From the NCBI RefSeq assembly GCF_016903815.1, contig NZ_CP069973.1: a stretch of DNA of 64,000 bases, one strand, 5' to 3'. The position numbers were made by a program, and so were the translations under genes. This DNA comes from Escherichia coli (lineage in GTDB: Bacteria; Pseudomonadota; Gammaproteobacteria; Enterobacterales; Enterobacteriaceae). The notes under the pieces are model-generated. The model did not search any database. It was not told where the DNA came from and worked only from the letters and a program-made list of their open reading frames with translations. This document shows, one piece after another, positions 1 to 64,000 of this stretch. How positions within the stretch are numbered: position 1 is the first letter of the stretch; each line of letters opens with the position of its first letter.

Positions 1-3126
<3,126 letters not shown>

Positions 3127-3140
3127 CATACTCTCCTTAC

Positions 3141-4655
3141 TCAGGCAACTGCCTGGCTGACTTTAGGCATCGCAAGGCTCAGTGCCTGACGCTCATCTGC
3201 CTGCTCGTGTAACAATTCACCGGCGATTTCACCTTCGCGCATCACCACAATCCGGTCGGCAACGCCGAGGACTTCAGGTAAGTCGCTGGAGGCAAACAGC
3301 ACCGCCACACCCTGCGCCGCCAGCGCATAAATTACGTTATATATTTCGTGCTTAGCGCCAACATCAATGCCGCGCGTAGGTTCATCCAGCAAAATGACCT
3401 TCATCTCTTCCGATAACCAGCGGCCCAGAATGGCTTTTTGCTGATTTCCGCCTGAGAGATTCATGATCAGTTGCTCAGCGCCCGGCGTTTTGATGTTAAG
3501 CGAACGAATGTGGTGATCGGCATTGTTTTCTTCCCAACCGTTGTTGATTACACAACCGCCGAGCACATGTTTACGTCTGGCACTGATGTTGATATTGTCG
3601 CGAACGGAGTGCACAGGAATAATGCCTTCGGCTTTGCGATCTTCCGGGCAGAGCATCATGCCTGCGGCAATGGCGTGGCTCGGTTTACGAATATCGATCG
3701 GCTGTTGGTCGATATAAACCTGACCGGCGGTAATTTGCGTACCGCCAAACATGCCTTTCATTAATTCGCTACGCCCTGCCCCGACCAGACCAAACAGACC
3801 GACAATTTCTCCACTGCGAACCGCCAGACTTATTGGCGTACGCACGCCTGGTGCTTTCACAGCATCAAGACGCAGGCGCTCCTCGCCATAACTACGCGGT
3901 TGCCAGCCGTAGATATCACCGATGTCGCGCCCGACCATCGCCTGCACCAGGGCGTCGTGGTCAACCTGCTGCATATCAGTAAAGGTTTTGACATAACGCC
4001 CATCTTTAAAGACGGTGATGGCATCGCTGAGGGCAAATATTTCTTCCATACGGTGAGAAACGTATAAGATCACCCGCCCCTCTTTTCGCAGTTCACGAAT
4101 AACGCGGAAAAGATTGTCGATTTCACGGGCAGAGAGGGAGCTGGTTGGCTCATCAAAGGCGATAATTTTGGCGTTACGCGCCAGCGCTTTGGCGATTTCA
4201 ACCATCTGCCACTGACCAATGGAGAGATATTTCAGCGGCGTGTCCGGGTCAATATCCATACCAAGATGTTTAAGTTGTAAACCCGCCTCATAATTCAGCA
4301 ATGAGCGATTCACAATGCCGCCTTTATGCGGCAGCTGGCCGAGATAGATGTTTTCCGCGACGGTCATTTCCGGCACGAGATGCAGTTCCTGGTAAATAAT
4401 CGCCACACCCGCGTTAAGTGCTGCGGTCGTGTCGGAAAAGGACATTTCCTGCCCATTAATCACTACAGAACCCGTGGTTGGCGCATAGTTGCCGCTGAGG
4501 ATTTTTAAGAGAGTTGATTTTCCTGCGCCATTTTCACCCATCAACGCATGAACCTGACCGGCATAGCAATCAAAACTAATATCCGTCAGCGCCTTAACGC
4601 CGGGAAACGTTTTACCGATGCCGCGAAATGAGAGATACGGGGTAGACTGTTGCAT
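3141..4655 (-). CDS. araG: L-arabinose ABC transporter ATP-binding protein AraG
   Basis: ORF 3141-4700(-); AraG begins [19 protein letters not shown]; two Walker A motifs ([16 protein letters not shown]). Confidence 0.92.
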
Positions 4656-4724
4656 AACGTCTCCGTGAATCACTGGTCGTTCACACCCCCTCTGCATCAT
4701 GCAGAGGGGAATTTTTCTGGCAAA

Positions 4725-5714
4725 TTACTTACCGCCTAAACCTTTTTTCTCCAGTTCTTCTTTAAAGTTGTCACGCGTGATCAATACCACGTCGGTAACT
4801 TCGGTAAATTTTGGCGGTTCAACGTCTTTTGCTACCCAGTTGTAAAGCATTTCGCTGGATTTATAGCCATGTACGTCCGGGCTTGGCAGCAGGGAACCGT
4901 AGAAGCCGGTTGCCTGTGCCTTAGACAGTTCGCTCACCGCATCCACACCGTTAATACCGATACCGATGATATCGGCCGCTTTAAAGCCCTGACCTTCCGT
5001 CGCGCGTACGCCGCCAAGTACGGTGCTGTCGTTCATACCGACGATCAGCCAATGTTTAACTTCCGGATGTTGAACCAGCATTGAGTTGGCAGCGTCAAAT
5101 GCCCCCGGGATGTCGTTAGATTTGGTAGGTACCTGATAAATTTGTTTTTCCGGGAATCCTGCAGCTTTCAGCGCATCCATAGACCCCGTAGTACGGCGAC
5201 GAGCCGTATCCAGTTCGTTGGCGGTAATCGCCATCACCGCGCTTTCTTTGACATCCCAGCCACGTTTCTGCATCTCTTTATACAGTTCCTGGCCCTGACG
5301 TTCGCCAATTTTGGTCGCTGCCATCATCACCAGCGGAACGGTATCCATTGGCTTGCCTTTGGCGTTAACAAACTGGTCATCCACGGCAATGACTTTCATA
5401 TCGTAGCCACGCGCTTTCGCCACGATGGCAGAGCCGAGTTTCGGGTCCGGAGTACAAATAACGAAACCTTTTGCGCCACTGGCAGCCAGGCTATCGATAG
5501 CGTTCAATGTTTTTTCGCCATCCGGCACGGCAATCTTAATAACTTCAAACCCTAAATCCTTCCCAGCTTTATCGGCAAACTTCCATTCGGTCTGGAACCA
5601 CGGCTCTTCCGGTTGCTTCACCAGGAAACCGAGCTTCAGGTTCTCCGCCATAGCGGATTGTGACATAACGGCTGCCAGACCAATGGCTGCCAGGGCTTTA
5701 GTAAATTTGTGCAT
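4725..5714 (-). CDS. araF: L-arabinose periplasmic binding protein AraF
   Basis: ORF 4725-5765(-); AraF begins MHKFTKALAAIGLAAVMSQSAMA (signal peptide). Confidence 0.92.
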   Translation of the reverse strand: MHKFTKALAAIGLAAVMSQSAMAENLKLGFLVKQPEEPWFQTEWKFADKAGKDLGFEVIKIAVPDGEKTLNAIDSLAASGAKGFVICTPDPKLGSAIVAKARGYDMKVIAVDDQFVNAKGKPMDTVPLVMMAATKIGERQGQELYKEMQKRGWDVKESAVMAITANELDTARRRTTGSMDALKAAGFPEKQIYQVPTKSNDIPGAFDAANSMLVQHPEVKHWLIVGMNDSTVLGGVRATEGQGFKAADIIGIGINGVDAVSELSKAQATGFYGSLLPSPDVHGYKSSEMLYNWVAKDVEPPKFTEVTDVVLITRDNFKEELEKKGLGGK

Positions 5715-6509
5715 GGTTCTCTCCAGCTTTAGTGTCGTTTTGTGTAGGGCAAAAACGAATGACATTCGTTAAATTAATCGGAAAACAAAGCATTACCTTT
5801 TAACTAAAAGATAAGTGACTGTGTTGACATAGTTTTAGCGAGAAATTAATTCTCCATAGGAGAGCAATATCACATCGCAGAATTACAGTGAGAACGTGCA
5901 TAAATTTAGCGGGAAAAGACATAAGGAAAAGCCAATTTGTCTGAGAAATTGTCTAGTGCACAGCAGATTAATCCATAAGATTAGCCTGGAAATCCTTGTT
6001 GTCTTTGGTACCCAGCGGGATGTCTTTTTTTTAACCAGTCAATAGGCCACATTACCTGGCGTTGAGTTTTTGAAAGGGTGTAATAACCGCAACTCAAAGA
6101 TGTGGAAAAAGCGCGTCATTCATTTCGCCATTAATTATCACCGTGCTCATTAATTAACAGAACACGTATACTGAGAGCCATACCGCAAAAATGAAAAAAC
6201 GTTTTAAAAAATCATTGCTTCATCATGAATTCAAATTCACCGATTAATATCAACAAGATACAAAAAGCACTATCATTAAAATTCATTGCAGTTACATTGA
6301 TTTCATCAATGAAATGTAAAAATATATAAACTTGATGATTTAAGCATTTTCTTATACCCATTCAGACGTTATTCTTATTTCAGATCATCGTCAGAATTGA
6401 CTCCACGATCACATTTCGGACCGGCAGAAAGGAATTATTCTGCAAACAGTAATTATGGTGTTTTGATTTATCTTGCACCTCTCCACTTCTGGATATAAGG
6501 ATATTAGGT

Positions 6510-7013
6510 ATGGCAACCGCTGGAATGCTTCTCAAACTCAACTCTCAAATGAACCGCGAGTTTTACGCATCCAATCTCTACCTTCACCTGAGTAACTGGT
6601 GTTCTGAACAGAGTCTGAACGGCACCGCCACTTTCCTTCGCGCCCAGGCACAGAGTAACGTGACCCAAATGATGCGCATGTTTAACTTTATGAAGAGTGT
6701 CGGCGCTACCCCCATCGTTAAAGCCATTGATGTTCCCGGTGAAAAACTGAACTCTCTGGAAGAACTGTTCCAAAAAACGATGGAAGAATACGAGCAACGT
6801 TCAAGCACGCTGGCGCAGTTAGCCGATGAAGCGAAAGAACTGAATGATGATTCAACCGTCAATTTCCTGCGCGATCTGGAAAAAGAACAGCAGCATGATG
6901 GCCTGTTGCTGCAAACCATTCTTGATGAAGTGCGCAGTGCGAAACTTGCGGGTATGTGCCCTGTGCAGACCGACCAACATGTTCTGAATGTCGTGTCGCA
7001 TCAGCTGCATTGA
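6510..7013 (+). CDS. ftnB: Ferritin-like protein FtnB
   Basis: ORF 167 aa [31 protein letters not shown], ferritin fold. Confidence 0.9.
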
Positions 7014-7057
7014 TCATACATCGGCGCTAATGCATTGCGCCGATGAAGTTTTTGAGA

Positions 7058-7095
7058 AACCGCTGCCTCATCTTTTTGAAGCAGCGGTTTTTTTA
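7058..7095 (+). terminator. Rho-independent terminator downstream of ftnB
   Basis: Inverted repeat aaaccgctgc...gcagcggttt followed by a T-run. Confidence 0.6.
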
Positions 7096-7344
7096 ATGGG
7101 ATTCGCCCTGTGGGGTAAACTTGAGTTCAATCAGCGCGATGGCTTTTTGGATTGCCCGCATGGTGACCGGGTCTGCGGCGGCGGGATGGTTAGTAAAGTC
7201 GATATTCTTCAGCTGGCTGGACATTTTTTCACGAACTTCAACGGGCGCGATTACATCGAGAACATCCAGAATTTGTTTGATAACCAACTGGCAAGCAACC
7301 ACATCAGAAACCAGTTCCTGATCGGCATTCAGCGGCTGGGACAT
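7093..7344 (-). CDS. yecJ: DUF2766 protein YecJ
   Basis: ORF 83 aa [30 protein letters not shown]. Confidence 0.85.
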
Positions 7345-7430
7345 CGTAAACTCCTGATAGCATTTTGAAAGCCGTTATAGTAGCGGCTTCACATCTTCAG
7401 CGATAGTCACATCCACCGTCATCAGGACAC

Positions 7431-7458
7431 AAAAAAACCTGCCGGAGCAGGTTTTTTG
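7431..7458 (-). terminator. Rho-independent terminator downstream of azuC
   Basis: A-run, hairpin acctgccggagcaggt, T-run; immediately 3' of the azuC stop on the minus strand. Confidence 0.6.
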
Positions 7459-7545
7459 TTATCGGAACATATTGCCTGGCGGTACGTCTTTGAACGTCTT
7501 GCAATAGTTGTTGAACATACTTTTCAGGATTTTGCGCAGTTTCAT
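7459..7545 (-). CDS. azuC: 28-aa small protein AzuC
   Basis: Reverse-strand translation MKLRKILKSMFNNYCKTFKDVPPGNMFR-stop; below the 60-aa cutoff of the ORF track. Confidence 0.85.
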   Translation of the reverse strand: MKLRKILKSMFNNYCKTFKDVPPGNMFR

Positions 7546-7806
7546 CGCGGCACTCCGACCATTTGTTATACAGGTGTTATTGTCTTTGCGCTTATAATAT
7601 GACAACCATCACAAAAATCAATCTTTATGTGATGCAAATCACATAAATACCCCTTTAATGTTATAAAAATGATAATCAAAAAGCAGCCCCCCCTTTCTGA
7701 CACATACAGATGGCGAGAAATAGCGCCTGCCAGGCGTCTTTTCCGGCCATTGTCGCAGCGCTGTAACGCGTAAAATACTGCTTTCTTTTACTCTTCTGGC
7801 TGGACC

Positions 7807-8130
7807 ATGAGACTTCTGATTCTGACTCTTTCATTAATAACGCTGGTGGGGTGCACAGTTACTCGCCAGGCTCATGTGGGCGAAGTTGACGCGGCAACAG
7901 GTATTGTTCGGTTGGTTTATGATCAGGCTTTTTTGCAGCATGCCCGTACCGATCGTTATGTCAGTCGCGGGATCGCCGATCGCGCATGCCAGCAGGAAGG
8001 CTATACCCACGCGATCCCCTTTGGTCAGCCAGTAGGCAACTGTAGCCTTTTTGCGGGTTCCTTATGTTTGAATACGGAATTCACTTTGTCATATCAGTGC
8101 CATCATTCCGCCTTCCCTGTCTTTCTCTAA
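7807..8130 (+). CDS. yecR: Lipoprotein YecR
   Basis: ORF 107 aa with lipobox LVGC. Confidence 0.85.
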   Translation: MRLLILTLSLITLVGCTVTRQAHVGEVDAATGIVRLVYDQAFLQHARTDRYVSRGIADRACQQEGYTHAIPFGQPVGNCSLFAGSLCLNTEFTLSYQCHHSAFPVFL

Positions 8131-8300
8131 ATATTTTAATCAGCGAGGGGATCTTCGCTGATTAAAGAAATAGCGGTAATGCGTTTTATTCCCATTCGTA
8201 TTTTTAATAAATGAAGTTTATATTTTACCTTTTGCAAATAATAAAATAACAAATTATAGTGACGCCACAGCAACAAATATAACCTTTGTGGAGCACTATC

Positions 8301-8798
8301 ATGCTGAAACCAGAAATGATTGAAAAACTTAATGAGCAGATGAACCTGGAACTGTACTCTTCACTGCTTTATCAGCAAATGAGCGCCTGGTGCAGCTATC
8401 ATACCTTCGAAGGTGCTGCCGCGTTCCTGCGCCGTCACGCCCAGGAAGAGATGACGCATATGCAGCGTCTGTTTGATTATCTGACTGATACCGGCAATTT
8501 ACCGCGTATTAATACCGTTGAATCTCCGTTTGCTGAATATTCCTCACTTGATGAATTATTCCAGGAAACCTATAAACACGAACAATTAATCACCCAGAAA
8601 ATTAACGAACTGGCTCATGCTGCAATGACCAATCAGGACTACCCAACATTTAATTTCCTGCAATGGTATGTTTCTGAGCAGCATGAAGAAGAGAAACTGT
8701 TCAAATCGATTATTGATAAATTAAGTCTGGCAGGCAAAAGCGGCGAAGGTTTGTATTTTATCGACAAAGAACTCTCTACCCTCGACACACAAAACTAA
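8301..8798 (+). CDS. ftnA: Ferritin FtnA
   Basis: ORF 8286-8798; FtnA begins [31 protein letters not shown]. Confidence 0.92.
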
Positions 8799-8804
8799 TG
8801 TTCT

Positions 8805-8832
8805 CCGGCGGCAGGTTTACTGCCGCCGTTTC
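8805..8832. terminator. Hairpin terminator between convergent ftnA and yecH
   Basis: ccggcggcag gttt ctgccgccg inverted repeat with flanking T residues. Confidence 0.5.
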
Positions 8833-8835
8833 AAA

Positions 8836-9075
8836 TCAGTGACGGCAAATCTTACTCTGATCGGTCGAAAAACCTTCTTCCGAAGGTATAAATTTGCCTT
8901 TTGCTGTCAGAAACGCTACCAGCTCTCCCGCTGTCATCCCTTCTGCCGAGCAAGTGTGAAAACGTGCCTGTTCACCAAAACGCGCTTTAATCGCAGCTTC
9001 CAGACTGGCATGCGTATATTGCTCACCTGATTCAATCATCATATTTAACACTTCATGACCGTGAATAGAGTCCAT
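8836..9075 (-). CDS. yecH: DUF2492 protein YecH
   Basis: ORF 79 aa MDSIHGHEVLNMMIESGEQYTHASLEAAIKARFGE. Confidence 0.85.
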   Translation of the reverse strand: MDSIHGHEVLNMMIESGEQYTHASLEAAIKARFGEQARFHTCSAEGMTAGELVAFLTAKGKFIPSEEGFSTDQSKICRH

Positions 9076-9266
9076 CGTTCCTCCTCAAAAAAAAGGCTAG
9101 CGTAGCGATTGCCGCTTACCAAGACTTTGCGCCAGCGCAGGACTGAACGCATTTTATTGTACATTTATATTTACACCATATGTAACGCCGATTTGACGAA
9201 GCAGCCGTTATGCCTTAACCTGCGCCGCAGATATCACTCATAAAGATCGTCAGGACAGAAGAAAGC

Positions 9267-10478
9267 GTGAAAAACAGAACTCTGGGAAGTGTTTTTATCG
9301 TGGCGGGAACCACAATTGGCGCAGGCATGCTGGCAATGCCGCTGGCTGCTGCAGGTGTTGGTTTTAGCGTCACGTTAATCTTGTTGATTGGGCTTTGGGC
9401 GTTGATGTGCTACACGGCGCTATTACTGCTGGAGGTGTACCAGCATGTCCCGGCAGATACCGGCCTGGGCACGCTGGCAAAACGCTATCTGGGACGCTAC
9501 GGTCAGTGGCTGACGGGCTTCAGTATGATGTCCTTAATGTATGCTCTGACTGCGGCATACATCAGCGGTGCCGGTGAATTGTTGGCCTCCAGCATCAGCG
9601 ACTGGACAGGTATTTCAATGTCGGCAACCGCTGGCGTGCTGTTGTTCACTTTTGTTGCCGGTGGCGTGGTTTGTGTCGGGACATCGCTGGTCGATTTGTT
9701 TAACCGTTTTCTGTTCAGCGCCAAAATTATTTTTCTGGTGGTGATGCTGGTATTGCTGCTACCGCATATTCACAAAGTGAATCTTTTAACCCTGCCGTTG
9801 CAACAGGGGCTGGCTCTGTCTGCAATCCCGGTGATTTTTACCTCGTTTGGTTTTCACGGTAGCGTGCCGAGTATTGTCAGCTATATGGATGGCAACGTTC
9901 GTAAGCTACGCTGGGTGTTTATAACCGGTAGTGCGATCCCCCTGGTGGCATATATTTTCTGGCAGGTGGCAACGCTTGGCAGCATTGATTCAACAACCTT
10001 TATGGGATTGCTGGCTAATCATGCCGGATTAAACGGGCTGTTACAGGCGTTACGCGAAATGGTGGCCTCTCCGCATGTTGAGCTGGCGGTGCATTTATTT
10101 GCTGATTTAGCCCTCGCCACGTCATTCCTCGGCGTAGCGTTAGGTTTATTTGATTATCTGGCAGATTTGTTTCAGCGTTCAAATACCGTTGGTGGACGAT
10201 TGCAAACTGGTGCAATTACCTTTCTGCCGCCGTTGGCGTTTGCACTGTTTTATCCACGAGGATTTGTGATGGCGCTGGGTTACGCCGGTGTGGCGCTGGC
10301 GGTACTGGCATTGATTATCCCTTCGCTGTTGACCTGGCAAAGCAGAAAGCACAATCCTCAAGCGGGTTACCGGGTCAAAGGTGGTCGTCCGGCGCTGGTG
10401 GTGGTGTTTCTCTGTGGTATTGCTGTGATTGGCGTGCAATTTTTGATTGCGGCAGGGTTGTTACCAGAAGTGGGGTGA
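9267..10478 (+). CDS. tyrP: Tyrosine-specific transporter TyrP
   Basis: ORF 403 aa, multi-pass membrane protein [30 protein letters not shown]. Confidence 0.9.
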
Positions 10479-10527
10479 TTAGATCTTATTGGGTGCCAGA
10501 ATTAACGCTGACACCCAATTTGATCTC

Positions 10528-11193
10528 TTAATGCAGGCAGCACTGCTTAAATTTCTTACCACTACCGCACGGGCAAGGATCATTACGCCCCGGTTTCTCT
10601 TCTGCTTTGATCGGTTGCTGAACAGCTTTTTCCTGCGGATGCGCCATCCAGTACGCATGTAGATCAAGCGCCGCCAGTCGAATGGCATCTACGCTCTCTT
10701 CAAACGCTTCTGGCGACATCTTCTCTAACCGCTCGAAGTTTTCCTCAGTACCGTGCAGCGCAATCGCCTCCAGCGCTGGTTTTAACGAATCGGGCAACGT
10801 TGACCAGTCAGAAAGTGCCACGCCCCGCATATAGCCAAAGCACCACTCCTCAACAATCGTCAGCTCGCTGCCATCGACTTCTCGCAAGCCGAATAACGGC
10901 TCAAACTGCTCCGGGAATTCGTTCAGACGCTCTGCGGTATCAGCCATATGCTGAAAAGCCAGGTTCATAAAGCGCGTCATCTCTTTCTCTGACGCCCAGC
11001 GTGGCACATAGTCAGCCCCACCCCACACGGCAACCAGCCACTGTGCCGGTTCAATCTCTTGCGGAGAACTCAACACCGCCGTCAATAAACCGTCCAGCTC
11101 CGCCACATCAAGGATGGCGTGGTCAGTGTTGTATTTGGTCAGAATATCGTCCAGCCATTCCAACTCACTTTCGTTTAACGGTCCCGTTTTCAT
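10528..11193 (-). CDS. yecA: SEC-C metal-binding domain protein YecA
   Basis: ORF 221 aa ending in [13 protein letters not shown]. Confidence 0.9.
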
Positions 11194-11321
11194 ACGCTTT
11201 TCCTTGTGGTTCTCAACTCGCCAGCACCTATCTTACATGCCGGTCCGTATCAGAGATACTTTTTGAGTGGCTTTGCTGGTGATTAATAATTAAGGAGGGT
11301 GTAACGACAAGTTGCAGGTAC

Positions 11322-11345
11322 AAAAAAACCACCCGAAGGTGGTTT
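11322..11345 (-). terminator. Terminator of the glyW-cysT-leuZ tRNA operon
   Basis: Minus-strand hairpin aaaccaccttcgggtggttt followed by a T-run. Confidence 0.6.
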
Positions 11346-11388
11346 CACGACACTGCTTATTGCTTTGATTTTATTCTTATCTTTCCCA

Positions 11389-11475
11389 TGGTACCCGGAG
11401 CGGGACTTGAACCCGCACAGCGCGAACGCCGAGGGATTTTAAATCCCTTGTGTCTACCGATTCCACCATCCGGGC
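11389..11475 (-). tRNA. leuZ: tRNA-Leu (anticodon UAA)
   Basis: Reverse complement reads GCCCGGATGGTGGAATCGGTAGACACAAGGGATTTAAAATCCC...GGGTACCA, 87 nt. Confidence 0.95.
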
Positions 11476-11487
11476 TCGGGAAGAAAG

Positions 11488-11561
11488 TGGAGGCGCGTTC
11501 CGGAGTCGAACCGGACTAGACGGATTTGCAATCCGCTACATAACCGCTTTGTTAACGCGCC
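11488..11561 (-). tRNA. cysT: tRNA-Cys (anticodon GCA)
   Basis: Reverse complement reads GGCGCGTTAACAAAGCGGTTATGTAGCGGATTGCAAATCCG...CTCCA, 74 nt. Confidence 0.95.
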
Positions 11562-11615
11562 AAATTCTTCAGGCCTTTCAGCCAGACATCCGCTTGACGC
11601 CGATGTCTTTTAAAC

Positions 11616-11691
<76 letters not shown>

Positions 11692-11842
11692 ATTCATCAA
11701 GCAATCAGTTAATCACTTGATTTTATTATCGTCTGGCAATCAGTGCCGCCGTTCGATGCGTTGCATTCTACTTACCTGGCGCGATGAGTCAACGATATTT
11801 TTCACCACTTTTGATCGTTTGCTGAAAATTGCGCCGAAACGA

Positions 11843-12391
11843 TCACTGATCAAGCAAATCTGCACGCGCAGCGCTCAAATATTGCAACATTGACCACAGA
11901 GTCAGTACCGCAGCCACAAAGAAAAGTGCAATACCGGCGTACTCAACCCAAATGTTCGGACGCCACAGCAGCCAGGCCAGCGCCACCATCTGGGCAGTGG
12001 TTTTCACTTTCCCAATCCAGGAGACAGCCACGCTACTGCGTTTACCCAACTCCGCCATCCATTCGCGTAGCGCAGAAATAATAATTTCACGGGCGATCAT
12101 CGTTGCTGCCGGTAAGGTCACCCACCAGCTGTGATAATGCTCGGTTACCAGCACCATGGCGATAGCCACGAGAACTTTATCTGCTACAGGGTCAAGGAAA
12201 GCACCAAACCGGGTACTCTGGTTCCAGCGGCGTGCCAGAAAACCATCGAACCAGTCAGTCACCGCCGCGACGCAGAAAATGAGCGCGGCGGCAAACGGCG
12301 ACCAGGTGACAGGCAGATAAAAGACCAATACAAAGAATGGGATAAGGATGACACGGAACAGTGTAAGCAACGTAGGGATATTAAATTGCAT
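11843..12391 (-). CDS. pgsA: CDP-diacylglycerol--glycerol-3-phosphate 3-phosphatidyltransferase PgsA
   Basis: ORF 182 aa [30 protein letters not shown]-alcohol phosphatidyltransferase motif region. Confidence 0.92.
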
Positions 12392-12447
12392 AATGACGGG
12401 TAACTATCTGTTGTCAGTAAGATTACCCCTATGTTGCTACAGAGACA

Positions 12448-14280
12448 TCAATGTTTCAACGACCAGAAGATCTTTTCTGCCAGACCTTGCGAAATACCCG
12501 GCACTTTTGCAATTTCCTCAACGCTGGCGTTACGTAAACCTTGCAAACCGCCCATATATTTCAACAACATTTGCCGACGTTTTGGCCCGACGCCTTCAAT
12601 GGTTTCCAGGGAACTGGTATTTTTGACCTTCGCCCGTTTCTTACGGTGACCACCAATCGCGTGATCGTGAGATTCATCGCGAATATGCTGGATAACATGC
12701 AGCGCGGGAGAATCTGGCGGCAAACTGAATCCCTCACCTTCCGGCTCAAAGAACAGCGTTTCCAACCCTGCCTTCCTATCTGCACCTTTGGCAACGCCAA
12801 GAAGCAGCGGATGATTTTTATCCCATGAGACATCCAGTTCGGCGAAGACATTTTTCGCCTGCGCAAGCTGGCCTTTGCCGCCGTCAATAAGGATCACATC
12901 CGGGATCTTACTGTCGTCGATGGCTTTACCATAACGCCGACGCAGCACCTGATTCATCGCCGCATAATCATCGCCCGGCGTGATGCCAGTAATGTTATAG
13001 CGCCGATACTCCGCACGCAGCGGGCCGTTAGCATCAAACACCACACAGGAAGCGACGGTTTGTTCACCCATGGTATGGCTGATGTCAAAGCACTCCATCC
13101 GCTTCACTTCCGGCAATTTCAACACGCTGGCAAGCGCGGTCAGTCGCTGGTGAACGGTAGATTGCTGCGAAAGTTTGCTGGTTAAGGCCGTCGCCGCATT
13201 GGTGCGCGCGAGTTTCAGATAACGCGCCCGATCGCCGCGAGGTTTGGTTTGAACATTAATCTTGCGTCCCGCCAGTTCTGAAAGGGAATCGGCGAGCAGC
13301 GTTTTATCGCTAAGATTAAAATCGAGCAGGATCTCACCCGGTAAGGTGCGCATCTGGCTGCCTTGTAAATAGAACTGACCTACGAAGGTTTCTACCACCT
13401 CGCTCAGTTCCGTACCGCCAGGCACTTTCGGGAAATAGCTGCGGCTGCCGAGCACTTTGCCCTGACGAATGAACAATACATGGACACAAGCCATTCCCGC
13501 ATCGAACGCCACACCAATAACGTCGAGGTCGTCGCCGGTATTGGACACAAACTGTTTTTCGGTGACGCGTCGCACCGCCTGAATTTGGTCGCGAATACGT
13601 GCCGCTTCTTCAAACTCCAGATTCTGGCTGGCAGTTTCCATACGGCTAATGAGTTGCGTAAGCACCTGATCATCTTTGCCAGACAAAAACAGGCGCACAT
13701 ACTCGACCTGCTGAGCGTATTCTTCTTCACTCACCAGTCCTTCAACGCACGGTCCCAGACAGCGCCCTATCTGATATTGCAGACACGGACGCGAGCGATT
13801 GCGATAAACACTATTTTCGCACTGGCGAATGGGGAATATCTTTTGCAGTAGCGCCAGTGTTTCACGTACGGCATAGCCATTCGGGAACGGGCCGAAATAT
13901 TCACCTTTAGCATGCTTCGCACCACGATGCATCGCCAGACGCGGATGGGTATCGCCACTCAGGAAGATAAAGGGATAAGATTTATCATCGCGTAGCAAAA
14001 CGTTGTAACGCGGCTGATAGAGTTTGATGTAGTTGTGTTCCAGCAACAGCGCTTCGGTTTCTGTATGAGTAACCGTTACATCAATTTGCTGGATCTGGGC
14101 GACCAGCGCTTCGGTTTTGCGCGAAGCGAGGTTGCTACGGAAATAGCTGGAAAGCCGTTTTTTCAGGTCTTTCGCTTTGCCGACATAGATAACCGTACCA
14201 CCAGCATCGTACATGCGATAAACGCCTGGCTGGCTGGTTACGGTTTTTAAAAACGCTTTTGCGTCAAACTGATCACTCAC
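12448..14280 (-). CDS. uvrC: Excinuclease ABC subunit C UvrC
   Basis: ORF 610 aa [47 protein letters not shown] (GIY-YIG). Confidence 0.95.
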
Positions 14281-14933
14281 TGACTTGATAATGTCTCCGC
14301 ATTACACAGACCATGGCGAATTGCCAGGTGAGTCAGCTCAACATCGCCATGAATGTTTAGTTTACTGAACATACGATAGCGGTAGCTGTTCACCGTTTTC
14401 GGACTGAGATTGAGCTGTTCTGAGATCTCATTGACCTTCTGGCCCTTGGTGATCATCAGCATAATCTGCAATTCACGTTCAGACAAACTGGCAAATGGGC
14501 TTTCTGTTTTTTCTGGTTCGATCTGGCTTAACGCCATTTGTTGAGCGATGTCAGAAGCAATGTAACGCTGCCCTGAATAGACAGAACGGATCGCACTCAC
14601 GACTTCCTGCGGAGCCGCGCCTTTGCTGAGGTAGCCAGCAGCACCGGCCTGCATGACTTTCGCTGGTAAAGGGTTTTCTGTATGGACGGTAAGCATGATG
14701 ATTTTGACATCAGCTGTGGAACGCGCGATTTTACGCGTCGCCTCAAGACCGCCAATGCCCGGCATACTCATGTCCATTAGCACCACGTCAACGGCATTTG
14801 CCCGGCACCATTTAACGGCGTCTTCACCGCACGATGCCTCACCGACGACTTTTATACCCTTTATATCTTCCAGAATGCGTCGTATCCCTGCGCGCACCAG
14901 TTCGTGGTCATCAACAAGTAGAACGTTGATCAA
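14277..14933 (-). CDS. uvrY: Response regulator UvrY (BarA/UvrY two-component system)
   Basis: ORF 218 aa [26 protein letters not shown], LuxR-type HTH C-terminus; overlaps uvrC start by 4 nt. Confidence 0.95.
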
Positions 14934-15391
14934 AGGAATATCTCCAGAAATAGGGATAACGCTACTGATAGTTAGTCATTCGTATATTAGCGGTTTTTAT
15001 TGCAACTTTGAAACGTTAAAAATGGTGGGTATTCGATTTTTCTCTCGTTTTTGTCAATTCGATTGTCCACAGTTATGGTCACGCCCGTCACCAACGGCTT
15101 CCGGGATCGTTTCACAGTAAGCCCTACGATGAAATGTGACAAAAATTGACTTTATTCAGCAAAAATGAAAATCAGCCCGCTGAATATGTAACATTAATTA
15201 ACCCGAACAATACGGGCAAAAAACATTCATGATAAAAATATTTATTGGTCATTATATTAACGTATTTTATAGCACTGCCGATATCACGCTCAAAAAACAA
15301 CCACTGCTATTTTTAGCAAAGCTTATGGTATACTCCGCCGCCTTAACATTTTTCACCGCAAATTTTCATTGCAACATGACGAGGAAAATAA

Positions 15392-15616
15392 ATGAGTACG
15401 CCTGATTTTTCTACTGCCGAGAATAATCAAGAACTGGCAAATGAAGTCTCCTGCCTGAAAGCGATGCTGACGCTGATGCTGCAGGCGATGGGACAAGCTG
15501 ACGCGGGCCGCGTGATGTTAAAGATGGAAAAACAGCTTGCGCTGATCGAAGACGAAACCCAGGCTGCAGTATTTTCCAAAACGGTTAAGCAAATTAAACA
15601 AGCCTACCGTCAGTAA
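15392..15616 (+). CDS. yecF: DUF2594 protein YecF
   Basis: ORF 74 aa [34 protein letters not shown]. Confidence 0.85.
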
Positions 15617-15620
15617 TATA

Positions 15621-15665
15621 AAACCGGCTGAGAGCGTGCCTTTCAGCCGGTTTTTGCATCTGGCA
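15621..15665 (+). terminator. Rho-independent terminator after yecF
   Basis: aaaccggctgaga...tttcagccggttttt hairpin plus T-run. Confidence 0.6.
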
Positions 15666-15682
15666 CGCAGAAAGAAAAGCGA

Positions 15683-16405
15683 TCAAATTAAGCCAGTAGC
15701 GGCCGCGTAACAGGCCACCTGGGTCTTATTTGGTGCATTGATTTTTTTCTGCATGTTTTTCTGATGGAAATTGACCGTATTCTCAGAGATTGACAAAATC
15801 ATCGCTATCTCTGCTGATGTCTTCCCTTCCGCCGTCCATTTCAGAATTTCTTTTTCGCGCTTGCTGAAATTCATCTCTGGCGTCATCACTATTTCATCAT
15901 TTAAACGCATCAGAGCCATCAGACTTTCTCGCACCAGTAACTGCATTTTTAATTGCAGTTCATCACTAAGAATGGGTATTTCGCGCGTGCTGCAACGGGA
16001 AAAGGACAAAAAGCCCAGCGCCCGATTTGGCAGCATTAAATACTGAGTGACACCGCGGCGTAAACCATGTGCGCGCGCGGCTTCCCATAACGGCTGTGCT
16101 TCGCTGAATAAGTCATCATTCCACATTAAATGGCCCTGACTAAAGTTTTCAGGGTTCAGCACAGGATCAATTGCGAGAAAGTTTTTTGCCTGATAATAAC
16201 TAACCCAAGCCTCAGGGTAATTGGTGTAGAAAGCCACTTTAGGTCGCGTGAATGGTACCGGGTGGCGAACACATAACGAATAGTAATCGTACTCCAGCTG
16301 CTGAGCCTGAAGCTCTATTTCATGGTAGACCTCTTCTGCGGCCTCCATCCTCTGAAAACGCAACAGCATCGTGCGACGCCAGCTGAAAAAATCCGTATCC
16401 TGCAT
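15683..16405 (-). CDS. sdiA: LuxR-family quorum-sensing regulator SdiA
   Basis: ORF 15683-16417(-); SdiA begins MQDTDFFSWRRTMLLRFQRMEAAEEVYHEIELQAQQLEYDYY. Confidence 0.93.
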   Translation of the reverse strand: MQDTDFFSWRRTMLLRFQRMEAAEEVYHEIELQAQQLEYDYYSLCVRHPVPFTRPKVAFYTNYPEAWVSYYQAKNFLAIDPVLNPENFSQGHLMWNDDLFSEAQPLWEAARAHGLRRGVTQYLMLPNRALGFLSFSRCSTREIPILSDELQLKMQLLVRESLMALMRLNDEIVMTPEMNFSKREKEILKWTAEGKTSAEIAMILSISENTVNFHQKNMQKKINAPNKTQVACYAAATGLI

Positions 16406-16634
16406 AGTAAACCGCAACGCCCCTGAGAGTGAGTATCATTTATAATGATAATTCAAACTATCACATAAATAAGATTTATATATAATTTATATTATTCAGG
16501 CAATGAATTACTTTTGCAAGCCATCGCATTCTCTTATGTTATTAATGAGTTATGCTGATTTGTTAAGCACTTTTATTACGCTTGAAATGGCGTCCCGCCC
16601 CGACAGGTGAATCGTCGGGGCTGATTTTTTCTTA

Positions 16635-17387
16635 TTATTGCAGCAGAAACTTCTCGAGGAACTGGCGGGTGCGAGGCTGCTGAGGATCGGCAAATAACGC
16701 TTTTGCGGCCCCCTGCTCGACTATCCGCCCCTGGTCCATAAAGATCGCCCGGTCCGCAACATCCCGGGCAAAGCTCATTTCGTGCGTCACAATCACCATC
16801 GTGCGCTTTTCCTGCGCCAGCTGGCGGATGGTGTTCAGGACTTCGCCCACCAGCTCTGGATCCAGAGCCGACGTTGGCTCGTCAAACAAAATCACCTCAG
16901 GACGCATAGCCAGCGCTCGCGCAATCGCGACACGCTGCTGTTGACCGCCAGACAAACGACGTGGATAGCTGGTTTCTTTACCTGCCAGCCCAACTTTCGC
17001 CAGCAGCTCGCGAGCGCGCGCCGTGGCCTCTTCTTTTGGTTCGCCTTTGACGATCACCGGCCCTTCAATAATGTTTTCCAGCACCGTACGATGCGGAAAC
17101 AAATTAAAGTTCTGGAAGACAAACCCGACGTGCTGACGCAACTGGCGAATCAGCGATTTTTGCTGACTTAATGAACGTGCAGTATCAATGGTGATATCGC
17201 CAACGGTGATGGTTCCCGCTTCCGGTTGTTCCAGCAGATTTATGCTGCGTAGCAACGTGGTTTTGCCGGAACCACTCGGACCGATAATTGCCACCACTTC
17301 GCCAGGCTTCACCTCAAGGTCGATACCGTGCAGCACCGTCTGACCGTGGAATTTTTTCACCAGGTTTTTAACTTCAATGGCACTCAT
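16635..17387 (-). CDS. tcyN: L-cystine ABC transporter ATP-binding protein TcyN (YecC)
   Basis: ORF 250 aa with Walker A GPSGSGKTT and ABC signature LSGGQQQR. Confidence 0.9.
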   Translation of the reverse strand: MSAIEVKNLVKKFHGQTVLHGIDLEVKPGEVVAIIGPSGSGKTTLLRSINLLEQPEAGTITVGDITIDTARSLSQQKSLIRQLRQHVGFVFQNFNLFPHRTVLENIIEGPVIVKGEPKEEATARARELLAKVGLAGKETSYPRRLSGGQQQRVAIARALAMRPEVILFDEPTSALDPELVGEVLNTIRQLAQEKRTMVIVTHEMSFARDVADRAIFMDQGRIVEQGAAKALFADPQQPRTRQFLEKFLLQ

Positions 17388-18052
17388 TTTGGTTCTCTCT
17401 CCTGGCGATTAAGTTGATTCTCAAAATGGTTCTGCAACGTCGATAATACTGTCGCCATGATCCAGTAGATGAGCGAAGCCGCCAGGTACATGGTGAACAC
17501 TTCCAGCGTGCGCGAGGTAATCAACTGCGCCTGACGGAACAGCTCCGGCACCTGGATTGTCGCGGCCAGCGACGTATCTTTTACCAGGCTGATAAAGCTG
17601 TTCGACAGCGGCGGCAACGCCACCCGCGCCGCCTGTGGCAAAATCGCGCGACGCATGGTCTGCCACGGCGTCATACCAATACTGGCAGCAGCTTCCCACT
17701 GACCTTTATCAATAGAAGAAATGGCGGCGCGCAGCGTTTCGGCAGCATAGGCGGCAGTGTTCAGCGACAGACCAATCATTGCTGACGGAATGGGATCTAG
17801 TTCGATGCCAAACTGCGGCAGGCCGTAATAGATCATAAACAGTTGTGCGATGAGTGGCGTACCACGAAAAATAGAGATATAAAAACGCGCCAGCCAGCGC
17901 ACGGGCCAGATTGGCGAAAGGCGCATCAGCGCGAGAATAAACCCTAGCAGTAAGCCAAAAAACATGCCGCCGATACTGAGTTGCAGCGTATACCCAGCCC
18001 CTTTCAGCAGGAACGGCAAGGAATCAATAACCAGTTGTATACTTTCTTGCAT
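17384..18052 (-). CDS. tcyL: L-cystine ABC transporter permease TcyL (YecS)
   Basis: ORF 222 aa membrane protein; overlaps tcyN start. Confidence 0.9.
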   Translation of the reverse strand: MQESIQLVIDSLPFLLKGAGYTLQLSIGGMFFGLLLGFILALMRLSPIWPVRWLARFYISIFRGTPLIAQLFMIYYGLPQFGIELDPIPSAMIGLSLNTAAYAAETLRAAISSIDKGQWEAAASIGMTPWQTMRRAILPQAARVALPPLSNSFISLVKDTSLAATIQVPELFRQAQLITSRTLEVFTMYLAASLIYWIMATVLSTLQNHFENQLNRQEREPK

Positions 18053-18066
18053 GAGCGTTTCCGGAG

Positions 18067-19958
<1,892 letters not shown>

Positions 19959-20045
19959 ATTCACCCCGAATGTTGTTATGTCTGTTTGCAGTGTAGAGCC
20001 ATTGTTTGTAAACACAAAAACAACTCCGCTACATCTTATTCTTAT

Positions 20046-20597
20046 TTAATATATATCAGAAGCAGGCAGGCTGGAGGATTTCTGCACAAGTCCGGTACAC
20101 GTTTGACGCTGATAGTGTTGATACTTCCGTAACGCAATGCGGTAATTGTTGGTGCTGGTGGTGGGCAGCCACGGGGCGAGGATTTCATCAAGGAAACCGT
20201 CCTGCAGCTGATCGAGGGAAATATTTTGCTCGTGTAGATGATTACCCAAACGGCGCAGACGAACGACATATTCACGCACCGTACCTGGGCTCATTTCAGT
20301 TTGCTCAAAAAGAAATTGCTTAAAACCGATAATATCGAAAAAATCACTCTGCGTTTTGCAATGTAAATCACCGCAAAATCGGCACAATGCCGCCCATGAT
20401 TTTTGTTCCGTTTGCCAGCCATTTTCATCAAGAAGCATGTCCAGGCGGGAAATCTCGATTTTATTCACTATTTTGCCGTCGCGAACGAGGGTAATGCGGT
20501 CGAGTAATTTACGGCAATGCGCGCAATGGGTCTGGCTGTGTTTAAAGTCTTTAAGATAGCGGCTTAATGGCCGTCTTTTCAGGTGCTGCACCATCAT
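20046..20597 (-). CDS. fliZ: Flagellar regulator FliZ
   Basis: ORF 20046-20633(-); FliZ begins MMVQHLKRRPLSRYLKDFKHSQTHCAHCRKLLDRITLVRDGK. Confidence 0.9.
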   Translation of the reverse strand: MMVQHLKRRPLSRYLKDFKHSQTHCAHCRKLLDRITLVRDGKIVNKIEISRLDMLLDENGWQTEQKSWAALCRFCGDLHCKTQSDFFDIIGFKQFLFEQTEMSPGTVREYVVRLRRLGNHLHEQNISLDQLQDGFLDEILAPWLPTTSTNNYRIALRKYQHYQRQTCTGLVQKSSSLPASDIY

Positions 20598-20642
20598 TAA
20601 GAACTCCTGGTAGTCAAAATTAAAGTGCGGCATTTACTGACG

Positions 20643-21362
20643 TTATAACTTACCCAGTTTAGTGCGTAACCGTTTAATGGCCTGGCTGTGTAACTGACTG
20701 ACCCGCGATTCCCCGACCTCCAGCACCGCGCCAATCTCTTTGAGATTCAGCTCTTCCTGGTAATAGAGGGTTAATACCAGTTTTTCGCGCTCCGGCAACG
20801 TTTCGATAGCTTCCATCACCCGCTGGCGCAGATTACTGTCCAGCAGTTGTTGTAGCGGGTTTTCTCGCTGATGATCATCAGTAACCAGTTCGATGCTATC
20901 GCCGTGCTCTTCGCGCCACTCATCGTAGGAGAAGAGCTGGCTGTTATTGGTGTCGAGCAACATTTGGCGATAGTCGGCAATATCGATCCCTAAACGTTCC
21001 GCTACCTCAGGTTCCGTGGCGTTGCGGCCAAGTTCCTGCTCCAGTTGCCCTATTGCCTGTGCCACTTCACGCGCGTTGCGTCGCACGCTGCGCGGCACCC
21101 AGTCACGGCTGCGAAGTTCATCCAGCATAGCGCCACGGATACGCTGCACTGCGTAAGTTGTAAATGCCGTTCCTTGTAGGGCGTCATAGCGTTCGACGGC
21201 ATTGAGTAACCCAATGCCGCCCGCCTGTAGCAGATCGTCAAGTTCCACGCTCGCGGGCAGTCGAACCTGCAGGCGCAATGCTTCGTGACGCACCAGCGGG
21301 ACATAACGCTGCCACAGCGAGTGTTTATCCATTACACCTTCAGCGGTATAGAGTGAATTCAC
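20643..21362 (-). CDS. fliA: Flagellar sigma factor FliA (sigma28)
   Basis: ORF 239 aa MNSLYTAEGVMDKHSLWQRYVPLVRHEALRLQVRLPASVELDDLLQAGGIGLL. Confidence 0.95.
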   Translation of the reverse strand: MNSLYTAEGVMDKHSLWQRYVPLVRHEALRLQVRLPASVELDDLLQAGGIGLLNAVERYDALQGTAFTTYAVQRIRGAMLDELRSRDWVPRSVRRNAREVAQAIGQLEQELGRNATEPEVAERLGIDIADYRQMLLDTNNSQLFSYDEWREEHGDSIELVTDDHQRENPLQQLLDSNLRQRVMEAIETLPEREKLVLTLYYQEELNLKEIGAVLEVGESRVSQLHSQAIKRLRTKLGKL

Positions 21363-21482
21363 GATAAACAGCCCTGCGTTATATGAGTTATCGGCATGAT
21401 TATCCGTTTCTGCAGGGTTTTTAATCGGACGATTAGTGGGTGAAATGAGGGGTTATTTGGGGGTTACGCAAAAAGCCAATTG

Positions 21483-21508
21483 TAAAAAACCCCGCCGGAG
21501 CGGGGTTT
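21483..21508 (-). terminator. Rho-independent terminator of fliC
   Basis: Minus-strand hairpin caaaccccgctccggcggggtttttt just 3' of the fliC stop. Confidence 0.65.
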
Positions 21509-21525
21509 GAGAGGCATTCAGGCGA

Positions 21526-23178
21526 TTAACCCTGCAGCAGAGACAGAACCTGCTGCGGTACCTGGTTGGCTTTTGCCAGCACGGAGTTGCCTGCCTGCTG
21601 GATGATCTGCGCTTTCGACATATTGGACACTTCGGTCGCATAGTCGGCGTCCTGAATACGGGACTGCGCTTCGGACAGGTTGGTAGTGGTGTTGTTCAGG
21701 TTGGTGACTGCGGAATCCAGACGGTTTTGAACGGCACCGAGGGAGGAGCGGAATTTGTCGATCTGGCTGATAGCGTCGTCAAGAGCTGCCAGCGGATCTG
21801 ATGTTGATTCTGCTTTGCTAGTCGTATCCGTTGTTAACTTACCATCGGAACCTTTGTAGACCAGTTTACCGGCAGCCGCATCCTCAGTAGTTGTGATACT
21901 TCCATCAGCTTGTGCATAGTAAGTTGGCGGAGTATCACTGAGAACCCCATTGCTCATATAAGCGGTGTCTGCAGCAGCAGAACCTGTTGTTACGCTATAA
22001 GTCTTAGCACCTACAGTGGCAGTATAAGTGTCATTTTTTACTGCATTTGCAAATGTATTGGCATCAATGGACATTGATGCACCATCAAACGTTGTACCGT
22101 CACTGGTGAATGTTCCTTTATCAGTTTGGATGGTCGCGGCTTTAGCACCAGTAGCAGTAGCAGTAGCAAGTTTAGCCAAAGTAGCTTGTGTATCACCACC
22201 AGCATTATTTTTAGTTAAGTTACCGGTAGCATCCATATAAAGTACTGCGCCATCATCAGCAGCAGTTAAATTACCGGATTTATCGATGTTTACATCTTGA
22301 TCTTTGCCACCAATTGTAACTGTAGCTTTAGTCGTATCTCCGGCCTGAGGATTGAGGAAAGCAGCCAGATTAGCGCTGGAAATATCATCAGAAGCGGCGG
22401 AATATGAATTAGTGTCTTTATTGTAGGTATAGGTTACAGCAGCGGCTGGTGTACCAAAACCAACATCGGCGCTAGTTGTAACTTTATTTCCATCTGTGCC
22501 AGCAACAGCATTTAGAATATCTACGCTACTTGCTACAGCCGATTTGTCAGTATATTGAGTTACACCAACAGTTCCCCCTGGTGCCGCCGCAGCTGTGAAT
22601 CCAGACATATCTTTCAGGGTTGCTGCCGTATTAGCCGTTTCCCCCTTGCCGTTCACATTAAACCCATTCAGCCCCAGCGTATCAGAGTCAATTTTCTTCA
22701 GATCAATAGTAATCGTTTCGCCATCGTTCGCGCCGACCTGAATTTTCATCGAGCCATCTTTTGACAGTACGTTCACGCCGTTGAACTGGGTCTGGCCGGA
22801 TACGCGGTCAATTTCATCAAGACGGGATTTGATTTCGTCCTGAATGGAGTCCAGGTCAGAGGTGGAGTTAGTTCCGGTCGTCGCCTGAACCGTCAGTTCA
22901 CGAATACGCTGTAAGTTGTTGTTGATTTCGGACAGCGCGCCTTCGGTGGTCTGTGCAACAGAAATACCGTCGTTGGCGTTACGTGCAGCCTGAGTCAGGC
23001 CTTTAATATTAGAAGTAAAACGGTTAGCAATCGCCTGACCTGCGGCGTCATCCTTCGCGCTGTTAATACGCAAGCCAGAAGACAGACGCTCGATAGAACT
23101 CGACAGCGCAGACTGGTTCTTGTTGATATTATTTTGAGTGATCAGCGAGAGGCTGTTGGTATTAATGACTTGTGCCAT
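21526..23178 (-). CDS. fliC: Flagellin FliC, 550 aa, non-K-12 central (H-antigen) domain
   Basis: Conserved N-terminus [53 protein letters not shown] and C-terminus ...[66 protein letters not shown]; Thr/Ala/Gly-rich central region. Confidence 0.95.
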
Positions 23179-23254
23179 GATTCGTTATCCTATATTGCAA
23201 GTCGTTGATTACGTATTGGGTTTCCACCCGTCGGCTCAATCGCCGTCAACCCTG

Positions 23255-23281
23255 TTATCGTCTGTCGTAAAACAACCTTTA
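23255..23281 (-). promoter_or_regulatory. Sigma28 (class III) promoter of fliC
   Basis: Minus strand reads TAAAGGTT-N11-GACGATAA, matching the sigma28 consensus TAAAGTTT-N11-GCCGATAA. Confidence 0.75.
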
Positions 23282-23373
23282 GAATTTTTTTCACAAACAG
23301 CCATTTTTTGTTAGTCGCCGAAATACTCTTTTCTCTGCCCCTTATTCCCGCTATTAAAAAAAACAATTAAACG

Positions 23374-23400
23374 TAAACTTTGCGCAATTCAGGCCGATAA
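23374..23400 (+). promoter_or_regulatory. Sigma28 promoter of fliDST
   Basis: TAAACTTT-N11-GCCGATAA on the plus strand upstream of fliD. Confidence 0.75.
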
Positions 23401-23443
23401 CCCCGGTATTCGTTTTACGTGTCGAAAGATAAAAGGAAATCGC

Positions 23444-24850
23444 ATGGCAAGTATTTCATCGCTGGGAGTCGGGTCAGGCCTGGATTTAAGTTCAATCCTT
23501 GATAGCCTCACCGCCGCGCAAAAAGCGACGCTAACCCCTATTTCAAATCAGCAATCGTCGTTTACCGCTAAACTTAGCGCCTACGGTACGCTGAAAAGCG
23601 CGCTGACGACTTTCCAGACCGCCAATACTGCATTGTCTAAAGCCGATCTTTTTTCCGCCACCAGCACTACCAGCAGCACCACCGCGTTCAGTGCCACCAC
23701 CGCGGGTAACGCCATCGCCGGGAAATACACCATCAGCGTCACCCATCTGGCGCAGGCGCAAACCCTGACCACGCGCACCACCAGAGACGATACGAAAACG
23801 GCGATCGCCACCAGCGACAGCAAACTCACCATTCAACAAGGCGGCGACAAAGATCCGATTACCATTGATATCAGCGCGGCTAACTCGTCGTTAAGCGGGA
23901 TCCGTGATGCCATCAACAACGCAAAAGCGGGCGTAAGTGCGAGCATCATTAACGTGGGTAACGGTGAATATCGTCTGTCAGTCACATCAAATGACACCGG
24001 CCTTGATAATGCGATGACACTCTCGGTCAGCGGTGATGATGCGCTACAAAGTTTTATGGGCTATGACGCCAGTGCCAGCAACAACGGCATGGAGGTCTCG
24101 GTCGCCGCCCAGAATGCGCAGCTGACGGTCAACAACGTCGCCATTGAGAACAGCAGCAACACCATCAGCGACGCGCTGGAAAACATCACCCTGAACCTGA
24201 ACGATGTCACCACGGGCAACCAGACGCTAACCATCACTCAGGACACCTCCAAAGCGCAAACGGCGATTAAAGACTGGGTGAATGCCTATAACTCGCTAAT
24301 AGATACCTTCAGCAGCCTGACCAAATACACCGCCGTAGATGCGGGAGCTGATAGCCAGAGTTCTAGCAATGGCGCACTGCTCGGCGACTCCACGCTGCGG
24401 ACGATTCAGACGCAGTTGAAATCGATGCTGAGTAATACCGTCAGTTCTTCCAACTATAAAACGCTGGCGCAGATTGGTATCACGACCGATCCCAGCGATG
24501 GCAAACTGGAACTGGATGCCGACAAACTCACCGCTGCACTAAAAAAAGATGCCAGCGGCGTAGGTGCATTGATTGTTGGCGATGGTAAAAAAACCGGCAT
24601 CACGACCACCATCGGCAGCAACCTGACCAGTTGGCTTTCGACAACAGGCATTATTAAAGCCGCTACCGATGGCGTTAGTAAGACCCTGAATAAGTTAACT
24701 AAAGACTACAACGCCGCCAGCGATCGCATTGATGCGCAGGTCGCGCGCTATAAAGAACAATTTACCCAACTGGACGTTTTAATGACCTCGTTAAATAGCA
24801 CCAGCAGCTACTTAACGCAGCAGTTCGAAAACAACAGTAATTCCAAGTAA
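23444..24850 (+). CDS. fliD: Flagellar filament cap protein FliD
   Basis: ORF 468 aa MASISSLGVGSGLDLSSILDSLTAAQKATLTPISNQQSS. Confidence 0.93.
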   Translation: MASISSLGVGSGLDLSSILDSLTAAQKATLTPISNQQSSFTAKLSAYGTLKSALTTFQTANTALSKADLFSATSTTSSTTAFSATTAGNAIAGKYTISVTHLAQAQTLTTRTTRDDTKTAIATSDSKLTIQQGGDKDPITIDISAANSSLSGIRDAINNAKAGVSASIINVGNGEYRLSVTSNDTGLDNAMTLSVSGDDALQSFMGYDASASNNGMEVSVAAQNAQLTVNNVAIENSSNTISDALENITLNLNDVTTGNQTLTITQDTSKAQTAIKDWVNAYNSLIDTFSSLTKYTAVDAGADSQSSSNGALLGDSTLRTIQTQLKSMLSNTVSSSNYKTLAQIGITTDPSDGKLELDADKLTAALKKDASGVGALIVGDGKKTGITTTIGSNLTSWLSTTGIIKAATDGVSKTLNKLTKDYNAASDRIDAQVARYKEQFTQLDVLMTSLNSTSSYLTQQFENNSNSK

Positions 24851-24874
24851 TCAATATTCATCGGGAGACAGGTC

Positions 24875-25285
24875 ATGTACGCGGCAAAAGGCACCCAGGC
24901 CTATGCACAAATTGGCGTCGAAAGCGCCGTAATGAGCGCCAGCCAGCAGCAGCTGGTCACCATGCTATTTGATGGAGTGCTAAGCGCACTGGTTAGAGCG
25001 CGCCTGTTTATGCAGGACAACAATCAGCAAGGCAAAGGCGTCTCTTTGTCAAAAGCGATCAACATCATTGAGAACGGGCTGCGGGTGAGTCTTGATGAAG
25101 AGAGCAAAGACGAACTAACCCAAAACTTGATTGCTCTTTATAGCTATATGGTCAGGCGTTTGCTGCAAGCCAATTTACGCAACGATGTCTCCGCAGTCGA
25201 AGAAGTGGAAGCATTAATGCGCAATATTGCCGATGCCTGGAAAGAGTCTTTACTCTCCCCTTCTTTGATTCAGGACCCAGTCTGA
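24875..25285 (+). CDS. fliS: Flagellin chaperone FliS
   Basis: ORF 136 aa [34 protein letters not shown]. Confidence 0.93.
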
Positions 25286-25650
25286 TGAACAATGCACCGC
25301 ATTTGTATTTCGCCTGGCAACAACTCGTCGAAAAAAGCCAGCTCATGTTACGCCTGGCAACGGAAGAACAATGGGACGAACTCATCGCCAGCGAAATGGC
25401 GTATGTGAATGCGGTGCAGGAGATTGCACATCTGACTGAAGAGGTTGCCCCGTCCACCACGATGCAGGAGCAGCTCCGCCCGATGCTGCGCCTGATTCTC
25501 GACAACGAAAGCAAGGTAAAGCAGTTATTACAGATTCGGATGGATGAACTGGCGAAACTGGTCGGTCAGTCATCGGTGCAAAAATCAGTGTTAAGTGCCT
25601 ATGGCGATCAGGGCGGCTTTGTGCTGGCTCCGCAAGATAACCTCTTTTGA
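25285..25650 (+). CDS. fliT: FliD chaperone / anti-FlhDC factor FliT
   Basis: ORF 121 aa [35 protein letters not shown]; start overlaps the fliS stop. Confidence 0.9.
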
Positions 25651-25727
25651 ATCTTAACGAGCCGATGGCTCGCGAATAATCCGATTACGGCTACGCTTCT
25701 AATGTTCCCCTTGAATGGAGTCGAAGA

Positions 25728-27215
25728 ATGCGTAATCCCACGCTGTTACAATGTTTTCACTGGTATTACCCGGAAGGCGGTAAGCTCTGGCCTGAACTGG
25801 CCGAGCGCGCAGACGGTTTTAATGATATTGGTATCAATATGGTCTGGTTGCCGCCCGCCTATAAAGGCGCATCGGGCGGCTATTCGGTCGGCTACGACTC
25901 CTATGATTTATTTGATCTAGGTGAGTTTGATCAGAAAGGCAGCATCCCTACTAAATATGGTGATAAAGCACAACTGCTGGCCGCCATTGACGCCCTGAAA
26001 CGTAATGACATTGCGGTGCTGCTGGACGTGGTAGTCAACCACAAAATGGGCGCGGATGAAAAAGAAGCTATTCGCGTGCAGCGTGTAAATGCTGATGACC
26101 GTACGCAAATTGACGAAGAAATCATTGAGTGTGAAGGCTGGACGCGTTACACCTTCCCCGCTCGTGCCGGGCAATACTCGCAGTTTATCTGGGATTTCAA
26201 ATGTTTTAGCGGTATCGACCATATCGAAAACCCTGATGAAGATGGCATTTTTAAAATTGTTAACGACTATACCGGAGAAGGCTGGAACGATCAGGTTGAT
26301 GATGAACTCGGTAATTTCGATTATCTGATGGGGGAGAATATCGATTTTCGCAATCATGCCGTGACGGAAGAGATTAAATACTGGGCGCGCTGGGTGATGG
26401 AACAAACGCAATGCGACGGCTTTCGTCTTGATGCGGTCAAACATATTCCGGCATGGTTTTATAAAGAGTGGATCGAACACGTACAGGAAGTTGCGCCAAA
26501 GCCGTTGTTTATTGTGGCTGAATACTGGTCGCATGAAGTCGATAAACTGCAAACGTATATTGATCAGGTGGAAGGCAAAACCATGCTGTTTGATGCGCCG
26601 CTGCAGATGAAATTCCATGAAGCATCGCGCATGGGTCGCGACTACGACATGACGCAGATCTTCACTGGGACGCTGGTGGAAGCCGATCCTTTTCACGCCG
26701 TAACCCTCGTTGCCAACCACGACACCCAACCGTTGCAAGCCCTCGAAGCCCCCGTCGAACCGTGGTTTAAACCGCTGGCGTATGCCTTAATTTTGTTGCG
26801 GGAAAATGGCGTTCCTTCGGTGTTCTATCCGGACCTCTACGGTGCACATTACGAAGATGTCGGTGGTGACGGGCAAACCTATCCGATAGATATGCCAATA
26901 ATCGAACAGCTTGATGAGTTAATTCTCGCCCGTCAGCGTTTCGCCCACGGTGTACAGACGTTATTTTTCGACCATCCGAACTGCATTGCCTTTAGCCGCA
27001 GTGGCACCGACGAATATCCCGGCTGCGTGGTGGTCATGTCGAACGGAGATGATGGCGAAAAAACCATTCATCTGGGAGAGAATTACGGCAATAAAACCTG
27101 GCGTGATTTTCTGGGGAACCGGCAAGAGAGCGTAGTGACAGACGAAAACGGCGAAGCGACCTTCTTTTGCAACGGCGGCAGCGTCAGCGTGTGGGTTATC
27201 GAAGAGGTGATTTAA
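25728..27215 (+). CDS. amyA: Cytoplasmic alpha-amylase AmyA
   Basis: ORF 495 aa [49 protein letters not shown]13 motifs. Confidence 0.93.
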
Positions 27216-27221
27216 ATCCAT

Positions 27222-27240
27222 CCCCGGCGGCAAGCCGGGG
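27222..27240. terminator. Hairpin between convergent amyA and yedD
   Basis: ccccggcggcaagccgggg inverted repeat. Confidence 0.5.
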
Positions 27241-27248
27241 AGATTTCA

Positions 27249-27665
27249 TTACGGCAGTGGCGTCGGTAACGGCGCTTTATCCAGCGCGGCGGCACACTCT
27301 GCCGTCGGGCGATCCACACGCTCCATCGTCATACCATCGTACTCAATGGTGTTACCGTCACGCTCAACCTCGTACAGCTCACGTTTTACGGTAACGTTAG
27401 TGAGATCATCAGACATCAATGTCAACTTACCCGGCACGGCAATCACCCGCTGCCACTGACGGCAATCCAGGGTATCGCCCTCTTTAGTGACAATGAGGCT
27501 GCCTATCGCTTCCGGACTGACCAACGCACGTTGCGGCCCTTTGGTCTGCCAGTAGCCCGCCAGCCAGTCCGGCGCGGGGGTTTTCACGACATTGTTATAG
27601 TTTTCGACTTCGGCACAGCCCGCCAGCAACATGAGCGCACCTGCAATTGCGAGTTTTTTCATCAT
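27249..27665 (-). CDS. yedD: Lipoprotein YedD
   Basis: ORF 138 aa MMKKLAIAGALMLLAGCAEVENYNNVVKTP (lipobox LAGC). Confidence 0.88.
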   Translation of the reverse strand: MMKKLAIAGALMLLAGCAEVENYNNVVKTPAPDWLAGYWQTKGPQRALVSPEAIGSLIVTKEGDTLDCRQWQRVIAVPGKLTLMSDDLTNVTVKRELYEVERDGNTIEYDGMTMERVDRPTAECAAALDKAPLPTPLP

Positions 27666-27848
27666 TCGTCCTGCATGCGAAGAAAAGAGGATTGTGGCAT
27701 TAAAGCCCTGATGTCGCCAGCCTTTCCAGGTTCAGAGAGAAATTTGATCTAACCATTATTTTTGTGAATTATTACCCCGAAAATAAATTTGCATGGTGTA
27801 TGATTCGCGAATCTTGTTTCAAACCTTCTGAGTTCAGAGGCTACATTC

Positions 27849-29054
27849 ATGTCATGGCAGCAATTCAAACACGCCTGGTTGATTAAATTCTGGGCGCCCA
27901 TCCCCGCGGTCATCGCGGCGGGTATTCTCTCCACTTACTATTTTGGCATCACTGGCACCTTTTGGGCTGTCACAGGTGAATTTACCCGTTGGGGCGGTCA
28001 GCTCCTGCAGTTGTTCGGCGTCCATGCTGAAGAGTGGGGTTATTTTAAAATTATCCATCTGGAAGGATCGCCATTAACCCGCATCGACGGAATGATGATC
28101 CTCGGTATGTTTGGCGGCTGTTTTGCCGCAGCGCTGTGGGCCAACAATGTCAAACTGCGCATGCCGCGCAGCCGTATCCGCATTATGCAGGCCATCATTG
28201 GCGGTATTATCGCCGGTTTTGGCGCACGTCTGGCAATGGGCTGTAACCTGGCGGCGTTCTTTACCGGAATTCCACAGTTCTCGCTGCACGCCTGGTTCTT
28301 TGCCATCGCCACTGCCATTGGTTCATGGTTTGGCGCGCGCTTTACCCTTCTGCCCATCTTCCGTATTCCCGTGAAAATGCAGAAAGTTTCTGCTGCCTCA
28401 CCGTTGACGCAAAAACCGGATCAGGCGCGGCGTCGTTTTCGTCTCGGGATGCTGGTCTTTTTCGGCCTGCTGGGCTGGGCGCTGCTGACGGCGATGAACC
28501 AGCCCAAACTGGGGCTGGCAATGCTGTTTGGTGTCGGCTTTGGTTTACTGATTGAACGTGCGCAAATCTGCTTTACTTCGGCGTTCCGCGATATGTGGAT
28601 CACCGGACGTACCCATATGGCGAAAGCAATCATTATCGGTATGGCGGTAAGTGCCATCGGGATCTTCAGTTACGTACAGTTAGGCGTTGAACCCAAAATC
28701 ATGTGGGCGGGACCAAACGCGGTAATTGGTGGTTTACTGTTTGGTTTTGGCATCGTGCTGGCAGGCGGCTGCGAAACCGGCTGGATGTACCGCGCGGTAG
28801 AAGGCCAGGTGCACTACTGGTGGGTCGGTCTGGGCAACGTGATCGGCTCAACGATTCTGGCGTACTACTGGGATGATTTCGCTCCGGCGCTGGCCACCGA
28901 CTGGGACAAAATCAACCTGCTGAAAACCTTTGGCCCGATGGGCGGCCTGCTGGTGACATATTTGCTGTTGTTTGCTGCTCTAATGTTGATTATTGGCTGG
29001 GAAAAACGCTTCTTCCGCCGTGCGGCACCGCAGACTGCTAAGGAGATCGCATGA
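27849..29054 (+). CDS. yedE: YedE/YeeE-family inner-membrane transporter (selenium/sulfur-compound related)
   Basis: ORF 401 aa polytopic membrane protein MSWQQFKHAWLIKFWAPIPAVIAAGILSTYYFGITG. Confidence 0.88.
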   Translation: MSWQQFKHAWLIKFWAPIPAVIAAGILSTYYFGITGTFWAVTGEFTRWGGQLLQLFGVHAEEWGYFKIIHLEGSPLTRIDGMMILGMFGGCFAAALWANNVKLRMPRSRIRIMQAIIGGIIAGFGARLAMGCNLAAFFTGIPQFSLHAWFFAIATAIGSWFGARFTLLPIFRIPVKMQKVSAASPLTQKPDQARRRFRLGMLVFFGLLGWALLTAMNQPKLGLAMLFGVGFGLLIERAQICFTSAFRDMWITGRTHMAKAIIIGMAVSAIGIFSYVQLGVEPKIMWAGPNAVIGGLLFGFGIVLAGGCETGWMYRAVEGQVHYWWVGLGNVIGSTILAYYWDDFAPALATDWDKINLLKTFGPMGGLLVTYLLLFAALMLIIGWEKRFFRRAAPQTAKEIA

Positions 29055-29284
29055 AAAATATCGTTCCTGATTACCGTCTTGATATGGTGGGTGAACCCTG
29101 CCCTTATCCGGCAGTCGCAACCCTTGAGGCGATGCCGCAGTTAAAAAAAGGGGAGATCCTGGAAGTGGTGAGCGACTGTCCGCAGTCGATCAATAATATT
29201 CCACTGGATGCGCGTAATCACGGCTATACGGTGCTGGATATTCAGCAAGACGGGCCGACCATTCGTTATTTAATTCAGAAGTAA
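29051..29284 (+). CDS. yedF: TusA-like sulfurtransferase-fold protein YedF
   Basis: ORF 77 aa MKNIVPDYRLDMVGEPCPYPAVATLEAMPQLKKGEILEVVSDCPQS (CPxP motif); start overlaps the yedE stop. Confidence 0.9.
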   Translation: MKNIVPDYRLDMVGEPCPYPAVATLEAMPQLKKGEILEVVSDCPQSINNIPLDARNHGYTVLDIQQDGPTIRYLIQK

Positions 29285-29290
29285 TCCCTC

Positions 29291-29317
29291 ATTCCCGCTG
29301 TGGCCCACAGCGGGAAT
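29291..29317. repeat. Near-perfect 13-bp-arm palindrome between yedF and yedK
   Basis: attcccgctgtgg-c-ccacagcgggaat. Confidence 0.7.
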
Positions 29318-29392
29318 ATCGTTGCCTCTCTATCACATAGATTTAACCCGCCCCCTCTCCTATTCTTTTCAGTGTGACCTCAGGAGGTTTCT

Positions 29393-29819
29393 ATGTGTGG
29401 ACGCTTTGCCCAATCCCAAACGCGTGAAGATTACCTTGCGCTTCTCGCGGAAGATATTGAACGCGATATTCCCTACGATCCCGAACCTATTGGCAGATAC
29501 AACGTCGCGCCGGGAACCAAAGTCCTTCTGCTCAGTGAACGTGATGAACACCTTCATCTGGATCCGGTTTTCTGGGGATATGCTCCCGGATGGTGGGATA
29601 AACCGCCGCTGATTAACGCCCGCGTAGAAACTGCCGCAACCAGTCACATGTTTAAACCGCTCTGGCAACATGGTCGGGCAATCTGTTTTGCCGATGGCTG
29701 GTTTGAGTGGAAAAAAGAAGGCGACAAAAAGCAGCCTTATTTTATCTATCGTGCTGATGGACAAGCTGTTTTTATAGCCGCGATAGGTAGCACACCGTTT
29801 GAGCGTGGTGACGAAGCCG
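29393..29819 (+). pseudogene. yedK: yedK (SRAP / abasic-site-processing protein) truncated after about codon 142
   Basis: ORF 29393-29890 matches YedK MCGRFAQSQTREDYLALLAEDIERDIPYDPEPIGRYNVAPGTK...IGSTPFERGDEA, then diverges into an unrelated 23-codon tail at the IS-remnant junction; full-length YedK is about 222 aa as I recall. Confidence 0.8.
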
Positions 29820-30101
29820 GAAGAAGTTTTTGTAAGCCCGCTCAGGGTCTTTCAGTGACTGTTGCAATGGCTGTGAGGGCGAATCTTTAAGCCATTGCGT
29901 TTCAGTGGCATTTTTCCACTCAACCAACCAGGAAGCCATTTTCCCGTAAGGGATGTATTTATTACCGGCCTCATGATTCTCATTCTGAAGCGCCAGAGCA
30001 CGATTGAAAACGAAACGACATGCGCCTGCGAAGCGCCTCATTTCACGCTCCTGTTGACCACCTGGTCTTAACCGGAATTTGAATGCCTGTAGTCGTTTCA
30101 T
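29820..30101 (-). pseudogene. tnpB: tnpB N-terminal fragment (IS605 OrfB / TnpB-family)
   Basis: Only about 95 N-terminal residues are recognisable; RuvC-like and zinc-finger regions are absent. Confidence 0.7.
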
Positions 30102-30123
30102 GGGCCAAATCATACTTTGGCCT

Positions 30124-30481
30124 ATGAAAAAAGAAACCGATATCCGACGCGGAAGGCATTGTGTTTTCCTGAAGCATGTTCACCTAGTCTTCGTTACTAA
30201 ATACCGACGTCAGATTTTTGACCATGACGCGACAGAAAAACTACGCACTTACTTTTCAAATGTATGTGCTGATTTTGAAGCTGAACGGGTTGAAATGGAT
30301 GGCGGACCAGATCACGTCCATTTGTTAATTAACTATCCTCCCAAACTGGCGATATCCAGTCTGGTAAACAGCCTCAAAGGCGTATCGAGTAGGTTACTGC
30401 GACGAGATCGACCAGATATTGCAGTCAGGTATTACGACAAAGGCGTTTTGTGGAGTCCTGGCTATTTTGTCAGTAGCTGCA
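30124..30481 (+). pseudogene. tnpA: tnpA (IS200-type Y1 transposase), probably C-terminally truncated
   Basis: HUH motif HVHLL and a tyrosine in GYF are present; the C-terminal tail after VSSC is unrelated to the family; truncation is inferred from recalled family sequences. Confidence 0.6.
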
Positions 30482-30804
30482 TCTTAACGTATCAACTAGA
30501 TTTAATAACAACGATATCCGTACCTAACCGGATATCTAATGTCATAAGCATCCCTTTAATTATCCCCTCAACCTCTTGTAACTTTCCCACTCTTGAGCTC
30601 CACATAGTCCAAACGCCGGATGCAAAAAAATCACACGTGCATTTCTGAAATTGTGATGGAGGAAGATAGTATCAATTATATGTGCTTAGAAACGTCCCCG
30701 ATTAGCGCAGAAGTCACCGGATTGTTCAGACTCAAATAGGTTGAGTATGCCGTATTTATTTTCCAAAATAAAAATCGATGCTGTTGCTCCTTCATAAAAT
30801 ACTT

Positions 30805-31602
30805 TTACTCTCTGGACGCTTTTCTTAGCTCTCTTGGTGTTATCTTAAAACGATTATGGAACCTTTCAGTAAAACGAGAAGGACACTTGTAACCATTTTC
30901 CCTGGCAATCTCGCTGATGGGTTTTACTGTCGTTTGTATAGCAGACAACGCATTATTTAACCTCACGTCGTCCAATATACTTTGAAAACTTACTCCCTCG
31001 CTTGCCAGACGGCGATGCAATGTGGAAACAGAAATGTAGAGATATCTCGCTACCTTGTTTGCTGTCCATTTTGTTCCAGGTTCGGATAGCATTAGGTTAT
31101 AACAACGACTTATTAATGATTGTTTACTATCTGATAAAAGTAAACAATTAACATGATGTGCTCCTAATGAAAGTAGAACGCCCATTGCTAAGTGTTCCTG
31201 AATTTGCGTTGAGAAGCCTCGGGAAATAGATGTTTTTAGTTGCTCCCAACAATATATTAACTCGGGGTTCTGAGGTAAGCAGAAACCTGTCGTGTTACGA
31301 ATTTGATCAGTTATCGCATAAAATTTTTGAAACTTTTCAATTAGATCAATGGGATAATAAAGCATTTCTGCAAGATAAAGACCTGCTTCTGGATAATTCG
31401 CAATATAAAATTCATATCCACAGGGAAATAATATTATCTGATTATTATCAACAGTTAGACTATGCGTCTCCCAATTGATAACTTTTTTTCCCTGACGGAT
31501 ACGACATAAAGCTGGCATAAGAGGCTTAACCCTGTGAATCTCATGATGTTTATGCATCCGTATTTCTTCAATCTTTAGGTTAGTCTTATCTTTTGCCAGC
31601 AT
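30805..31602 (-). CDS. ybcM: AraC-family transcriptional regulator (YbcM-like)
   Basis: ORF 265 aa with a C-terminal AraC-type HTH ([40 protein letters not shown]); resembles the YbcM of the K-12 DLP12 prophage as I recall it. Confidence 0.75.
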
Positions 31603-31611
31603 ACTCTTACC

Positions 31612-32163
31612 CTACTTTATCTCATAAACTGGTGTTATCTCAGCGGTTGCAATTTTATTGGCATTAAGCATATAACCAACTAACGCTCCGCTGGAATTAG
31701 AATCCACAGGAATTTTATCAGTTTTTAGAGCCCATACTTTAAACTGGTAATGATGGGGTTTATCTCCTTTGGGAGGACATGCTCCACCAAATCCTGCATA
31801 ACCAAAATCATTTCGGCCTTGAACAGCACCAGTCGGAAGTTTTGTACCATCACGTCTTCCTGCATCAGCGGGCAAATATGTTACAGTTGCTGGAATATTA
31901 GCAACAGTCCAGTGCCACCATCCACTGCCTGTAGGAGCATCTGGATCATACACAGTTACGGCAAAGCTTTTGGTGCCTTCAGGAGCACCAGACCAGGTTA
32001 ATGAGGGCGATGTATTACCACCTTCACACCCAAATCCAGAAAATACATGAGACGTTGTAAGTTGCTCTCCTGTTTTTATTTCATTACTAGTGACCTGAAA
32101 TGCTGCGGCCTGCGCAGAAAATGTTATGAATGCCAATACACTTGAAACGATAAGTTTTTTCAT
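31612..32163 (-). CDS. ybcL: PEBP/UPF0098-family periplasmic protein (YbcL-like)
   Basis: ORF 183 aa with signal peptide MKKLIVSSVLAFITFSAQA and PEBP motifs (DPDAP, GYAGFGGACPPKGDKPHHYQF). Confidence 0.8.
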   Translation of the reverse strand: MKKLIVSSVLAFITFSAQAAAFQVTSNEIKTGEQLTTSHVFSGFGCEGGNTSPSLTWSGAPEGTKSFAVTVYDPDAPTGSGWWHWTVANIPATVTYLPADAGRRDGTKLPTGAVQGRNDFGYAGFGGACPPKGDKPHHYQFKVWALKTDKIPVDSNSSGALVGYMLNANKIATAEITPVYEIK

Positions 32164-32331
32164 AAAAACCTCATTGTTGTGACCTATCGTTATTTTATTT
32201 GATGTGCCTTGATCTCATTATGCATAAAGGCGCAATGATCGCGCAAATGCAATCATAATTATAAAGGTGCCCCGAACATTAGCCATAATATGCACAAATC
32301 AGATTCCTGTTATCTCAAGGATAATTATTTT

Positions 32332-32664
32332 TTAATGCGGTGCACTTCGTGACAACAAGTTAATGACTAACACACCGGCACAAATCAACATCATGCCTAT
32401 GATAGCTGGCAGGTCCAGTCGTTGACCAAAAAATCCCCAGGAAAGCAAACTAATCAGAACGATACCGACGCCTGACCAGATAGCATAAGCAATCCCTGTA
32501 GGTATATAAGCCAGCGTCTGAGCTAATAACCAGAATGATGCACAATAGCAAATAATTGTGCCAACAGAGGGCCATAACCGTGTAAACCCCTCTGAAAACT
32601 TCATTAAGGTTGTACCAATGACCTCTGCAAGTATTGCGCCACCAAGATAAATATAAGGGTTCAT
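32332..32664 (-). CDS. emrE: Small multidrug resistance (SMR) efflux protein EmrE
   Basis: ORF 32332-32844(-); protein from MNPYIYLGGAILAEVIGTTLMKFSEGFTRLWPSVG is 110 aa and near-identical to EmrE, including the conserved Glu14. Confidence 0.88.
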   Translation of the reverse strand: MNPYIYLGGAILAEVIGTTLMKFSEGFTRLWPSVGTIICYCASFWLLAQTLAYIPTGIAYAIWSGVGIVLISLLSWGFFGQRLDLPAIIGMMLICAGVLVINLLSRSAPH

Positions 32665-33007
32665 AGCATATTCTTTCCTGTTCATACTGGAGAGAATTGT
32701 ACTACAGTTTGAACACAACTCACCGTTTTCATCCTGGTGTATGTGTATCCAGGGGGCTCTGGCGTGGCAAGAGATAAAGGCAGGAACAATAATGATCAGA
32801 AGGAACCCCAGGCTAACGAATGAGTTCACTCTTCCTGGGAGCAAAGCGAAGACAAAACATGTTATCGCGTTTACGGATCGTGGATGGCAGAAAACTTTCA
32901 GGATCAGGTATCCATTTTAAACCAGAAATTGAGTGAGTTTGCCCCATCCATGCCCCACGCTGTGGGACCGGATATAATAAACAAGCATAGTCAACAGGTT
33001 ACAAAAC

Positions 33008-33322
33008 CTACACCTGCATGGACATCACTTCCTGATACGCCGCCACCAGCTTATTACGCACCTGAATCCCCATTTGCATAGAAACTGAGGCTTTTTGCAT
33101 ATCGGTCATCACATCGTTTAGCGCCACGCCGGGCTCACCGAGGGTGAATTTTTCTGCCTGCGTGCGGGCGGCTGTTTGTGTATCGCTTATGCGATCGAGC
33201 GCGGCGTGCAGCTGCCCGGCAAAACTAATTGTCGGTTGCGGCAGTGATTCCTGCGCACGCGCACTCATCGCCGTGGTCTGTAACTGGCTGATAACCCCTT
33301 CAATCCCCTGTATCGCTGACAT
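33008..33322 (-). CDS. fliE: Flagellar hook-basal body protein FliE
   Basis: ORF 33008-33352(-); FliE begins [42 protein letters not shown]. Confidence 0.93.
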
Positions 33323-33536
33323 TTTCATCTCCCGGATAATTTCTGGTAGCAAAGCCTACCAGTAAGTCAATAAGACAAAGGCGCTAAATAGCAACAAAAA
33401 AACGGGTTTATTGGCGGATAGAAAAAAACGAAAGCACAAATAATGGGAGCGTCAATTTTTCGAGTTTGCTGACCCGGGAGTGAGTCTTGTTCCACTTTGC
33501 CAATAACGCCGTCCATAATCAGCCACGAGGTGCGCG

Positions 33537-36861
<3,325 letters not shown>

Positions 36862-36862
<1 letters not shown>

Positions 36863-38235
36863 TGACCACGCGCCTGACTCGCTGGCTAACCACGCTGGAT
36901 AACTTTGAAGCCAAAATGGCGCAGTTGCCTGCGGTACGTCGCTACGGGCGATTAACCCGCGCTACCGGGCTGGTGCTGGAAGCCACCGGATTACAATTGC
37001 CGCTCGGCGCAACCTGTGTCATTGAGCGCCAGAACGGCAGCGAAACGCACGAAGTAGAAAGCGAAGTCGTCGGCTTTAACGGTCAACGGCTGTTTTTAAT
37101 GCCGCTGGAGGAAGTGGAAGGTGTCCTGCCCGGCGCGCGTGTATATGCCAAAAACATTTCGGCAGAAGGGCTGCAAAGCGGCAAGCAGTTGCCGCTCGGT
37201 CCGGCGTTATTAGGTCGTGTTCTGGACGGCAGCGGTAAACCGCTCGATGGCCTCCCCTCCCCCGATACGACGGAAACCGGTGCGCTGATTACCCCGCCAT
37301 TTAACCCATTGCAACGTACACCGATTGAACATGTGCTGGACACCGGCGTGCGCCCAATCAATGCCCTGCTTACCGTCGGGCGCGGGCAGCGTATGGGGCT
37401 GTTTGCCGGGTCCGGCGTTGGTAAAAGTGTGCTGCTGGGGATGATGGCCCGTTACACCCGCGCCGATGTCATTGTCGTGGGTTTGATTGGTGAACGAGGG
37501 CGCGAAGTAAAAGATTTTATTGAGAATATTCTCGGTGCCGAAGGACGTGCACGCTCCGTGGTGATTGCCGCTCCGGCGGATGTTTCTCCGCTCCTGCGAA
37601 TGCAGGGTGCCGCCTATGCCACGCGCATTGCCGAAGATTTTCGCGATCGTGGTCAGCATGTGTTGCTGATTATGGACTCCCTCACCCGCTACGCGATGGC
37701 CCAGCGTGAAATTGCGCTGGCGATTGGCGAACCACCCGCCACCAAAGGTTATCCACCGTCGGTGTTTGCCAAATTACCGGCACTGGTCGAGCGTGCCGGA
37801 AATGGCATTAGCGGCGGCGGCTCGATTACCGCGTTTTATACCGTGCTCACCGAGGGCGATGACCAGCAGGACCCCATTGCCGACTCCGCGCGGGCCATCC
37901 TCGACGGTCACATTGTGCTGTCTCGCCGACTGGCGGAAGCCGGGCACTATCCGGCTATCGATATTGAAGCGTCGATCAGCCGCGCAATGACGGCGTTGAT
38001 CAGCGAGCAACATTATGCGCGAGTGCGCACCTTCAAACAGCTGTTGTCGAGTTTTCAGCGTAACCGCGATCTGGTTAGCGTCGGTGCGTATGCCAAAGGC
38101 AGCGATCCGATGCTCGATAAAGCCATCGCCCTGTGGCCGCAGCTGGAGGGCTATTTACAACAAGGCATTTTTGAACGCGCGGACTGGGAAGCGTCTCTCC
38201 AGGGGCTGGAGCGTATTTTCCCGACAGTGTCATAA
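36862..38235 (+). CDS. fliI: Flagellum-specific ATPase FliI
   Basis: ORF 457 aa with Walker [12 protein letters not shown]. Confidence 0.95.
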
Positions 38236-38253
38236 CCCAGGAGATAACGGCAG

Positions 38254-38697
38254 ATGGCAGAACATGGTGCGCTGGCGACCCTGAAAGATCTGGCAGAAAA
38301 AGAGGTAGAGGATGCCGCGCGCCTGCTGGGTGAAATGCGTCGCGGATGTCAGCAGGCGGAAGAACAGCTCAAAATGCTGATCGATTATCAGAATGAATAT
38401 CGCAATAACCTCAATAGCGATATGAGTGCCGGGATGACCAGCAACCGCTGGATCAACTATCAGCAGTTTATCCAGACGCTGGAAAAAGCCATTACTCAGC
38501 ATCGCCAGCAACTTAATCAGTGGACGCAGAAAGTTGACATTGCCCTGAACAGCTGGCGAGAAAAGAAACAACGTTTGCAGGCCTGGCAGACACTGCAGGA
38601 ACGGCAATCCACGGCGGCACTGCTTGCAGAAAACCGCCTCGATCAGAAAAAGATGGATGAGTTCGCCCAGCGCGCCGCCATGAGGAAACCTGAATGA
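38254..38697 (+). CDS. fliJ: Flagellar export chaperone FliJ
   Basis: ORF 147 aa [34 protein letters not shown]. Confidence 0.93.
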
Positions 38698-39821
38698 TTC
38701 GCATAGCGCCCTTGATTACCGCTGACGTTGATAACGCCACATTGCCTGGCGGCAAAGCCAGCGATGCTGCACAAGATTTTCTCGCGTTGTTGAGCGAAGC
38801 ATTAACAGGTGAGGCAACAACCGACAAAGCGACTCCCCAGTTGCTGGTGGCAACAGATAAGCCCACGGCAAAAGGCGAGCCGCTGGTCAGCGATATTCTT
38901 TCAGACGCGCAACAAGCAGATTTACTGATCCCTGTGGATGAAACACCGCCTGTCATCAACGACGAACAATCCACATTAACACCGTTAACCACCGCTCAGA
39001 CGATAACGTTGGCTGCGGCGGCTGACAACAATACGGCAAAAGACGAAAAAGCGGATGATCTGAATGAAGACGTCACCGCAAGCCTGAGTGCCCTTTTTGC
39101 GATGTTGCCGGGTTTTGACAATACGCCCAAAGTGACTGATGCACCGTCAACCGTGTTACCGACAGAGAAACCAACGCTTTTCACAAAACTGACTTCTGCG
39201 CAACTCACTACAGCACAGCCTGATGACGGCCCCGGCACGCCAGCTCAGCCATTAACAGCGCTGGTAGCAGAAGCCCAGAGTAAAGCGGAAGTCATCAGCA
39301 CACCTTCACCGGTGACCGCTGCCGCCAGCCCGCTAATCACTCCACACCAGACACAGCCACTGCCCACCGTCGCCGCGCCTGTCTTGAGTGCACCGCTGGG
39401 TTCTCACGAATGGCAACAATCATTAAGCCAGCATATTTCGCTGTTCACCCGCCAGGGGCAACAAAGTGCAGAGTTGCGTCTGCAGCCACAGGATTTAGGT
39501 GAAGTGCAAATCTCCCTCAAAGTGGATGATAACCAGGCGCAAATCCAGATGGTTTCGCCGCATCAGCACGTACGCGCCGCCCTGGAAGCAGCGCTGCCGG
39601 TACTTCGTACGCAGCTGGCCGAAAGTGGCATTCAGTTAGGGCAAAGCAACATCAGTGGCGAAAGCTTTAGTGGCCAGCAGCAGGCCGCTTCCCAGCAACA
39701 GCAAAGCCAACGCACAGCAAACCATGAACCTCTGGCGGGGGAAGACGACGATACGCTTCCGGTTCCCGTCTCTTTACAAGGGCGTGTAACAGGCAACAGC
39801 GGCGTTGATATTTTCGCCTAA
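38694..39821 (+). CDS. fliK: Flagellar hook-length control protein FliK
   Basis: ORF 375 aa [24 protein letters not shown], Pro/Thr/Gln-rich. Confidence 0.93.
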
Positions 39822-39925
39822 CGTCAGAGGTAGCACCGTAATCCGCGTCTTTTCCCCGCTTTGTTGCGCTCAAGACGCAGGATAATTAGCCGATAAGCAG
39901 TAGCGACACAGGAAGACCGCAACAC

Positions 39926-40390
39926 ATGACTGATTACGCGATAAGCAAGAAAAGCAAGCGATCGCTTTGGATCCCGATTCTGGTATTCATTACCCTCGCG
40001 GCCTGTGCCAGCGCAGGTTACAGCTACTGGCATTCGCATCAGGTTGCCGCTGACGACAAAGCGCAGCAACGCGTCGTGCCCTCCCCGGTCTTCTATGCGC
40101 TGGATACCTTTACGGTCAATCTGGGCGATGCGGATCGCGTGCTTTATATCGGCATAACCCTGCGACTGAAAGATGAAGCAACCCGCTCGCGGCTGAGTGA
40201 GTATTTGCCGGAAGTCCGTAGTCGCTTGCTGTTACTGTTTTCGCGTCAGGATGCTGCCGTACTGGCGACAGAAGAAGGCAAGAAAAACCTGATTGCCGAG
40301 ATTAAAACCACACTTTCCACCCCGCTTGTTGCCGGGCAACCGAAACAGGATGTCACCGACGTGCTGTATACCGCTTTTATTCTGCGATAA
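39926..40390 (+). CDS. fliL: Flagellar basal body-associated protein FliL
   Basis: ORF 154 aa [32 protein letters not shown]. Confidence 0.93.
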
Positions 40391-40394
40391 CGAC

Positions 40395-41399
40395 ATGGGC
40401 GATAGTATTCTTTCTCAAGCTGAAATTGATGCGCTGTTGAATGGTGACAGCGAAGTCAAAGACGAACCGACAGCCAGTGTTAGCGGCGAAAGTGACATTC
40501 GTCCGTACGATCCGAATACCCAACGACGGGTTGTGCGCGAACGTTTGCAGGCGCTGGAAATCATTAATGAGCGCTTTGCCCGCCATTTTCGTATGGGGCT
40601 GTTCAACCTGCTGCGCCGTAGCCCGGATATTACCGTCGGGGCCATCCGCATTCAGCCGTACCATGAATTTGCCCGCAACCTGCCGGTGCCGACCAACCTG
40701 AACCTTATCCATCTGAAACCGCTGCGCGGCACAGGGCTGGTGGTGTTCTCACCGAGTCTGGTGTTTATCGCCGTGGATAACCTGTTTGGCGGCGATGGAC
40801 GCTTCCCGACCAAAGTGGAAGGCCGCGAGTTTACCCATACAGAACAGCGCGTCATCAATCGCATGTTAAAGCTGGCGCTTGAAGGCTATAGCGACGCCTG
40901 GAAGGCGATTAATCCGCTGGAAGTTGAGTACGTGCGTTCGGAAATGCAGGTGAAATTTACCAATATCACCACCTCGCCGAACGACATTGTGGTTAACACG
41001 CCGTTCCATGTGGAGATTGGCAACCTGACCGGCGAATTTAATATCTGCCTGCCATTCAGCATGATCGAGCCGCTACGGGAATTGTTGGTTAACCCGCCGC
41101 TGGAAAACTCGCGTAATGAAGATCAGAACTGGCGCGATAACCTGGTGCGCCAGGTGCAGCATTCACAGCTCGAGCTGGTCGCCAACTTTGCCGATATATC
41201 GCTACGCCTGTCGCAGATTTTAAAACTGAAACCCGGCGACGTCCTGCCGATAGAAAAACCCGACCGCATCATCGCCCATGTTGACGGCGTCCCGGTGCTG
41301 ACCAGTCAGTACGGCACACTCAACGGTCAATATGCGTTACGGATAGAACATTTGATTAACCCGATTTTAAATTCTCTGAACGAGGAACAGCCCAAATGA
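40395..41399 (+). CDS. fliM: Flagellar motor switch protein FliM
   Basis: ORF 40293-41399; FliM begins MGDSILSQAEIDALLNGDSEVKDEPT. Confidence 0.93.
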   Translation: MGDSILSQAEIDALLNGDSEVKDEPTASVSGESDIRPYDPNTQRRVVRERLQALEIINERFARHFRMGLFNLLRRSPDITVGAIRIQPYHEFARNLPVPTNLNLIHLKPLRGTGLVVFSPSLVFIAVDNLFGGDGRFPTKVEGREFTHTEQRVINRMLKLALEGYSDAWKAINPLEVEYVRSEMQVKFTNITTSPNDIVVNTPFHVEIGNLTGEFNICLPFSMIEPLRELLVNPPLENSRNEDQNWRDNLVRQVQHSQLELVANFADISLRLSQILKLKPGDVLPIEKPDRIIAHVDGVPVLTSQYGTLNGQYALRIEHLINPILNSLNEEQPK

Positions 41400-41809
41400 G
41401 TGACATGAATAATCCGGCCGATGACAACAACGGCGCAATGGACGATCTGTGGGCTGAAGCGTTGAGCGAACAAAAATCAACCAGTAGCAAAAGCGCTGCC
41501 GACGCGGTGTTCCAGCAATTTGGCGGTGGTGATGTCAGCGGAACGTTGCAGGATATCGACCTGATTATGGATATTCCGGTCAAGCTGACCGTCGAACTGG
41601 GCCGCACACGAATGACCATCAAAGAGTTATTGCGTCTGACGCAAGGGTCCGTCGTGGCGCTGGACGGTCTGGCGGGCGAACCGCTGGATATTCTGATCAA
41701 CGGTTATTTAATTGCTCAGGGCGAAGTTGTCGTAGTCGCTGATAAATATGGCGTGCGGATCACCGATATCATTACTCCGTCTGAGCGGATGCGCCGCCTG
41801 AGCCGTTAG
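41396..41809 (+). CDS. fliN: Flagellar motor switch protein FliN
   Basis: ORF 137 aa MSDMNNPADDNNGAMDDLWAEALSEQK. Confidence 0.93.
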   Translation: MSDMNNPADDNNGAMDDLWAEALSEQKSTSSKSAADAVFQQFGGGDVSGTLQDIDLIMDIPVKLTVELGRTRMTIKELLRLTQGSVVALDGLAGEPLDILINGYLIAQGEVVVVADKYGVRITDIITPSERMRRLSR

Positions 41810-41811
41810 TG

Positions 41812-42177
41812 ATGAATAACCACGCTACTGTGCAATCTTCTGCGCCGGTTTCTGCTGCGCCACTGCTGCAGGTGAGCGGCGCACTCATCGCCATTATTGC
41901 CCTGATCCTCGCTGCTGCCTGGCTGGTAAAACGGCTGGGATTTGCCCCTAAACGCACTGGCGTTAACGGTCTGAAAATTAGCGCCAGTGCTTCACTGGGC
42001 GCGCGTGAACGGGTTGTGGTGGTCGATGTGGAAGATGCACGGCTGGTGCTCGGCGTTACCGCAGGGCAAATCAATCTGCTGCATAAACTTCCCCCTTCAG
42101 CACCAACGGAAGAGATACCGCAGACCGATTTTCAGTCGGTTATGAAAAACTTGCTTAAGCGTAGCGGGAGATCCTGA
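41812..42177 (+). CDS. fliO: Flagellar biosynthesis protein FliO
   Basis: ORF 41809-42177; FliO begins [43 protein letters not shown]. Confidence 0.9.
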
Positions 42178-42914
42178 TGCGTCGTTTGTTGTCTGTCGCA
42201 CCTGTCCTTCTCTGGCTGGTTACGCCCCTCGCCTTCGCGCAACTGCCGGGTATCACCAGCCAGCCGCTGCCTGGCGGTGGACAAAGCTGGTCGCTCCCGG
42301 TGCAAACGCTGGTGTTCATCACCTCGTTGACGTTTATTCCGGCAATTTTACTGATGATGACCAGTTTCACCCGCATCATCATTGTTTTTGGTTTATTGCG
42401 TAACGCGTTGGGAACACCCTCCGCGCCACCTAACCAGGTATTGCTGGGACTGGCGCTGTTTTTGACCTTTTTTATTATGTCGCCGGTGATCGATAAAATT
42501 TATGTCGATGCGTACCAGCCATTCAGCGAAGAGAAAATCTCAATGCAGGAGGCGCTGGAAAAAGGGGCGCAGCCGCTGCGTGAGTTTATGCTGCGTCAGA
42601 CCCGCGAGGCGGATTTAGGGTTGTTTGCCAGACTGGCGAATACTGGCCCGTTGCAGGGACCTGAAGCTGTGCCGATGCGCATTTTGCTCCCGGCCTACGT
42701 GACCAGCGAGTTGAAAACCGCATTTCAGATAGGCTTCACGATTTTCATTCCTTTTTTGATTATCGACCTGGTGATTGCCAGCGTGTTGATGGCATTGGGG
42801 ATGATGATGGTTCCCCCAGCCACAATTGCTCTGCCCTTTAAACTGATGCTGTTTGTACTGGTGGATGGCTGGCAATTGCTGGTCGGTTCGCTGGCGCAGA
42901 GCTTTTACAGCTAG
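42177..42914 (+). CDS. fliP: Flagellar export apparatus protein FliP
   Basis: ORF 245 aa [38 protein letters not shown]. Confidence 0.95.
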
Positions 42915-42923
42915 AGAGGCAAA

Positions 42924-43193
42924 ATGACACCTGAATCGGTCATGATGATGGGGACTGAAGCGATGAAAGTCGCGCTGGCACTGGCTGCCCCACTGTTGCT
43001 GGTGGCGCTGGTCACGGGTCTTATCATCAGTATTTTGCAGGCCGCCACCCAGATTAACGAAATGACGCTGTCGTTTATTCCGAAAATCATCGCCGTATTT
43101 ATCGCCATTATTATTGCCGGACCGTGGATGCTCAATCTGTTGCTGGATTACGTCCGCACCTTGTTCACTAACCTGCCGTATATCATCGGGTAG
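42924..43193 (+). CDS. fliQ: Flagellar export apparatus protein FliQ
   Basis: ORF 89 aa [54 protein letters not shown]. Confidence 0.95.
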
Positions 43194-43201
43194 GCCGTAC
43201 A

Positions 43202-43987
43202 ATGATGCAGGTAACAAGCGATCAATGGCTTTCCTGGTTAAGCCTGTACTTCTGGCCGTTACTGCGCGTGCTGGCGCTCATTTCTACCGCACCAATTCTG
43301 AGCGAACGCAGCGTGCCGAAACGGGTAAAACTGGGTCTGGCAATGATGATCACGTTCGCTATTGCCCCATCATTACCTGCCAACGATGTTCCTGTTTTTT
43401 CGTTCTTTGCTCTGTGGCTGGCCGTGCAGCAGATCCTGATCGGCATTGCGCTTGGTTTTACCATGCAATTTGCCTTTGCCGCTGTGCGAACCGCTGGTGA
43501 AATTATCGGTCTGCAAATGGGGCTGTCATTTGCGACGTTTGTCGATCCGGCCAGCCATCTCAATATGCCCGTTTTAGCGCGTATCATGGATATGCTGGCG
43601 TTACTGCTGTTCCTGACATTTAACGGTCATTTATGGTTGATTTCACTGCTGGCCGATACCTTTCACACCCTGCCAATTGGTGGCGAACCGTTGAACAGCA
43701 ATGCGTTTCTGGCACTCACCAAAGCAGGGAGTTTGATTTTCCTTAACGGGCTGATGCTGGCATTACCGCTCATTACTCTGCTGCTGACCCTGAATCTGGC
43801 ATTAGGCTTACTTAATCGTATGGCCCCGCAATTATCCATTTTTGTTATTGGATTTCCATTAACTCTGACTGTCGGTATCTCTTTAATGGCGGCATTAATG
43901 CCGTTAATTGCGCCTTTTTGCGAACATTTATTCAGTGAGATGTTTAATTTGCTGGCTGATATTATTAGTGAATTGCCATTAATATAA
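43202..43987 (+). CDS. fliR: Flagellar export apparatus protein FliR
   Basis: ORF 261 aa [39 protein letters not shown]. Confidence 0.95.
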
Positions 43988-44013
43988 TTCCGTAACGTTT
44001 ATCATGTTATCCT

Positions 44014-44027
44014 AAGGATTATCCGAA
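44014..44027 (+). promoter_or_regulatory. Candidate RcsAB box upstream of rcsA
   Basis: taaggattatccga resembles the RcsAB box consensus TaAGaatatTCctA as I recall it; position upstream of rcsA fits autoregulation. Confidence 0.45.
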
Positions 44028-44276
44028 AAATAATACCTACGAACATCTTCCAGGATACTCCTGCGGCGAAATATTTGTTTTAAGCTCACTCACATATCGC
44101 AACATTTACTTTACTTTAAGACAATTCCAGGCAAATTATACAACACTTTACGGGATAGTAAGTCCGCCTGAAAAATCGCGAGAGTGGCGCATTAGGTGAC
44201 CCATGTTGTTCCGTTTAGTCATGATGAAATATTCAGGTAAGGGGAATTATCGTTACGCATTGAGTGAGGGTATGCC

Positions 44277-44900
44277 ATGTCAACGATTATTATGGATTTA
44301 TGTAGTTACACCCGACTAGGTTTAACCGGGTATCTGTTGAGTAGAGGGGTTAAAAAAAGAGAAATCAACGACATTGAAACCGTTGATGACCTTGCCATAG
44401 CTTGTGATTCACAGCGCCCTTCAGTGGTGTTTATTAATGAGGACTGTTTCATCCACGATGCTTCTAACAGTCAGCGTATCAAGTTCATCATTAATCAACA
44501 TCCCAATACGTTATTTATCGTTTTTATGGCAATTGCCAATGTTCATTTTGATGAATATCTATTGGTCAGAAAAAATTTATTGATCAGTTCTAAATCGATT
44601 AAACCGGAATCTCTCGACGATATCCTTGGCGATATTCTGAAAAAAGAGACAACGATAACCTCGTTTTTAAATATGCCGACGTTATCATTGAGCCGAACCG
44701 AATCGAGTATGTTGCGAATGTGGATGGCAGGTCAGGGAACCATTCAAATCTCTGACCAAATGAATATCAAAGCCAAGACCGTTTCATCGCATAAAGGTAA
44801 TATTAAACGTAAGATCAAAACGCATAATAAACAGGTTATCTACCATGTCGTCCGACTGACGGATAATGTGACTAATGGTATTTTTGTCAACATGCGCTAA
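44277..44900 (+). CDS. rcsA: Capsule synthesis regulator RcsA (LuxR-family)
   Basis: ORF 207 aa [44 protein letters not shown]. Confidence 0.93.
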
Positions 44901-44943
44901 CACATTCTGACTGGTGGTTTCCCACCAGTCAGGCCGAATTAGA

Positions 44944-45222
<279 letters not shown>

Positions 45223-45294
45223 CTATACTTAAGAGATGCCAGGCGGACTTAACGACTGGCCGCAACAACAGAGTAACGGTTGCGAGGAAAGATG

Positions 45295-45522
45295 ATGAAA
45301 ACCGCAAAAGAGTACAGCGATACCGCAAAACGTGAGGTCAGCGTCGATGTCGATGCCCTGCTGGCGGCGATCAATGAAATTAGCGAAAGCGAAGTTCATC
45401 GCAGCCAGAACGATTCTGAACACGTTAGCGTCGATGGACGTGAATATCATACATGGCGTGAATTGGCGGATGCCTTCGAACTGGATATTCATGACTTCAG
45501 CGTCTCTGAAGTGAATCGTTGA
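45295..45522 (+). CDS. yodD: Stress-induced small protein YodD
   Basis: ORF 45280-45522; YodD begins MKTAKEYSDTAKREVSVDVDALLAAINEISESEVHRSQ. Confidence 0.88.
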   Translation: MKTAKEYSDTAKREVSVDVDALLAAINEISESEVHRSQNDSEHVSVDGREYHTWRELADAFELDIHDFSVSEVNR

Positions 45523-45534
45523 ATGCACAATAAA

Positions 45535-45622
45535 AAAATCCCGACCCTGAGGGGGTCGGGATGAAACTTGCTTAAGCAAGAAGCACTTAAAAAATTCGTT
45601 ACACCAGGAAATCTGATGTGTT
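45535..45622 (-). ncRNA. dsrA: Small regulatory RNA DsrA (Hfq-dependent; activates rpoS translation, represses hns)
   Basis: Reverse complement reads AACACATCAGATTTCCTGGTGTAACGAATTTTTTAAGTGCTTCTTGCTTAAGCAAGTTTCATCCCGACCCCCTCAGGGTCGGGATTT, including the terminator hairpin. Confidence 0.92.
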
Positions 45623-45801
45623 CATCACCTTATCCGCAATTTTTTTCGCTGACAAGAAAATATTCGTGATATGAATGATTAACGCTACTTATGAATAGAA
45701 ATGTGACGCGCGTCACCCCTTGGTGGCTCTGGCGTCAACGGGATCGCTCCCGAAAAAATCATCTTTGATAATTTGTGCTGTTTTGAGAATCATCCTGGTA
45801 A

Positions 45802-48326
<2,525 letters not shown>

Positions 48327-48410
48327 CCTGACGACTCCCAACCTGCTTTTTTATGATTCTGGCATAACCTGGCGATAGCGTACCGCAAAACAGCGATAAT
48401 TTTATAATGG

Positions 48411-48550
48411 TGGCATGATAAGACGCGACAGACATCGATAGTTTTATAACGTAGGCATGATAAGACGCGATAGCGTCGCATCAGGCAATTCAGTGCAGAC
48501 ACTGGCACACCCGACCGGATGCGACGTGAGCGCCACATCCGGTCGGGTGT
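48411..48550. repeat. REP/BIME-type extragenic palindromic repeat cluster
   Basis: Tandem gtaggcatgataagacgcga units and ccggatgcgacg...catccggtcggg palindromes typical of enterobacterial REP sequences. Confidence 0.6.
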
Positions 48551-48563
48551 TAATGATACCCTT

Positions 48564-48746
48564 TCAAACTTCTTCCGCAGAACGACTCCCCTCCCCCGGA
48601 ACAAGCTCGGTTTCATGAAAAGCTTCCCGCTTGACCCCGTAACCGTCATACCAACGACACTCAACCATACCGCTGGAGTATCCGGTGACAATCATCCGCG
48701 GGCCGCCCTCTTTAACCGTAACTTCCTCACTAACCATAAAGCTCAT
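48564..48746 (-). CDS. yodC: Small protein YodC
   Basis: ORF 60 aa MSFMVSEEVTVKEGGPRMIVTGYSSGMVECRWYDGYGVKREAFHETELVPGEGSRSAEEV. Confidence 0.85.
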   Translation of the reverse strand: MSFMVSEEVTVKEGGPRMIVTGYSSGMVECRWYDGYGVKREAFHETELVPGEGSRSAEEV

Positions 48747-48824
48747 ACTCGCCTCCTTTTTTCGAGTGAAACTTGTTCACCTTAGTTGAAGATGGCGAAT
48801 TTTGCATAATAGCCTGTGCGAGTA

Positions 48825-49742
48825 TTAATGTGCCTGACCGCGTATTTTCGCTACGGCTTTCACTCCCAGCACCACGATGCCGCCGATGATAAATCCAAGA
48901 ATCAGATTTAAAACAGTCGGTAATATCATCGCCACCACTGCACTTTGCTGCCCGGCGAAATGTTCAATGGCGTGATGCAGCGGCGCAATTCCATGTACCA
49001 CAATCCCACCGCCGACGAGGAACATCGCCAGCGTGCCGACAATCGATAACGCCTTCATCAACCAGGGCGCAATGATCAATAACCCTTTACCTAATGCCTG
49101 CATCAGCGCGCTGGATTTTTCCGCCAGCCAATACCCCAGGTCATCAATCTTAACGATAACCCCTACCAGACCGTAGACGCCCACGGTCACTACCAGCGCG
49201 ATGCCTGAAAGCACCAGCACCTGATTAAGCAACGGCGCTTCGGCCACAATCCCCAGCGTGATGGCGACGATTTCCGCAGACAATATAAAATCGGTACGAA
49301 TCGCCCCTTTTATTTTGTCTTTTTCAAACTTCAGCGGATCCTGCGCCGCCAGCTTCTCCAGACGCTGCTGACTCTGCGCCGGATCTTCTTTATGTTTACG
49401 CGCCTCCAGCATATGCAGCACTTTCTCTACCCCTTCAAAGCAGAGAAACGCGCCGCCAATCATCAACAGTGGCGTAATCGCCCACGGGATAAACGCACTG
49501 ATGATCAGCGCCAGCGGCACCAGAATCACTTTATTGATCAGCGATCCTTTCGCCACGCCCCAGACCACGGGAAGTTCCCGGTTGGCGCGCACGCCTGAAA
49601 CTTGTTGCGCATTGAGCGATAAGTCATCCCCTAATACACCGGCGGTTTTCTTCGCCGCCAGTTTGCCCATCACGGAGATATCGTCCAGCAGTGTGGCGAT
49701 ATCATCGAGCAACGTCAGTAAACTACTCCCGGCCAAAAGCAT
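48825..49742 (-). CDS. yedI: DUF808 inner-membrane protein YedI
   Basis: ORF 305 aa [47 protein letters not shown]. Confidence 0.88.
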
Positions 49743-49914
49743 TCCCTCTCATTTTTATTGTTGAAGGGTGTAAGTATGAAGCAAAAACGGCAGCTCTGAT
49801 ACTTGCTTCACAGGTCAACATTTATTTAACAATCAAGTGCAATTATATCTCTCGCCAGCAGAATGATTTTCACGTTTACTATGAACCACCTTTTTATTTC
49901 AGCCGTGAGGGATT

Positions 49915-50835
49915 ATGCGTTTCCGCCAGTTGTTACCGCTTTTTGGCGCGCTGTTTGCGTTGTATATCATTTGGGGCTCAACCTATTTTGTCATTCGGAT
50001 TGGCGTGGAAAGCTGGCCTCCGTTAATGATGGCGGGCGTTCGATTCCTGGCAGCCGGTATTTTATTGCTGGCATTTTTGCTACTGCGCGGACACAAACTT
50101 CCCCCGCTACGTCCGCTGCTCAATGCCGCGCTGATTGGCCTGTTATTGCTGGCTGTCGGTAATGGCATGGTGACGGTTGCCGAACATCAAAATGTTCCTT
50201 CCGGCATCGCCGCCGTTGTGGTTGCAACCGTGCCCCTCTTTACCCTGTGCTTCAGCCGCCTGTTTGGCATTAAAACGCGCAAACTGGAATGGGTGGGTAT
50301 CGCCATTGGGCTTGCCGGAATCATCATGCTCAATAGCGGTGGAAATTTAAGCGGCAATCCGTGGGGCGCGATTCTGATTTTAATCGGCTCGATTAGCTGG
50401 GCGTTTGGCTCGGTTTATGGCTCGCGCATTACCTTACCTGTAGGGATGATGGCGGGTGCGATTGAGATGCTGGCGGCTGGCGTGGTGTTAATGATTGCGT
50501 CGATGATTGCGGGTGAAAAACTGACGGCGCTCCCTTCCCTTTCAGGCTTCCTTGCGGTCGGCTATCTGGCGCTGTTTGGTTCGATTATCGCCATTAACGC
50601 TTATATGTATTTAATCCGCAACGTCAGTCCGGCTCTCGCCACCAGCTACGCCTACGTTAACCCAGTGGTCGCGGTCTTGCTGGGTACGGGGCTGGGTGGC
50701 GAAACGCTGTCGAAGATTGAATGGCTGGCGCTCGGCGTAATTGTTTTCGCGGTGGTACTGGTCACGTTGGGAAAATATCTCTTCCCGGCCAAACCCGTTG
50801 TCGCGCCAGTTATTCCGGATGCATCAAGCGAGTAA
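49915..50835 (+). CDS. yedA: EamA/DMT-family transporter YedA
   Basis: ORF 306 aa MRFRQLLPLFGALFALYIIWGSTYFVIRIG. Confidence 0.9.
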   Translation: MRFRQLLPLFGALFALYIIWGSTYFVIRIGVESWPPLMMAGVRFLAAGILLLAFLLLRGHKLPPLRPLLNAALIGLLLLAVGNGMVTVAEHQNVPSGIAAVVVATVPLFTLCFSRLFGIKTRKLEWVGIAIGLAGIIMLNSGGNLSGNPWGAILILIGSISWAFGSVYGSRITLPVGMMAGAIEMLAAGVVLMIASMIAGEKLTALPSLSGFLAVGYLALFGSIIAINAYMYLIRNVSPALATSYAYVNPVVAVLLGTGLGGETLSKIEWLALGVIVFAVVLVTLGKYLFPAKPVVAPVIPDASSE

Positions 50836-51294
50836 ATGAATCCCCTGCGTGTCGATCTGCGCGCTGGCACCTTCGCCGCAGATCCACTCTTCCAGACGCT
50901 CGGTAAGCGCCGCATCCGTCAGCTTCTCGCGCCCGCGTAACGCACATTCCCAGACAATCAATACGCGCCAACCGAGTTCCTGCAAATGGCTGATATCACG
51001 ACGATCGCGCTCGACATTTTTACCTATCTTCTCCAGCCAAAAATCTGTTCGCGTGGCGGGGACTTTAAACAGGTAGCAATGGTGATGGTGCCAGAAGCAA
51101 CCGTGGGCAAATATCACACAGCGAAATTCATCAAGGACAAAATCCGGGCGTCCGGGCAGACTGGCGTCCTGAACGCGAAACGCCAGGCCCTGCCCAGTTA
51201 ACAAACTGGCGAGGCGCTTCTCAATCGCCGTATCACGCGTGGCAATCGCGCGCATATTTTTGCTGCGGGTGGCCTTATCGTGAACGTCGACCAT
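50824..51294 (-). CDS. vsr: Very-short-patch repair endonuclease Vsr
   Basis: ORF 50824-51456(-); Vsr-like region begins M(V)[30 protein letters not shown]; 5' end overlaps the 3' end of dcm. Confidence 0.9.
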
Positions 51295-52693
51295 GTTGTG
51301 CCTCTTGCTGACGCAACGCCACCGCCTGTTTGATTTTTGGCTCAAGCAGTTTTGCCACCGCGGCAAAGACCGGCACGACCACCGAGTTACCGAACTGGCG
51401 ATAAGCCTGAGTGTCCGAAACCGGAATGCGGAATTTCGCTTCTCCCGGCGCTTCAAAACCCATTAAGCGCGCACATTCCCGAGGCGTTAACCGACGTGGG
51501 CGATGTTGCTGATTCAGCGGATCGTCAAAGTCTTTCTCACCCGTTGCCATATCCCAGCCGCGATCGATTAAAATTTCCGCGCCATCTTTGTAATAACGCG
51601 CAGACAGCGTACGCGTGACGCTTTGCGGATTGTTCGGATAAACCATTCCATAACCGAAGCCGTTACCGCGCGCCTGATGTTTTTTCGCATATCGATAGAG
51701 GTACTTCCACAGTACCGGCGTCAGGATATATTTCGCCTCGACCATCGGGTCCAGCAGCTGCGCCAGCGTCACTCGCTGTGCAGGGAAACATTTGCTGATA
51801 TCACGCAGAGTAAAATCGGCTTTCAGATTCAGATCGCGACGAAAACCCACCAGCACGATGCGTTCACGGTGCTGCGGCAGAAAATGTTTGCCGTCGATGA
51901 TTTTCGGATCGTCCGGCCCGTTATCTTCTGCATCAGCCACGTCATAGCCCAGTTCGTCCAGCGTCTGCATGATGATGCGGAACGTTTTACCCTGGTCGTG
52001 ACTTTTCAGGTTTTTGACGTTTTCGAGCACAAACATCGCCGGACGACGCGCGTCGATAATGCGCACCACATCAAAGAACAGCGTGCCCTGGGTATCGCAG
52101 GCAAAACCGTGCGCCCGCCCGAGCGAGTTCTTTTTCGATACGCCAGCCAGCGAAAATGGCTGACAAGGGAAACCGGCCAGTAAAACATCGTGTTCAGGAA
52201 TGTGTTGACGAATATGTTCCGCCGCCGCCTCATCACTCACGCCTTCTTGATGGCTGAGGGTGATGTCGCGGATATCCTCATTAAAATGATGCGTCGCCGG
52301 GTCGCAATAATGGTTGGCTTTATAAGTGCGTACCGCATGTTTGTTCCATTCGCTGGTAAACACGCACTGTCCACCAATCGATTCAAAACCGCGACGGATG
52401 CCGCCAATTCCGGCAAATAGATCGATAAAGCGAAACGCATAATGCGGATGATGTGCCGGTGGTTTGGGTAACAACGTTTGCAGATGGGCGAACTCTTTCT
52501 CACTTAAACGGTGCCATGCCGAGTCATTCGCCAGCGCACGTTTTAAAATTGCCGCGCTCCAGTGATTCTCACCCACACCATTAAGCTGCGCCACCAGCGT
52601 TTTAACATCATAAATTTGCAGCAGTTTCTCCAGCATTGCCTGTGCGGCATTCCCGGTGCTGTATGAATCGGTTACTGATATATTTTCCTGCAT
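51275..52693 (-). CDS. dcm: DNA-cytosine C5 methyltransferase Dcm (CCWGG)
   Basis: ORF 472 aa [33 protein letters not shown] with FxGxGG (DLFAGIGG), PCQ and ENV motifs. Confidence 0.95.
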
Positions 52694-52759
52694 AGATTTA
52701 ACCGGCCATCTGAGATGGCCGACAGGTTAACATAATTACTGCCGTTTAGGGCCACGCGC

Positions 52760-53197
52760 TCAGCCAGCAGGTGAAAACGCATCTATCACCTTGTGATCGA
52801 TACCTTCATTCTCCCCCGCCAGTTCGGCACCGAGCTTCGCCATAAACTCGACTAAAAATTGCGCGTTGTGCTGTGCCAGCTGCTTGCCTCTTGCGGTTTG
52901 CATGGTTTGCGGTAATTTCAGTAACTTTGTCTGGAAATGATCCAGCGCGTAGCGTTTATCATCAAGCGGGCGATGCTGTGCGAACGGATCTTCGCCATCA
53001 AACAGCGCCAAGCCCAATGCCCCTGAAACGGCAAATACGCGCGCCAGGCCAATCGCCCCCAGGGCTTCCAGCCGATCCGCATCCTGGACGATTTTAGCTT
53101 CCGTTGTTAAGGGGGCGATTTGCGCGCTGAAACTGTGAGCGGCAATGGCATGACAAACGGCCTCAATTTTCTCCGCCGGAAATTGCACGAACTCTTC
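52760..53197 (-). pseudogene. yedJ: yedJ (HD-domain phosphohydrolase) lacking its 5' end, which is replaced by IS1
   Basis: Reading frame (E)[25 protein letters not shown]... runs up to the IS1 end at 53198; roughly 85 N-terminal codons are absent (length from memory). Confidence 0.8.
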
Positions 53198-53252
53198 GGT
53201 AATGCTGCCAACTTACTGATTTAGTGTATGATGGTGATTTTAAGGTGCTTGC

Positions 53253-53528
53253 GTGGCTTCCATTTCCATCAGATGTCCTTCCTGCTCCGCTACTGAAGGC
53301 GTGGTGCGTAACGGCAAAAGCACTGCCGGACATCAGCGCTATCTCTGCTCTCATTGCCGTAAAACATGGCAACTACAGTTCACTTACACCGCCTCTCAGC
53401 CCGGTAAGCACCAGAAAATCATTGATATGGCCATGAATGGCGTCGGATGTCACGCCAGTGCACGCATTATGGGCGTTGGCCTCAACACGGTTTTACGTCA
53501 CTTAAAAAACTCAGGCCGCAGTCGGTAA
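53253..53528 (+). CDS. insA: IS1 InsA
   Basis: ORF 91 aa [66 protein letters not shown]. Confidence 0.95.
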
Positions 53529-53950
53529 CCTCGCGCATACAACCGGGCAGTGATGTGATTGTCTGCGCTGAAATGGACGAACAGTGGGGCTACGTCGGTG
53601 CTAAATCACGTCAGCGCTGGCTGTTTTACGCGTATGACAGGATACGGAGGACGGTTGTGGCGCACGTCTTCGGTGAACGCACTCTGGCCACACTGGAGCG
53701 TCTTCTGAGCCTGCTGTCGGCCTTTGAGGTCGTGGTATGGATGACGGATGGCTGGCCGCTGTATGAATCACGCCTGAAGGGAAAGCTGCACGTTATCAGC
53801 AAGCGTTACACTCAGCGCATTGAGCGACATAATCTGAATCTGAGACAACATCTGGCAAGGCTGGGACGGAAGTCACTGTCGTTCTCAAAATCGGTGGAGC
53901 TGCATGACAAGGTCATCGGGCATTATCTGAACATAAAACACTATCAGTAA
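53447..53950 (+). CDS. insB: IS1 InsB (expressed as InsAB' fusion by -1 frameshift)
   Basis: ORF 167 aa ...[110 protein letters not shown]. Confidence 0.93.
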
Positions 53951-53965
53951 GTTGGAGTCATTACC

Positions 53966-54694
53966 CCAAAACCGTATCGCGGTAAACATAAAATTCTGGT
54001 GATCGCCGCGGACGAACGTTATTTGCCGACCGATAACGGAAAACTGTTCTCGACCGGTAACCATCCGATTGAAACGTTGCTGCCGTTGTATCATCTCCAT
54101 GCTGCAGGTTTCGAATTCGAAGTGGCGACCATTTCCGGTCTGATGACCAAGTTTGAATACTGGGCTATGCCGCACAAAGATGAAAAAGTAATGCCATTCT
54201 TTGAGCAGCATAAATCGTTGTTCCGCAATCCGAAAAAACTCGCGGATGTTGTCGTCAGCCTCAACGCAGACAGCGAATATGCAGCAATCTTTGTTCCTGG
54301 TGGTCATGGCGCACTTATTAGTTTACCAGAAAGCCAGGACGTGGCTGCTGCTTTGCAGTGGGCAATCAAAAATGACCGTTTTGTTATCTCCCTTTGCCAC
54401 GGCCCGGCGGCTTTTCTGGCGCTTCGCCACGGCGATAACCCACTGAATGGTTATTCCATTTGCGCATTCCCAGACGCCGCAGACAAACAAACGCCAGAGA
54501 TAGGCTATATGCCGGGTCATCTCACCTGGTACTTCGGCGAAGAGCTGAAGAAAATGGGCATGAACATTATTAATGACGACATCACCGGGCGAGTACATAA
54601 GGACCGTAAAGTTCTCACCGGCGACAGTCCTTTCGCAGCGAATGCGTTGGGTAAACTGGCGGCGCAGGAAATGCTGGCAGCTTATGCGGGTTAA
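53966..54694 (+). pseudogene. hchA: hchA (Hsp31 glyoxalase/chaperone) lacking its first ~41 codons and native promoter
   Basis: Frame resumes at PKPYRGKHKILVIAADERYLPTDNGKLFSTGNHPIE... directly after the IS1 right end; the remainder is colinear with HchA to the stop. Confidence 0.85.
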
Positions 54695-54730
54695 TCCCTG
54701 TTACGTATGAATGTAAGCGCATAATCAATC

Positions 54731-54768
54731 GCAGCCACGTTAATACTCACGACGTGGCTGCGTTTTTT
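54731..54768 (+). terminator. Rho-independent terminator after hchA
   Basis: gcagccacgt...acgtggctgc hairpin followed by tttttt. Confidence 0.65.
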
Positions 54769-54801
54769 CATGGTTGATTTATGGCGTACTGAAGCCCTAT
54801 G

Positions 54802-64000: not shown

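Follow-up and report, generated by a model that had tools for sequence, protein, structure and literature searches.

Which flagellin, and with it which H antigen, is encoded by the fliC gene in the 64,000-nucleotide stretch of Escherichia coli DNA analyzed here (the window)? A sequence-only reading had described a 550-residue fliC with canonical D0/D1 ends and a central region, roughly residues 180–450, that is rich in Thr, Ala, Gly and Asp and differs from the 498-residue K-12 flagellin, and had held that the serotype could not be assigned from sequence. The identity of the gene is borne out by the open reading frame and the family models: the minus strand, which was left unstated in that reading and which carries the fliC features given below with coordinates, holds an intact ATG-to-stop frame of 550 codons plus stop (21526..23178). 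The product matches PF00669 (Flagellin_N) at residues 5–140 (E 2.8e-46; 157.5 bits against a cut-off of 26.6), PF12445 (FliC middle domain) at residues 338–454 and PF00700 (Flagellin_C) at residues 464–548 (E 5.5e-32; 110.4 bits against a cut-off of 23), as well as the NCBIfam model NF005953, “FliC/FljB family flagellin” (778.6 bits against a curated cut-off of 619). Near-identity to flagellins in the PDB and nucleotide matches further identify the coding sequence as that of an H6-type flagellin. The gene order is K-12-like, with dcyD, tcyJ, fliZ and fliA downstream of fliC and divergent fliD/fliS/fliT, then amyA, upstream.

Flanked in this way by fliA on one side and divergent fliDST on the other, fliC lies behind a sigma-28 promoter. 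The 265-bp fliD–fliC intergenic region differs from that of K-12 at 2 positions (99% identical), with the promoter motif unchanged. Read by eye and by its identity to K-12, the class 3 promoter is TAAAGGTT-N11-GACGATAA (23255..23281), a call that is based on the sigma-28 (FliA) consensus, which we take to be TAAAGTTT-N11-GCCGATAA; a promoter scan at fliC covering sigma-70 sites only gave nothing useful. A Shine-Dalgarno sequence, AGGA, identical to that of K-12, is located 9 nt upstream of the ATG (23188..23191), and the gene is followed by an intrinsic terminator, CCCCGC-TCCG-GCGGGG and then TTTTTT (21484..21505), which was also matched on the minus strand by a terminator scan (21501–21489). 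Transcription from this class 3 promoter would be by FliA. The flagellar neighbors fliA, fliZ and fliDST are intact in the window, which also has open reading frames of the sizes expected for fliF–fliR. Export of flagellin uses the type III system of the flagellum, FliD caps the growing filament, and the product of the neighboring fliS gene acts as chaperone for the C-terminal end of FliC.

Comparison with FliC of K-12 MG1655 (b1923, 498 residues; H48) divides the protein into three parts. In the N-terminal part (residues 1–175; 22654..23178), which comprises the D0/D1 helices and the start of the beta-hairpin, 163 of 175 residues are identical (93%), and in the C-terminal part (residues 466–550 plus stop; 21526..21783), which contains the D1/D0 helices, residues 476–550 are 100% identical, so that the description of the ends as canonical stands. 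In windows of 25 residues, identity is 0.72–1.0 up to residue 175, falls to 0.08–0.32 for residues 176–450, and is 0.52 for 451–475 and 1.0 for 476–550; BLASTP against K-12 FliC aligned residues 1–175 alone. The intervening hypervariable centre (residues 176–465; 21784..22653), assigned to the outer domains D2–D4 and to the antigenic determinant by its low identity to K-12, its distribution among genomes and its Foldseek matches, lies close to where it had been placed and has the composition that had been reported: residues 176–460 are 17.5% Thr, 17.9% Ala, 10.2% Gly and 9.5% Asp, and the four residues together make up 55% of the centre versus 30–31% of the conserved ends. The G+C content is 0.445 in the centre against 0.516 in the ends. 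An AlphaFold model of the protein (mean pLDDT 81.4) has long helices at residues 2–101 and 106–129. The two conserved terminal parts form the D0/D1 core of the filament, into which FliC subunits would polymerize by the thousands.

The best match of the protein in both sequence and fold is the flagellin of enteropathogenic E. coli (EPEC) O127:H6 strain E2348/69, whose filament is the subject of PDB entries 7SQJ and 7SN7 (PMC8931119; also 8CVI and 8CYE). This is the same gene at the same type of locus, and it matches over its full length (1087 bits) with 540 of 548 aligned residues identical, the differences being eight substitutions and one 2-residue insertion. Of the substitutions, given as window to E2348/69, T100S, T106D, S139A and E154Q lie outside the centre, and T228A, G280R, L337V and T363A fall, like the insertion, within the antigenic centre, which thus has the H6 form with four substitutions and one 2-residue insertion. 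According to Hu and Reeves, the forms of the hypervariable region in E. coli map one-to-one to H antigens, with the exception of the H1/H12 pair (PMC7018530). The near-match to a serologically defined O127:H6 flagellin, together with this one-form-one-antigen rule, leads us to assign the H type as H6, contrary to the view that sequence could not provide it. Two things underlie the assignment, the O127:H6 reference and the published typing of strains that carry the identical allele; the source names on records of the exact protein are generic (“FliC/FljB family flagellin”) and give no H type. Taken as a whole, the best explanation, to which we give a probability of about 0.93, is that the gene is fliC for a flagellin of the H6 antigenic type and of the kind that forms an outer-domain sheath.

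The predicted structure is in line with this. Foldseek, run with the AlphaFold model, places 7sn7_A first (E 1.2e-64), followed by 7sn4_A (2.4e-44), 9n59_A (8.6e-43) and 7sqd_A (2.1e-31); the H7, Azotobacter and Achromobacter sheath-type flagellins thus rank after the H6 structure, with Salmonella flagellins behind at about 1e-27, a ranking that indicates three outer domains with the H6/H7 fold. In whole-chain comparison with 7SN7 the model has a global TM-score of 0.39, and values across the top matches are 0.39–0.50, which we tentatively attribute to differing relative orientations of the domains and not to differing folds. Flagellin domains can hinge against one another; for this reason the global TM-score was not counted for or against the fold, and given these low values support for the fold was drawn from the local 3Di/sequence score. 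Solved structures of an outer-domain sheath are available for few filaments; H6 is one of them, which allows the allele to be interpreted directly on a structure. By homology to the EPEC O127:H6 filament, the centre would fold as outer domains D2–D4, and D2–D2 and D4–D4 pairing between subunits would generate a tetrameric outer-domain sheath with a seam. These outer domains are also the probable bearers of the H6 epitopes.

The closest relative of a different H type considered here is EHEC O157:H7 FliC (PDB 7SN4, 585 residues), which shares the sheath-forming three-outer-domain architecture and a pair of Asn residues in D4. It aligns to the window protein over the whole length in one stretch (542 bits), but represents a different H antigen, with 57% identity over the full-length Foldseek alignment and a centre that aligns weakly by phmmer. 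In a PDB search with the region around a repeat in D4 described below, a 91-residue query missed H7, whereas a 211-residue query reached it and gave the correspondence to H7 N319/N323: N320 and N324 of the window protein, in GNLTKNNAG (residues 319–327; 22198..22224), align to N319 and N323 in GNLTTNNAG of 7SN4, and the segment is identical in EPEC H6 and the window protein. The two Asn residues lie in the D4 dimer interface and are conserved in H6, and in H7 their mutation disrupts the sheath and leaves motility impaired (PMC8931119). The sheaths themselves differ, being dimeric without a seam in H7 and tetrameric with a seam in H6 (PMC8931119). The experiments in which the sheath was seen to stabilize an intermediate waveform and to prolong tumbles were carried out on H7 (PMC8931119).

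Of 5426 complete E. coli genomes, 233 carry a centre of the H6 form (at least 96.8% identity), always in chromosomal fliC; at that sensitivity it is absent from the rest. At least 40 complete genomes have the entire gene at 100% identity, annotated “FliC/FljB family flagellin”, and the exact protein occurs on at least 1000 public contigs. Among the genomes with the identical gene is WCHEC96200, which belongs to ST405 and phylogroup D (PMC5762679), and ST405 has been typed in silico as O102:H6 (PMC6331395). AR_0015 and strain 7/2 are further carriers of the allele. In addition, 25 kb of flanking sequence are 100% identical to several genomes of the same fliC background, carrying either the identical 3-copy gene or one that differs solely in repeat number. 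An ST405-like (O102:H6) clone is the probable source of the window; H6 is half of the serotype and, together with the identical flanks, points to this globally spread multidrug-resistant lineage. Other H6 alleles carry 0–3 substitutions in about 900 nt of the centre. In a second H6 background, the conserved ends contain 40 differences and the centre 3 in 899 nt, 36 of the 43 changes being synonymous; this pattern marks recombination whose end-points lie within the conserved regions.

Three other readings of the H type were weighed against H6. Identity of the centre with the H48 form of K-12 was tested directly and is ruled out: nothing beyond the shared conserved ends speaks for it, and the 8–32% identity across residues 176–450 and the restricted BLASTP alignment upheld the earlier claim that the centre is unlike K-12. 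K-12 FliC (PDB 8CXM) has the locus and promoter region in common with the window gene but is 52 residues shorter; its outer domains have a Salmonella-like fold, form no sheath and lack significant homology to those of H6 or H7 (Kreutzberger paper, PMC8931119). A second reading, that the four substitutions in the centre, together with the added Ala-Thr, make the allele a new or unnamed H subtype serologically distinct from H6, has a precedent in H1 and H12, which count as different H types despite 97.5% identity of their genes (PMC4753304), so that high identity is no guarantee of a shared serotype. Yet only for H1/H12 do two H antigens of E. coli share one hypervariable form (PMC7018530), strains of the lineage bearing the allele are reported as H6 by in silico typing (PMC6331395), and the centre is almost the same as that of the second H6 background; we consider the probability of a separate subtype close to negligible. 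It is also conceivable, if very improbable, that an intact H6 fliC is not the displayed antigen, the strain being non-motile or taking its flagellin from another locus. Some E. coli express flkA, fllA, flmA or flnA flagellin beside an inactive fliC (PMC7018530), the window is known from sequence alone, and those loci lie outside the 64 kb. In such cases, however, fliC is inactivated, and none of the H types ascribed to the alternative loci is H6 (PMC7018530), whereas here the open reading frame, promoter, ribosome-binding site and terminator are intact and the flagellar neighbors listed above are present. The H6 assignment is of use for annotation and epidemiology; the biology is not new. This is a known gene and a known, ordinary H6 allele, and the only mildly unusual point is a short in-frame repeat of 6 bases, present in different numbers of copies in different strains.

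The repeat, a perfect (GCTACT)x3 encoding (Ala-Thr)3 at residues 338–343 (22150..22167), is reported by TRF as period 6 with 3.3 copies and 100% matches, and is unique within the window, where 0 are expected by chance. It lies 14 residues past the D4 dimer-site motif, and in the AlphaFold model it sits where a short helix ends and runs into a loop. E2348/69, on whose H6 filaments the sheath was seen (PMC8931119), carries 2 copies in a flagellin of 548 residues, so the window protein differs from it in length by one additional Ala-Thr; the extra GCTACT was most likely gained by replication slippage. At the corresponding position of the alignment, H7 FliC lacks an Ala-Thr repeat. Other H6 alleles have the repeat at the same position: among the 233 complete genomes with the H6 centre, copy numbers of 2 (M-17), 3, 4, 5 (AR_0017), 10 (GN06667) and 15 (FDAARGOS_1370) were read directly in the gene, and 8 was inferred from match spans. 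Flagellin length varies with the repeat, from 548 to 574 residues. Three of the variants read directly show no other difference from the window gene; because some copy-number variants are otherwise identical genes, we regard the tract as a slippage-prone repeat. HS-02, with an 861-bp span, was rejected as a further length class: its fliC is annotated as frameshifted and the differences are clustered, which points to a probable problem of assembly quality.

Does this variation reflect selection? Copy number may be tuned, as in a contingency-type locus, to modulate antigenicity, phage recognition or sheath geometry, instead of being neutral slippage noise. The range from 2 to 15 copies, every one in frame and with an intact open reading frame, would suit such a role, as would the placement of the tract shortly after the D4 dimer-site motif at a helix-to-loop junction, the recurrence of the variation on two different fliC backgrounds, and the occurrence of 3 versus 5 copies in genomes whose adjacent 25 kb are 100% identical. 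Hexamer changes are, however, in frame by nature, so intact open reading frames are no evidence of selection; perfect repeats mutate fast without any selection, and about 85% of the genomes with the H6 centre are confined to 2–4 copies. Among the papers covered by a literature search, none was found to mention a GCTACT, hexanucleotide or VNTR repeat of fliC. On balance we judge selection on copy number to be unlikely. Quite doubtful, too, is the proposal that (GCTACT)n in D4 acts as a contingency-type hypermutable site at which 2 to at least 15 Ala-Thr units reshape a surface loop. If it did, the filament could change in its H6 epitopes, in how flagellotropic phages recognize it, or in the geometry and stability of its outer-domain sheath, and clones such as ST405 would gain rapid and reversible variation of the filament surface with the H type unchanged. 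Within H6 clones, the repeat could provide a fast marker for typing, and it might also influence the sheath.

Finally, the region downstream of fliC departs from that of K-12. Alignment with K-12 shows a short fliC–fliA spacer of 163 bp (21363..21525) and a fliC 3′UTR of only about 40 nt, without the REP-containing segment of roughly 160 bp by which the K-12 3′UTR is longer and in which the K-12 sRNA FliX (b4827) is annotated. Rfam at gathering thresholds found no family in the fliC 3′UTR, and DsrA and five tRNAs in the window in total, a result that has no bearing on FliX. FliX-dependent flagellar control as in K-12 may not apply unchanged in a lineage without the REP-containing 3′UTR. The short form of the 3′UTR is present in 200 of the 5426 complete genomes.

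The 550-aa ATG-to-stop open reading frame at 21526–23178 is found in a mechanical ORF list of the window with exactly the coordinates and length that the sequence-only reading had proposed for fliC, to which we add the strand (minus). Pfam models place Flagellin_N at residues 5–140, Flagellin_C at 464–548 and the enterobacterial ‘FliC’ middle domain (PF12445) at 338–454, and the protein reaches 778.6 bits against the NCBIfam model NF005953 (‘FliC/FljB family flagellin’), whose curated cut-off is 619. The neighbourhood has the K-12 arrangement, with dcyD, tcyJ (fliY), fliZ and fliA 3′ of the gene on the same strand, and divergent fliD, fliS and fliT followed by amyA on the 5′ side. On every sequence measure applied, the gene belongs to the flagellin family.

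The flagellin was compared with K-12 MG1655 FliC (498 aa, b1923). The terminal regions are canonical, as had been proposed, with 163 of 175 residues identical in the segment 1–175 and 100% identity over residues 476–550. Across residues 176–450, identity falls to 8–32% per 25-residue window in a forced global alignment. Thr (17.5%), Ala (17.9%), Gly (10.2%) and Asp (9.5%) together make up 55% of residues 176–460 vs. 30–31% of the conserved ends, and G+C is 0.445 in the centre vs. 0.516 in the ends, so that the earlier description of a Thr/Ala/Gly/Asp-rich centre unlike that of K-12 holds. The K-12 reference flagellin is of type H48 (PMC548302). With so low an identity in the centre, H48 identity of the window flagellin is rejected; the central region is not the K-12 allele, in agreement with the sequence-only reading.

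In a sequence search of the entire PDB, 7SQJ (548 aa) and 7SN7 (546 aa) match almost perfectly over the full length; both are entries for the enteropathogenic E. coli O127:H6 flagellar filament (Kreutzberger et al. 2022, PMC8931119). Much weaker matches were obtained for 7SN4 (585 aa, 542 bits), which the same study assigns to EHEC O157:H7 (its entry 7SQD being from Achromobacter), and for 8CXM (498 aa, 462 bits in two separate stretches), labelled as the K-12 filament core in the Foldseek listing. Relative to the O127:H6 flagellin, the window protein carries a two-residue insertion (Ala-Thr) and eight substitutions (window residue first): T100S, T106D, S139A and E154Q in D1, and T228A, G280R, L337V and T363A in the centre. 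Even close identity can leave the H type undecided, as between H1 and H12, whose genes share 97.5% identity (PMC4753304); H1/H12 is, however, the sole exception to the rule that E. coli hypervariable-region forms represent single H antigens (Hu and Reeves, PMC7018530). Because of the near-match to O127:H6 and this correspondence between form and antigen, we assign the window fliC as an H6 allele, carrying the H6 hypervariable form by sequence; the earlier view that the serotype cannot be assigned from sequence is wrong in practice.

In the H6 filament, the central region forms the outer domains D2, D3 and D4. Pairing occurs between the D2 domains of subunits spaced 11 or 6 positions apart and between the D4 domains of subunits spaced 22 apart, and builds a tetrameric sheath of outer domains with a seam (PMC8931119). 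In H7, mutation of N319 and N323 at the D4 dimer site disrupts the sheath and impairs motility, and the sheath itself confers stability on an intermediate waveform and lengthens tumbles (PMC8931119). An adhesin role has also been described for H6 and H7 filaments. An AlphaFold model of the window FliC, based on 28 sequences, has a mean pLDDT of 81.4, with most of the outer region at 73–93. Foldseek ranks 7sn7_A first (E 1.2e-64), followed by the H7, Azotobacter and Achromobacter flagellins, all before the Salmonella type; the global TM-scores are low (0.39–0.50), which we attribute to inter-domain hinges. The D4 dimer-site motif, G319-N-L-T-K-N-N-A-G327, is identical in EPEC H6 and aligns with GN319LTTN323NAG in EHEC H7. 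Fold and motif place the window FliC in the sheath-forming H6/H7 type, and we infer on good grounds, by analogy with the H6 filament, that this allele would form a sheath. A search with residues 170–470 against 1.84 billion 50%-identity cluster representatives yields only 37 matches (E ≤ 1e-3), several of them H6 fragments, and as judged from this search the H6/H7-type outer-domain family is narrow, with very few relatives.

H6 genes occur on two backgrounds. Compared with the M-17 gene, representative of the second background (loci L005, L007 and L009), the window gene has 43 substitutions, 36 of them synonymous; 40 fall within the 748 nt of conserved ends and 3 within the 899 nt of the centre (Fisher’s exact p = 2.8e-11). 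The differences in the ends are located at gene nt 138–534 and 1440–1620 (window 22645–23041 and 21559–21739). Identity to K-12 is 99% in the upstream intergenic region and only 88.6% in the first 525 nt of the gene. Hu and Reeves (PMC7018530) explain the same pattern in H7 by recombination that switches the serotype and has its end-points inside the conserved regions. The two H6 backgrounds likewise indicate recombination end-points inside these regions, and the mosaic pattern of fliC is already known biology.

A perfect tandem hexamer, (GCTACT)3, at 22150–22167 (minus strand) encodes three Ala-Thr pairs after Leu337, and the Ala-Thr insertion relative to O127:H6 corresponds to one extra copy at the DNA level. 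We retrieved eight other H6 fliC genes (L003–L010) and read the repeat directly. The copy number is 2 in 2012C-4221 (548 aa), 4 in YDC107 (552 aa) and 5 in AR_0372 (554 aa), all with no other substitution relative to the window gene, and 15 in FDAARGOS_1370 (574 aa), with one; on the second background, with 43 other substitutions each, it is 2 in M-17 (548 aa), 5 in AR_0017 (554 aa) and 10 in GN06667 (564 aa). The reading frame is intact in all seven. The eighth gene, from HS-02 (NZ_CP172818.1; 2 copies), is annotated as frameshifted and was left out; it has three single-base indels and clustered substitutions, and looks like an assembly error instead of a true pseudogene. The spans of the matches point to 8 copies in two more genomes and, among 60 taken at even intervals from the 233 genomes with the H6 centre, to 2 copies in 28, 3 in 15, 4 in 9, 5 in 6 and 10 in 1. 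A 118-nt probe gave identity bands of 62, 36, 133 and 2 genomes, which arithmetic on the gapped identities reads respectively as 3 copies together with split long alleles, 4 copies, 2 or 5 copies, and 6–7 copies; the two estimates of the distribution agree.

AR_0372 has five copies despite an adjacent 25 kb that is 100% identical to the window. Copy number thus turns over more quickly than point substitutions build up, the behaviour expected of replication slippage. In the AlphaFold model, the tract takes up the C-terminal end of a short helix (334–340) and continues into a loop (341–347), 14 residues past N324 of the D4 motif. Neutral slippage is a far more likely explanation of the copy number than selection. 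The repeat is not described in the literature searched, which did not extend to the older fliC literature likeliest to mention it, and we regard the polymorphism as a minor lead.

The fliC–fliA spacer (21363–21525) is 163 bp long, whereas that of K-12 spans 320 bp (3791–4110 of the retrieved locus) and contains REP elements and the annotated sRNA FliX (b4827). The window spacer lacks a REP-containing segment of ~160 bp, the source of FliX, and differs in the 40-odd nt between the fliC stop codon and the terminator; from the terminator T-run onwards, including the fliA promoter region, it is again near-identical to K-12. FliX is a processed RNA of ~200 nt originating from the fliC 3′UTR, and FliX-S (~100 nt, including one REP) represses flagellin and ribosomal-protein mRNAs (Melamed et al., PMC10578931). 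The short 3′UTR form is present in 200 of 5426 complete genomes. Among H6 genes, it accompanies the window type, and the long spacer the M-17 type. The missing FliX region is likewise a minor lead.

The fliD–fliC intergenic region (265 bp) has only two differences from K-12, and contains an AGGA Shine-Dalgarno sequence and, at 23281–23255 on the minus strand, the motif TAAAGGTT-N11-GACGATAA, which we take to be a FliA (sigma-28) class 3 promoter. The reading frame of the window fliC is intact, and ~20 nt past its stop codon a CCCCGC/GCGGGG hairpin precedes a T6 run. The flagellin N-terminus carries the type III export signal, the C-terminal helices are bound by FliS, and FliD caps the growing filament; residues 89–99 of D1 presumably constitute the TLR5 contact region. 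The window carries fliA, fliZ and fliDST, together with ORFs sized as expected for fliF–fliR.

The H6 centre is found in 233 of 5426 complete genomes (4.3%), in single copy and on the chromosome every time, at ≥96.8% identity. The whole gene is 100% nucleotide-identical in at least 40 complete genomes and the exact 550-aa protein occurs on at least 1000 public contigs; the allele is abundant in public data and nothing about it is new in kind. Among the genomes with an identical gene is WCHEC96200, of ST405 and phylogroup D (PMC5762679), and ST405 has been typed in silico as O102:H6 (PMC6331395). A 25-kb stretch of the window downstream of the flagellar genes is 100% identical in several genomes with the same fliC background (AR_0015, AR_0006, 222, 103, 631 and others), which have either the identical three-copy gene or a difference in repeat number alone. 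The MLST genes lie outside the window, which very probably derives from an ST405 (O102:H6)-like lineage.

Before fliE in the window, the region 29393–32844 contains a yedK-like ORF (29393–29890; only the first 143 of 222 model positions matched), an adjoining IS200/IS605-family transposase ORF (30079–30648), an AraC-family regulator, a YbcL-like kinase-inhibitor homologue and an EmrE-type SMR efflux gene, a content presumably unlike that of the corresponding K-12 region. At the window end, a tRNA-Asn gene (61784–61859) is followed by a 308-aa integrase-like ORF (62010–62936), matching only positions 159–396 of a 413-position model, and by a salicylate-synthase gene (63130–63993, minus strand; TIGR03494, 506.7 bits) that covers only positions 134–425 of 425 and probably runs on past the window end. 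The segment 61784–64000 looks like the yersiniabactin high-pathogenicity island inserted at asnT, with an integrase that is possibly truncated. The DsrA sRNA (45536–45622, minus strand; 102.5 bits), a tRNA-Leu/Cys/Gly cluster (11389–11691) and tRNA-Ser(CGA) (60703–60792) are located where K-12 synteny predicts.

Follow-up and report, generated by a model that had tools for sequence, protein, structure and literature searches.

A conserved, single-copy palindrome after yedF in Escherichia coli as a putative U-less 3'-end stem-loop of the yedEF operon

Between yedF and yedK of Escherichia coli stands a perfect inverted repeat, ATTCCCGCTGTGG-C-CCACAGCGGGAAT, and the question arises what such a structure does at the end of a selenium-metabolism operon. 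It occupies positions 29291-29317 of the window, by which the whole analysed stretch of 64,000 nucleotides is meant. A previous sequence-only reading had described a palindrome with 13-bp arms between these 2 genes, had denied for lack of a T-run that it is a classic intrinsic terminator, and had offered 3 possible functions: an RNA stability element, a protein-binding operator, or a small REP-like unit. The geometry described there is right, as the arms are 13 nt long, 100% complementary and separated by a single central base (13+1+13), and the names of the upstream and downstream genes agree with the annotation. The repeat starts 6 nt past the yedF stop codon TAA (29282-29284) and leaves 75 nt to the yedK ATG at 29393. 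No copy of it appeared by chance in 100 shuffles, and no longer perfect short-range inverted repeat exists in the whole 64-kb window.

Steric constraints exclude a hairpin loop of 1 nt. As RNA, the repeat is predicted to form a 12-bp stem (29291-29302 with 29306-29317) closed by a 3-nt loop (29303-29305), and both dimensions fall within those of intrinsic terminators (GC-rich stem of about 5-14 bp, loop of 3-8 nt). The predicted energy is -24.2 kcal/mol in a context of 71 nt (z = -5.4), a value that none of 200 shuffles equalled, and about -19.4 kcal/mol for the hairpin alone. The structure ranks within the approximately 20 most stable local hairpins on both strands of the window.

Several other hairpins of the window were also recorded. 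The most stable ones are 2 REP-like GC-rich palindromes at 48511-48546 (CCGACCGGATG…) and 59160-59189 (GCCGGATGCGGCG…). Two hairpins without a T-run, CTGACTGGTGG-GAAA-CCACCAGTCAG at 44907-44932 (-22 kcal/mol, just past the end of an ORF at 44277-44900) and ATCCCGACCC-TGAGG-GGGTCGGGAT at 45538-45562 (-20.5 kcal/mol), may be further U-less 3'-end stem-loops. A perfect 11+1+11 palindrome at 4687-4709, CCCCTCTGCAT-C-ATGCAGAGGGG, shares the geometry of the yedF palindrome but is followed by AATTTTTCT; because of this T-run, it is probably an ordinary terminator.

As seen in Table 1, the hairpin closes a unit whose first gene is yedE. The gene order is amyA, yedD, yedE, yedF, yedK, and the region is 100% identical to that of E. 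coli strain 7/2 and other strains. Besides separating the hairpin from yedK, the spacer holds the promoter or 5'UTR of yedK and a Shine-Dalgarno sequence, AGGAGG. No strong sigma-70 promoter was found in these 75 nt by consensus scan; weak -10 candidates identified by eye are TAGATT at 29338-29343 and, in K-12, TATGAT, which reads TGTGAC here. In the present lineage, a fragment of an IS200/IS605 element cuts yedK off near 29818, while in K-12 yedK is intact and the hairpin is the same save for 2 base differences. The homology of the truncated yedK ends after about 142 codons. The sequence that follows (window 29818-30650, and on to about 33300) contains a reversed N-terminal tnpB fragment, an IS200/IS605 tnpA, and then ybcM, ybcL and emrE beside fliE; the genes ybcM, ybcL and emrE we take to be those of the DLP12 prophage in K-12. 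In K-12 itself, the intact yedK is followed by yedL and a DUF5503 pseudogene.

Table 1. Position and basis of the features at the yedF-yedK junction (window coordinates)
Feature	Coordinates	Strand	Basis
yedE (selenium metabolism membrane protein YedE/FdhT)	27849..29054	+	ORF and RefSeq annotation, 100%-identical strain 7/2
yedF (TusA-like sulfurtransferase), last gene of the yedEF unit	29051..29284	+	ORF, RefSeq annotation
Palindrome	29291..29317	+	Inverted repeat, RNA fold, covariation, single copy
Stem core, 5' half, TTCCCGCTGT	29292..29301	+	Invariant in 9/9 sampled E. coli haplotypes
Stem core, 3' half, ACAGCGGGAA	29307..29316	+	Invariant in 9/9 sampled E. coli haplotypes
C-rich, G-poor spacer, 75 nt (C 24, G 11)	29318..29392	+	Composition; E. 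coli-only distribution
yedK (SRAP / abasic-site crosslinking protein), truncated here	29393..29818	+	ORF, annotation; not part of the element

With a 37-nt query centred on the palindrome, the hairpin was detected in 5377 of 5426 complete E. coli genomes, at a median of 2 "places" per genome, which we read as one palindromic site matched on both strands. A covariance model built from the orthologues matched only sites after yedF in 476 kb of sequence (the window plus relatives, 80 related loci). An Rfam scan of positions 27000-32000, with E-values up to 10, returned 2 chance snoRNA matches and none at the palindrome.

The full form with 13-bp arms is a minority allele. By exact match of the 37-nt haplotype, the form of the window (ending in GGGAAT) is carried by 633 of the 5377 genomes, the majority form (ending in GGGAAC) by 2855, and the K-12 form (GTGA…GGGAAC) by 1087; about 800 genomes have other haplotypes, all within 3 mismatches of the majority form. 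Most E. coli have C for T at 29317, or A or T for G at 29303, leaving a stem of 10-12 bp. In a sample of 12 sequences drawn from every identity band, representing 9 distinct haplotypes, the palindrome varies only at 29291, 29303, 29306 and 29317, that is, in the outermost pair and at the apex. None of the 20 columns of the 10-bp core (29292-29301 with 29307-29316) is variable, while 23 of the 88 columns elsewhere in the intergenic region are (hypergeometric P about 0.005). The hairpin is also kept in lineages with a truncated yedK, the present one included.

For comparison among genera, YedF was scanned for in one genome per species, which yielded 80 loci. This stem recurs behind yedF in cryptic Escherichia (CTCCCGCTGTTTCAGGCAGCGGGAG), Salmonella (CTCCCGCTGTACGTTACGGCGGGAG) and many Citrobacter (CTCCCGTTGC…GCAACGGGAG). 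An alignment of 18 sequences (E. coli, cryptic Escherichia, Salmonella, Citrobacter and one Enterobacter) has 92.5% of its cells paired, compared to 38-59% when the 3' partners are slid. Compensatory change on both sides is seen in 6 of the 12 pairs; the second pair, for example, is U-A in E. coli and C-G in all other genera. The covariation score is 0.348 against 0.183 for shuffled alignments, a value attained in 0 of 500 shuffles. Across genera, the sequence itself is conserved in the outer 5-6 bp, and the inner 5-6 bp covary.

Among these relatives, the 75-nt spacer and yedK are present only in E. coli, and synteny breaks immediately 3' of the stem. Since relatives that keep the hairpin have neither yedK nor the spacer, the hairpin belongs to the end of yedEF and not to yedK. 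In the cryptic Escherichia loci, yedK is absent after yedF in 4 of 4 cases; at the one inspected, yedF is followed by an ORF of 134 aa and then by a YedL-like acetyltransferase. Among the Escherichia sampled, the placement of yedK beside yedF is thus specific to E. coli proper. A yedK homologue also follows yedF in Franconibacter.

Hairpins at this position extend well beyond the orthologous stem. A hairpin of -12 kcal/mol or lower starts within 30 nt of the yedF stop in 73 of the 80 Enterobacteriaceae species, with a median start at 5 nt. In more distant genera, these hairpins are often unrelated in sequence, and several Citrobacter carry a REP element instead of the stem. The conservation across Enterobacteriaceae that had been proposed as a check is therefore found for the stem itself in Escherichia, Salmonella and Citrobacter, with unrelated hairpins elsewhere. 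In 9 Citrobacter loci, the REP-type sequence GCCGGATG…TTATCCGGC lies just past the yedF stop, at the position of the CTCCCG hairpin of other Citrobacter, Salmonella and Escherichia. Here, one 3'-end structure seems to have been exchanged naturally for another.

Compared with a canonical intrinsic terminator, the E. coli element is likewise a GC-rich hairpin right after the last gene of an operon, and it has orthologues with a T-run in Salmonella and some Citrobacter, but the U-rich tract (about 7-9 nt 3' of the stem) is missing. The palindrome is followed by ATATCGTTGCC, with a longest T run of 2. Past the GC core, the tail reads AATATCGTT, with 4 T of 9 and again no run longer than 2, and the K-12 form has 3 of 9; it may also be given as AAUAUCGUU (3-4 U of 9). 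No T-run follows the palindrome on either strand, and the terminator scan makes no call, so that the earlier denial of a classic intrinsic terminator holds. The sequence upstream of the stem is TAATCCCTC, and no A-tract is present. Downstream, the C/G ratio of the spacer is 2.2 and its (C-G)/L is 0.173, within the top 2.6% of 75-nt windows; the K-12 spacer has C 19 and G 5 in its first 60 nt.

We consider it somewhat probable that the yedF hairpin is a U-less 3'-end stem-loop of the Rho-dependent type, protecting and defining the 3' end of yedEF and insulating yedK. The palindrome would be the DNA template for the 3'-terminal stem-loop of the yedE-yedF mRNA, and its transcript would fold, 6 nt past the yedF stop, as a 12-bp hairpin rich in GC. 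Release of RNA polymerase at the hairpin itself would probably be inefficient, because there is no U-tract. Most transcripts would enter the untranslated, C-rich and G-poor spacer, a candidate Rho-loading (rut) tract, and Rho may load there and terminate transcription in or beyond it. The tail left behind would then be shortened by the 3'-to-5' exonucleases PNPase and RNase II until they reach the base of the hairpin. In this way the hairpin would set and protect the mature 3' end of the yedEF mRNA, and it may keep the transcription of yedEF apart from that of the separately regulated yedK. Among the 3 functions that had been offered for the palindrome, the RNA stability or 3'-end element is the one supported, on the grounds of compensatory pairing, linkage to the 3' end of yedF without yedK, and the anatomy of a U-less stem-loop; the operator is unsupported, and the REP-like unit is refuted by copy number.

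Elements of this type have been described in E. coli. When 3' ends were mapped by Dar & Sorek 2018 (NAR, PMC6061677), Rho-dependent transcripts were found to end precisely at stable stem-loops. These stem-loops have no U-rich sequence after them, no upstream A-tract, and a downstream bias of C over G, and evidence was given that, once Rho has terminated transcription diffusely at points farther downstream, they shield the transcripts from PNPase and RNase II (PMC6061677). Judged by its sequence, the yedF hairpin displays every sequence-level feature of this U-less class: the stem-loop has terminator-like dimensions and energy, little U follows it, an A-tract is absent, C exceeds G downstream, and it lies just past a coding region. 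It differs in that the untranslated downstream tract is only 75 nt long and a gene in the same orientation comes next.

Published expression data are consistent with a boundary between yedF and yedK. During a growth transition of O157 Sakai, values of -2.15 for yedE and -2.78 for yedF were reported, as opposed to +2.55 for yedK (PMC2241611), and yedK is listed among the RpoS-dependent genes in EDL933 (PMC2907692). The opposite responses of yedEF and yedK, together with the RpoS listing, fit separate transcription units. No 3' end is recorded at MG1655 2009600-2009899, a range that takes in 2009719-2009750 at the hairpin, in the supplements of Adams et al. 2021 that were covered, and the SMRT-Cappable-seq supplements contain no entry for yedE, yedF or yedK; yedEF was probably too weakly expressed under the mapping conditions used. 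Adams et al. 2021 list only a 3' end inside yedE, at MG1655 2008838 (+), approximately window position 28410 and about 560 nt into the gene, in a supplementary table that we took to be the Rho-dependent set. This entry hints that, in standard growth, transcription of the operon may terminate prematurely. Termination inside yedE may help explain the low downstream signal.

Other points weigh against the model. The bias of C over G in the spacer is moderate, and 75 nt before the strong ribosome-binding site of yedK is short for Rho loading. In addition, template-switch mutation can produce compensatory changes in a DNA palindrome even where the RNA is not under selection.

The main rival to the Rho model is a weak, non-canonical intrinsic terminator, in which the hairpin would release a fraction of polymerases without Rho, perhaps with help from the A/U-rich AAUAU that comes right behind the GC core and from NusA or NusG. 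We regard this as possible but rather unlikely. The element is in the right place, and its stem and loop are typical of terminators. T-runs follow the orthologous stem in Salmonella (GGGAGACCTTTT(T)AC) and in Citrobacter MGH106 (GGGAGATTTTTC), and of the 73 positional analogues, 26 have a clear T-tract and 27 are clearly without one. Given the T-runs of the Salmonella and some Citrobacter orthologues, the element may descend from an ordinary intrinsic terminator, some of whose activity the E. coli hairpin may retain. Nevertheless, E. coli RNA polymerase needs a U-tract for efficient hairpin-dependent release, and both the U-poor E. coli tail and the silence of the consensus terminator scan argue against this rival. 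A rough d'Aubenton-Carafa-type score points the same way, being clearly negative for the E. coli hairpin, but it is to be read qualitatively, as 2 control hairpins of the window presumed to be terminators also scored negative because of the way in which the stem boundaries were set. The element also recalls the "I-shaped" hairpin-only terminators, which likewise lack a U trail at a gene end and which have been proposed for mycobacteria and are catalogued in WebGeSTer. That proposal, however, covers other RNA polymerases and organisms, and to our knowledge hairpin-only termination is not established for the E. coli polymerase.

It is improbable that the hairpin is an evolutionary relic with little function now. 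According to this explanation, an ancestral terminator hairpin lost its U-tract as the yedK module came alongside, and the palindrome has persisted through self-correction by template switching. The synteny break immediately 3' of the stem would be expected in such a history, as would the presence of T-runs in some relatives and their absence from E. coli and cryptic Escherichia. However, the core is invariant across the sampled E. coli diversity while the adjoining spacer is polymorphic. Moreover, the hairpins that distant genera keep at the same position are not homologous, which argues for continuing selection on a hairpin after yedF.

A translation-gated switch, in which the efficiency of yedF translation decides whether the hairpin forms, and with it where the yedEF mRNA ends and how much transcription runs on into the yedK module, appears quite improbable. 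Because the hairpin starts only 6 nt past the stop (the analogues of 73 species have a median of 5 nt), its lower 5' arm would be covered and melted by a ribosome that terminates on yedF. If true, this switch would couple a DNA-repair gene to an operon for selenium handling.

A site acting at the DNA level is a very improbable explanation. The palindrome would here serve either as a cruciform or as an operator with dyad symmetry, bound by a dimeric regulator of yedK (or yedEF). A GC-rich centre disfavours cruciform extrusion. An operator would accord with the perfect dyad symmetry, with the conservation across genera of the outer half-sites CTCCCG/CGGGAG (TTCCCG/CGGGAA in E. coli), and with a possible -35 element of the yedK promoter, identified by eye, that the 3' arm adjoins. 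On the other hand, the element follows yedF in species without yedK or the spacer, and the inner positions of the arms change while complementarity is kept. Reg-Seq found a single "repressor" site at yedK, at -14..+27, which was attributed to TreR by mass spectrometry (PMC7567609). If the nominal transcription start site (TSS) is 45 bp upstream of the ATG, this site corresponds to window positions of about 29334-29375, in the C-rich spacer, and none covers -57..-31, where the hairpin would lie. This counter-argument is weak, because the Reg-Seq files give 2 nominal TSS coordinates for yedK, 2009776 and 2009866, which are 90 bp apart (PMC7567609); a wild-type sequence by which to choose between them was looked for in the supplements and not found. 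The operator suggested earlier is nonetheless set aside, as the element is linked to the end of the upstream gene, its upper stem covaries, and the only Reg-Seq site of yedK is downstream of the hairpin.

The last explanation, a small REP-like or mobile-element repeat related, for example, to the IS200/IS605 fragment about 500 bp downstream, has next to no probability: true REP elements occupy the equivalent position in several Citrobacter species and an IS200/IS605 tnpA is close by in this strain, but the hairpin is a single site per genome across 5377 genomes, shows no similarity to the 2 REP-like GCCGGATG-type hairpins of the window or to the REP-like elements after yedF in Citrobacter, has no Rfam match, and exists in K-12 without an IS at the locus. 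The genome-wide count of copies, which had been proposed as a check, thus gave no generic repeat. The comparison with REP/BIME elements, which act as stabilisers of mRNA 3' ends and as Rho-associated sites, is still instructive. Both are transcribed extragenic palindromes able to block 3' exonucleases, and REPs take the same position after yedF in several Citrobacter species; the yedF hairpin differs in being single-copy, without the REP consensus, and a perfect palindrome where REPs are bulged.

Two further candidates were rejected. A terminal hairpin of the IS200/IS605 element does not apply, as the IS fragment starts near 29820 and does not adjoin the palindrome, and K-12 has the hairpin without the IS. 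A bacterial SECIS, which stands directly after an in-frame UGA, was weighed solely since yedEF are selenium-metabolism genes; the stop codon of yedF in E. coli is UAA.

In sum, the palindrome is judged to be real: a conserved stem-loop, present once per genome, at the 3' end of the yedEF operon. It gives the yedEF transcription unit of E. coli a well-supported 3' boundary, which carries little weight beyond annotation and implies no new mechanism. The locus also serves as a comparative example, in which the pairing of one orthologous stem is kept while the tail is U-rich in Salmonella and some Citrobacter and U-less in E. coli and cryptic Escherichia. It is thus a handy natural series for examining how intrinsic terminators, Rho-associated protective hairpins and REPs replace one another.

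Follow-up and report, generated by a model that had tools for sequence, protein, structure and literature searches.

The window analysed here is a stretch of 64,000 nucleotides from Escherichia coli, and between yedK and fliE it carries a truncated yedK, the core of an IS609 element, three intact genes (ybcM, ybcL and emrE) and a series of short phage gene remnants. The remaining yedK (29393..29818, plus strand) consists of the first 142 codons of this SRAP-family gene, with the 97% identity to K-12 yedK ending at 29818-29830, and the family match had been placed as ending at codon 142 by an earlier sequence-only reading of this DNA, which K-12 homology ending at 29818 bears out. The open frame continues into IS609 antisense sequence as far as a stop at 29890, and the C-terminal 80 residues of YedK are swapped for 23 unrelated residues. 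A full-length YedK, an SRAP protein of the HMCES type that crosslinks to abasic sites, has 222 aa in K-12 and scores above its family cutoff; here the NCBIfam YedK model is matched over positions 1-143 of 222 with a score of 324.6, below the cutoff of 349, and PGAP labels the gene a pseudogene with its C-terminus missing. The active-site residue, His160, falls in the lost part, and yedK is probably inactive here.

Beyond the truncation lies an internal 662-bp piece of IS609 (29819-30480), which comprises the 5' part of tnpB and a tnpA without its 3' end. The tnpB fragment (29819..30101, minus strand) covers approximately the first 94-100 residues, is matched by TnpB models over positions 1-92 of 389 and is 95% identical in DNA to IS609 copies; as had been proposed, it starts on the other strand where yedK ends. 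The yedK/tnpB junction is at a GAAG-type microhomology, and by comparison with the full IS609 of strain N1454 a deletion of about 1.1 kb took the part of yedK from codon 143 on together with the 3'-terminal two-thirds of tnpB. Divergent from tnpB, the tnpA fragment (30124..30480, plus strand) retains codons 1-119 (model positions 2-112 of 126) and the HUH motif, with the C-terminal helix gone. When aligned, the N1454 tnpA ending ...SSCGGAPISVIRQYIEQQ is exchanged for unrelated sequence after SSC, the missing segment being ...RQYIEQQ, and the junction is at an 8-bp microhomology, GTAGCTGC, at 30473-30480. Going by the TnpA proteins of IS608 and ISDra2, the lost helix presumably bears the catalytic tyrosine. 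A functional IS200/IS605 element has a complete tnpA with HUH motif and catalytic Tyr, a complete tnpB and both subterminal hairpin ends; in the window tnpA and tnpB are both incomplete and both ends are deleted, and what is left of IS609 is a remnant and not an element. PGAP calls the chimeric ORF at 30124-30648 an intact transposase of 174 aa, and the tnpA fragment went unmentioned in the sequence-only reading.

The three intact genes all lie on the minus strand. The first, ybcM (30805..31602), encodes an AraC-family regulator of 265 aa that differs from K-12 YbcM at 21 of 265 residues; as the AraC-family C-terminal HTH models match residues ~155-262 below their family cutoffs, its identity as YbcM is drawn from the 244 residues identical to the K-12 protein, and the C-terminal double HTH domain together with orthology to K-12 YbcM places it in the AraC/XylS family. 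Only 9 bp upstream of ybcM is ybcL (31612..32163), encoding a periplasmic PEBP/RKIP-like protein of 183 aa with a signal peptide. YbcL matches its NCBIfam equivalog over its full length (1-183 of 183; score 401.8, cutoff 277), has by eye an N-terminal hydrophobic leader ending AQAAA, both as in the YbhB/YbcL family, and differs from the K-12 protein at 6 of 183 residues. One of these is residue 99 (position 78 of the mature protein), which is Ala in the window, Val in K-12 and Thr in the type found in strain MS 200-1, and is the only difference between the MS 200-1 and window proteins. A 2012 study of YbcL reportedly found mature position 78 to be the critical one, with Thr in uropathogenic E. 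coli (UPEC) and Val in K-12, and the alanine of the window is neither.

A gap of 168 bp (32164..32331, minus strand), which includes the ybcL upstream region, separates ybcL from emrE (32332..32664), encoding an SMR multidrug/cation efflux pump. An EmrE is recognised by a length of about 110 aa, a full-length match above the curated cutoff and the membrane-embedded Glu14; the product has 110 aa, scores 240.5 against a cutoff of 226 over positions 1-110 of 110, contains Glu14 in MNPYIYLGGAILAEV and differs from K-12 EmrE at 2 of 110 residues. The identification of the trio as emrE, ybcL and ybcM, already suggested from the sequence, was checked by alignment to the K-12 prophage DLP12 and held, at 90-92% DNA identity. 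The dN/dS values are 0.02 for emrE, 0.06-0.08 for ybcL and, for ybcM, 0.12 against DLP12 and 0.11 against E. albertii, and the range of 0.02-0.12 against these two comparators suggests strong purifying selection on all three genes. In genomes near-identical to this one (identity of at least 99.9% over the module) the module genes have one matching place per genome, thus the copy at fliE appears to be the sole emrE-ybcL-ybcM copy in lineages like that of the window.

It is apparent from composition that the block is foreign. Its GC content is 0.40 (30481-32860) compared with 0.51 and 0.55 in the flanks, its GC3 is 0.25-0.40 compared with about 0.6, and it is the lowest-GC 2-kb bin of the whole window, so that the AT-rich character proposed for it withstood a check of composition and codon usage. 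An Rfam scan of the island at gathering thresholds gave no matches.

The trio does not stand on its own. Downstream of ybcM is a homologue of the ylcH/nin-region start (30598..30804, minus strand), 90% identical to DLP12 (L008 1459-1253) and also matching phage 82 and, in further phages, the sequence upstream of NinB. It is followed by the last ~33 codons of a quuD-like Q antiterminator (30490..30588, minus strand), 83% identical to the 3' end of DLP12 quuD (L008 3342-3242) and 84% to the corresponding ends of the 'antitermination protein Q' genes in phages ev243, 2G7b, ev207 and ev017. The junction between the two corresponds to a 1.8-kb deletion of ybcN-ninE-ybcO-rusA-ylcG and most of Q. On the other side, the region upstream of emrE (32665..32740, minus strand) is homologous to DLP12 up to the end of ren, with 32323-32740 being 91.6% identical to L003 4655-4240 of DLP12, where renD ends at 4248. 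Colinearity with DLP12 at 83-92% therefore extends over the quuD 3' end (30490-30588), ylcH'-ybcM-ybcL (30598-32318) and emrE with the end of ren (32323-32740). Many lambda-like phages have emrE alone next to ren.

Between emrE and fliE are two pieces of a lambdoid tyrosine integrase. The first is an internal fragment (32757..32866, plus strand; residues ~240-277 of 434) which matches the integrase of phage IdasGreatGrand by tblastn (E=2e-8) and by blastn at 74% identity over 116 bp. The second is the C-terminal ~43 codons (32862..32990, plus strand) of the same integrase type, corresponding to that part of the K-12 'intG' pseudogene which is present in the window, and K-12 homology resumes at 32861. 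This integrase 3' end is 96.4% identical in DNA to IdasGreatGrand (L010 2530-2696; tblastn residues 387-433, E=3e-19), the identity covering 32862-33027. It continues for 37 bp after the int stop, reaches 20 bp inside fliE and ends at 33027, which defines an att core of 21 bp, CCTACACCTGCATGGACATCA (33007..33027), shared with the phage and overlapping the stop codon and last 6 codons of fliE (33008..33322, minus strand), which is itself intact. The last codons of fliE include the phage-type Ser codon TCC, compared with AGC in K-12. The integrase is oriented toward fliE and emrE away from it, likewise in DLP12. A DLP12-type integrase was considered and set aside, as BLASTP of the K-12 intG fragment against IntD found no similarity. 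A PHROGs scan of the integrase fragments gave a weak integrase match (E=0.035) and a family of unknown function; their identity was later settled by tblastn against phage genomes and the IdasGreatGrand comparison. The K-12 intG fragment is matched by 169 phage records, mostly of lambdoid or Stx phages.

A cryptic lambdoid prophage is recognised by three features: an integrase beside an att site, repeats of the att core flanking the element, and phage genes arranged as in lambdoid phages. Here there are integrase fragments by the att site, an att core common to a free phage and the gene order int'-ren'-emrE-ybcL-ybcM-nin'-Q'(-porin), which is that of DLP12 and of phage PhiR34_1. The second core has been lost from the window and is found in sister haplotypes: with 2 mismatches it lies 16 bp past the yedK stop in MS 200-1 (L004, 94-114) and after IS609 in N1454 (L005, 5296-5316), in both exactly where K-12 homology ends. 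MS 200-1 also retains an nmpC-like porin gene (87% identity) and the nmpC-essD spacer. The yedK-fliE island is thus very probably a decayed lambdoid prophage remnant at the 3' end of fliE. It had previously been described as a free-standing regulator-plus-effector cassette at a recombination hot spot, which would mean that a horizontally acquired unit replaced the K-12 yedL-yedN-yedM genes at a generic site with no phage involved. The low GC of the block would fit such a cassette, and in E. albertii the module sits in a non-lambdoid context with a P4-like integrase, between sapB and sapC, so that the trio can travel as a unit. Within the window, however, the trio lies amid int fragments, the ren end, the nin start and the Q 3' end in their correct order, beside an att core, and the sister haplotypes have the porin and both att cores; a free-standing cassette is accordingly very unlikely. 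The hot spot itself is real, and a phage attB accounts for it.

The fliE phage site is in current use, with full-length integrase homologues next to fliE in six genomes. Strain UTAK-1 has a complete P22-like prophage of about 39 kb at this site, with the older integrase remnant displaced toward yedK, and in O157:H7 the site holds a tandem [GNAT-EspR-int'] x2. The window retains ~80 integrase codons, and beyond the integrase neither IdasGreatGrand nor the UTAK-1 prophage bears any relation to the island cargo. A synthetic query for the unoccupied attB (yedK end plus fliE end) had no single-piece match in E. coli genomes, and 393 genomes have its two halves ~0.4 kb apart. None of the E. coli genomes showed an empty attB (yedK stop, ~16 bp, fliE stop), so that the state of the site before integration is inferred rather than observed.

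DLP12 (renD-emrE-ylcJ-ybcK-ybcL-ybcM-ylcH...quuD-nmpC) has the same genes in the same order and orientation as the window, with 90-92% DNA identity over emrE and ybcL-ybcM-ylcH' and 83% over the Q 3' end, and its porin has a counterpart in the sister haplotypes of the window. DLP12 itself would be identified by integration at argU with intD and by ybcK. The island is instead at the fliE 3' end, its integrase is unrelated to IntD, ybcK is missing, identity is only ~91% and it is far more decayed, without the xis-ren, nin, lysis and tail genes; it is a relative of DLP12 and not a copy. The absence of ybcK and the gap of about 170 bp had been noticed beforehand and were confirmed by alignment. 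At window 32319-32322, DLP12 and PhiR34_1 carry 2,083 bp more (ylcJ-ybcK), with 31056-32318 aligning to DLP12 up to L003 6739 and 32323-32740 from L003 4655, and at the ends of this segment no target duplication or terminal repeats were found. The ybcK-less state is probably the older one, since the more deeply diverged emrE-ybcL-ybcM of E. albertii likewise lacks ybcK, an arrangement that favours insertion of ybcK in DLP12.

Viable lambdoid phages carry the cassette too, namely PhiR34_1, PhiR68_2 and PhiR70_1. PhiR34_1 is complete, includes ybcK and has the full early-right layout of the DLP12 type (cII-O-P-ren-emrE-ylcJ-ybcK-ybcL-ybcM-ybcN-ninE-ybcO-rusA-ylcG-Q-porin-S-R-Rz), whereas the window has only fragments; its ybcL-ybcM is 89.6% identical to the window, its YbcL and YbcM are those of K-12 and its EmrE is one residue off K-12. 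It could be argued that the yedK-fliE copy is the original home of the module, later captured by DLP12 and PhiR34_1 through aberrant excision, for the module is near int and att, where capture of the specialised-transduction type occurs, and the ybcK-less form here and in E. albertii looks older than that of DLP12. Yet in the phages the module lies between ren and nin, far from att, which is not where aberrant excision would place it, the chromosomal copy is itself bordered by ren, nin and Q fragments, the emrE-only state is common in lambda-like phages and the AT-rich composition is foreign to E. coli. A chromosomal origin is likewise very unlikely.

In our preferred reading, that of a decayed prophage, a lambdoid phage would have integrated by its tyrosine integrase at an attB overlapping the last ~20 bp of fliE, with the phage copy of the core rebuilding the fliE end. 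Because only the integrase end and att core resemble IdasGreatGrand and the cargo resembles DLP12/PhiR34_1, the ancestor would be a mosaic of the two, with an early-right layout of the latter type (ren-emrE-ybcL-ybcM-nin-Q-porin); no intact phage of this mosaic kind was found. Internal deletions would then have taken the greater part of int, the whole stretch between xis and ren, the nin genes, most of Q and all lysis and morphogenesis genes, leaving as survivors the accessory 'moron' genes emrE, ybcL and ybcM under strong purifying selection. In one sub-lineage IS609 would have inserted at the yedK stop, the porin gene would have been lost afterwards, and two microhomology deletions would have reduced IS609 to its immobile 662-bp core and, in doing so, removed yedK from codon 143 on as well as the att copy nearer yedK.

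Of 5,426 complete E. coli genomes, 2,620 carry the emrE-ybcL-ybcM module and 1,110 the exact junction at which yedK is cut short, figures that come from the pangenome comparison which the sequence-only reading had proposed. That reading had also named a common arrangement of ordinary composition as what would count against it; common the arrangement is, ordinary in composition it is not. The module occurs together with the IS609 stretch in 2,084 genomes, leaving ~536 with the module at the same site and no IS609, MS 200-1 among them. N1454 (L005) has an intact yedK, a porin stub, the module and an IS609 that is complete and has simply gone in after the yedK stop, ahead of the att core. The exact position of the IS609 remnant, between yedK' and the module, might suggest that IS609 delivered the module or made the island by transposition or rearrangement; this has next to no likelihood given the ~536 genomes without it, the state of N1454, and window junctions that are plain microhomology deletions inside the IS and not at its ends.

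The K-12 haplotype has yedL, a yedN pseudogene and the intG pseudogene ('cryptic prophage PR-G' in NC_000913.3), much as in the earlier reading, together with an intact yedK and no core copy next to it. Its cargo differs, being a GNAT acetyltransferase and an EspR-type LRR effector pseudogene. Replacement of this cluster is not supported: the only sequence common to the two haplotypes is the last ~147 bp ahead of the fliE stop codon, the integrase C-terminus, and they appear to be alternative occupants of a single phage attachment site or products of decay at it. More speculatively, the fixed truncation of yedK, present in ~20% of complete E. coli genomes, would amount to a natural knockout in the HMCES-type abasic-site pathway.

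Literature searches covering yedK as a pseudogene, IS609, intG and PR-G turned up no description of the locus. The genes are already known, all parts are annotated by RefSeq, and the island is real but ordinary, with about half of complete E. coli genomes carrying and annotating it; it is no new kind of system. It is of interest as a textbook case of prophage domestication and tandem accretion at a protein-gene attB. Furthermore, EmrE, the model SMR pump, and YbcL, an immune modulator of UPEC, are usually presented as belonging to DLP12, whilst in about half of complete genomes emrE and ybcL lie in a different, older prophage remnant beside fliE. Comparisons of emrE/ybcL regulation among strains should allow for the haplotype structure of the fliE site, and so should any account that treats yedK as universal in E. 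coli.

The island had been placed beside the fliE promoter; it in fact abuts the 3' end of fliE, with the promoter in the fliE-fliF gap at 33323-33536. A consensus promoter scan found fewer promoter-like sites than in shuffles, a consensus scan of the minus strand between fliE and emrE found no terminator, and the fold of the region downstream of fliE has a z-score of -0.6. Here emrE has lost the pR promoter of the phage, and with no terminator detected downstream of fliE, transcription starting at the flagellar class-2 promoter of fliE might extend into it.

Functions of the trio are carried over from orthologues 92-98% identical, studied in K-12 and UPEC. On this basis EmrE would export quaternary cations by proton coupling, YbcM would regulate its own operon, ybcL-ybcM, which aids peroxide survival, and YbcL would be a periplasmic PEBP whose residue-78 variant is likely to decide suppression of neutrophil migration. 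YbcM binds upstream of ybcLM, and deletion of ybcM gives 8-fold poorer survival of H2O2 (PMC8464067). The YbcL of UPEC suppresses neutrophil migration, with the K-12 protein differing by 'a single amino acid' (PMC4810123), and the UPEC protein (UTI89 variant; Lau, Loughman, Hunstad) is of the same ybcL lineage as that of the window. It is conceivable, though rather doubtful, that the trio is a self-contained stress-protection cassette, mobilised time and again, and that its three products work jointly; YbcM would then sense a signal and control the PEBP and perhaps the pump. The trio is kept in three unrelated vehicles, namely lambdoid phages, the fliE remnant and an island with a P4-type integrase in the E. 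albertii sap operon, and a scan of genome contigs with YbcM gave matches only in E. coli, in E. albertii and in a single misbinned MAG contig.

Judged on its sequence, the AT-rich island between yedK and fliE is a domesticated remnant of a cryptic prophage, lying at a phage attachment site and scarred later by the insertion of IS609 and by deletions. The gene order on this part of the E. coli chromosome is amyA-yedD-yedE-yedF-yedK'-island-fliE-fliF, and many RefSeq genomes match 29300-33100 at 100% identity, with the RefSeq annotation covering all of the parts (an SRAP pseudogene, a partial HTH/TnpB, tnpA, ybcM, ybcL and emrE). The AT-rich character noted for the island was found on checking, GC content being 40% over 30481-32860 but 51% and 55% on its two sides, with third-position GC of 0.25-0.40 in ybcM, ybcL and emrE against ~0.6 in yedE and fliE. 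As fliE (33008-33322) is on the minus strand the island abuts its 3' end; the fliE promoter is located in the gap between fliE and fliF, and the earlier placing of the island beside this promoter was wrong.

The three genes of the module are all intact and on the minus strand. ybcM (30805-31602) encodes a protein identical to K-12 YbcM at 244 of 265 residues, ybcL (31612-32163) is 9 bp upstream of it and emrE (32332-32664), with Glu14 present, is 168 bp upstream of ybcL, matching the spacing of about 170 bp that had been read by eye. YbcL and EmrE each score higher than the curated cutoff for the family concerned; YbcM is named by its identity to the K-12 protein, as NCBIfam models of other AraC-family regulators are all that it matches, with scores under cutoff. 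The differences from the K-12 proteins are few (6 of 183 residues in YbcL, 21 of 265 in YbcM and 2 of 110 in EmrE), which together with the low dN/dS against DLP12, the K-12 cryptic lambdoid prophage at argU (0.08 for ybcL, 0.12 for ybcM, 0.02 for emrE), indicates that all three have been kept functional since they split from the DLP12 copies.

The suggested resemblance to emrE, ybcL and ybcM of DLP12, with ybcK missing, was borne out by alignment, at ~91% identity over window positions 31056-32318 (where the first DLP12 segment compared runs out, homology continuing to 30598 in the next) and 32323-32740. These two segments are 4 bp apart in the window, whereas in DLP12 they are separated by 2,083 bp holding ylcJ and ybcK. 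The ylcJ-ybcK segment of DLP12 and the viable lambdoid phage PhiR34_1 (K-12 568655-570737, 4656-6738 of the DLP12 segment L003; window point 32319-32322) is a clean indel relative to both the window and E. albertii and encodes a 508-aa putative recombinase. Possibly this is a small segment that a recombinase brought into the cassette; its ends showed neither terminal repeats nor a target duplication. Among the species-representative genomes, a relative outside E. coli was found only in E. albertii NBRC 107761, which has emrE-ybcL-ybcM at 82-85% DNA identity, without ybcK and with a 271-bp emrE-ybcL gap. There the trio is part of a ~7-kb island (NZ_BBMY01000017.1, 5403-12375) that separates sapC from sapB within the sap operon, and that also carries a P4-like integrase, an OYE-family reductase, a lactonase-like protein and a LysR regulator. 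The comparison suggests that the trio without ybcK would be the older unit, with ybcK a later gain of the DLP12/PhiR34 lineage, and that non-lambdoid vehicles can also carry the trio.

The sequence-only reading took the module to be a self-standing, horizontally acquired cassette, a view that did not hold up, as nin, Q and integrase fragments and an att core flank the trio. On four lines of sequence evidence, namely the nin and Q pieces, the integrase pieces, the att core and the use of the site, the island is a prophage remnant and not a loose cassette. Downstream of ybcM, 30598-30804 matches ylcH and the start of the nin region of DLP12, and 30490-30588 (Q') matches the final ~100 bp of quuD, encoding the Q antiterminator, as well as the ends of Q genes in several lambdoid phages; DLP12 has a further 1.8 kb that is missing from the window, comprising ybcN, ninE, ybcO, rusA, ylcG and most of Q. 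Upstream of emrE the DLP12 homology runs to the end of ren (32740), and beyond it are two plus-strand integrase pieces, at 32757-32866 and 32862-32990, corresponding to residues ~240-277 and 387-433 of the 434-aa tyrosine integrase of the free phage IdasGreatGrand. The 'intG' pseudogene of K-12 is the same C-terminal integrase piece, and matches integrases in 169 phage records, mainly of lambdoid or Stx phages. The geometry is also alike, with the integrase toward fliE and emrE away in the window, and intD toward argU and emrE away in DLP12; the full order in PhiR34_1 is cII-O-P-ren-emrE-ylcJ-ybcK-ybcL-ybcM-ybcN-ninE-ybcO-rusA-ylcG-Q-porin-S-R-Rz.

Between IdasGreatGrand and the window, identity is 96.4% along 167 bp made up of the integrase 3' end and 37 bp past its stop codon, with the identity stopping 20 bp into fliE. 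The 21-bp core set by this identity, CCTACACCTGCATGGACATCA at 33007-33027, provides the fliE stop and final six codons, and a Ser codon inside it is TCC in the window and IdasGreatGrand but AGC in K-12 (33008-33027; L002 6700-6720), so in this strain fliE ends in phage-supplied sequence. The MS 200-1 haplotype has the core again, with 2 mismatches, 16 bp past the yedK stop, exactly at the end of K-12 homology, and the same copy is directly beyond an inserted IS609 in N1454; the copies near yedK and in fliE are the pair of att sites left by the old prophage. A full-length integrase of the IdasGreatGrand type adjoins fliE in 6 complete genomes, UTAK-1 has a complete ~39-kb P22-like prophage at the site (L015 642-39514), with tRNA-Asn and tRNA-Thr genes and, beyond it and displaced toward yedK, an older integrase stub together with an LRR-effector gene, and O157:H7 BB24-1 has a GNAT-EspR-int' unit twice in tandem (L007 2602-6640), with EspR3/EspR4. 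Since phages and integrases still occupy the site in several strains, the proposed recombination hot spot stands in that the site is reused, but its explanation is the phage attB located at the fliE 3' end, and it is not generic. An unoccupied attB was not seen among 5,426 complete E. coli genomes.

At the opposite end of the island yedK' begins at 29393, and its homology to K-12 yedK (~97% identity) ends at 29818, which is codon 142, just where its family match had been said to stop. The YedK family model is matched over positions 1-143 of 222 with a score under cutoff, and yedK without its final 80 residues is presumably inactive. The TnpB fragment reported on the other strand exactly at this breakpoint is indeed there, with tnpB' on the minus strand from 29819 holding the first ~94 codons (TnpB model positions 1-92 of 389), and divergent from it is an IS200/IS605 tnpA' on the plus strand from 30124, for which the model match stops at 112 of 126. 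The stretch 29819-30480 is 95-96% identical to other E. coli copies of IS609. tnpA' retains the HUH motif and is missing the ...RQYIEQQ end seen in N1454 tnpA; going by IS608 and ISDra2 TnpA, we take the lost helix to be that of the catalytic tyrosine. With both IS609 ends lost the remnant is immobile. PGAP/RefSeq calls a chimeric 174-aa ORF at 30124-30648 on the plus strand (WP_001347174.1) as an intact 'IS200/IS605 family transposase', the final 55 codons of which are not IS609, cross the deletion junction and run antisense over the Q-gene and ylcH-like remnants.

The MS 200-1, N1454 and window types form a series. The MS 200-1 type has an intact yedK, the att core, an nmpC-essD-like spacer, an nmpC-like porin (87% identical to DLP12 nmpC), Q', ybcM-ybcL-emrE, int' and fliE, with MS 200-1 having an additional private IS21 insertion; in the N1454 type yedK is again intact and has a complete IS609 inserted at its stop, followed by the att core, a porin 5' stub and the module. 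In N1454 itself the IS609 tnpA (L005 4791-5222) is full-length apart from an internal stop, and emrE (L005 7699-8031) has a premature stop, W31*. The window type has two more deletions. In the first, with ~1.1 kb gone, a GAAG microhomology marks the join of yedK codon 142 with tnpB codon ~94; in the second, the 8-bp microhomology GTAGCTGC marks the join of tnpA codon 119 with the porin stub, and the 3' end of tnpA, the end of the IS, the att copy and the spacer are lost. A 5.2-kb contig labelled 'MAG: Lachnospiraceae bacterium' (SFGN01000137.1) is 99.8-100% identical to fliE-emrE-ybcL-ybcM-porin-yedK of the MS 200-1 type, and almost certainly represents E. coli DNA that was wrongly binned into a MAG of Firmicutes.

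With the 5,426 complete genomes as the denominator of all counts, the ybcM-ybcL-emrE module is found in 2,620 (at least 80% coverage at 97.8% identity or more), the whole stretch 29300-33100 in 2,598, the IS609-containing stretch in 2,084 and the exact yedK/tnpB junction in 1,110; the K-12-type yedL-yedN block is found in 1,176, and a near-empty site, with yedK and fliE ~0.4 kb apart and the integrase end retained, in 393. Near-identical genomes (at least 99.9% over the module) have a single module-matching place, so this is apparently their sole copy of emrE/ybcL/ybcM. The sequence-only reading was accurate as description, but the meaning is ordinary, since the prophage remnant is in about half of sequenced E. 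coli. The genes of the island are all known and annotated, and the reconstruction offers more detail and no new kind of system; a literature search found no publication treating the yedK-fliE locus as such.

EmrE is a much studied proton-coupled SMR exporter of quaternary cations. In the island emrE has lost the phage early-right promoter and retains 77 bp of native upstream sequence; no terminator is predicted between fliE and emrE, and putative read-through from fliE is a possible means of its transcription. Upstream of the ybcLM operon of K-12 is a region bound by YbcM, and deletion of ybcM results in 8-fold poorer survival at 60 mM H2O2 (PMC8464067). As the 155 bp upstream of ybcL are conserved in the window, at ~91% identity to DLP12, ybcL-ybcM is likely to be the same autoregulated operon as in K-12. 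The YbcL of UPEC is periplasmic, is freed by lysis and suppresses neutrophil transepithelial migration, a property that K-12 YbcL does not have owing to one residue (PMC4810123). Residue 99 of the YbcL precursor (mature 78; codon at 31867-31869) is Ala in the window, Val in K-12 and Thr in the MS 200-1 type/UPEC-type, Ala78 being a third YbcL allele. The decisive residue is presumably V78T, in mature protein numbering.

The same window also has the DsrA sRNA (45536-45622, minus strand), a tRNA-Leu/Cys/Gly cluster (11389-11691, minus strand), and tRNA-Ser(CGA) and tRNA-Asn at 60703-60792 (minus strand) and 61784-61859 (plus strand). GC is low (0.43-0.45) in the region 54001-62000, to which the Ser and Asn tRNAs belong, and this AT-rich region may contain another island.

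Follow-up and report, generated by a model that had tools for sequence, protein, structure and literature searches.

The transposition of IS200/IS605 family elements requires a TnpA protein with an HUH motif and a tyrosine, two subterminal hairpins and cleavage sites. The function of TnpB depends on its RuvC and zinc-ribbon domains and on a guide RNA, the source of which is the 3' end of tnpB together with the right end of the element. The prototypes of the family, IS605 and IS608, are both from Helicobacter pylori. The order of the two genes is divergent in IS605, IS200 has a hairpin in its tnpA leader, and IS608 targets the tetranucleotide TTAC. In IS608, TnpA forms a dimer with active sites in trans, each pairing the HUH motif of one monomer with the tyrosine of the other; this tyrosine, Y127, is the catalytic residue and is borne by helix alpha-D (PMC3597680). 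The element of interest here is IS609 (genes insP and insQ in K-12), full copies of which have divergent tnpB and tnpA genes and a palindrome at the start codons.

We analyzed a 64-kb stretch of Escherichia coli chromosomal DNA (hereafter, the window), in which an original prediction had placed an internal fragment of an IS200/IS605 family element, with neither gene intact and probably immobile, at positions 29820–30481. This description was correct, and both ends of the element are gone. We consider it highly likely that the fragment is a non-functional, twice-deleted relic of IS609 that has decayed in place beside yedK. The element is known, as is this kind of decay, and the partial status of yedK and tnpB (the truncated versions of which are denoted yedK' and tnpB') had already been marked by the PGAP annotation, but that of tnpA' had not.

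Identity and genomic context of the fragment

Comparison of full-length IS609 with the whole window gave one significant match, extending from position 29817 or 29819 to position 30480, with 95.8% identity over 664 bp (E=0); the other matches in the 64-kb window were short (E≥0.018). The predicted coordinates were correct to within 1–3 bp. In a megablast search of 5,426 complete E. coli genomes, the 662-bp fragment lay end to end within the interior of full-length IS609 copies, the genes of which are named “IS609 family transposase” and “RNA-guided endonuclease InsQ/TnpB” by PGAP; tnpA of the reference copy, from the O157-type strain 472, is named “IS200/IS605-like element IS609 family transposase”. 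Taking a nucleotide identity above about 90–95% to a named IS609 copy as the mark of IS609 origin, we assign the fragment to IS609, in agreement with the predicted membership of its ORFs in the IS200/IS605 family. Over the 662 retained bases, identity to the copies in strain 472, K-12 DH1, C6 and E8 is 95–96%, and the divergent genes and the start-codon palindrome of the full copies are both kept. The remnant differs from the 1748-bp IS609 in the absence of both ends, of TnpB residues 95–402 and of TnpA residues 125–143, including Tyr135. Its allele also has an ATG start codon in place of GTG for tnpB', and a downstream ATG for tnpA'. No intact element of the IS200/IS605 family was found in the 64-kb window. 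A search of the rest of the genome for an intact copy had been proposed with the original prediction; other IS609-like copies are usual in carriers, with two to three matching places per record.

The full-length IS609 copies in DH1 (ydcL-ydcO locus) and in E8 and C6 (yedK locus) have the same premature TGA in tnpA, at the position corresponding to 30394–30396 in the window, where both the window and the O157-type copy have TTA. The tnpB gene of these three copies is intact, at 402 aa. The sharing of this stop codon between two loci indicates either that a tnpA-defective copy moved in trans or that the stop codon spread by gene conversion. We also observed tnpB-only relatives of IS609, with no divergent tnpA, on many Escherichia, Salmonella and Klebsiella plasmids (e.g. 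NZ_CP099884.1 and NZ_CP092076.1); these relatives display about 80–94% identity, and the match ends at the tnpB start codon (query position 141–153).

Around the fragment, the sequence of the window is 100% identical to that of strain 7/2 and many further isolates. The gene order at the locus is fliD-fliS-fliT-amyA-yedD-yedE-yedF-yedK'-[IS609 fragment]-ybcM-ybcL-emrE-fliE, and three features are already annotated there by PGAP: a partial SRAP-family gene, a partial HTH protein and a 174-aa transposase. The features defined in this study are listed in Table 1. Strain 7/2 has an IS200C copy between yodD and yedP (a 711-bp difference) that is absent from the window.

Table 1. Features of the IS609 relic and its junctions, in window coordinates.
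Feature	Coordinates	Strand	Description
yedK'	29393–29818	+	Codons 1–142 of an SRAP-family gene (222–223 codons when intact)
tnpB' read-through tail	29772–29818	-	15 codons plus stop, antisense to yedK; not TnpB-derived
tnpB'	29819–30101	-	Codons 1–94 of IS609 TnpB (402 aa when intact) plus one base
Inverted repeat	30096–30129		14-nt arms TTTCATGGGCCAAA and TTTGGCCTATGAAA, 6-nt spacer; spans both start codons; native to IS609
tnpA'	30124–30480	+	119 codons, corresponding to IS609 TnpA residues 6–124 of 143; last 19 residues deleted
HUH motif of TnpA'	30313–30321	+	His-Val-His (CAC GTC CAT); retained; read from the sequence
Right deletion junction	30473–30480		8-bp repeat GTAGCTGC, shared, in the earlier layout, by tnpA and the porin signal-peptide remnant
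tnpA' read-through tail	30481–30648	+	55 codons plus stop; first three bases, ATC, are the last trace of the porin gene

Three other regions of the window call for comment. The genes ybcM (30805–31602), ybcL (31612–32163) and emrE (about 32332–32664) adjoin fliE in a block at 30805–32670. Their identity to the copies beside ybcN in K-12-type and O157 genomes, a region that we take to be the DLP12 prophage, is about 85%, and they are accompanied by a porin gene in E. coli 536. The block resembles the remnant of an old prophage at the yedK-fliE site. The annotation of strain 7/2, shifted by the 711 bp of IS200C, places an IS1 copy at 53253–53950, flanked by truncated versions of an HD-domain gene and of hchA; the window has ORFs of 91 and 167 aa there and a 231-aa ORF at the position of hchA, an agreement of position and size only. 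This suggests an IS1-associated deletion, if the placement based on strain 7/2 is correct. Finally, a tRNA-Asn gene (61784–61859) is followed by ORFs of 308 aa (62010–62936) and 287 aa (63130–63993, at the end of the window), at the positions of which the annotation of strain 7/2, with the same 711-bp shift, has a frameshifted integrase gene and ybtS; the region from 61784 to 63993 is presumably the start of the yersiniabactin high-pathogenicity island.

Truncation of tnpB and yedK

The tnpB' product retains the N-terminal region of TnpB alone, which matches the Pfam family HTH_OrfB_IS605 (E=1.6e-16). Full-length TnpB has OrfB_IS605 at residues 162–277 and a Cas12f1-like TNB domain at residues 304–370, both absent from the window, so the RuvC-like nuclease domain is missing, as had been predicted, and no intact gene for a TnpB nuclease remains. 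The original prediction also had TnpB stopping after about 98 aa; the truncation itself stands, but the homology covers 94 codons and is followed by 15 codons of yedK antisense. PGAP annotates tnpB' as a pseudogene for a partial “helix-turn-helix domain-containing protein” (29811–30101, minus strand).

With respect to the TnpB/omega-RNA (OMEGA) nucleases, the minus-strand piece encodes the genuine N-terminus of such a protein, but the RuvC region, the zinc-ribbon/TNB domain, the tnpB 3' end and the right end of the element are all lacking. DNA comparison revealed no match in the window to the guide-RNA region of IS609 (tnpB 3' end/right end). Rfam scans of the region and of full IS609 yielded no guide-RNA or other RNA family; as even the full copy gave none, it is the DNA comparison only that establishes the loss of the guide RNA. 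To judge from its sequence, the locus is not a functional TnpB/guide-RNA system, and neither nuclease nor guide activity would be possible there.

On the other side of this junction, the reading frame of yedK' continues after codon 142 with 23 foreign codons, up to a stop codon at 29890. Its product matches positions 1–138 of the 214 positions of the Pfam SRAP profile. Alignment with the genes of C6, E8 and 536 indicated that the left deletion had removed yedK codons 143–223, the C-terminal third of the gene, including the codon for His160. The predicted loss of the yedK 3' end was therefore correct, and PGAP also describes yedK' as a partial pseudogene without a C-terminus. His160 is an active-site residue of YedK (PMC9436759). 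YedK is very probably inactive in all carriers of this allele.

Truncation of tnpA upstream from the catalytic tyrosine

The tnpA' product matches Pfam Y1_Tnp (E=2.7e-33) over profile positions 2–106 of 121, whereas the full copy covers all 121, and a Pfam search gave no family match for the 55-codon tail. In an alignment with solved TnpA structures, the HUH motif of TnpA' falls on their dhvhll/dhihll segment. Homology to IS609 at the DNA level ends after ...CAGTAGCTGC at 30480, corresponding to Cys124 of IS609 TnpA and to codon 119 of the window. In alignments with IS608 TnpA (2A6M, E=1.4e-10), TnpA' ends at chain residue 115, whereas the full-length IS609 TnpA (143 aa) aligns through residue 133, with Y135 of IS609 (RQYIEQQ) opposite Y127 of IS608 (KQYIENQ). 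The catalytic Tyr135 lies 11 residues past the end of the TnpA' homology and has been deleted. Similarity to TnpA had been predicted to be lost after the catalytic tyrosine region; it is instead lost before this residue, and the remnant is thus more defective than initially thought. No full-length tnpA ORF with an intact end hairpin was found at the locus. TnpA' therefore resembles IS608 TnpA, to which it is only distantly related in sequence, through the HUH core, but it lacks the alpha-D helix and the tyrosine, and the remnant lacks all the DNA sites of the IS608 mechanism.

PGAP annotates positions 30124–30648 as an intact 174-aa “IS200/IS605 family transposase” (WP_001347174.1). This protein is a truncated TnpA without the catalytic tyrosine, fused to 55 unrelated codons, and its gene should be flagged as a pseudogene. 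All the carrier rows inspected have this reading frame open, but this is no evidence of function, because divergence between carriers is only about 0.7% when one cluster of substitutions is set aside.

The start codons and their hairpin

The start codons of tnpB' (ATG, 30101–30099, minus strand) and tnpA' (ATG, 30124) are divergent and separated by 22 bp, confirming the predicted spacing and IS605-type layout. In the IS609 references, as annotated by PGAP, the starts are 7 bp apart, with a GTG for tnpB and a tnpA ATG 15 bp further upstream; this upstream ATG is ATC in the window allele.

In the window, O157 and AVS0717 alleles, plus-strand (tnpA-sense) RNA of the inverted repeat spanning the two start codons folds into a hairpin with 14 perfect pairs (-19.6 kcal/mol, z=-5.7). 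Five stem substitutions separate these three IS609 alleles, and all of them keep the pairing (C:G to U:A, A:U to G:U, G:U to G:C and C:G to U:G), whereas the same substitutions produce mismatches in the minus-strand hairpin. This pattern suggests that an RNA hairpin may hide the tnpA start codon in IS609, in a manner reminiscent of the leader hairpin of IS200. The inner stem is not conserved in distant relatives from a Klebsiella plasmid (76% identity) and a Plautia symbiont plasmid (79% identity), with which only the outer TTCAT/ATGAA part, forced by the two start codons, is shared. The inner stem is therefore specific to IS609, and the structural support comes from a few substitutions within this element.

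Absence of the element ends

Positions 1–952 and 1617–1712 of the IS609 reference (a 1712-bp slice) had no match in the window, and the shared end motif GCCCTGAAGGACG gave no matches there with up to two mismatches allowed. Both ends of the element are thus missing, as had been thought certain for the tnpB side and probable for the tnpA side. A check for residual subterminal hairpins, proposed with the original prediction, identified none adjoining the fragment: no hairpins comparable to those of the element ends fold at its borders.

Only the HUH motif survives in the window from among the requirements for transposition and for TnpB function, and the remnant fails three of the five defining features tested for a working IS200/IS605 element. 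Because it has no ends, it could not be moved even by TnpA from other IS609 copies. We infer that it can neither excise nor insert, nor be mobilised by TnpA in trans. The remaining ORFs are most likely decaying pseudogenes, at a locus that does nothing. A promoter scan of positions 29300–30900 detected no promoter-like (sigma-70-like) site, a weak negative result.

Insertion and deletion history of the locus

The empty state of the locus is found in E. coli 536, which has an intact yedK (222 aa), a spacer of about 500 bp, a porin gene annotated as ompC, and ybcM-ybcL-emrE-fliE, with no IS609. In the full-insertion state, found in C6 and E8, a 223-aa yedK is followed by a full IS609 (1748 bp in C6), the same spacer, a porin scar and ybcM. 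IS609 has tnpB towards yedK in these strains, the orientation of the window fragment, and the porin gene is reduced to its first 14 codons (MKKLTVAISAVAAS), joined to the sequence upstream from ybcM. The empty site of 536 reads CCTGTTTG/ATAAGCC (slashes indicate junctions), and the occupied site of C6 reads CCTGTTTG/TTGACATCC...CACCGG/ATAAGCC. In C6, IS609 thus lies exactly between TTTG and ATAA, with nothing duplicated relative to 536. On the top strand of the element, the insertion is 3' of a TTAT that overlaps the yedK stop codon, and the right end is ...ATGTCAA. The C6 layout therefore follows the IS200/IS605 style: the target is a tetranucleotide (TTAT here, as against the TTAC of IS608) and is not duplicated, and the right end terminates in TCAA.

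The window differs from the full-insertion layout by two simple deletions. The left deletion (1211 bp) extends from yedK codon 143 to tnpB codon 95, joining yedK ...GACGAAGCC to tnpB GGAAGAAGTTTTT..., and the parental sequences display an imperfect GAAG.A..TTTTT similarity at this junction, with one ambiguous G. The right deletion (669 bp) extends from tnpA codon 120, in the numbering of the window allele, to the porin remnant, with an exact 8-bp repeat at the junction. C6 has CAGTAGCTGC/GGAGG on the tnpA side and CTGTAGCTGC/ATCTTAACGT on the porin side, and the window has CAGTAGCTGC/ATCTTAACGT. The sequence from 30484 onwards is the ybcM-proximal flank, which is matched by E. coli 536. The porin remnant of C6 ends in GCATC/TTAACGT, and the presence of the same porin scar, ATC/TTAACGT, in the window (30481–30490) indicates that the window allele has the same ancestor as those of C6 and E8. 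An old insertion followed by deletion had been predicted, and is directly visible in the full layout in C6 and E8 and in the derivation of both window junctions from this layout by simple deletion.

These comparisons show that IS609 inserted 3' of the TTAT at the yedK stop codon, such that its tnpB end faced yedK and its tnpA end faced the porin gene. The porin gene was deleted, leaving its first 14 codons, and the lineage of the window underwent the further deletions of 1211 bp and 669 bp. For the mechanism, the junction sequences suggest that both these deletions may have occurred via replication slippage or illegitimate recombination at short repeats. TnpA- or TnpB-mediated deletion was also considered, and was set aside because both junctions fall within short repeats, away from the element ends and from the TTAT site.

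We counted the junctions in the 5,426 complete genomes with 120-bp junction-specific queries that cannot be satisfied by joined separate pieces. The left junction (yedK'/tnpB') was present in 1110 genomes and the right junction (tnpA'/porin scar) in 1108, indicating that the two deletions travel together; no single-deletion intermediate was seen among the 5,426 complete E. coli genomes. The left end of IS609 beside the yedK-side flank was found in 1097 of the 5426 genomes, versus 668 for the uninterrupted yedK/right-end junction.

E8-type copies of IS609 have an internal deletion of about 100 bp between the repeats CATCCTCCAC and CATCTCTCCAC (locus coordinates about 1709–1760). The right-end hairpin region is lost as a result, as is the 3' end of tnpB, and the TnpB annotated by PGAP is 387 aa long and overlaps yedK. 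This deletion constitutes another decay step at the yedK locus, and is likely to account for an (uncounted) part of the gap between 1097 and 668.

Substitutions and alternative explanations

The copies in C6 and E8 are cousins rather than ancestors of the window fragment: a TTA codon of the window is replaced by TGA in their tnpA, and the divergence between their IS609 and the fragment is about 4%. Codons 1–142 of yedK are noticeably more similar between these strains and the window than the IS609 part is, as judged by eye rather than by counting. Taken together, these differences make it likely that some gene conversion has occurred or that the IS sequence has had a history of its own.

The window allele has nine to 10 private substitutions within positions 30073–30195 (123 bp), and only one elsewhere in the fragment (540 bp). 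Three synonymous changes in a row form part of this cluster, as do changes in the start-codon hairpin that preserve pairing, and strain AVS0717, which has the second carrier allele, has the usual IS609 sequence at these positions. A search for a donor in complete E. coli genomes yielded matches of at least 99% identity at the yedK locus only, the next-best matches displaying about 90–92% identity. From its sequence, the cluster looks like a short conversion patch, which may have come from a diverged functional relative.

The apparently imported patch, the absence from the window of the tnpA stop codon of C6 and E8, and the greater divergence of the IS609 part than of yedK (by eye, uncounted) would also be expected if the fragment had arrived already truncated, for example imported by recombination along with the ybcM-ybcL-emrE segment, or if it stemmed from an independent insertion unrelated to the full-length yedK copy. 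We nevertheless consider such an origin very unlikely. The position and orientation of the fragment are those of the full-length copy, both its junctions are simple deletions of the full-copy layout, the porin scar is shared, and the two junctions occur together in the same approximately 1,110 genomes. Moreover, transfer of the whole allele by homologous recombination would be compatible with decay in place, and would leave the identity of the element unchanged.

The substitutions specific to the deleted lineage comprise 12 non-synonymous and eight synonymous changes. Those in tnpA' shared by both carrier alleles comprise seven non-synonymous changes (including Y to D, L to R and E to G) and two synonymous changes. 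This pattern fits relaxed constraint, with the proviso that the numbers are small. The shared changes, some of which are non-conservative, also weigh against the retention of TnpA' as a working protein that binds end hairpins or forms dead heterodimers, damping other IS609 copies. In a TnpA dimer with trans active sites (PMC3597680), a tyrosine-less subunit could in principle poison the dimer, the HUH motif is present, carriers have an open frame annotated as a protein, and these genomes usually have other IS609-like copies (two to three matching places per record); however, the reference ATG is mutated and the start codon differs between the carrier alleles, no promoter-like site was found in 29300–30900, the tail has no family match, and an open frame is expected by chance at such low divergence, all of which makes retention most improbable. 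If it were nonetheless true, TnpA', which occurs with identical junctions in about 20% of complete E. coli genomes, would represent the reuse of a transposase remnant to inhibit transposition.

Implications

The reading that we favor, that of an IS609 relic decayed in place beside yedK, has little import for the element itself beyond tidy annotation, as there is neither an RNA-guided nuclease nor a mobile element at the locus. The locus provides a clean worked example of stepwise IS decay, with the empty site, the full insertion and the doubly deleted relic all present in public genomes. In roughly a fifth of the complete E. coli genomes (1,110 of 5,426), yedK is cut at codon 142 and the abasic-site crosslinking protein is probably lacking, a truncation of relevance to studies of the handling of abasic sites by SRAP/YedK in natural isolates.

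Follow-up and report, generated by a model that had tools for sequence, protein, structure and literature searches.

A 323-bp segment at positions 30482–30804 of the Escherichia coli chromosomal stretch analyzed here (64,000 nucleotides; the window) separates a broken tnpA gene from the stop codon of ybcM. Both of its edges are true junctions. On the left, IS-derived sequence ends at 30480, a porin relic follows at 30481–30483, and prophage-derived DNA begins at 30484; on the right, the stop codon of ybcM starts at 30805. The limits set by an earlier interpretation made from the letters alone (the sequence-only reading) were therefore well placed. GC content of the segment is 38.1% versus 49.6% for the window, which puts it at the 4.9th percentile of all 323-bp windows. 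The description of this DNA as very AT-rich was right in direction, but the deviation is modest. Since the segment is no poorer in GC than ybcM (37.3%) and resembles the whole island (30484–32740, 39.5%), its AT-richness mirrors that of the foreign island as a whole and is not peculiar to the segment. Other parts of the window with GC of 40% or less over 323 bp lie at 5626–6640, 7343–8822, 14848–15508, 16244–16710, 43699–44920, 54758–57584 and 59034–61927, with a minimum of 29.7% at ~6149; these may be further horizontally acquired islands.

Coding content is negligible. The tnpA frame enters the segment as a 55-codon read-through tail that stops at 30648, and four other ORFs encode 26–39 aa. 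Pfam searches with three of these four, and with the ORF of the Q fragment described below, returned no matches. Two small ORFs that we inspected have start codons or frames that are not conserved in DLP12 of K-12: the start codon position of a 39-aa minus-strand ORF is AAG in both K-12 and phage 82, and an antisense 39-aa ORF runs into a stop after 11 codons in K-12, as judged from the alignment. We thus agree that no credible ORF is present. The features of the region are collected in Table 1.

Table 1. Features in and around the segment, and stretches aligned with DLP12 of K-12 (window coordinates)
Feature	Position	Strand	Evidence or identity
Truncated IS609-like (IS200/IS605 family) tnpA; last ~20 codons and IS end missing	30124–30480	+	
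8-bp microhomology GTAGCTGC	30473–30480	.	Direct reading of window, CFT073 and FORC_082
ATC, 5' relic of nmpC-like porin gene (...GCT GTA GCT GCA TC)	30481–30483	+	Allele comparison
8 bp directly 3' of Q stop	30484–30491	-	Collinear with CFT073 from L004 5001 and with K-12 sequence after the quuD stop
quuD-like Q antiterminator 3' fragment	30492–30587	-	Last 31 codons plus stop (30494–30492)
Hairpin GATATCCG-N8-CGGATATC, then GTTGTTATTA; 8-bp stem	30513–30536	-	Terminator scan, inverted repeat
nin-deletion junction	30587–30588	.	Three-way alignment and sequence reading
Dead ylcH (phage 82 orf33)	30589–30688	-	Alignment to K-12 ylcH and phage 82 orf33
ybcM–ylcH intergenic region, 3' flank of ybcLM operon	30689–30804	-	80% to K-12
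ybcM, AraC-family regulator, intact neighbor	30805–31602	-	ORF list; RefSeq annotation of identical locus; 91.2% to K-12 ybcM
K-12 DLP12 renD tail and emrE	32740–32323	-	91.6%
K-12 DLP12 ybcL, ybcM, spacer, ylcH	32318–30598	-	89.7%
Last 100 bp of K-12 quuD	30588–30490	-	83.2%

A BLAST search of phage genomes matched the segment to 39 phage records and split it in two parts. On the opposite strand, segment positions 107–323 match the start of the phage 82 nin-region record X92588 (78%) and, in many lambdoid phages, DNA upstream of ybcN/ninB (in the 75–80% range). Positions 7–107 match the 3' ends of Q antiterminator genes at 82–84.5%. The segment is not the orphan it had been called, as clear homologues of each half exist in DLP12, phage 82 and further lambdoid phages. 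A look beside ybcM in DLP12-like prophages, which the sequence-only reading had proposed, revealed collinearity with DLP12 of K-12. That reading had also suggested that the DNA might be left over from the donor element which brought in ybcM-ybcL-emrE, and this idea is borne out: the segment follows the K-12 order emrE-ybcL-ybcM-ylcH...quuD-nmpC, barring an internal deletion in the nin region. Two K-12 stretches are missing from the window, namely the ybcK recombinase region and 1.8 kb extending from the start of ybcN to about codon 96 of quuD. In K-12, ybcK (with ylcJ) separates emrE from ybcL (L003 3656–5738); it is absent at window 32318–32323, where the upstream region of ybcL directly follows emrE. 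YbcL of the window differs from K-12 YbcL at residues 3, 8, 60, 88, 99 and 149. The product of ybcL at this locus is a reported UPEC effector that suppresses neutrophil migration (PMC4810123).

We also searched plasmids with the segment, which gave 10 weak or partial matches; one match, to a 393-kb record, was full-length, and this record may plausibly be a piece of chromosome deposited under a plasmid label. Because the E. coli matches lie without exception on chromosomes and all plasmid matches but that one are weak or partial, a plasmid origin was rejected.

Neither ylcH nor the Q gene is intact in the segment. The ylcH remnant carries CTA in place of its ATG, an in-frame TGA at codon 6 and a 1-bp insertion, and has lost its stop at the deletion junction. 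It is 72.8% identical to K-12, compared with 83.5% at third codon positions of ybcM. Alignment of the segment to K-12 and phage 82 showed no intact 33-codon ylcH/orf33 ORF overlapping the start of ybcN. A literature search on ylcH by name yielded nothing relevant, only noise from chemical names. The Q fragment is 83% identical in DNA to the 3' end of K-12 quuD (L003 9242–9342) and 84.5% to Q of phage ev243, and its peptide matches residues 98–127 of QuuD at 20 of 30 positions (67%; pairwise BLASTP, E = 1e-11). Intact QuuD matches Pfam PF06530 over 1–118/118; the ORF of the fragment, too short for this test, gave no Pfam match. The Q piece is a gene fragment, not a gene.

Between these two remnants lies the nin-deletion junction, directly after the position of the ybcN GTG of K-12. 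It joins the end of ylcH and the GTG start of ybcN to Q codon ~96, with loss of the equivalent of DLP12 ybcN-ninE-ybcO-rusA-ylcG plus ~96 codons of quuD (about 1.8 kb). The same junction is found in all 2633 genomes with a match covering at least 80% of the segment. Megablast against complete E. coli genomes showed no undeleted progenitor (intact ylcH-ybcN...Q at >95% identity).

Of 5426 complete E. coli genomes, 2665 (49%) contain the segment, the 2633 just mentioned among them; its placements there are all chromosomal and almost always single-copy. Hence the possibility, raised by the sequence-only reading against itself, that this might be ordinary conserved backbone is half right: the DNA is conserved at this locus in 49% of genomes, but as common accessory DNA rather than core backbone. 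Strain 7/2 is 100% identical over the segment, and its RefSeq gene order is amyA, yedD, yedE, yedF, truncated yedK, TnpB N-terminal fragment, tnpA, ybcM, ybcL, emrE, fliE, fliF.

Several alleles of the locus exist. In CFT073, an intact yedK is followed, in this order, by an nmpC-like porin gene (87% to DLP12 nmpC), the porin–Q intergenic region and the Q fragment, which is the DLP12 arrangement; the segment sequence is present there and no IS is. In FORC_082 and strain a7, a complete but pseudogenised IS609-like element comes after an intact yedK, and codon 14 of the porin gene is joined directly to DNA lying 8 bp beyond the Q stop. The window-type tnpA/Q junction was found in 1106 genomes and the FORC-type junction in 1072. 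The remaining ~455, obtained by subtraction, are CFT073-like or rare variants, with which the junction search is consistent, though it is confounded by matches to DLP12 quuD. The CFT073, FORC_082 and window alleles form a series of clean structural markers at the yedK-fliE locus.

Further rearrangements were seen in individual alleles. FORC_082 and a7 share a 20-bp tandem duplication (AACTAGATTTAATAACAACG x2; L005 4981–5020) in the end of the Q fragment, which is absent from the window. FORC_082 has an IS1A in the spacer before the porin start (L005 3737–4506), with a 9-bp flank overlap (CFT073 3314–3322 on both sides). Strain a7 represents a rare fourth allele (L006 6001–6803), in which the segment is interrupted by an IS1 at the position corresponding to window 30543, and ybcM and some of ybcL are lost.

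K-12 has a different insert (yedL, yedN, intG) at the same site. The comparison suggests that the island and K-12 intG are separate remnants at a single prophage integration site. On the fliE side (window 32741–33078), homology to K-12 begins again at 32861, a point within what K-12 annotates as the intG pseudogene ('cryptic prophage PR-G'). Positions 32741–32860 had no match in the K-12 yedK-fliE stretch (L007) or the DLP12 stretch (L003) that we compared. Likewise, blastn and tblastx of window 32665–33100 against the DLP12 stretch, including most of intD, detected nothing beyond renD and the region upstream of emrE.

The left border could be read at nucleotide resolution by comparison of alleles. 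The truncated tnpA matches Pfam Y1_Tnp (E = 3e-33; residues 14–119, profile positions 2–106 of 121), and it is homologous to the complete IS of FORC_082 only as far as 30480, equivalent to L005 3522 and 60 nt before the tnpA stop of that copy. The octamer GTAGCTGC is shared by tnpA (…CAGTAGCTGCGGAGG…) and the porin start (…GCTGTAGCTGCATCAG…), where it spans codons 10–13. The porin start reads ...GCTGTAGCTGCATCAGTA in CFT073. In FORC_082 and a7, ...GCTGTAGCTGCATC is joined to TTAACGTAT; in the window, it is ...CAGTAGCTGCATC that is joined to TTAACGTAT, or …TTTTGTCAGTAGCTGCATC followed by TTAACGTAT… in longer context. The ATC/TTAACG junction is thus common to the window and FORC_082/a7, and in the window it is preceded by tnpA ending in GTAGCTGC.

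The IS fragment at 29817–30480 shares just 95.2% identity with the IS copy of FORC_082 (L005 2859–3522), versus ~98.5% for the flanks; hence, a FORC-like allele may not be the direct ancestor of the window allele. The divergence might be due to gene conversion involving further copies of IS609, or the insertion might have occurred independently. At window 29393–30113, the SOS-response-associated peptidase gene yedK breaks off at ~29830, where it is joined to the interior of an IS609-like tnpB, of which only the N-terminal 113 codons (HTH_OrfB_IS605 domain) remain. The fusion lies at an imperfect microhomology of ~14 bp (CCGGAAGAAGTTTT versus GCCGAAGGAGTTTT). RefSeq/PGAP annotates the ORF at 30124–30648 (+) as a 174-aa 'IS200/IS605 family transposase', WP_001347174.1. 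This ORF is a chimeric pseudogene, in which truncated TnpA is followed by 55 codons of antisense Q-fragment and junction sequence, and the annotation at this locus should be treated accordingly.

These data make it very probable that the segment is non-coding relic DNA, the scar of successive deletions in a DLP12-like cryptic lambdoid prophage that resides between yedK and fliE in about half of strains. Followed along the minus strand from ybcM, the scar comprises the intergenic region, dead ylcH, the nin junction, the Q tail, 8 bp, the porin relic and the tnpA microhomology. From the junctions, we infer the most economical order of events, in four steps. Deletion of nin and Q sequences, common to all alleles, would have come first. 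Loss of the porin body would have been second, as judged from the junction shared by the window and FORC-type alleles. Then, in the window lineage, a deletion between two copies of GTAGCTGC could have removed the 3' end of tnpA, the IS end and the spacer. A separate deletion would finally have fused yedK to tnpB. Any transcription of the segment is probably passive, with the minus strand forming the 3' untranslated tail of ybcLM mRNA and the plus strand the read-through tail of the tnpA pseudogene.

Divergence of the segment fits the relic interpretation. Identity to K-12 is 73–83%, versus 91–95% for the genes, and identity to CFT073 is 97.75% (7 substitutions in 311 bp), versus 99.5–99.7% for the genes. 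This higher divergence than that of neighboring genes is as expected for unconstrained DNA, though the counts are small, and the contrast is gone in the comparison with FORC_082 (98.4%; genes 97.5–99.1%). We further infer that the segment has no dedicated function, yet several considerations weigh against an interpretation as mere relic. Three allele classes have kept the segment nearly intact despite deletion of several kb on the tnpA/yedK-proximal side; absence of function is not provable by sequence; and the hairpin at 30536–30513 sits where a terminator of ybcLM would be useful. On the relic interpretation, the segment carries little biological weight and is a textbook case of prophage decay by stepwise deletion, its sequence already present, unannotated, in thousands of public genomes.

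The hairpin is the basis for the most serious alternative. ybcL and ybcM form an operon that YbcM autoregulates through a site lying upstream of ybcL (PMC8464067), and the segment is accordingly the 3' flank of this operon. A 3' end is needed somewhere, and the segment may be the termination zone of ybcLM, with the hairpin, followed by GUUGUUAUUA, serving as an intrinsic terminator ~270 nt past the ybcM stop. A terminator scan of 30000–31200 found 2 sites versus 0.6 expected. The hairpin is the sole terminator-like site in the segment and the only such match on the ybcM strand downstream of ybcM, and it folds better than shuffled sequences (-14.9 kcal/mol, z = -4.1). Moreover, the window allele has lost, by deletion, the GC-rich hairpin that ancestrally lay between Q and the porin (GGGGCG-N6-CGCCCC in K-12). 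But just 4 of the stem pairs are G-C, the U-tract is discontinuous (5 U in 8), and nothing resembling a terminator directly follows the ybcM stop. The hairpin also lies in former coding sequence, inside the Q fragment; a similar one, derived from repeated Asp-Ile codons, is found within the intact quuD coding sequence of K-12, where it presumably does not terminate. We consider a terminator role, the other option offered by the sequence-only reading, possible though less likely than not. Such a role would be compatible with relic origin, as the hairpin would then be exapted.

Two other inverted repeats were evaluated. An AT-only repeat just after the ybcM stop (TTTATTTT/AAAATAAA) was rejected as a terminator, with a fold of -3.7 kcal/mol and z = +0.4. 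Upstream of ylcH/orf33, K-12 (L003 ~7300–7345) and phage 82 (L002 2213–2241) have a perfect 10-bp inverted repeat, GTCACCGGAG-N9-CTCCGGTGAC, which the depositors of the phage 82 record marked as a "possible regulator-binding site". Its left arm is replaced in the window, and the predicted fold is weakened from -18.3 kcal/mol (z = -4.4) in K-12 to -8.9 (z = -1.2). The repeat lies at the place expected of a lambda tR2-like terminator or an operator.

The segment is very unlikely to conceal a small gene or small RNA with a function, be it one of the 26–39-aa ORFs, the 174-aa TnpA chimera or an sRNA derived from the 3' UTR. The ORFs do exist, PGAP annotates the chimera, and the segment is stably kept in ~2600 genomes. 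Against this, the three small ORFs tested lack Pfam matches, the start of the 39-aa ORF and the antisense frame are not conserved, ylcH is disrupted three ways, and the match of the TnpA chimera to Y1_Tnp falls 15 positions short of the end of the profile. As for RNA, an Rfam search of 29000–33500 (E ≤ 1) gave nothing in 30482–30804, the fold of the whole segment shows no excess of structure over shuffles (z = +0.65), and no sigma-70-like promoter was found in 30000–31200, versus 3.3 expected by chance. The lone Rfam match in 29000–33500 was to the Yersinia sRNA Ysr206 (32111–32377, minus strand; 18 bits versus a gathering score of 124, E = 0.19); it covers the 5' end of ybcL and the ybcL–emrE spacer and is almost certainly due to chance. 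Similarly improbable, in our estimation, is co-option of the Q-fragment hairpin and dead ylcH as a structured 3' UTR that sets the 3' end of the ybcLM operon or yields an sRNA. If true, it would explain how 320 bp survived three neighboring deletions in ~2600 genomes. Finally, the notion that the segment is the hairpin-bearing end of an insertion sequence, prompted by its abutting tnpA and by the non-coding structured ends of IS200/IS605 elements, can be dismissed with near certainty, as homology to the complete IS copies of FORC_082 and a7 stops at 30480, the complete copy goes on with tnpA codons (GGAGGTGCGCC...) missing from the window, and prophage homology covers all of 30484–30804, including in the IS-free copy of CFT073.

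The scar of a DLP12-like prophage, our preferred interpretation, can be set beside three known systems. Deletions of the lambda nin region, such as nin5, remove a terminator-containing region between P and Q. The deletion at 30587/30588 is alike in that nin genes between the replication/ren side and Q are lost. It differs in that it also destroys Q, in an already defective prophage, and shows no sign of selection for N-independence.

The nin region of phage 82 (X92588: orf33, orf151, orf56, orf96, rus, orf45, Q) is similar to the window over its first 234 bp, which align with 30588–30821 at 79.6% identity and include a putative promoter, the repeat marked by the depositors and orf33. In the window, by contrast, the 10-bp inverted repeat lacks one arm, orf33 is broken, and everything from orf151 onward is missing. 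The phage 82 record gave no match to window 30490–30587; the Q fragment there is of the short quuD type and not detectably the 229-aa Q of phage 82.

DLP12 of K-12 (emrE-ybcK-ybcL-ybcM-ylcH-ybcN-ninE-ybcO-rusA-ylcG-quuD-nmpC) is the third system. The island in the window differs from it in sitting at yedK-fliE rather than at the DLP12 chromosomal site, in lacking ybcK, in the death of ylcH and the loss of ~1.8 kb between ybcN and quuD codon ~96, and in having an IS609-like fragment in place of the porin gene and all beyond. Yet gene order and orientation are as in DLP12. Identity to K-12 is 92% for emrE, 95% for ybcL and 91% for ybcM, and among the non-genic or relic parts it is 80% for the ybcM–ylcH spacer, 73% for ylcH and 83% for the quuD 3' end. 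In the CFT073 allele the correspondence extends further, through the Q–nmpC intergenic region and into the nmpC-like porin gene (87%), just as in DLP12.

Follow-up and report, generated by a model that had tools for sequence, protein, structure and literature searches.

Intact dsrA and an IS1-bordered loss of rseX on a haplotype contiguous with the yersiniabactin island of Escherichia coli

Has the small-RNA content around dsrA been altered in this Escherichia coli chromosome and, if so, does the alteration reach dsrA itself? In K-12, DsrA is an Hfq-dependent sRNA, made mostly at low temperature, that opens the rpoS leader and so activates RpoS translation, and that pairs with hns mRNA and represses H-NS; its rpoS- and hns-pairing regions were defined by work in K-12. 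RseX, by comparison, represses ompA and ompC when overproduced and has a reported part in fimbrial regulation; H-NS silences it, and in wild-type cells it escapes detection (PMC8313858). A comparison of 27 genomes placed DsrA among the core hub sRNAs and RseX among the variable, peripheral ones, with independent losses of RseX in S. dysenteriae, S. flexneri and E. coli HS (PMC3318445).

Here, we describe a 64,000-nucleotide stretch of contig NZ_CP069973.1 (the window), which spans the fli-rcsA-dsrA-dcm-hprRS-asnT region of the E. coli chromosome. Taken together, the evidence leaves us highly confident that dsrA is intact and identical to its K-12 counterpart, that an IS1-marked deletion removed rseX together with its neighbours, and that these features belong to an inherited, island-linked block that was moved by recombination.

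The dsrA gene and its promoter

The features in and around dsrA are the following.

44277 to 44900, plus strand: rcsA, a 207-aa ORF collinear with K-12 rcsA
44944 to 45132, minus strand: dsrB, a 62-aa ORF collinear with K-12 dsrB
45295 to 45522, plus strand: yodD, collinear with K-12 yodD, with its TGA stop codon at 45520-45522
45532 to 45622, minus strand: the dsrA sRNA gene, with +1 at 45622 and the transcript running to 45532 through the terminator U-tract
45538 to 45562, minus strand: stem-loop 3 of dsrA, the intrinsic terminator hairpin, from the terminator scan and direct reading of the sequence
45627 to 45655, minus strand: the dsrA core promoter, from the alignment to K-12 and direct reading of the sequence
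45820 to 46635, plus strand: yedP, mannosyl-3-phosphoglycerate phosphatase-like, a 271-aa ORF named from the K-12 annotation

When the whole window was scanned with Rfam, DsrA was the single sRNA to match at the gathering threshold, the remaining matches being five tRNAs (leuZ-cysT-glyW at 11.4-11.7 kb, serU at 60.7 kb and asnT at 61.8 kb). Minus-strand positions 45536-45622 matched RF00014 with a score of 102.5 bits, above the gathering score of 60 (E = 1.5e-18), and aligned over the full model (1-85 of 85) with zero non-canonical pairs flagged. The 91-nt dsrA feature of the K-12 MG1655 RefSeq genome (b1954) is identical at 91 of 91 positions to the window read from 45622 down to 45532, and by this match the rpoS- and hns-pairing regions are the same as those of the characterised K-12 RNA; the target genes rpoS and hns are located outside the window. 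The predicted fold of the transcript has three stem-loops at -31.9 kcal/mol (z = -5.7), a stability equalled by none of 200 shuffled sequences. The third stem-loop is the Rho-independent terminator, which the scan called with 10 pairs, 7 of them G-C, and a loop of 5; T7 follows at 45532-45538, and the terminator lies 10 bp past the stop codon of the convergent yodD. On the other side yedP is divergent from dsrA, and the gene order rcsA-dsrB-yodD-dsrA-yedP is exactly that of K-12. The gene thus has the sequence-level marks of DsrA: covariance score, three stem-loops closing in a terminator, identity to K-12, synteny and a promoter of its own.

A sequence-only reading of the window had placed a complete dsrA, terminator hairpin included, at 45535-45622 in the expected rcsA-dsrB-yodD-dsrA context. 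The covariance score, the K-12 identity and the terminator scan bear out the completeness of the gene, K-12 annotation and BLAST collinearity bear out the context, and the interval is correct to within the 3' U-tract.

In strain 7/2, which is otherwise identical to the window, an IS200C element is inserted directly after the terminator U-tract and before the yodD stop codon (2822-3530 of that locus, equivalent to about 45531 of the window), with the dsrA sequence untouched.

The core promoter consists of a -35 hexamer TTGTCA (45655-45650), a 17-nt spacer and a -10 hexamer TAAGGT (45632-45627), all of which, together with the +1, are identical to K-12 in the alignment. Both hexamers are weak and the generic sigma-70 scan did not flag them, so the promoter call rests on identity to the K-12 promoter. 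The latter we take to be the one of Repoila & Gottesman 2003, of which a core of ~36 bp reportedly suffices for temperature control. The nearest upstream difference is CA in place of GG at -46/-45 (window 45667-45668), with a few changes further up; if the ~36-bp core carries the temperature response, this polymorphism falls outside it. The 158-bp sequence comprising dsrA and its promoter was found in 5,339 of 5,426 complete E. coli genomes, in each at 95% identity or more, and is 100% conserved in other genomes.

In its 91-nt sequence, stem-loops, terminator, core promoter and rcsA-dsrB-yodD-dsrA-yedP synteny, the gene is therefore the same as K-12 DsrA, and its locus differs from that of K-12 solely in the upstream polymorphisms. 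The surrounding backbone is more divergent, with ~10-27 changes per kb relative to K-12 in the bins around dsrA, and belongs to a haplotype common to the island-positive strains O26 and ML35. One might argue that a structurally intact dsrA is nonetheless silent or differently regulated here, either through the CA/GG change and the few substitutions above it or through the context of an imported haplotype, and the IS200C of strain 7/2, just 3' of the terminator, indicates that disruption nearby is tolerated. We consider this quite unlikely, given a -35, spacer, -10 and +1 that are all those of K-12, the reported sufficiency of the short core and the full conservation of the 158-bp sequence in other genomes. 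With gene and core promoter identical to K-12, DsrA is expected, from its sequence, to function here as it does there.

The IS1-bordered deletion and the absence of rseX

The K-12 interval from fliP to yeeJ was compared with the window by BLAST. The two are collinear at 97-98% identity with two exceptions, namely the IS1 deletion described here and the yodB replacement described below. At the first, ~7.6 kb from dsrA, 3,136 bp of the K-12 locus (10823-13958) give way to 768 bp in the window, with the following features.

52760 to 53197, minus strand: yedJ remnant, residues 85-231 only, with the 5' 258 bp gone
53198 to 53965, plus strand: IS1, 768 bp, recognised by BLAST against K-12, its terminal inverted repeats and its insA and insB frames
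53253 to 53528, within IS1: insA, 91 aa
53447 to 53950, within IS1: the insB frame, 167 aa
53966 to 54694, plus strand: hchA remnant, from about residue 42 to 283, with promoter and start codon absent

The inserted element has the ~768-bp length of IS1, ends with matching terminal inverted repeats (GGTAATGCTGCCAACTTACTGAT... and ...CAGTAAGTTGGAGTCATTACC) and insA and insB joined by a programmed frameshift; in genomes identical to the window, PGAP labels it an IS1 family transposase with programmed frameshift. Its sequence is 90.9% identical to that of K-12 IS1H, a distance that points to a divergent IS1 isoform. The K-12 DNA missing from the window comprises the first 258 bp of yedJ, drpB (yedR), rseX, the yedS pseudogene, and the promoter and first 123 bp of hchA. 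In agreement with these endpoints, tblastn places residues 85-232 of K-12 YedJ (the query including its stop codon) at 53203 down to 52760, and aligns HchA from residue 38 to 284, with K-12 DNA collinearity restarting at 53966; no trace of DrpB was detected in the window by tblastn. In identical genomes the two remnants are annotated as 'HD domain-containing protein, missing N-terminus' (yedJ) and 'missing N-terminus' (hchA).

IS1 is multicopy, matching at a median of 11 places per genome with a 3.5-kb query spanning the junction, and is a classic cause of misassembly, which raises the possibility that reads were collapsed across IS1 copies and that the junction is an artefact. The same junction, however, is present in 463 of the 5,426 complete genomes (~9%), mostly at 100% identity; these were sequenced independently, in many laboratories and from many hosts, and the PGAP annotation is consistent in all three of the carrier genomes inspected. 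The chance of an artefact is therefore negligible.

The 9-bp flanks of the element, GAACTCTTC and CCAAAACCG, are unrelated to each other, and their comparison revealed no target-site duplication of 8-9 bp. Because the flanks are not duplicated, the structure is an IS1-bordered deletion and not a simple insertion. One IS1 copy that marks the join of a deletion and has no target duplication is the textbook outcome of either of two processes, adjacent deletion and recombination of one IS1 with another. The window agrees with these known processes in having a single 768-bp IS1 exactly at the junction and no 8-9-bp duplication, and departs from the familiar case in the 90.9% identity of its element to IS1H. 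The deletion would thus have arisen either by intramolecular transposition of IS1, generating an adjacent deletion, or by recombination between two direct IS1 copies. Either route would leave one IS1 joining yedJ codon 85 to roughly hchA codon 42 and, in the same event, would remove drpB, rseX and yedS and inactivate yedJ and hchA. Among the 5,426 genomes, an intermediate with an intact interior and IS1 at a single breakpoint was sought with a two-part query, for which a 9-bp duplication and an unchanged IS1 orientation were assumed; no genome covered either full junction. With no intermediate found, the one-step and two-IS routes are inseparable, and nothing argues for two steps.

Several searches establish that rseX is absent from the window. 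The Rfam model RF01401 had no match at its gathering score anywhere in the window, and lowering the cutoff to E <= 10 over 44000-64000 returned no rseX, just chance or REP-type matches (naRNA4 and plastid or miRNA models). With blastn-short, K-12 rseX, both alone and with its flanks, and the whole deleted K-12 interval gave chance 10-17-mers only. The same Rfam scan of the K-12 locus recovered rseX at 97.7 bits (gathering score 50), and this positive control makes the negative scan of the window meaningful. Neither sequence nor covariance identifies any remnant of K-12 RseX (RF01401; b4603), the Hfq-dependent repressor of ompA and ompC, and the drpB-rseX-yedS interval that would hold it is gone. 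The loss of rseX is thus certain for the window.

The naRNA4 matches, REP/BIME-derived and below the gathering score of 59.5, lie at 48454-48544 (43.3 bits) and 59125-59190 (35.8 bits) and are ordinary intergenic REP elements; the second has 60 nt in common with the REP inside K-12 FliX.

The K-12 noncoding RNAs that map to the interval compare as follows, four being conserved and two lacking a counterpart.

azuR: 99.4% identical to K-12
3'ETS-leuZ: 100% identical to K-12
sdsN: 97.1% identical to K-12
dsrA: 100% identical to K-12
rseX: deleted
FliX: no syntenic counterpart

FliX, the sRNA from the fliC 3'UTR (K-12 locus 25913-26107), has no syntenic counterpart at window 21380-21525. The fliC 3'UTR of both the window and O26 is without the ~155-nt REP-containing insert of K-12, only the terminator hairpin being in common. 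FliX is thus a second sRNA, besides rseX, in which the window departs from K-12.

The window is 64 kb of a ~5-Mb genome, and rseX could in principle have been relocated to another place on the chromosome or to a plasmid of this strain. Across E. coli, the rseX region was found in 4,880 of 5,426 genomes at 4,883 places, that is, with 3 extra places, and 2 of the places are on plasmids; the gene is essentially single-copy. To bring junction carriers to the top of the ranking, 198 bp of yedJ were joined to 20 bp of IS1 and then to 191 bp of K-12 rseX in a chimeric query. All 48 junction-carrying chromosomes among the matches listed have one place, the junction, in a result that gives one row per record, so that a plasmid-borne copy would not show in the row of the chromosome. 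Strains 222, AR_0372, AR_0015 and AR_0006 are among these 48; each matches the last 25 kb of the window at 100% identity, and at least 25 genomes are identical over that length. Some part of the chimeric query was found in 5,366 genomes; subtracting the 4,880 holders of rseX leaves 486 that match in the yedJ/junction half only, slightly more than the 463 junction carriers, and the counts therefore force no overlap between junction and rseX. The single place in every listed junction chromosome and the single-copy state of rseX in the 4,880 genomes make relocation highly improbable. With a single copy of rseX the rule in E. coli, this genome would lack the RseX arm of porin and fimbrial regulation, its absence outside the window being read from near-identical proxy genomes.

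The converse possibility is that this lineage never had the rseX-yedS segment and that K-12 holds an insertion, as might be suspected of a neighbourhood that was perhaps horizontally acquired and is H-NS-silenced (PMC8313858). An ancestral gap, however, would hardly be filled by IS1 or ignore gene boundaries as this one does, cutting the conserved backbone genes yedJ (at codon 85) and hchA (at about codon 42), and the segment is present in 4,880 of 5,426 genomes in all identity bands. We regard an ancestral absence as extremely doubtful, and a deletion remains the preferred reading.

The suggestion that an IS1-associated deletion downstream of dsrA had removed rseX is thereby confirmed, and the 'probably' attached to that loss can be dropped for the window. 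The accompanying statement, that small-RNA content is altered in this strain and not at dsrA, stands as to both genes and fails as to scope: the change is shared by at least 463 genomes and is not specific to the strain. The deletion also takes more than that reading described, with drpB, yedS and the ends of yedJ and hchA lost along with rseX; each of its elements is otherwise supported.

A shared haplotype contiguous with the yersiniabactin island

Carriers of the junction include human, animal and environmental isolates, O26 and O103 strains and the laboratory strain ML35 as well as an ST405 strain, the last assignment resting on strain 50579417 (reported as ST405; PMC6046176), a 100% match to the window over the 3.5-kb junction query only. 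In the comparison with O26 RM10386 and ML35, the features of the shared segment are as follows.

42125 to at least 64000, strand not applicable: haplotype block, ~99.9% identical to O26 RM10386 and ML35
60034 to 60255, in the block: yodB replacement
60703 to 60792, in the block: serU tRNA
61784 to 61859, in the block: asnT tRNA
62010 to 62936: island int fragment, at the start of the yersiniabactin island
63130 onward: ybtS of the yersiniabactin island

Between 41000 and 42124 the window has 27 differences from these two genomes (~24 per kb), the same level as is seen against K-12, or against O26 further to the left (~2%). From there on the density drops to ~1 per kb, with 22 differences from O26 and 12 from ML35 in the remaining 21.9 kb. 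In this comparison, the left edge of the block is a sharp breakpoint just after 42124, in fliO/fliP. Strain 7/2, O26 RM10386 and ML35 share the same order of features, namely truncated yedJ, IS1, truncated hchA, absence of yodB, serU, mtfA and asnT, followed by a frameshifted integrase and then ybtS and ybtX, with which the yersiniabactin High-Pathogenicity Island begins.

At 60034-60255, an unrelated 222 bp stand where K-12 has 995 bp that include yodB (cytochrome b561). No YodB remnant was detected in the window by tblastn, and an annotation of yodB is likewise absent in strain 7/2, O26 and ML35.

Left of the block, the window also departs from the reference genomes. A 3-kb segment between yedK and fliE (29832-32861), absent from K-12 and O26, carries the following.

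30079 to 30648: IS200-like transposase
30805 to 31602, minus strand: AraC-type regulator
31612 to 32163, minus strand: PEBP-family protein
32332 to 32844, minus strand: SMR-family transporter

The fliC gene (21526-23178, minus strand) encodes 550 aa, and its central region could not be aligned with the flagellin of K-12 or O26, which indicates a different H type. The match of fliD to O26 is poor.

The integrase frame beside asnT (62010-62936) is 308 aa long with Phage_integrase domains (Pfam) and is frameshifted in identical genomes. Such a defective integrase would be consistent with an island that is no longer able to excise.

Schubert et al. 2009 concluded that the island, fixed at asnT, spreads in E. 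coli on large fragments that also contain flanking backbone and that are transferred by conjugation and exchanged by homologous recombination (PMC2606025). Upstream of the island, that study sequenced 837 bp only (the yeeI/mtfA gene), and IS1, hchA, yedS and dsrA go unmentioned in it (PMC2606025). The window resembles the strains in that account in the asnT site, the defective integrase, the near-identical flank across unrelated backgrounds and the sharp breakpoint, and it differs in the extent of the upstream flank, which reaches ~20 kb to fliO/fliP and includes the IS1 deletion and dsrA. What would be expected of a co-transferred haplotype, a near-identical flank against an otherwise ~2% diverged backbone with a discrete boundary between them, is what we found. 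Since the drop in divergence at 42124 continues into the island, the island is inherited as one block with dsrA, the IS1 deletion and the yodB replacement. The deletion is accordingly old and inherited: the block that carries it measures at least 22 kb, is contiguous with the island at asnT and has moved between phylogenetic backgrounds, as we read it by homologous recombination of island-flanking DNA. The pattern, as read from these genome comparisons, fits the known spread of the island by flanking recombination.

The deletion is not an obligatory companion of the island: E. coli Nissle, which carries the yersiniabactin island, retains rseX.

Consequences for small-RNA content and for the haplotype

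Each kind of feature observed here is known, from the core and variable sRNAs to the IS1 deletion and the recombination of an island flank, and their arrangement is ordinary. A core DsrA and a variable RseX form an already published pattern, confirmed here, and the absence of rseX from the window matches the published independent losses of RseX (PMC3318445). Because RseX is peripheral, silent under H-NS and below detection in the wild type, its loss is expected to have little phenotype in ordinary conditions. At least as much weight probably falls on DrpB, HchA (glyoxalase III), YedJ and YedS, which are lost with it, and the removal of drpB and yedS with the truncation of yedJ and hchA is arguably a larger change than the loss of an sRNA that escapes detection in the wild type.

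A bolder proposal is that the deletion goes beyond a neutral scar, being a selected or hitchhiking part of a haplotype of at least 22 kb that was swept with the island into unrelated lineages. Linkage of the deletion to the island and its spread across backgrounds are observed. Selection may have acted on the block. On this proposal the deletion would also have removed a hypothetical latent path running from DsrA, which represses H-NS, through H-NS, which silences RseX, to ompA/ompC and fimbrial output, with DsrA on the same block left intact. We think this proposal improbable.

At the firmer level of what the sequence records, the known co-transferred flank is extended from less than 1 kb to ~20 kb upstream of asnT. 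The haplotype is without DrpB, YedS, YodB and functional YedJ and HchA (glyoxalase III/Hsp31), and its carriers include the multidrug-resistant clinical strain 50579417 (ST405) as well as O26 and O103 strains. For the ~9% of complete E. coli genomes that have it, sRNA networks based on K-12 are unsafe to assume.

Follow-up and report, generated by a model that had tools for sequence, protein, structure and literature searches.

The window, a 64,000-nucleotide stretch of Escherichia coli DNA, carries the DNA cytosine methyltransferase gene dcm and the mismatch endonuclease gene vsr as an overlapping pair, bordered on one side by a convergent neighbor and on the other by a gene remnant cut by an insertion sequence. 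The features of the locus, numbered from the first nucleotide of the window, are the following.

49915-50835, plus strand: yedA, the convergent neighbor, whose final 12 nt are shared with the 3' end of vsr (50824-50835)
50824-51294, minus strand: vsr, encoding the 156-aa very-short-patch repair endonuclease for T:G mismatches (start ATG 51294, stop TGA 50824-50826)
50911-51204, minus strand: divergent core of vsr, differing from K-12 in about 11% of its DNA
51275-51294, minus strand: dcm/vsr overlap, 20 nt, ATGGTCGACGTTCACGATAA, with vsr in the +1 frame relative to dcm
51275-52693, minus strand: dcm coding sequence, DNA cytosine-5 methyltransferase, 472 aa, from ATG at 52693 to TAA at 51275-51277
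51301-51306, minus strand: AAGAGG resembling a Shine-Dalgarno sequence, placed 6 nt ahead of the vsr start codon and inside dcm codons 462-464
52694-52843, minus strand: proximal promoter and 5'UTR region of dcm, retained here and corresponding to the K-12 reporter region (to about -115 upstream)
52703-52721, minus strand: 9-bp hairpin with perfect pairing, CGGCCAUCU-C-AGAUGGCCG, within the dcm 5'UTR (-28 to -10 relative to the ATG)
52760-53197, minus strand: 3' remnant of yedJ (HD-domain protein), 438 nt, cut by IS1; the K-12 alignment stops at 53197
53198-53965, plus strand: IS1, 768 bp, recognized by its sequence and inverted ends, with insA/insB reading away from dcm

The order of the neighbors (yedI, yedA, vsr, dcm, yedJ) is that of K-12, and the 12-nt 3' overlap of yedA and vsr has the same geometry there. 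Divergence from K-12 at the DNA level amounts to 2.2% in yedA, 1.6% in dcm, and 7.6% across the whole of vsr, the last being concentrated in the core at 50911-51204.

Both products are readily assigned to their families. Dcm matches PF00145 at 260 bits (cutoff 22; profile positions 1-320 of 324), PF18284, the Dcm N-terminal domain, at 72 bits, TIGR00675 at 351 bits, and the E. coli Dcm subfamily model NF007772 (PRK10458) at 951 bits over residues 1-469 (cutoff 710; E=7e-287), while Vsr matches PF03852 at 130 bits (cutoff 27) and TIGR00632 at 178 bits (cutoff 97.85; E=7e-53). The Pfam matches (PF00145 and PF18284 for Dcm, PF03852 for Vsr) are full length, and because the family-model scores lie far above their cutoffs, the identification of the two proteins is not a matter of chance. 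Solved structures align accordingly, 3ME5 with Dcm residues 1-472 and 1CW0 with Vsr at E=1.7e-102. The vsr frame stays open upstream as far as a TTG at 51456, which yields a 210-aa entry in the mechanical list of open reading frames; the ATG at 51294 is taken as the true start because all orthologues begin M-A/V-D-V-H, because the solved chain 1CW0 aligns from query residue 3, and because the K-12 annotation has the same start.

The C5 methyltransferases share motifs I (FxGxG), IV (PCQ with the catalytic Cys), VI (ENV), VIII (QxRxR), and X (GN), and the corresponding family residues are all present in the Dcm of the window (F93-G98, P176-C177-Q178, E224-N225-V226, Q274-R276-R278, and G435-N436). 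The protein is identical to the Dcm of K-12 MG1655 at 470 of 472 positions (99.6%), and the two differences, K149Q and E301K, both fall outside these motifs, which are unchanged from K-12 (motif I, FAGIGG, 93-98; motif IV, GFPCQPFS, with Cys177; motif VI, ENV, 224-226; motif VIII, QHRER, 274-278; motif X, GNS, 435-437). Vsr is identical to its K-12 counterpart at 149 of 156 positions (95.5%), the substitutions being A2V, V54L, Y57F, T63A, E84D, R103H, and E128A. It retains E25, Q42, D51, H64, F67, W68, H69, and D97, together with M14, I17, W86, and C66, H71, C73, and C117, the last four of which we take to be the Cys/His positions of the zinc site. These 15 key residues are invariant across 20 orthologues ranging from Escherichia to Pantoea and Mixta, and the seven substituted positions vary naturally within the same set. 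In the literature, the Mg2+ ion of Vsr is coordinated by Asp51 and the main-chain carbonyl of Thr63, His64 or His69 serves as the general base (with His69 essential), Phe67, Trp68, and His69 are inserted into the DNA as a wedge, Asp97 belongs to the conserved residues of the catalytic site, and three zinc-coordinating residues are reported, although their identities are not listed (PMC4081097, PMC2677866). The original prediction that both reading frames are full length is thus borne out by their exact coordinates, by the full-length family matches, and by the presence of the motifs and active-site residues.

Codon differences from K-12 are mostly silent in both genes (21 synonymous and 2 nonsynonymous in dcm, 27 and 7 in vsr), which indicates purifying selection. 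Of 5426 complete E. coli genomes, 5367 contain the 2.1-kb dcm-vsr region, many of them with 100% identity (among these O26 RM10386, O103 RM8385, and strain 7/2); in genomes with 100% identity, PGAP calls both dcm (WP_001157256.1) and vsr (WP_000228683.1) intact. The wider window is likewise 100% identical to ordinary E. coli chromosomes. Carriage of the pair on plasmids was considered and rejected, as the 12 "plasmid" records listed include no real mobile copy: 11 of them are chromosome pieces of 0.26-4.9 Mb or Salmonella records of about 9 kb with about 78% identity, and the sole match of at least 99% among those listed is a record of 1.41 Mb. Phage carriage was rejected as well, the only match being an unannotated Salmonella record of 1.5 kb.

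The arrangement of the two genes agrees with what had been predicted, namely a vsr start located within the terminal part of dcm, in another frame and with an overlap of about 20 bp; the overlap is exactly 20 nt, in the +1 frame, at 51275-51294. It had also been described as the arrangement known for this pair, and the overlap does match that of K-12 save for one base, K-12 dcm and vsr being described in the literature as partly overlapping genes of one operon. Across the overlap and the vsr ribosome-binding region, that single base is the only difference from K-12, being synonymous in dcm and responsible for A2V in Vsr. The AAGAGG ahead of vsr is identical in K-12 and weaker (GAGAAA) in cryptic-clade Escherichia. 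More broadly, the 20-nt overlap, with the pattern ATGGCnGAyGTnCACGATAA, is kept across five genera: Escherichia (E. albertii, E. whittamii, and four cryptic or GTDB-split species), Salmonella (S. enterica subsp. diarizonae), Citrobacter (three genomes), Klebsiella (a MAG), and Enterobacter (E. soli). The genes are adjacent without overlap, 10-35 nt apart, in Cedecea, Shimwellia, and Buttiauxella sp. B2.

A single mRNA would carry both genes, with vsr opening in the +1 frame over the final 20 nt of dcm and its putative ribosome-binding site, AAGAGG, embedded in dcm; since vsr begins within dcm behind this embedded site, its translation is expected to depend on ribosomes that are translating dcm. 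Dar and Bhagwat are said to have reported in 1993 that Vsr is a separate protein and that translation of dcm is required for its efficient synthesis. The dcm-6 allele, with codon 45 changed to a nonsense codon, eliminates vsr activity as well, according to a statement attributed to that work (Dar and Bhagwat, 1993). Given that only one base differs in the overlap and ribosome-binding region, the K-12 mechanism can be transferred to the window by identity, and translation of the pair is probably coupled here too. A predicted RNA hairpin enclosing the vsr Shine-Dalgarno sequence, the vsr ATG, and the dcm stop has a z of -1.28 against shuffled sequences, and its covariation across 14 species is matched by shuffles in 54 to 424 of 500; because this hairpin is without statistical support, the physical basis of the coupling is drawn from K-12 genetics.

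Taken together, the locus is very probably the orphan dcm-vsr pair of the E. coli chromosome, a methyltransferase with its repair partner, intact and in the K-12 arrangement. From its 470/472 identity to K-12 Dcm, the methyltransferase is predicted to methylate the inner C of CCWGG, and from its 149/156 identity to the crystallized enzyme, Vsr is predicted to nick 5' of the T in T:G mismatches at CTWGG/CCWGG. In the proposed cycle, Dcm would transfer a methyl group to C5 of the inner CCWGG cytosine by way of Cys177 of motif IV, the resulting 5-methylcytosine would deaminate spontaneously to give a T:G mismatch, and Vsr would nick 5' of the mismatched T, whereupon DNA polymerase I and ligase could restore the C. 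Very-short-patch repair of T:G at CTWGG/CCWGG is known to counter the deamination of Dcm-made 5-methylcytosine; it operates in stationary phase according to a statement attributed to a study of Vsr growth-phase regulation, so whether the pair "works" depends on conditions. Dcm is reported to be conserved in E. coli, and 5-methylcytosine at CCWGG has been found by nanopore sequencing in three natural isolates. A search for methylome data on strains of the same haplotype (O26 and similar) returned none. On the basis of sequence, the strain should behave as Dcm+ Vsr+.

Site counts in the window were also considered as a possible footprint of the two enzymes. CCWGG occurs 154 times against 210 expected under a maximal-order Markov model (observed/expected 0.73), and the corresponding ratio for CTWGG/CCWAG is 0.64; these counts were set aside as uninformative, because very-short-patch repair itself shapes the tetramer frequencies from which the expectation is calculated, and any such signal is historical and not specific to the strain.

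The region upstream of dcm departs most conspicuously from K-12. IS1 takes the place of a K-12 segment and links the 438-nt 3' part of yedJ directly to about codon 43 of hchA; it follows from this junction that the 5' part of yedJ, drpB, rseX, yedS, and the 5' part of hchA are missing. A 9-bp target duplication was looked for at the IS1 and not found. PGAP annotates the IS1 transposase in matching genomes and labels the yedJ remnant "missing N-terminus" in strains identical across the segment, and the yedJ-IS1 junction is present in 447 of 5426 genomes. In K-12, a distal drpB-yedJ promoter gives transcripts spanning yedR/yedJ/dcm/vsr, and the Reg-Seq tables list a start at 2,033,449 upstream of drpB as well as a separate presumed dcm start at 2,032,352. 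The former, the distal start, is deleted in the window; the latter lies 35 nt before the ATG and, by K-12 alignment, maps to window position 52728. For this presumed dcm start, the Reg-Seq reporter study describes an architecture of RNA polymerase and a repressor.

The retained proximal region differs from K-12 by 7 SNPs, two of which lie in or beside the Reg-Seq repressor site at -15 to -5. Its TTATGTTAACCTG segment is identical to K-12 and shared by further Escherichia species, while conservation of TTATGTTA reaches Salmonella and Citrobacter. The 5'UTR hairpin, likewise identical to K-12 and kept in other Escherichia species, has a predicted fold of -18.2 kcal/mol (z = -3.6). A simple consensus scan, which may miss a weak promoter, picked out upstream of dcm only the IS1 promoter, on the plus strand, and nothing resembling a sigma-70 site on the strand of the genes. 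A G-to-T change 9 nt ahead of the dcm start codon was considered as a possible weakening of the ribosome-binding site. This was rejected because T is the base in the remaining Escherichia species as well as in Salmonella, which makes K-12 the exception.

These observations bear on the possibility that the genes are intact and under-expressed, such that loss of the distal promoter would leave only a weak proximal one and the strain would show partial CCWGG methylation, scarce Vsr, or both. The deletion of the 5' part of yedJ, of drpB, and of the K-12 start at 2,033,449 is real, the lack of a consensus promoter on the gene strand points the same way, and IS1 supplies no read-through transcription into dcm because insA and insB read away from it. 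Set against this, the presumed dcm start used in Reg-Seq is retained, the sequence elements around it (the TTATGTTAACCTG segment and the 5'UTR hairpin) are unchanged from K-12, with TTATGTTA conserved as far as Salmonella and Citrobacter, and both genes are intact in every inspected genome that carries the same haplotype. Under-expression is accordingly regarded as improbable, and expression of dcm-vsr is likely to proceed from the proximal promoter.

The divergent core of vsr constitutes the second departure from K-12. The vsr tract is sharply bimodal across genomes, with 415 at an identity of at least 99%, 1 at 95-99%, 4943 at 90-95%, and 8 at 80-90%, so that the core in the window represents a minority allele carried by about 8% of E. 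coli genomes. The tract in the window has its nearest counterparts in cryptic-clade Escherichia (E1V33, 93.1%; SCPM-O-B-8794, 92.8%; E. whittamii, 92.2%), and that of K-12 is closest to MOD1-EC7003 (94.1%); for dcm, the window and K-12 alleles are equidistant from all outgroups. The core therefore looks like an old, short recombination patch that has remained under purifying selection, as opposed to a product of decay. As for T63A, three Escherichia species of the cryptic clades and Buttiauxella sp. B2 likewise have A63, and the exchange affects a residue that acts through its backbone only, since T63 contributes its main-chain carbonyl. Although a distinct minority class with about 11% DNA divergence and seven changes, including T63A beside the active site, might be suspected of altering the activity or specificity of Vsr and leaving repair mismatched to Dcm sites, this is most improbable given that all 15 functional residues checked are invariant, that 5 of the 7 changes are natural variants in orthologues from cryptic-clade Escherichia, where the neighboring dcm is equally conserved, that T63 functions through its main-chain carbonyl, and that synonymous changes dominate 27 to 7. 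The minority vsr allele was accompanied by the IS1 deletion in all 4 of the genomes with this allele that were inspected.

With the pair read as intact and probably functional, its architecture offers nothing new, as dcm-vsr is textbook knowledge; the only mildly new points are population-genetic, namely the minority vsr allele and the accompanying IS1-linked deletion upstream. It is conceivable, albeit with only a slim chance of being correct, that loss of the distal promoter and the cryptic-clade-like vsr core, a haplotype of about 8% of complete E. coli genomes, might jointly change the Dcm:Vsr ratio or the growth-phase timing. Were this the case, the rate of the CCWGG 5mC-to-T hotspot, or the interference of Vsr with mismatch repair, would be altered relative to K-12-type strains. 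Beyond annotation, the significance of the locus is small: a Dcm+ strain would yield CCWGG-methylated DNA, which is relevant to cloning, to EcoRII-type and methyl-dependent restriction, and to the calling of 5mC in sequencing, and a Vsr+ strain should have its CCWGG sites shielded from C-to-T decay.

Lastly, the pair can be placed among known systems. K-12 Dcm (b1961) and Vsr (b1960) share with it the yedA-yedJ locus, the protein lengths, the 20-nt overlap in the +1 frame, and the AAGAGG; in comparison with K-12, the window has the other allele class of the vsr core, an IS1 replacing the yedJ-drpB region, and the 7 SNPs in the proximal promoter. The structures 3ME5 and 3LX6 (cytosine-specific methyltransferase) and 1CW0, 1VSR, and 1ODG (Vsr) are nearly identical over their full length to the window proteins, from which they differ by few substitutions, none of them at residues described as catalytic or DNA-contacting. 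The EcoRII restriction-modification system, through M.EcoRII, has its CCWGG target in common with Dcm, which is reported to protect against EcoRII; unlike that system, the locus has no restriction enzyme gene adjoining dcm, and Dcm is therefore a solitary methyltransferase paired with a repair nuclease. The same logic of a 5mC methyltransferase combined with a T:G nicking enzyme is found in Neisseria and in the ScmA/VsrA system of Caulobacter, although the Caulobacter genes are unlinked, and Vsr homologues elsewhere may be either linked or unlinked to C5 methyltransferases.

Divergence of the vsr gene (50824-51294, minus strand) from its K-12 counterpart is concentrated in a patch of approximately 300 bp (50911-51204) that diverges by about 11% from the K-12 allele, even though the flanking dcm and yedA genes are only 1.6-2.2% divergent. 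Among the 5367 complete E. coli genomes having the dcm-vsr region, vsr alleles fall into two sharply bimodal classes, the window type (415 genomes) and the K-12-like type (4943), and the nearest alleles to the patch belong to cryptic-clade Escherichia. The patch appears to be a short tract imported by recombination long ago. Downstream, the 3' ends of vsr and the convergent yedA gene (plus strand) overlap by 12 nt (50824-50835), as they do in K-12, and an intergenic terminator cannot exist between the two genes.

Two features lie on the other side of the pair, upstream of dcm:

52703-52721, minus strand: hairpin of the dcm 5'UTR with a perfect 9-bp stem, CGGCCAUCU-C-AGAUGGCCG
53198-53965: divergent copy of IS1, with flanks at 52760-53197 and 53966-54694

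The hairpin, whose 3' edge is 9 nt ahead of the ATG, has a predicted folding energy of -18.2 kcal/mol (z = -3.6) and is kept across Escherichia species; it may serve in mRNA stability, in translation control, or as a terminator for yedJ. Farther upstream, the IS1 copy connects a remaining 3' portion of yedJ with an hchA gene truncated at its 5' end, and relative to K-12 the 5' part of yedJ, drpB, the sRNA gene rseX, yedS, and the 5' part of hchA are deleted. No target duplication is present at this IS1 junction, which occurs in 447 of 5426 complete E. coli genomes, O26 STEC among them.

Elsewhere in the window, several genes occupy the yedF-fliE interval (29393-32664): yedK, which codes for an SOS-response-associated peptidase and is truncated here; a fragment of a helix-turn-helix gene; a tnpA of the IS200/IS605 type; and ybcM-ybcL-emrE, three genes that belong to the DLP12 prophage in K-12. 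Near 45600, between yodD and yedP, the window lacks an extra ~711 bp, annotated with an IS200C transposase, that is found in E. coli strain 7/2, to which it is otherwise identical. The yersiniabactin high-pathogenicity island has its edge at 61784-64000, where an integrase ORF (62010-62936; its match in strain 7/2 is frameshifted according to PGAP) and ybtS come after tRNA-Asn (61784-61859).

The 20-nt dcm/vsr overlap is retained in Escherichia (with a weak Shine-Dalgarno sequence, GAGAAA, preceding vsr in the cryptic clades), Salmonella, Citrobacter, Klebsiella, and Enterobacter, while Cedecea, Shimwellia, and Buttiauxella sp. B2 have a 10-35 nt gap between the genes instead.

Follow-up and report, generated by a model that had tools for sequence, protein, structure and literature searches.

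The yedJ–hchA region of this E. coli chromosome carries an intact IS1 element in place of roughly 3.1 kb of K-12 sequence, and this deletion is an allele common to many genomes, not one private to the isolate. On balance, we favor a history in which a single ancestral, IS1-associated deletion would have formed by adjacent (intramolecular) transposition from an insertion in yedJ, and would then have spread by inheritance and recombination. The event itself is of an ordinary and known kind, an IS1-bounded deletion whose truncated genes hundreds of RefSeq genomes already list as pseudogenes; in literature searches, no description of the specific yedJ–IS1–hchA junction was found.

An intact IS1 between two truncated genes

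The window, by which we mean the whole 64-kb stretch of DNA that was analyzed, is a segment of the E. coli chromosome reaching from otsA as far as the beginning of the yersiniabactin island, with intact fli genes, dcm, and vsr. Alignment of window positions 50000–58000 to positions 2026000–2042000 of K-12 MG1655 (NC_000913.3) recovers two collinear blocks, the left ending at window position 53197 (K-12 2032821) and the right starting at 53966 (K-12 2035958). Both alignment ends are the bases directly outside the IS1 termini, with IS1 kept whole, and the missing K-12 interval is 2032822..2035957, or 3,136 bp. A preliminary description of this DNA, made from the sequence alone, had given the K-12 gene order as dcm, yedJ, yedR, rseX, yedS, hchA, and had proposed that the sequence between the breakpoints, including rseX and yedS, is absent here. 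K-12 does have this order, with yedR now named drpB, and the missing interval comprises the 5′ end of yedJ, drpB, rseX, yedS (a pseudogene in K-12), and the 5′ end of hchA. The corresponding interval measures roughly 3.0–3.16 kb in other intact genomes. Consistent with its absence, the window has no Rfam match to RseX; DsrA and five tRNAs were matched.

The remnant of yedJ (52760..53197, minus strand) comprises codons 87–231 and the stop codon, as defined by the K-12 alignment. It retains 438 of 696 nt and lacks the first 86 codons, close to the roughly 85 estimated in the preliminary description. In the translation of K-12 YedJ, the HD motif (..YFHDIV..) falls within the lost residues 1–86, and PGAP annotates the remnant in strain 7/2 as “HD domain-containing protein, missing N-terminus.” The remnant of hchA (53966..54694, plus strand) comprises codons 42–283 and the stop codon, as supported by the K-12 alignment, its translation, and the PGAP annotation “hchA, missing N-terminus.” The promoter, ribosome-binding site, and start codon of hchA are gone, together with exactly the first 41 codons, the number originally proposed.

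The IS1 element between these remnants spans 53198–53965 on the plus strand and, as had been suggested, is an intact copy of 768 bp. Its terminal inverted repeats, IRL (53198–53220) and IRR (53943–53965), match at 20 of 23 positions when the first 23 nt are compared with the reverse complement of the last 23. The insA frame (53253–53528, plus strand) is open and encodes an InsA of 91 aa, and an A6C motif for −1 frameshifting (AAAAAAC, plus strand) lies at 53504–53510. A simulated −1 slip at this motif yields an uninterrupted InsAB′ transposase of 232 aa, with the insB frame, also on the plus strand, ending at 53950 in a TAA stop (53948–53950). The element is 99.35% identical to the IS1F of K-12 MG1655 (5/768 mismatches, no gaps), and PGAP labels the identical sequence “IS1 family transposase, programmed frameshift.” The window element is a bona fide IS1 of the IS1F-type isoform, and no second IS1 end is found within the 64-kb window.

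The 9 bp immediately left of IS1 (53189..53197), GAACTCTTC, have no partner at the right side, where the corresponding 9 bp are CCAAAACCG; the two agree at 1 of 9 positions. Direct repeats of 6–14 bp are likewise absent around the IS1 ends, in agreement with the earlier observation that a 9-bp target-site duplication (TSD) is lacking. A missing TSD is expected if a rearrangement came after insertion, and does not count against the identification of the element as IS1. Had yedJ been the first insertion site, GAACTCTTC would be the surviving copy of the TSD.

Strain 7/2 (NZ_CP023820.1) is identical to the window over 14.1 kb, and the other 47.7 kb compared differ by 1 mismatch, 1 gap, and the absence of an IS200C copy. 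More broadly, many RefSeq genomes carry the 2.1-kb locus at 100% identity, with PGAP annotations of a truncated HD protein, an IS1 transposase, and a truncated hchA in succession; recurrence of the same 2.1 kb at 100% identity across many genomes indicates that the pattern is not due to chance.

Distribution of the junctions and probable recombination at their flanks

We counted the junctions by 80-mers in a survey set of 5,426 complete E. coli RefSeq genomes. The left junction, between yedJ and IS1, occurs in 450 genomes (8.3%), always on the chromosome and in single copy. The primary right junction, between IS1 and codon 42 of hchA, occurs in 430 of the surveyed genomes and an extended right junction, discussed below, in 19, such that the left-junction total is made up of 430, 19, and a single genome with neither right junction. 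Coverage-based counts with longer queries gave 447 (2.1 kb) and 450 and 443 (300 bp); the 80-mer counts were taken as definitive, and the excess in the longer-query counts at the right side may come from the joining of fragments that belong to unrelated IS1 copies close to hchA. At least one mismatch within the 80-mer was found for 15 of the 450 left junctions and for seven or eight right junctions, and variants near the border are therefore a small minority. The carriers include the O26:H11 strains FWSEC0001 and H19, large (>5.4 Mb) human and bovine isolates, and many other human, animal, and environmental isolates; several carrier strains may be ST410.

The unique segment from the yedJ 5′ end through drpB to rseX is present in 4,915 of the surveyed genomes and absent in 511. 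With full-length genes in K-12 and in most E. coli, the possibility raised at the outset, that yedJ and hchA are naturally this short, is refuted. The preliminary description had also asked whether rseX exists elsewhere in the genome. A relocation query, in which 200 bp of retained yedJ were fused to the K-12 sequence that is lost here, matched the genomes in the bottom five rows of the ranking (MEI008, 98205, 00_3230, GPEC673, and 14EC047) in a single place and over the 200 bp only; GPEC673 and 14EC047 were confirmed as junction carriers. Across all records, this query produced only 9 extra match places. In the confirmed carriers 02E060 and PEC131, the deleted interval was matched only through the ompC paralogue. 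The sampled junction carriers hold no drpB–rseX DNA at other sites, and rseX, drpB, and yedS are therefore wholly missing there.

A single origin of the allele is supported by comparisons of sequence among carriers, in that the junctions are identical, the IS1 copies nearly so, and most flanks alike. Seven of the IS1 copies read in carriers differ by 1–3 SNPs, and one, in 74-2, has a 12-SNP patch, made up of true base calls yet possibly introduced by polishing, that is not relied upon here. A candidate case of IS1 gene conversion in H1 was rejected: the apparent 9% divergence is made up of 68 N characters in the assembly, and 2 differences are real. In flanks of ~3 kb on each side of IS1, six of seven sampled carriers match the window (W-type) on both sides next to IS1; the seventh, 19451123, is W-type at the right only. 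Its left flank carries a foreign tract, from 51268 to 53165, that ends within 33 bp of IS1.

The genome 14EC047 departs further. It has the same two junctions, with flanks that differ from the window by ~2% across all 64 kb and the nearest differences lying 11 bp from IS1 on the left and 21 bp on the right. A single origin together with such divergent flanks requires extra recombination events. The SNPs at 53011, 53036, and 53165 are common to 14EC047 and 19451123. Donor DNA from a non-carrier would probably overwrite a flank only to the end of homology, with recombination tracts piling up at the deletion border, and overwriting of this kind on both sides, up to the deletion edge, is the likeliest account of 14EC047. 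Differences between 14EC047 and the window in the hchA remnant number 9 synonymous to 2 nonsynonymous, and therefore built up while hchA was functional.

The O26:H11 genomes share a haplotype with the window from 42 kb to the window end (at least 22 kb, at ~0.1% divergence) and are 2.3% divergent from it in fliF–fliR, a pattern that marks the region as mosaic. This shared block and the divergent background of 14EC047 would be compatible with a selected spread of the deletion allele. We think it rather unlikely that the gene-loss allele, lacking RseX, DrpB, YedS, HchA, and YedJ, was moved between divergent backgrounds by recombination and kept by selection; if this were the case, the locus would represent an adaptive gene loss that travels horizontally, with recombination tracts cut back precisely to the deletion edge.

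Formation of the deletion

Evidence on mechanism comes from the extended right junction. In ETEC4085, the yedJ junction and IS1 are unchanged, and the right end of IS1 is joined at window position 54761/2 (54761..54762, with 1 bp of uncertainty), a site that is intact in the window itself. Read base by base, this endpoint lies inside the hchA terminator, and a further 795 bp, including the entire hchA remnant, is gone. In 2014C-3050, the left and extended junctions are exactly 768 bp apart. Classically, IS-promoted adjacent deletion is recognized by an IRL junction that stays constant and IRR junctions that form a series; the nested, one-ended series of 430 and 19 genomes on one left junction therefore lends direct support to the preliminary reading of the locus as an IS1 insertion followed by adjacent deletion.

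Under this reading, an IS1F-type element would have entered yedJ at the boundary of codons 86 and 87, its IRL facing the 3′ part of the gene. Its IRR would then have attacked a site in hchA, ~3.1 kb away on the same chromosome, by intramolecular transposition, such that the yedJ 5′ end, drpB, rseX, yedS, 41 hchA codons, and the right-hand copy of the TSD would have been lost and IS1 would have stayed in place. The resulting allele would have been inherited, and carried among E. coli lineages by homologous recombination. In one sub-lineage (the 19 genomes), a second deletion on the IRR side would have removed another 795 bp, as far as the hchA terminator. We infer the order of these events, the end that was active in the first step, and the involvement of transposase rather than RecA.

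A simple IS1 insertion would read IS1-IRR + GAACTCTTC + ACGGAGCAGGCG at the yedJ site and GGCGTGGACTAT + CCAAAACCG + IS1-IRL at the hchA site. A chimeric query representing the yedJ insertion (IS1-IRR, then GAACTCTTC, then downstream yedJ) found 0 of the 5,426 genomes at a coverage of at least 80%, and the corresponding query for the hchA site likewise found no such insertion among the 5,426. Seven apparent insertions at the hchA site were rejected, as they match, in two pieces, IS1A/B insertions that are distinct from this one and sit at different positions. With no genome in this set having IS1 at either breakpoint and the interval present, the order and polarity of the steps are not directly observed.

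Deletion formation by IS1 is classical, having been described for the gal region (Reif & Saedler, 1975, as cited in PMC10569738), and modern IS1-adjacent deletions at nfsB extend over 11–66 kb (PMC10569738). The classical cases resemble this locus in having an intact IS1 at the boundary, a deletion that starts from the terminal base of the element, no TSD, and a nested series with one junction in common. They differ in being laboratory or within-patient mutants, whereas the allele described here is old, natural, and widely inherited (450/5,426). In the long-term evolution experiment, every IS deletion without a TSD was traced to a pre-existing IS and an adjacent deletion, often later extended (PMC11708052). 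That small-first-then-extended pattern is comparable to the nested junctions in 430 and 19 genomes here; however, the experiment concerned the IS3 family, with intermediates observed in a time series, whereas the present element is an IS1 and no intermediate was found in the 5,426 genomes.

The closest parallel is found in E. coli B (REL606/BL21), for which a 41-kb IS1-bounded deletion from uvrY to hchA, removing the fli genes, has been published (PMC3032704). Both loci present a 5′-truncated gene, an IS1 in the same orientation, a 5′-truncated hchA, and then hprS. However, the REL606 element is of the IS1A type and 91.1% identical to the window IS1, its hchA break lies inside codon 69 rather than at 41/42, and its left breakpoint is in uvrY, with loss of the fli genes and dcm, which the window keeps. 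Judging from these differences in sequence, the E. coli B deletion is an independent event. Taken with the seven other genomes in which an IS1 lies within or close to the 5′ end of hchA, it identifies the 5′ third of hchA as a recurrent IS1 endpoint.

This recurrence bears on a possible but doubtful alternative, in which yedJ and hchA each acquired an IS1 copy independently, in matching orientation, and RecA-dependent recombination between the copies removed 3.1 kb and one copy, leaving a hybrid IS1 with flanks that do not match. Such recombination would yield the same end product, an intact IS1 with no TSD; loss of TSDs through recombination between IS copies is common (PMC11708052), and the break at codon 69 in E. 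coli B, along with the IS1A/B copies in or near the 5′ end in 7 other genomes, marks the 5′ part of hchA as a site that IS1 has used repeatedly. However, not one of the 5,426 genomes has either single insertion or both copies, and the second deletion, in 19 genomes, would need a further IS1 insertion and another recombination, so that repeated activity of a single end is the more parsimonious account.

The polarity of the event could also be reversed, with IS1 inserted first in hchA at codon 41/42 and IRL deleting leftwards into yedJ. Several independent lineages have an IS1 junction in hchA, and the arrangement in E. coli B, where the element abuts hchA with its right end and has its left junction 41 kb off in uvrY, fits an insertion fixed in hchA from which a deletion ran leftwards. 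We nevertheless regard this polarity as unlikely, since among the carriers the yedJ junction stays the same (450 genomes) and two states occur on the hchA side (430 and 19); the E. coli B event, with its different isoform (91% identity) and breakpoint, says nothing direct about this one.

A one-step origin, in which a chromosome break arising in the course of an unrelated 3.1-kb deletion took up IS1, with no staggered cleavage and hence no TSD at any stage, would account for the missing single-insertion intermediates. Ngan et al. (2024) put forward a mechanism of this kind for IS5 and IS481 (PMC11708052). Yet capture is hypothetical even in that source, where it concerns elements other than IS1, and it does not predict a later extension from the same IS end; we consider it very unlikely here.

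Independent formation of identical junctions, more than once, at IS1 insertion and deletion hot spots might seem to explain why 14EC047 has the junctions without the window's flanking SNPs, with differences as near as 11 bp and 21 bp and a 9:2 synonymous to nonsynonymous ratio in hchA, but it is extremely improbable, as simple insertions would be expected at both sites and none occurs in the 5,426 genomes, the 14EC047 IS1 is only 1/768 nt different from the window IS1, and 19451123 directly shows flank overwriting up to the deletion edge.

The hchA remnant and the lost functions

The hchA remnant is in frame with insB, and the insB TAA stop separates the two. The presumed catalytic residues, which from Hsp31 structures are E77, C185, H186, and D214, fall in the retained part of hchA. 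The excess of synonymous differences between the window and 14EC047 (9:2) could suggest a truncated hchA that is functional and under selection. This interpretation was rejected on the basis of the hchA-remnant SNPs among carriers with W-type flanks, of which 4 are nonsynonymous and 1 is synonymous. The two nonsynonymous to synonymous ratios, 4:1 among the W-type carriers and 2:9 between the window and 14EC047, differ at p = 0.036 (Fisher), with small counts, and the 9:2 pattern is explained by a 14EC047 flank that came from an intact donor allele. A scan of 52600–54900 for promoters and terminators found 3 against 2.8 expected by shuffling; a result at the shuffled expectation gives no evidence of IS1 driving the hchA remnant. 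We therefore suggest, with modest confidence and from sequence comparison, that the remnant behaves as a decaying pseudogene, in agreement with PGAP.

The functions affected by the deletion are diverse. RseX is a small RNA that represses OmpA and OmpC, YedS is a porin, HchA is a deglycase/glyoxalase, and YedJ is an HD phosphohydrolase. DrpB is a non-essential division protein (PMC7648144). The rseX gene is one of the few genes for Hfq-dependent small RNAs that vary within the species (Skippington & Ragan, 2012; PMC3318445), and it has been lost in S. dysenteriae, S. flexneri, and E. coli HS (PMC3318445). Those losses concern other lineages and were given no mechanism, whereas the loss in the window is tied to a defined IS1 junction.

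The locus provides no new mechanism. It illustrates, in natural isolates, how IS1 deletions become nested and how recombination tracts stop at the border of a deletion. The 80-bp sequences across the two junctions are well suited as PCR or k-mer markers, and the deletion serves as a lineage marker. For the biology of the species, it follows that ~8% of complete E. coli genomes, including those of O26:H11 Shiga-toxin strains, are naturally without RseX, DrpB, YedS, HchA, and YedJ, and these five missing functions are relevant wherever regulatory networks from K-12 are transferred to the carrier lineages.

Recombination blocks around the deletion allele

Comparison of haplotypes between the window (32000-64000) and O26:H11 strain FWSEC0001 revealed a sharp boundary near 42 kb. 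The fliF-fliR segment (32-42 kb) diverges by ~2.3%, whereas the 42-64 kb segment containing the IS1 locus diverges by ~0.1%; this switch indicates a large recombination block surrounding the deletion allele. On a smaller scale, another carrier of the yedJ-IS1 junction (AMSCJX02) has 48 densely packed SNPs at the equivalent of 50478-51196, limited to the 3' end of yedA and vsr, while the rest of the carrier is window-like. The patch represents a short stretch imported into the vsr/dcm region by recombination.

Variation within the carrier IS1

Strain 74-2 is likewise window-like apart from 12 SNPs, all of them real bases, grouped in a 109-bp stretch inside its IS1 (window equivalent 53354-53462). 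The cluster may reflect partial gene conversion from another IS1 isoform, or it may be an assembly-polishing artefact. The IS1 of strain H1 (RefSeq assembly, NZ_CP010160.1) contains 68 N characters (window equivalent 53201-53947), placed at sites that are variable among IS1 isoforms; its apparent divergence of 9% is spurious, and arises when these Ns are scored as mismatches.

Other mobile-element sites in the window

Between yedF and fliE (about 29393-32664), yedK, encoding an SOS-response-associated peptidase, is 3'-truncated. After it come a partial helix-turn-helix gene, an IS200/IS605 tnpA, and ybcM-ybcL-emrE, genes that in K-12 belong to the DLP12 prophage. In O26:H11 and in 14EC047, a carrier with flanks ~2% divergent from the window, yedK is instead intact at this site. 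The closest genome, strain 7/2, carries IS200C at about 45532-45541, the 3' end of the sRNA gene dsrA (45536-45622, minus strand), whereas the window lacks the insertion; in the alignment of the two, the same 10 bases are present on each side of the element. Toward the end of the window, tRNA-Asn (61784-61856) precedes an integrase-like ORF (62010-62936), which carries a frameshift annotation in O26:H11; ybtS (63130-63993, minus strand) comes next. The segment 61784-64000 is the beginning of the asnT-integrated yersiniabactin high-pathogenicity island.

The hchA 5' region as an IS1 endpoint

In E. coli B REL606, the counterpart (NC_012967.1, 32697-34686) of window 53198-54694 reads 5'-truncated uvrY, IS1, 5'-truncated hchA. 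This IS1A-bounded deletion shares the architecture of the window allele but is an independent event, and its hchA breakpoint falls within codon 69. In seven further genomes IS1A/B lies within or close to the 5' end of hchA, and the 5' third of the gene thus looks to be a recurrent endpoint for IS1.

Follow-up and report, generated by a model that had tools for sequence, protein, structure and literature searches.

The window, by which we mean the whole 64,000-nucleotide stretch of Escherichia coli DNA analysed here, carries a 768-bp IS1 element (53198-53965, plus strand) that directly adjoins codons 42-283 of hchA together with their native stop codon (53966-54694, plus strand), as read from the sequence and with the coordinates checked. 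The element is intact: its length and ends are those of the IS1 family (approximately 768 bp, with inverted repeats of approximately 23 bp), it is bounded by the terminal inverted repeats GGTAATGCTGCCAACTTACTGAT and GGTAATGACTCCAACTTACTGAT, which agree at 20 of their outermost 23 positions. It also has both coding frames of the family, namely insA (53253-53528, plus strand, 91 aa, with the Pfam domains Zn_ribbon_InsA and HTH_Tnp_IS1) and insB', the DDE transposase part (53447-53950, plus strand; Pfam DDE_Tnp_IS1, 1.3e-74), which is reached through a -1 frameshift at the A6C motif (53504-53510). RefSeq labels it 'IS1 family transposase, programmed frameshift', and it is on one database record, which names it 'IS1-like element IS1F family', that we call it IS1F-like. 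On its left lies the 3' part of yedJ (52760-53197, minus strand), a gene for an HD-domain phosphohydrolase whose N-terminus has been deleted, as seen in the list of open reading frames, in Pfam and RefSeq, and in an alignment with the intact locus of strain CAVP879 (L003). Its Pfam HD domain is matched at profile positions 75-115 only, and RefSeq describes it as 'HD domain-containing protein, incomplete, missing N-terminus'. On the right, between the convergent genes hchA and hprS, the sequence reads as a hairpin, GCAGCCACG...CGTGGCTGC, followed by a run of six T (54731-54768, plus strand), which is likely a terminator and whose loop is too long for our scan to list. Finally, a 140-aa mechanical open reading frame runs antisense (53885-54307, minus strand), overlapping the hchA remnant and ending within the right end of IS1; we presume it to have arisen by chance.

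The insB frame closes with TAA (53948-53950), which is followed by the last 15 bp of the element, a part of its right inverted repeat (GTTGGAGTCATTACC, 53951-53965, plus strand), and the hchA remnant then opens with CCA AAA CCG (Pro42-Lys-Pro) at 53966 and runs to its native stop at 54692-54694. Since positions 53447, 53948, 53966 and 53999 all leave a remainder of 2 on division by 3, insB and the remnant lie in one reading frame; here coordinates and arithmetic agree with the earlier note on this DNA, which had placed hchA in the frame of insB with the insB stop and 15 bp of IS1 end between them. Translation of 53447-54694 accordingly reads InsB...HYQ*VGVITPKPYRGKHKILV..., with that single stop, and five sense codons and one stop codon separate insB from the remnant. 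The first in-frame start-type codon of the remnant is a GTG at 53999, the native Val53, and the 231-aa reading frame that begins there (53999-54694, plus strand), the longest that the mechanical list gives for the remnant, is not considered a gene.

The remnant itself is clearly a piece of Hsp31. It aligns with residues 42-283 of the solved E. coli Hsp31 chains 1pv2, 1n57 and 1izy, it scores 453.8 bits against the NCBIfam profile NF003168 (glyoxalase III HchA; cut-off 365) over profile positions 43-286 of 287, and it reaches 31.5 against Pfam DJ-1_PfpI (cut-off 26.6). As the alignment begins at residue 42, 41 codons are missing, and RefSeq flags the remnant as a pseudogene, "hchA, incomplete, missing N-terminus". 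The frame is open throughout 53951-54694, and the catalytic triad is retained, with Cys185 at 54395-54397, His186 at 54398-54400 and Asp214 at 54482-54484, as are Glu77 and His155. In particular, the Cys185 and His186 codons of the CHGPAAF motif (54395-54400, plus strand) are in place, and the claim that the DJ-1/PfpI catalytic region survives is thereby borne out. What the protein would lack can be judged from its relatives. In the Vibrio cholerae homologue, which is 59% identical, the segments P1 (residues 1-32), P2 and P3 together make up the P domain, which serves as lid and dimer interface, supplies the triad Asp and is joined to the core by a linker (PMC5325305). Class I Hsp31 proteins dimerise through this domain, which holds the triad Asp, and the active-site cavities of E. 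coli Hsp31 are lined by Tyr29, Ser31 and Asp35 (PMC5325305), all three of them among the residues missing from the remnant. By analogy with the Vibrio cholerae homologue, the absence of residues 1-41, or of residues 1-52 if translation were to start at GTG53, removes the P1 segment, and the remnant does not have the complete P domain (P1 segment) and linker that mark class I. What is more, the chaperone activity of Hsp31 needs intact termini, while class III members of the family function without a P domain (PMC5325305).

The deletion between yedJ and hchA

The 9-bp sequences that flank the element, GAACTCTTC and CCAAAACCG, are unrelated, so that no 8-9-bp target-site duplication is present, and what stands to the left of IS1 is the minus-strand 3' part of yedJ and not hchA. 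The two flanks are non-contiguous in intact relatives: in CAVP879 they map to positions 4001 and 7001 of L003, which leaves 2,999 bp missing from the window. We take the porin gene that lies in this interval to be yedS of K-12. According to the annotation of L003, the missing DNA of approximately 3.0 kb comprises the 5' end of yedJ, drpB, the porin gene and the promoter, ribosome-binding site and codons 1-41 of hchA. Because there is no target duplication and because some 3 kb are missing, the junction is that of a deletion and not of a simple insertion, and it is for this reason that the IS1 stands without a duplication. An element that is retained between such flanks is what an adjacent deletion leaves. 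The same alignment to the intact locus upholds the earlier note's statement that the native start and promoter of hchA are missing, as the promoter and 41 codons are gone; in other words, the remnant has none of the promoter, ribosome-binding site and start codon that a functional gene would have as its own, all three having been within the deleted 3 kb. As a side observation, the dcm-yedJ side of the locus (window 49198-53197) is 92-95% identical to CAVP879, whereas the hchA-hprS side is 99.8% identical; given this step in identity, an allele boundary coincides with the site of the deletion.

A second deletion is nested with the first. In strain OkiPb01691, the same left junction of yedJ' and IS1 is found, the whole hchA remnant is deleted, and the right junction lies at 54760/54761 of the window; namely, its IS1 (L002 9499-10266) is joined at the right end to window position 54761, which falls within the hairpin that separates hchA from hprS. 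The two deletions thus share one fixed IS1 junction, as nested adjacent deletions do, and this pattern, the signature of adjacent deletion, favours a deletion driven by the transposase. As OkiPb01691 lives without the remnant, the remnant is dispensable.

Spread and divergence of the truncated haplotype

The identical 2.1-kb arrangement is found in 447 of the 5,426 complete E. coli genomes searched, the 80-bp right junction in 432 and the left junction in 463, so that the codon-42 junction is present in approximately 8% of complete genomes; 554 genomes lack the promoter and 5' part of hchA. In a literature search for the sequence types of the carriers, ST410 gave nothing, and 50579417 alone could be tied to one, ST405 (PMC6046176). 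An intact copy of hchA elsewhere, a possibility that the earlier note had named, did not come to light: neither another hchA nor any stretch of the deleted DNA is found in the window, and hchA occupies a single place in each of the 60 carriers listed as having a remnant of 100% identity. The further claim that the strain otherwise lacks Hsp31 holds on this evidence, provided it is limited to Hsp31 itself and not extended to glyoxalase activity overall. Namely, the GloA/GloB pathway, which depends on glutathione and is the main one, and the paralogues of DJ-1 are encoded elsewhere.

The carriers do not form one uniform background, and the idea that they belong to one clone was rejected upon comparing their flanks. 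Over the 14.1-kb locus, strain 7/2 matches the window at 100% identity, and elsewhere the two are collinear save for one IS200C insertion; both yedJ and hchA of 7/2 are, in RefSeq, 'incomplete; missing N-terminus' pseudogenes. That insertion, of approximately 0.7 kb between yodD and yedP (L004 ~44832-45531; window ~45532-45541), is not in the window, and the two sequences are otherwise 99.996-100% identical. NT1N25 is at least 99.97% identical to the window over 30 kb. Its IS1 (L006 19233-20000) differs from that of the window at 53358, 53407, 53452, 53536, 53584 and 53752, differences that may reflect gene conversion between IS1 copies. In contrast, E2865 (L007) and L73 (L008) are approximately 99.9% identical to the window only within ~42-58 kb, and left of ~42 kb, over the fliF-fliN genes (~34000-42000), they are 97-98% identical. 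This suggests that homologous recombination carried the truncated haplotype from one background to another, or else that its flanks were replaced later. Two more regions of the window deserve mention in their own right. Between yedF and fliE (window ~29390-32660; strain 7/2, L004 28682-31953), a truncated gene for an SOS-response-associated peptidase, a fragment of a helix-turn-helix gene, an IS200/IS605 tnpA and ybcM-ybcL-emrE make up what looks like a prophage-remnant island. Also, the alignments of the window to L73, CAVP879 and BL21(DE3) break at ~60033-60256, the position of yodB (cytochrome b), which lies between zinT and a tRNA-Ser gene in those three strains and is not annotated there in strain 7/2.

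Within the truncated haplotype, the remnant has acquired the substitutions A138V, G160S, L133I and S262T, that is, four nonsynonymous changes and no synonymous one. A138V is found in all carriers examined, and L133I and S262T in E2865, while G160S is shared by the window, 7/2 and NT1N25 and missing from L73 and E2865, so that it arose after the truncation. A138V may predate the truncation: a 111-bp test for this variant finds 417 genomes at up to one mismatch, fewer than the number of carriers, though a few intact alleles may carry it as well. In deep comparisons of hchA alleles, the ratios of synonymous to nonsynonymous changes are 18:5 and 10:4, from which the haplotype's 0:4 differs with Fisher p = 0.007 and 0.023, respectively, and under neutrality four nonsynonymous changes out of four would be seen with a probability of 0.36. 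The pattern, at n = 4, fits relaxed constraint. No stop or frameshift interrupts the remnant in any carrier examined, and the haplotype, being at least 99.8% identical, looks young.

The codon-42 junction is one of several IS1 events in hchA. An IS1-associated deletion of 41 kb between uvrY and hchA has been published for E. coli B (PMC3032704), and we could confirm its uvrY'-IS1A-'hchA junction in BL21(DE3) (L005 20421-21188); it is present in 86 complete genomes. AR_0104 carries a junction of fliR, IS1 and 'hchA at codon 25, in phase 1 (L009 19273-20040), and isolate 12 (L010 4236-5003) and LCP22S3_I2 (L011 4281-5048) have simple IS1 insertions, at codons 102 and 117, flanked by duplications of 8 bp and 9 bp. 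With junctions at codons 25, 42 and 69 and insertions at codons 102 and 117, there are at least five independent IS1 events in hchA among complete E. coli genomes. Strain 2020S05-235 (hit H191) is a candidate for a further case. In addition, an IS5 insertion between yedS and hchA has been reported for one of two sequenced K-12 genomes. Is this recurrence more than accidental? One could argue that the 5' half of hchA is a hot spot for IS1, or that loss of Hsp31 (or of yedJ-drpB-porin) is favoured in some lineages, or both, given at least five events, the varied chromosomal backgrounds and a presence in approximately 8% of genomes, including the multidrug-resistant ST405 clone; we consider this reading doubtful at best. 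All the events found have IS1 in one orientation relative to hchA, but a bias in orientation was rejected as evidence: the junction queries could detect this orientation only, and therefore no orientation bias can be claimed.

Prospects for expression of the remnant

Could the remnant be transcribed at all? Left of IS1, yedJ', dcm and vsr all lie on the opposite strand, and consequently no host transcription enters the remnant from that side. A scan for consensus promoters returned the known left-end promoter of IS1 (53205-53232) and, within insB, the promoter-like hexamers GTTACA-17-CATAAT (53805-53833, plus strand), which match at 9 of 12 positions and point toward hchA. Apart from read-through from the left-end promoter, this insB site is the sole candidate for outward transcription. 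It may be specific to the IS1F-like variant, as IS1A has other bases at these hexamers. The region as a whole has three promoter-like sites as against 1.8 expected in shuffled sequences, a count that is not above chance. The insB site and left-end read-through could yield some transcript over the remnant. At the junction itself, the scan listed no promoter; the best pair that spans it, TTGGAG-17-TATCGC, matches at 6 of 12 positions and is without the final T of the -10 hexamer. IS1 fusion promoters can activate neighbouring genes but need a well-spaced -10 in the flank (PMC9330008), and the combination of a -35 in the end of the element with a -10 in the flank at a spacing of 16-18 bp is not found here.

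The prospects for translation are similar. Pairing with the anti-Shine-Dalgarno sequence amounts to -6.2 kcal/mol at the native start (AAGGA), to -3.0 kcal/mol at GTG53 for its best duplex, at a spacing of 11 nt, and to between -2.3 and -0.9 at ATG101, ATG109 and ATG117. All internal starts up to Leu126 (GTG53, these three ATGs and the TTGs) are at -3.2 kcal/mol or weaker, and TTG171, which alone reaches -5.0, is located after His155. An RNA element in the locus was also considered and rejected, as Rfam gives no match there at E <= 0.1. In view of all this, we infer that the hchA remnant is not expressed. The earlier note had likewise judged expression from IS1 and an internal start to be unlikely, and the lack of a junction promoter and of a good internal ribosome-binding site argues the same way.

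Would this conclusion be different if transcription did come out of IS1, be it through left-end read-through or from 53805-53833, and if translation then began at GTG53 or at an internal ATG? In such a case, a truncated DJ-1/PfpI core with residual or new activity would be made, which we regard as very improbable. While the open frame (53951-54694) and the preserved Cys185, His186, Asp214, Glu77 and His155 would permit it, no start that spares the active-site residues is preceded by a convincing Shine-Dalgarno sequence, and with Val53 as the start the protein would lose part of KILVIAAD, presumably the opening strand of the core sheet. Likewise, the outward 9/12 site in insB has to be set against a promoter-like count that stays at the level of the shuffles (3 versus 1.8). 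Fusion promoters of IS1 that activate neighbouring genes are documented in the account of PMC9330008, which cites Prentki 1986, and class III proteins are active without a P domain, yet a class I protein such as Hsp31 dimerises through that domain, the site of the triad Asp (PMC5325305). Moreover, neither the haplotype's four nonsynonymous and no synonymous changes nor the complete deletion of the remnant in OkiPb01691 is in line with a product that the cell would use.

The shared frame of insB and hchA is a matter of chance and not a fusion or a regulatory arrangement. The prior for such a match is 1 in 3, and the two other independent junctions of IS1 with hchA, at codon 69 in phase 2 in E. 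coli B and at codon 25 in phase 1 in AR_0104, are both out of frame with insB. With these two in the other two phases, and one of three junctions in frame, the match is no more than chance would give. One might still imagine an InsAB'-Hsp31 fusion protein that arises by read-through of the insB TAA, insB and the remnant sharing their frame and being parted by no more than one stop codon and five sense codons. However, the InsAB' protein of IS1 is itself made only through a rare -1 frameshift, and so two rare events would be needed, the insA-insB frameshift and suppression of TAA, which is an efficient stop and is accompanied here by no evident read-through signal. Together with the 1 in 3 prior and the two out-of-frame junctions, this makes such a fusion extremely improbable.

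Origin of the junction and comparison with known systems

It is our belief, and one we hold with considerable confidence, that the hchA remnant is a non-functional, 5'-truncated pseudogene that results from an IS1-associated deletion, that its frame match with insB is coincidental, and that no Hsp31 is made from it. The most likely mechanism, as far as this step can be inferred, is intramolecular replicative transposition of IS1 ('adjacent deletion'), in which the element and one old junction are kept and one new junction is formed without target duplication. Such an event would have removed the ~3.0 kb between the 3' remnant of yedJ and codon 42 of hchA. Having neither its own promoter nor a translation start, the hchA remnant would since have evolved neutrally, and cells with the deletion haplotype would, judging from their sequence, make no Hsp31. 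A class of IS1 deletions in which the element stays behind and direct repeats are lacking has been described (PMC9330008).

The same end could have been reached by homologous recombination between two directly repeated copies of IS1, one in yedJ and one in hchA, a route that we deem possible but rather unlikely. It gives an identical end state, with one IS1, no target duplication and flanks from two distant sites (PMC9330008), and hchA is a repeated target of IS1, as attested by two other genomes with a simple insertion, at codon 102 or 117, and an 8-9-bp duplication; yet among the 5,426 complete genomes there is no IS1 with a target duplication at either breakpoint. Namely, a synthetic query that joined the right end of IS1, the GAACTCTTC duplication and yedJ matched 0 genomes, and one that joined hchA, the CCAAAACCG duplication and the left end of IS1 returned no exact case and two unrelated IS1 insertions deeper in hchA. 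What is more, the IS1 of OkiPb01691 made its further deletion from the right end with the left junction fixed, which also speaks against recombination and for adjacent deletion. An ancestral simple insertion was thus not found among these genomes, and the transposase-driven route is the more probable one. Finally, one could attribute the junction to the assembly, that is, to a collapse or mis-join at a repeated IS1: IS1 is a multicopy element, found at 4-18 places in each carrier genome listed, and such repeats can cause mis-joins. But the identical junction recurs in over 430 genomes that were finished independently, by many laboratories and from many hosts and countries, and the probability of such an artefact is, in our opinion, negligible.

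In short, the remnant is a real and ordinary feature that RefSeq already lists as a pseudogene, and a literature search found no published report of the codon-42 truncation. Beyond the earlier note, it is now clear that the junction is that of a deletion, that yedJ is truncated as well, that the arrangement is fixed in approximately 8% of complete genomes, and that it has a published parallel in E. coli B. As a textbook deletion scar of an insertion sequence and a known RefSeq pseudogene, the locus is of little mechanistic interest. Its practical meaning lies elsewhere. Namely, natural nulls for hchA, yedJ, drpB and the porin gene make up approximately 8% of finished E. coli genomes, ST405 clinical isolates among them, and the E. 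coli B laboratory strains are natural nulls likewise; this matters when phenotypes under methylglyoxal, glycation, heat or acid stress are to be read. In particular, the loss of hchA is relevant wherever carrier strains serve as hosts in studies of Hsp31, and the junction of IS1 and hchA is a handy lineage marker.

How does the locus compare with known systems? Compared with intact class I Hsp31/HchA (1pv2, 1n57, 1izy), the remnant is approximately 98% identical over residues 42-283 and keeps the triad and the neighbouring conserved residues, but it is without residues 1-41 and without any expression signals. With IS fusion promoters, such as those formed by IS1 upstream of blaTEM-1, blaTEM-6 and acrEF (PMC9330008), it shares the geometry, the right end of IS1 facing a downstream frame; in contrast to these cases, no suitably spaced -10 follows (the best pair matches at 6/12), and unlike the genes so activated, the hchA remnant has no ribosome-binding site and start codon of its own. 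The adjacent deletions of IS1 described by Turlan and Chandler (1995), in the form in which PMC9330008 cites them, agree more fully: there, too, the element is retained, no direct repeats are present and the loss starts exactly at the end of the IS, and their nested further deletions with one fixed junction are matched here by OkiPb01691. As against that cited account, it is the end state from which the mechanism is deduced here, and searches turned up neither an intermediate nor an ancestral insertion.

The closest known case is the uvrY-hchA deletion of E. coli B. The two events are independent, the element being IS1A there and IS1F-like here. In E. coli B, the left end lies in uvrY and approximately 41 kb are lost, including fli genes, whereas here it lies in yedJ and approximately 3 kb are lost; the breakpoint in hchA is at codon 69, in phase 2 and out of frame with insB, as against codon 42, in phase 0, in the window. 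What the laboratory strains BL21 and REL606 have in common with the window is an IS1 in the same orientation, with no target duplication, followed by a 5'-truncated hchA that RefSeq flags 'missing N-terminus'.
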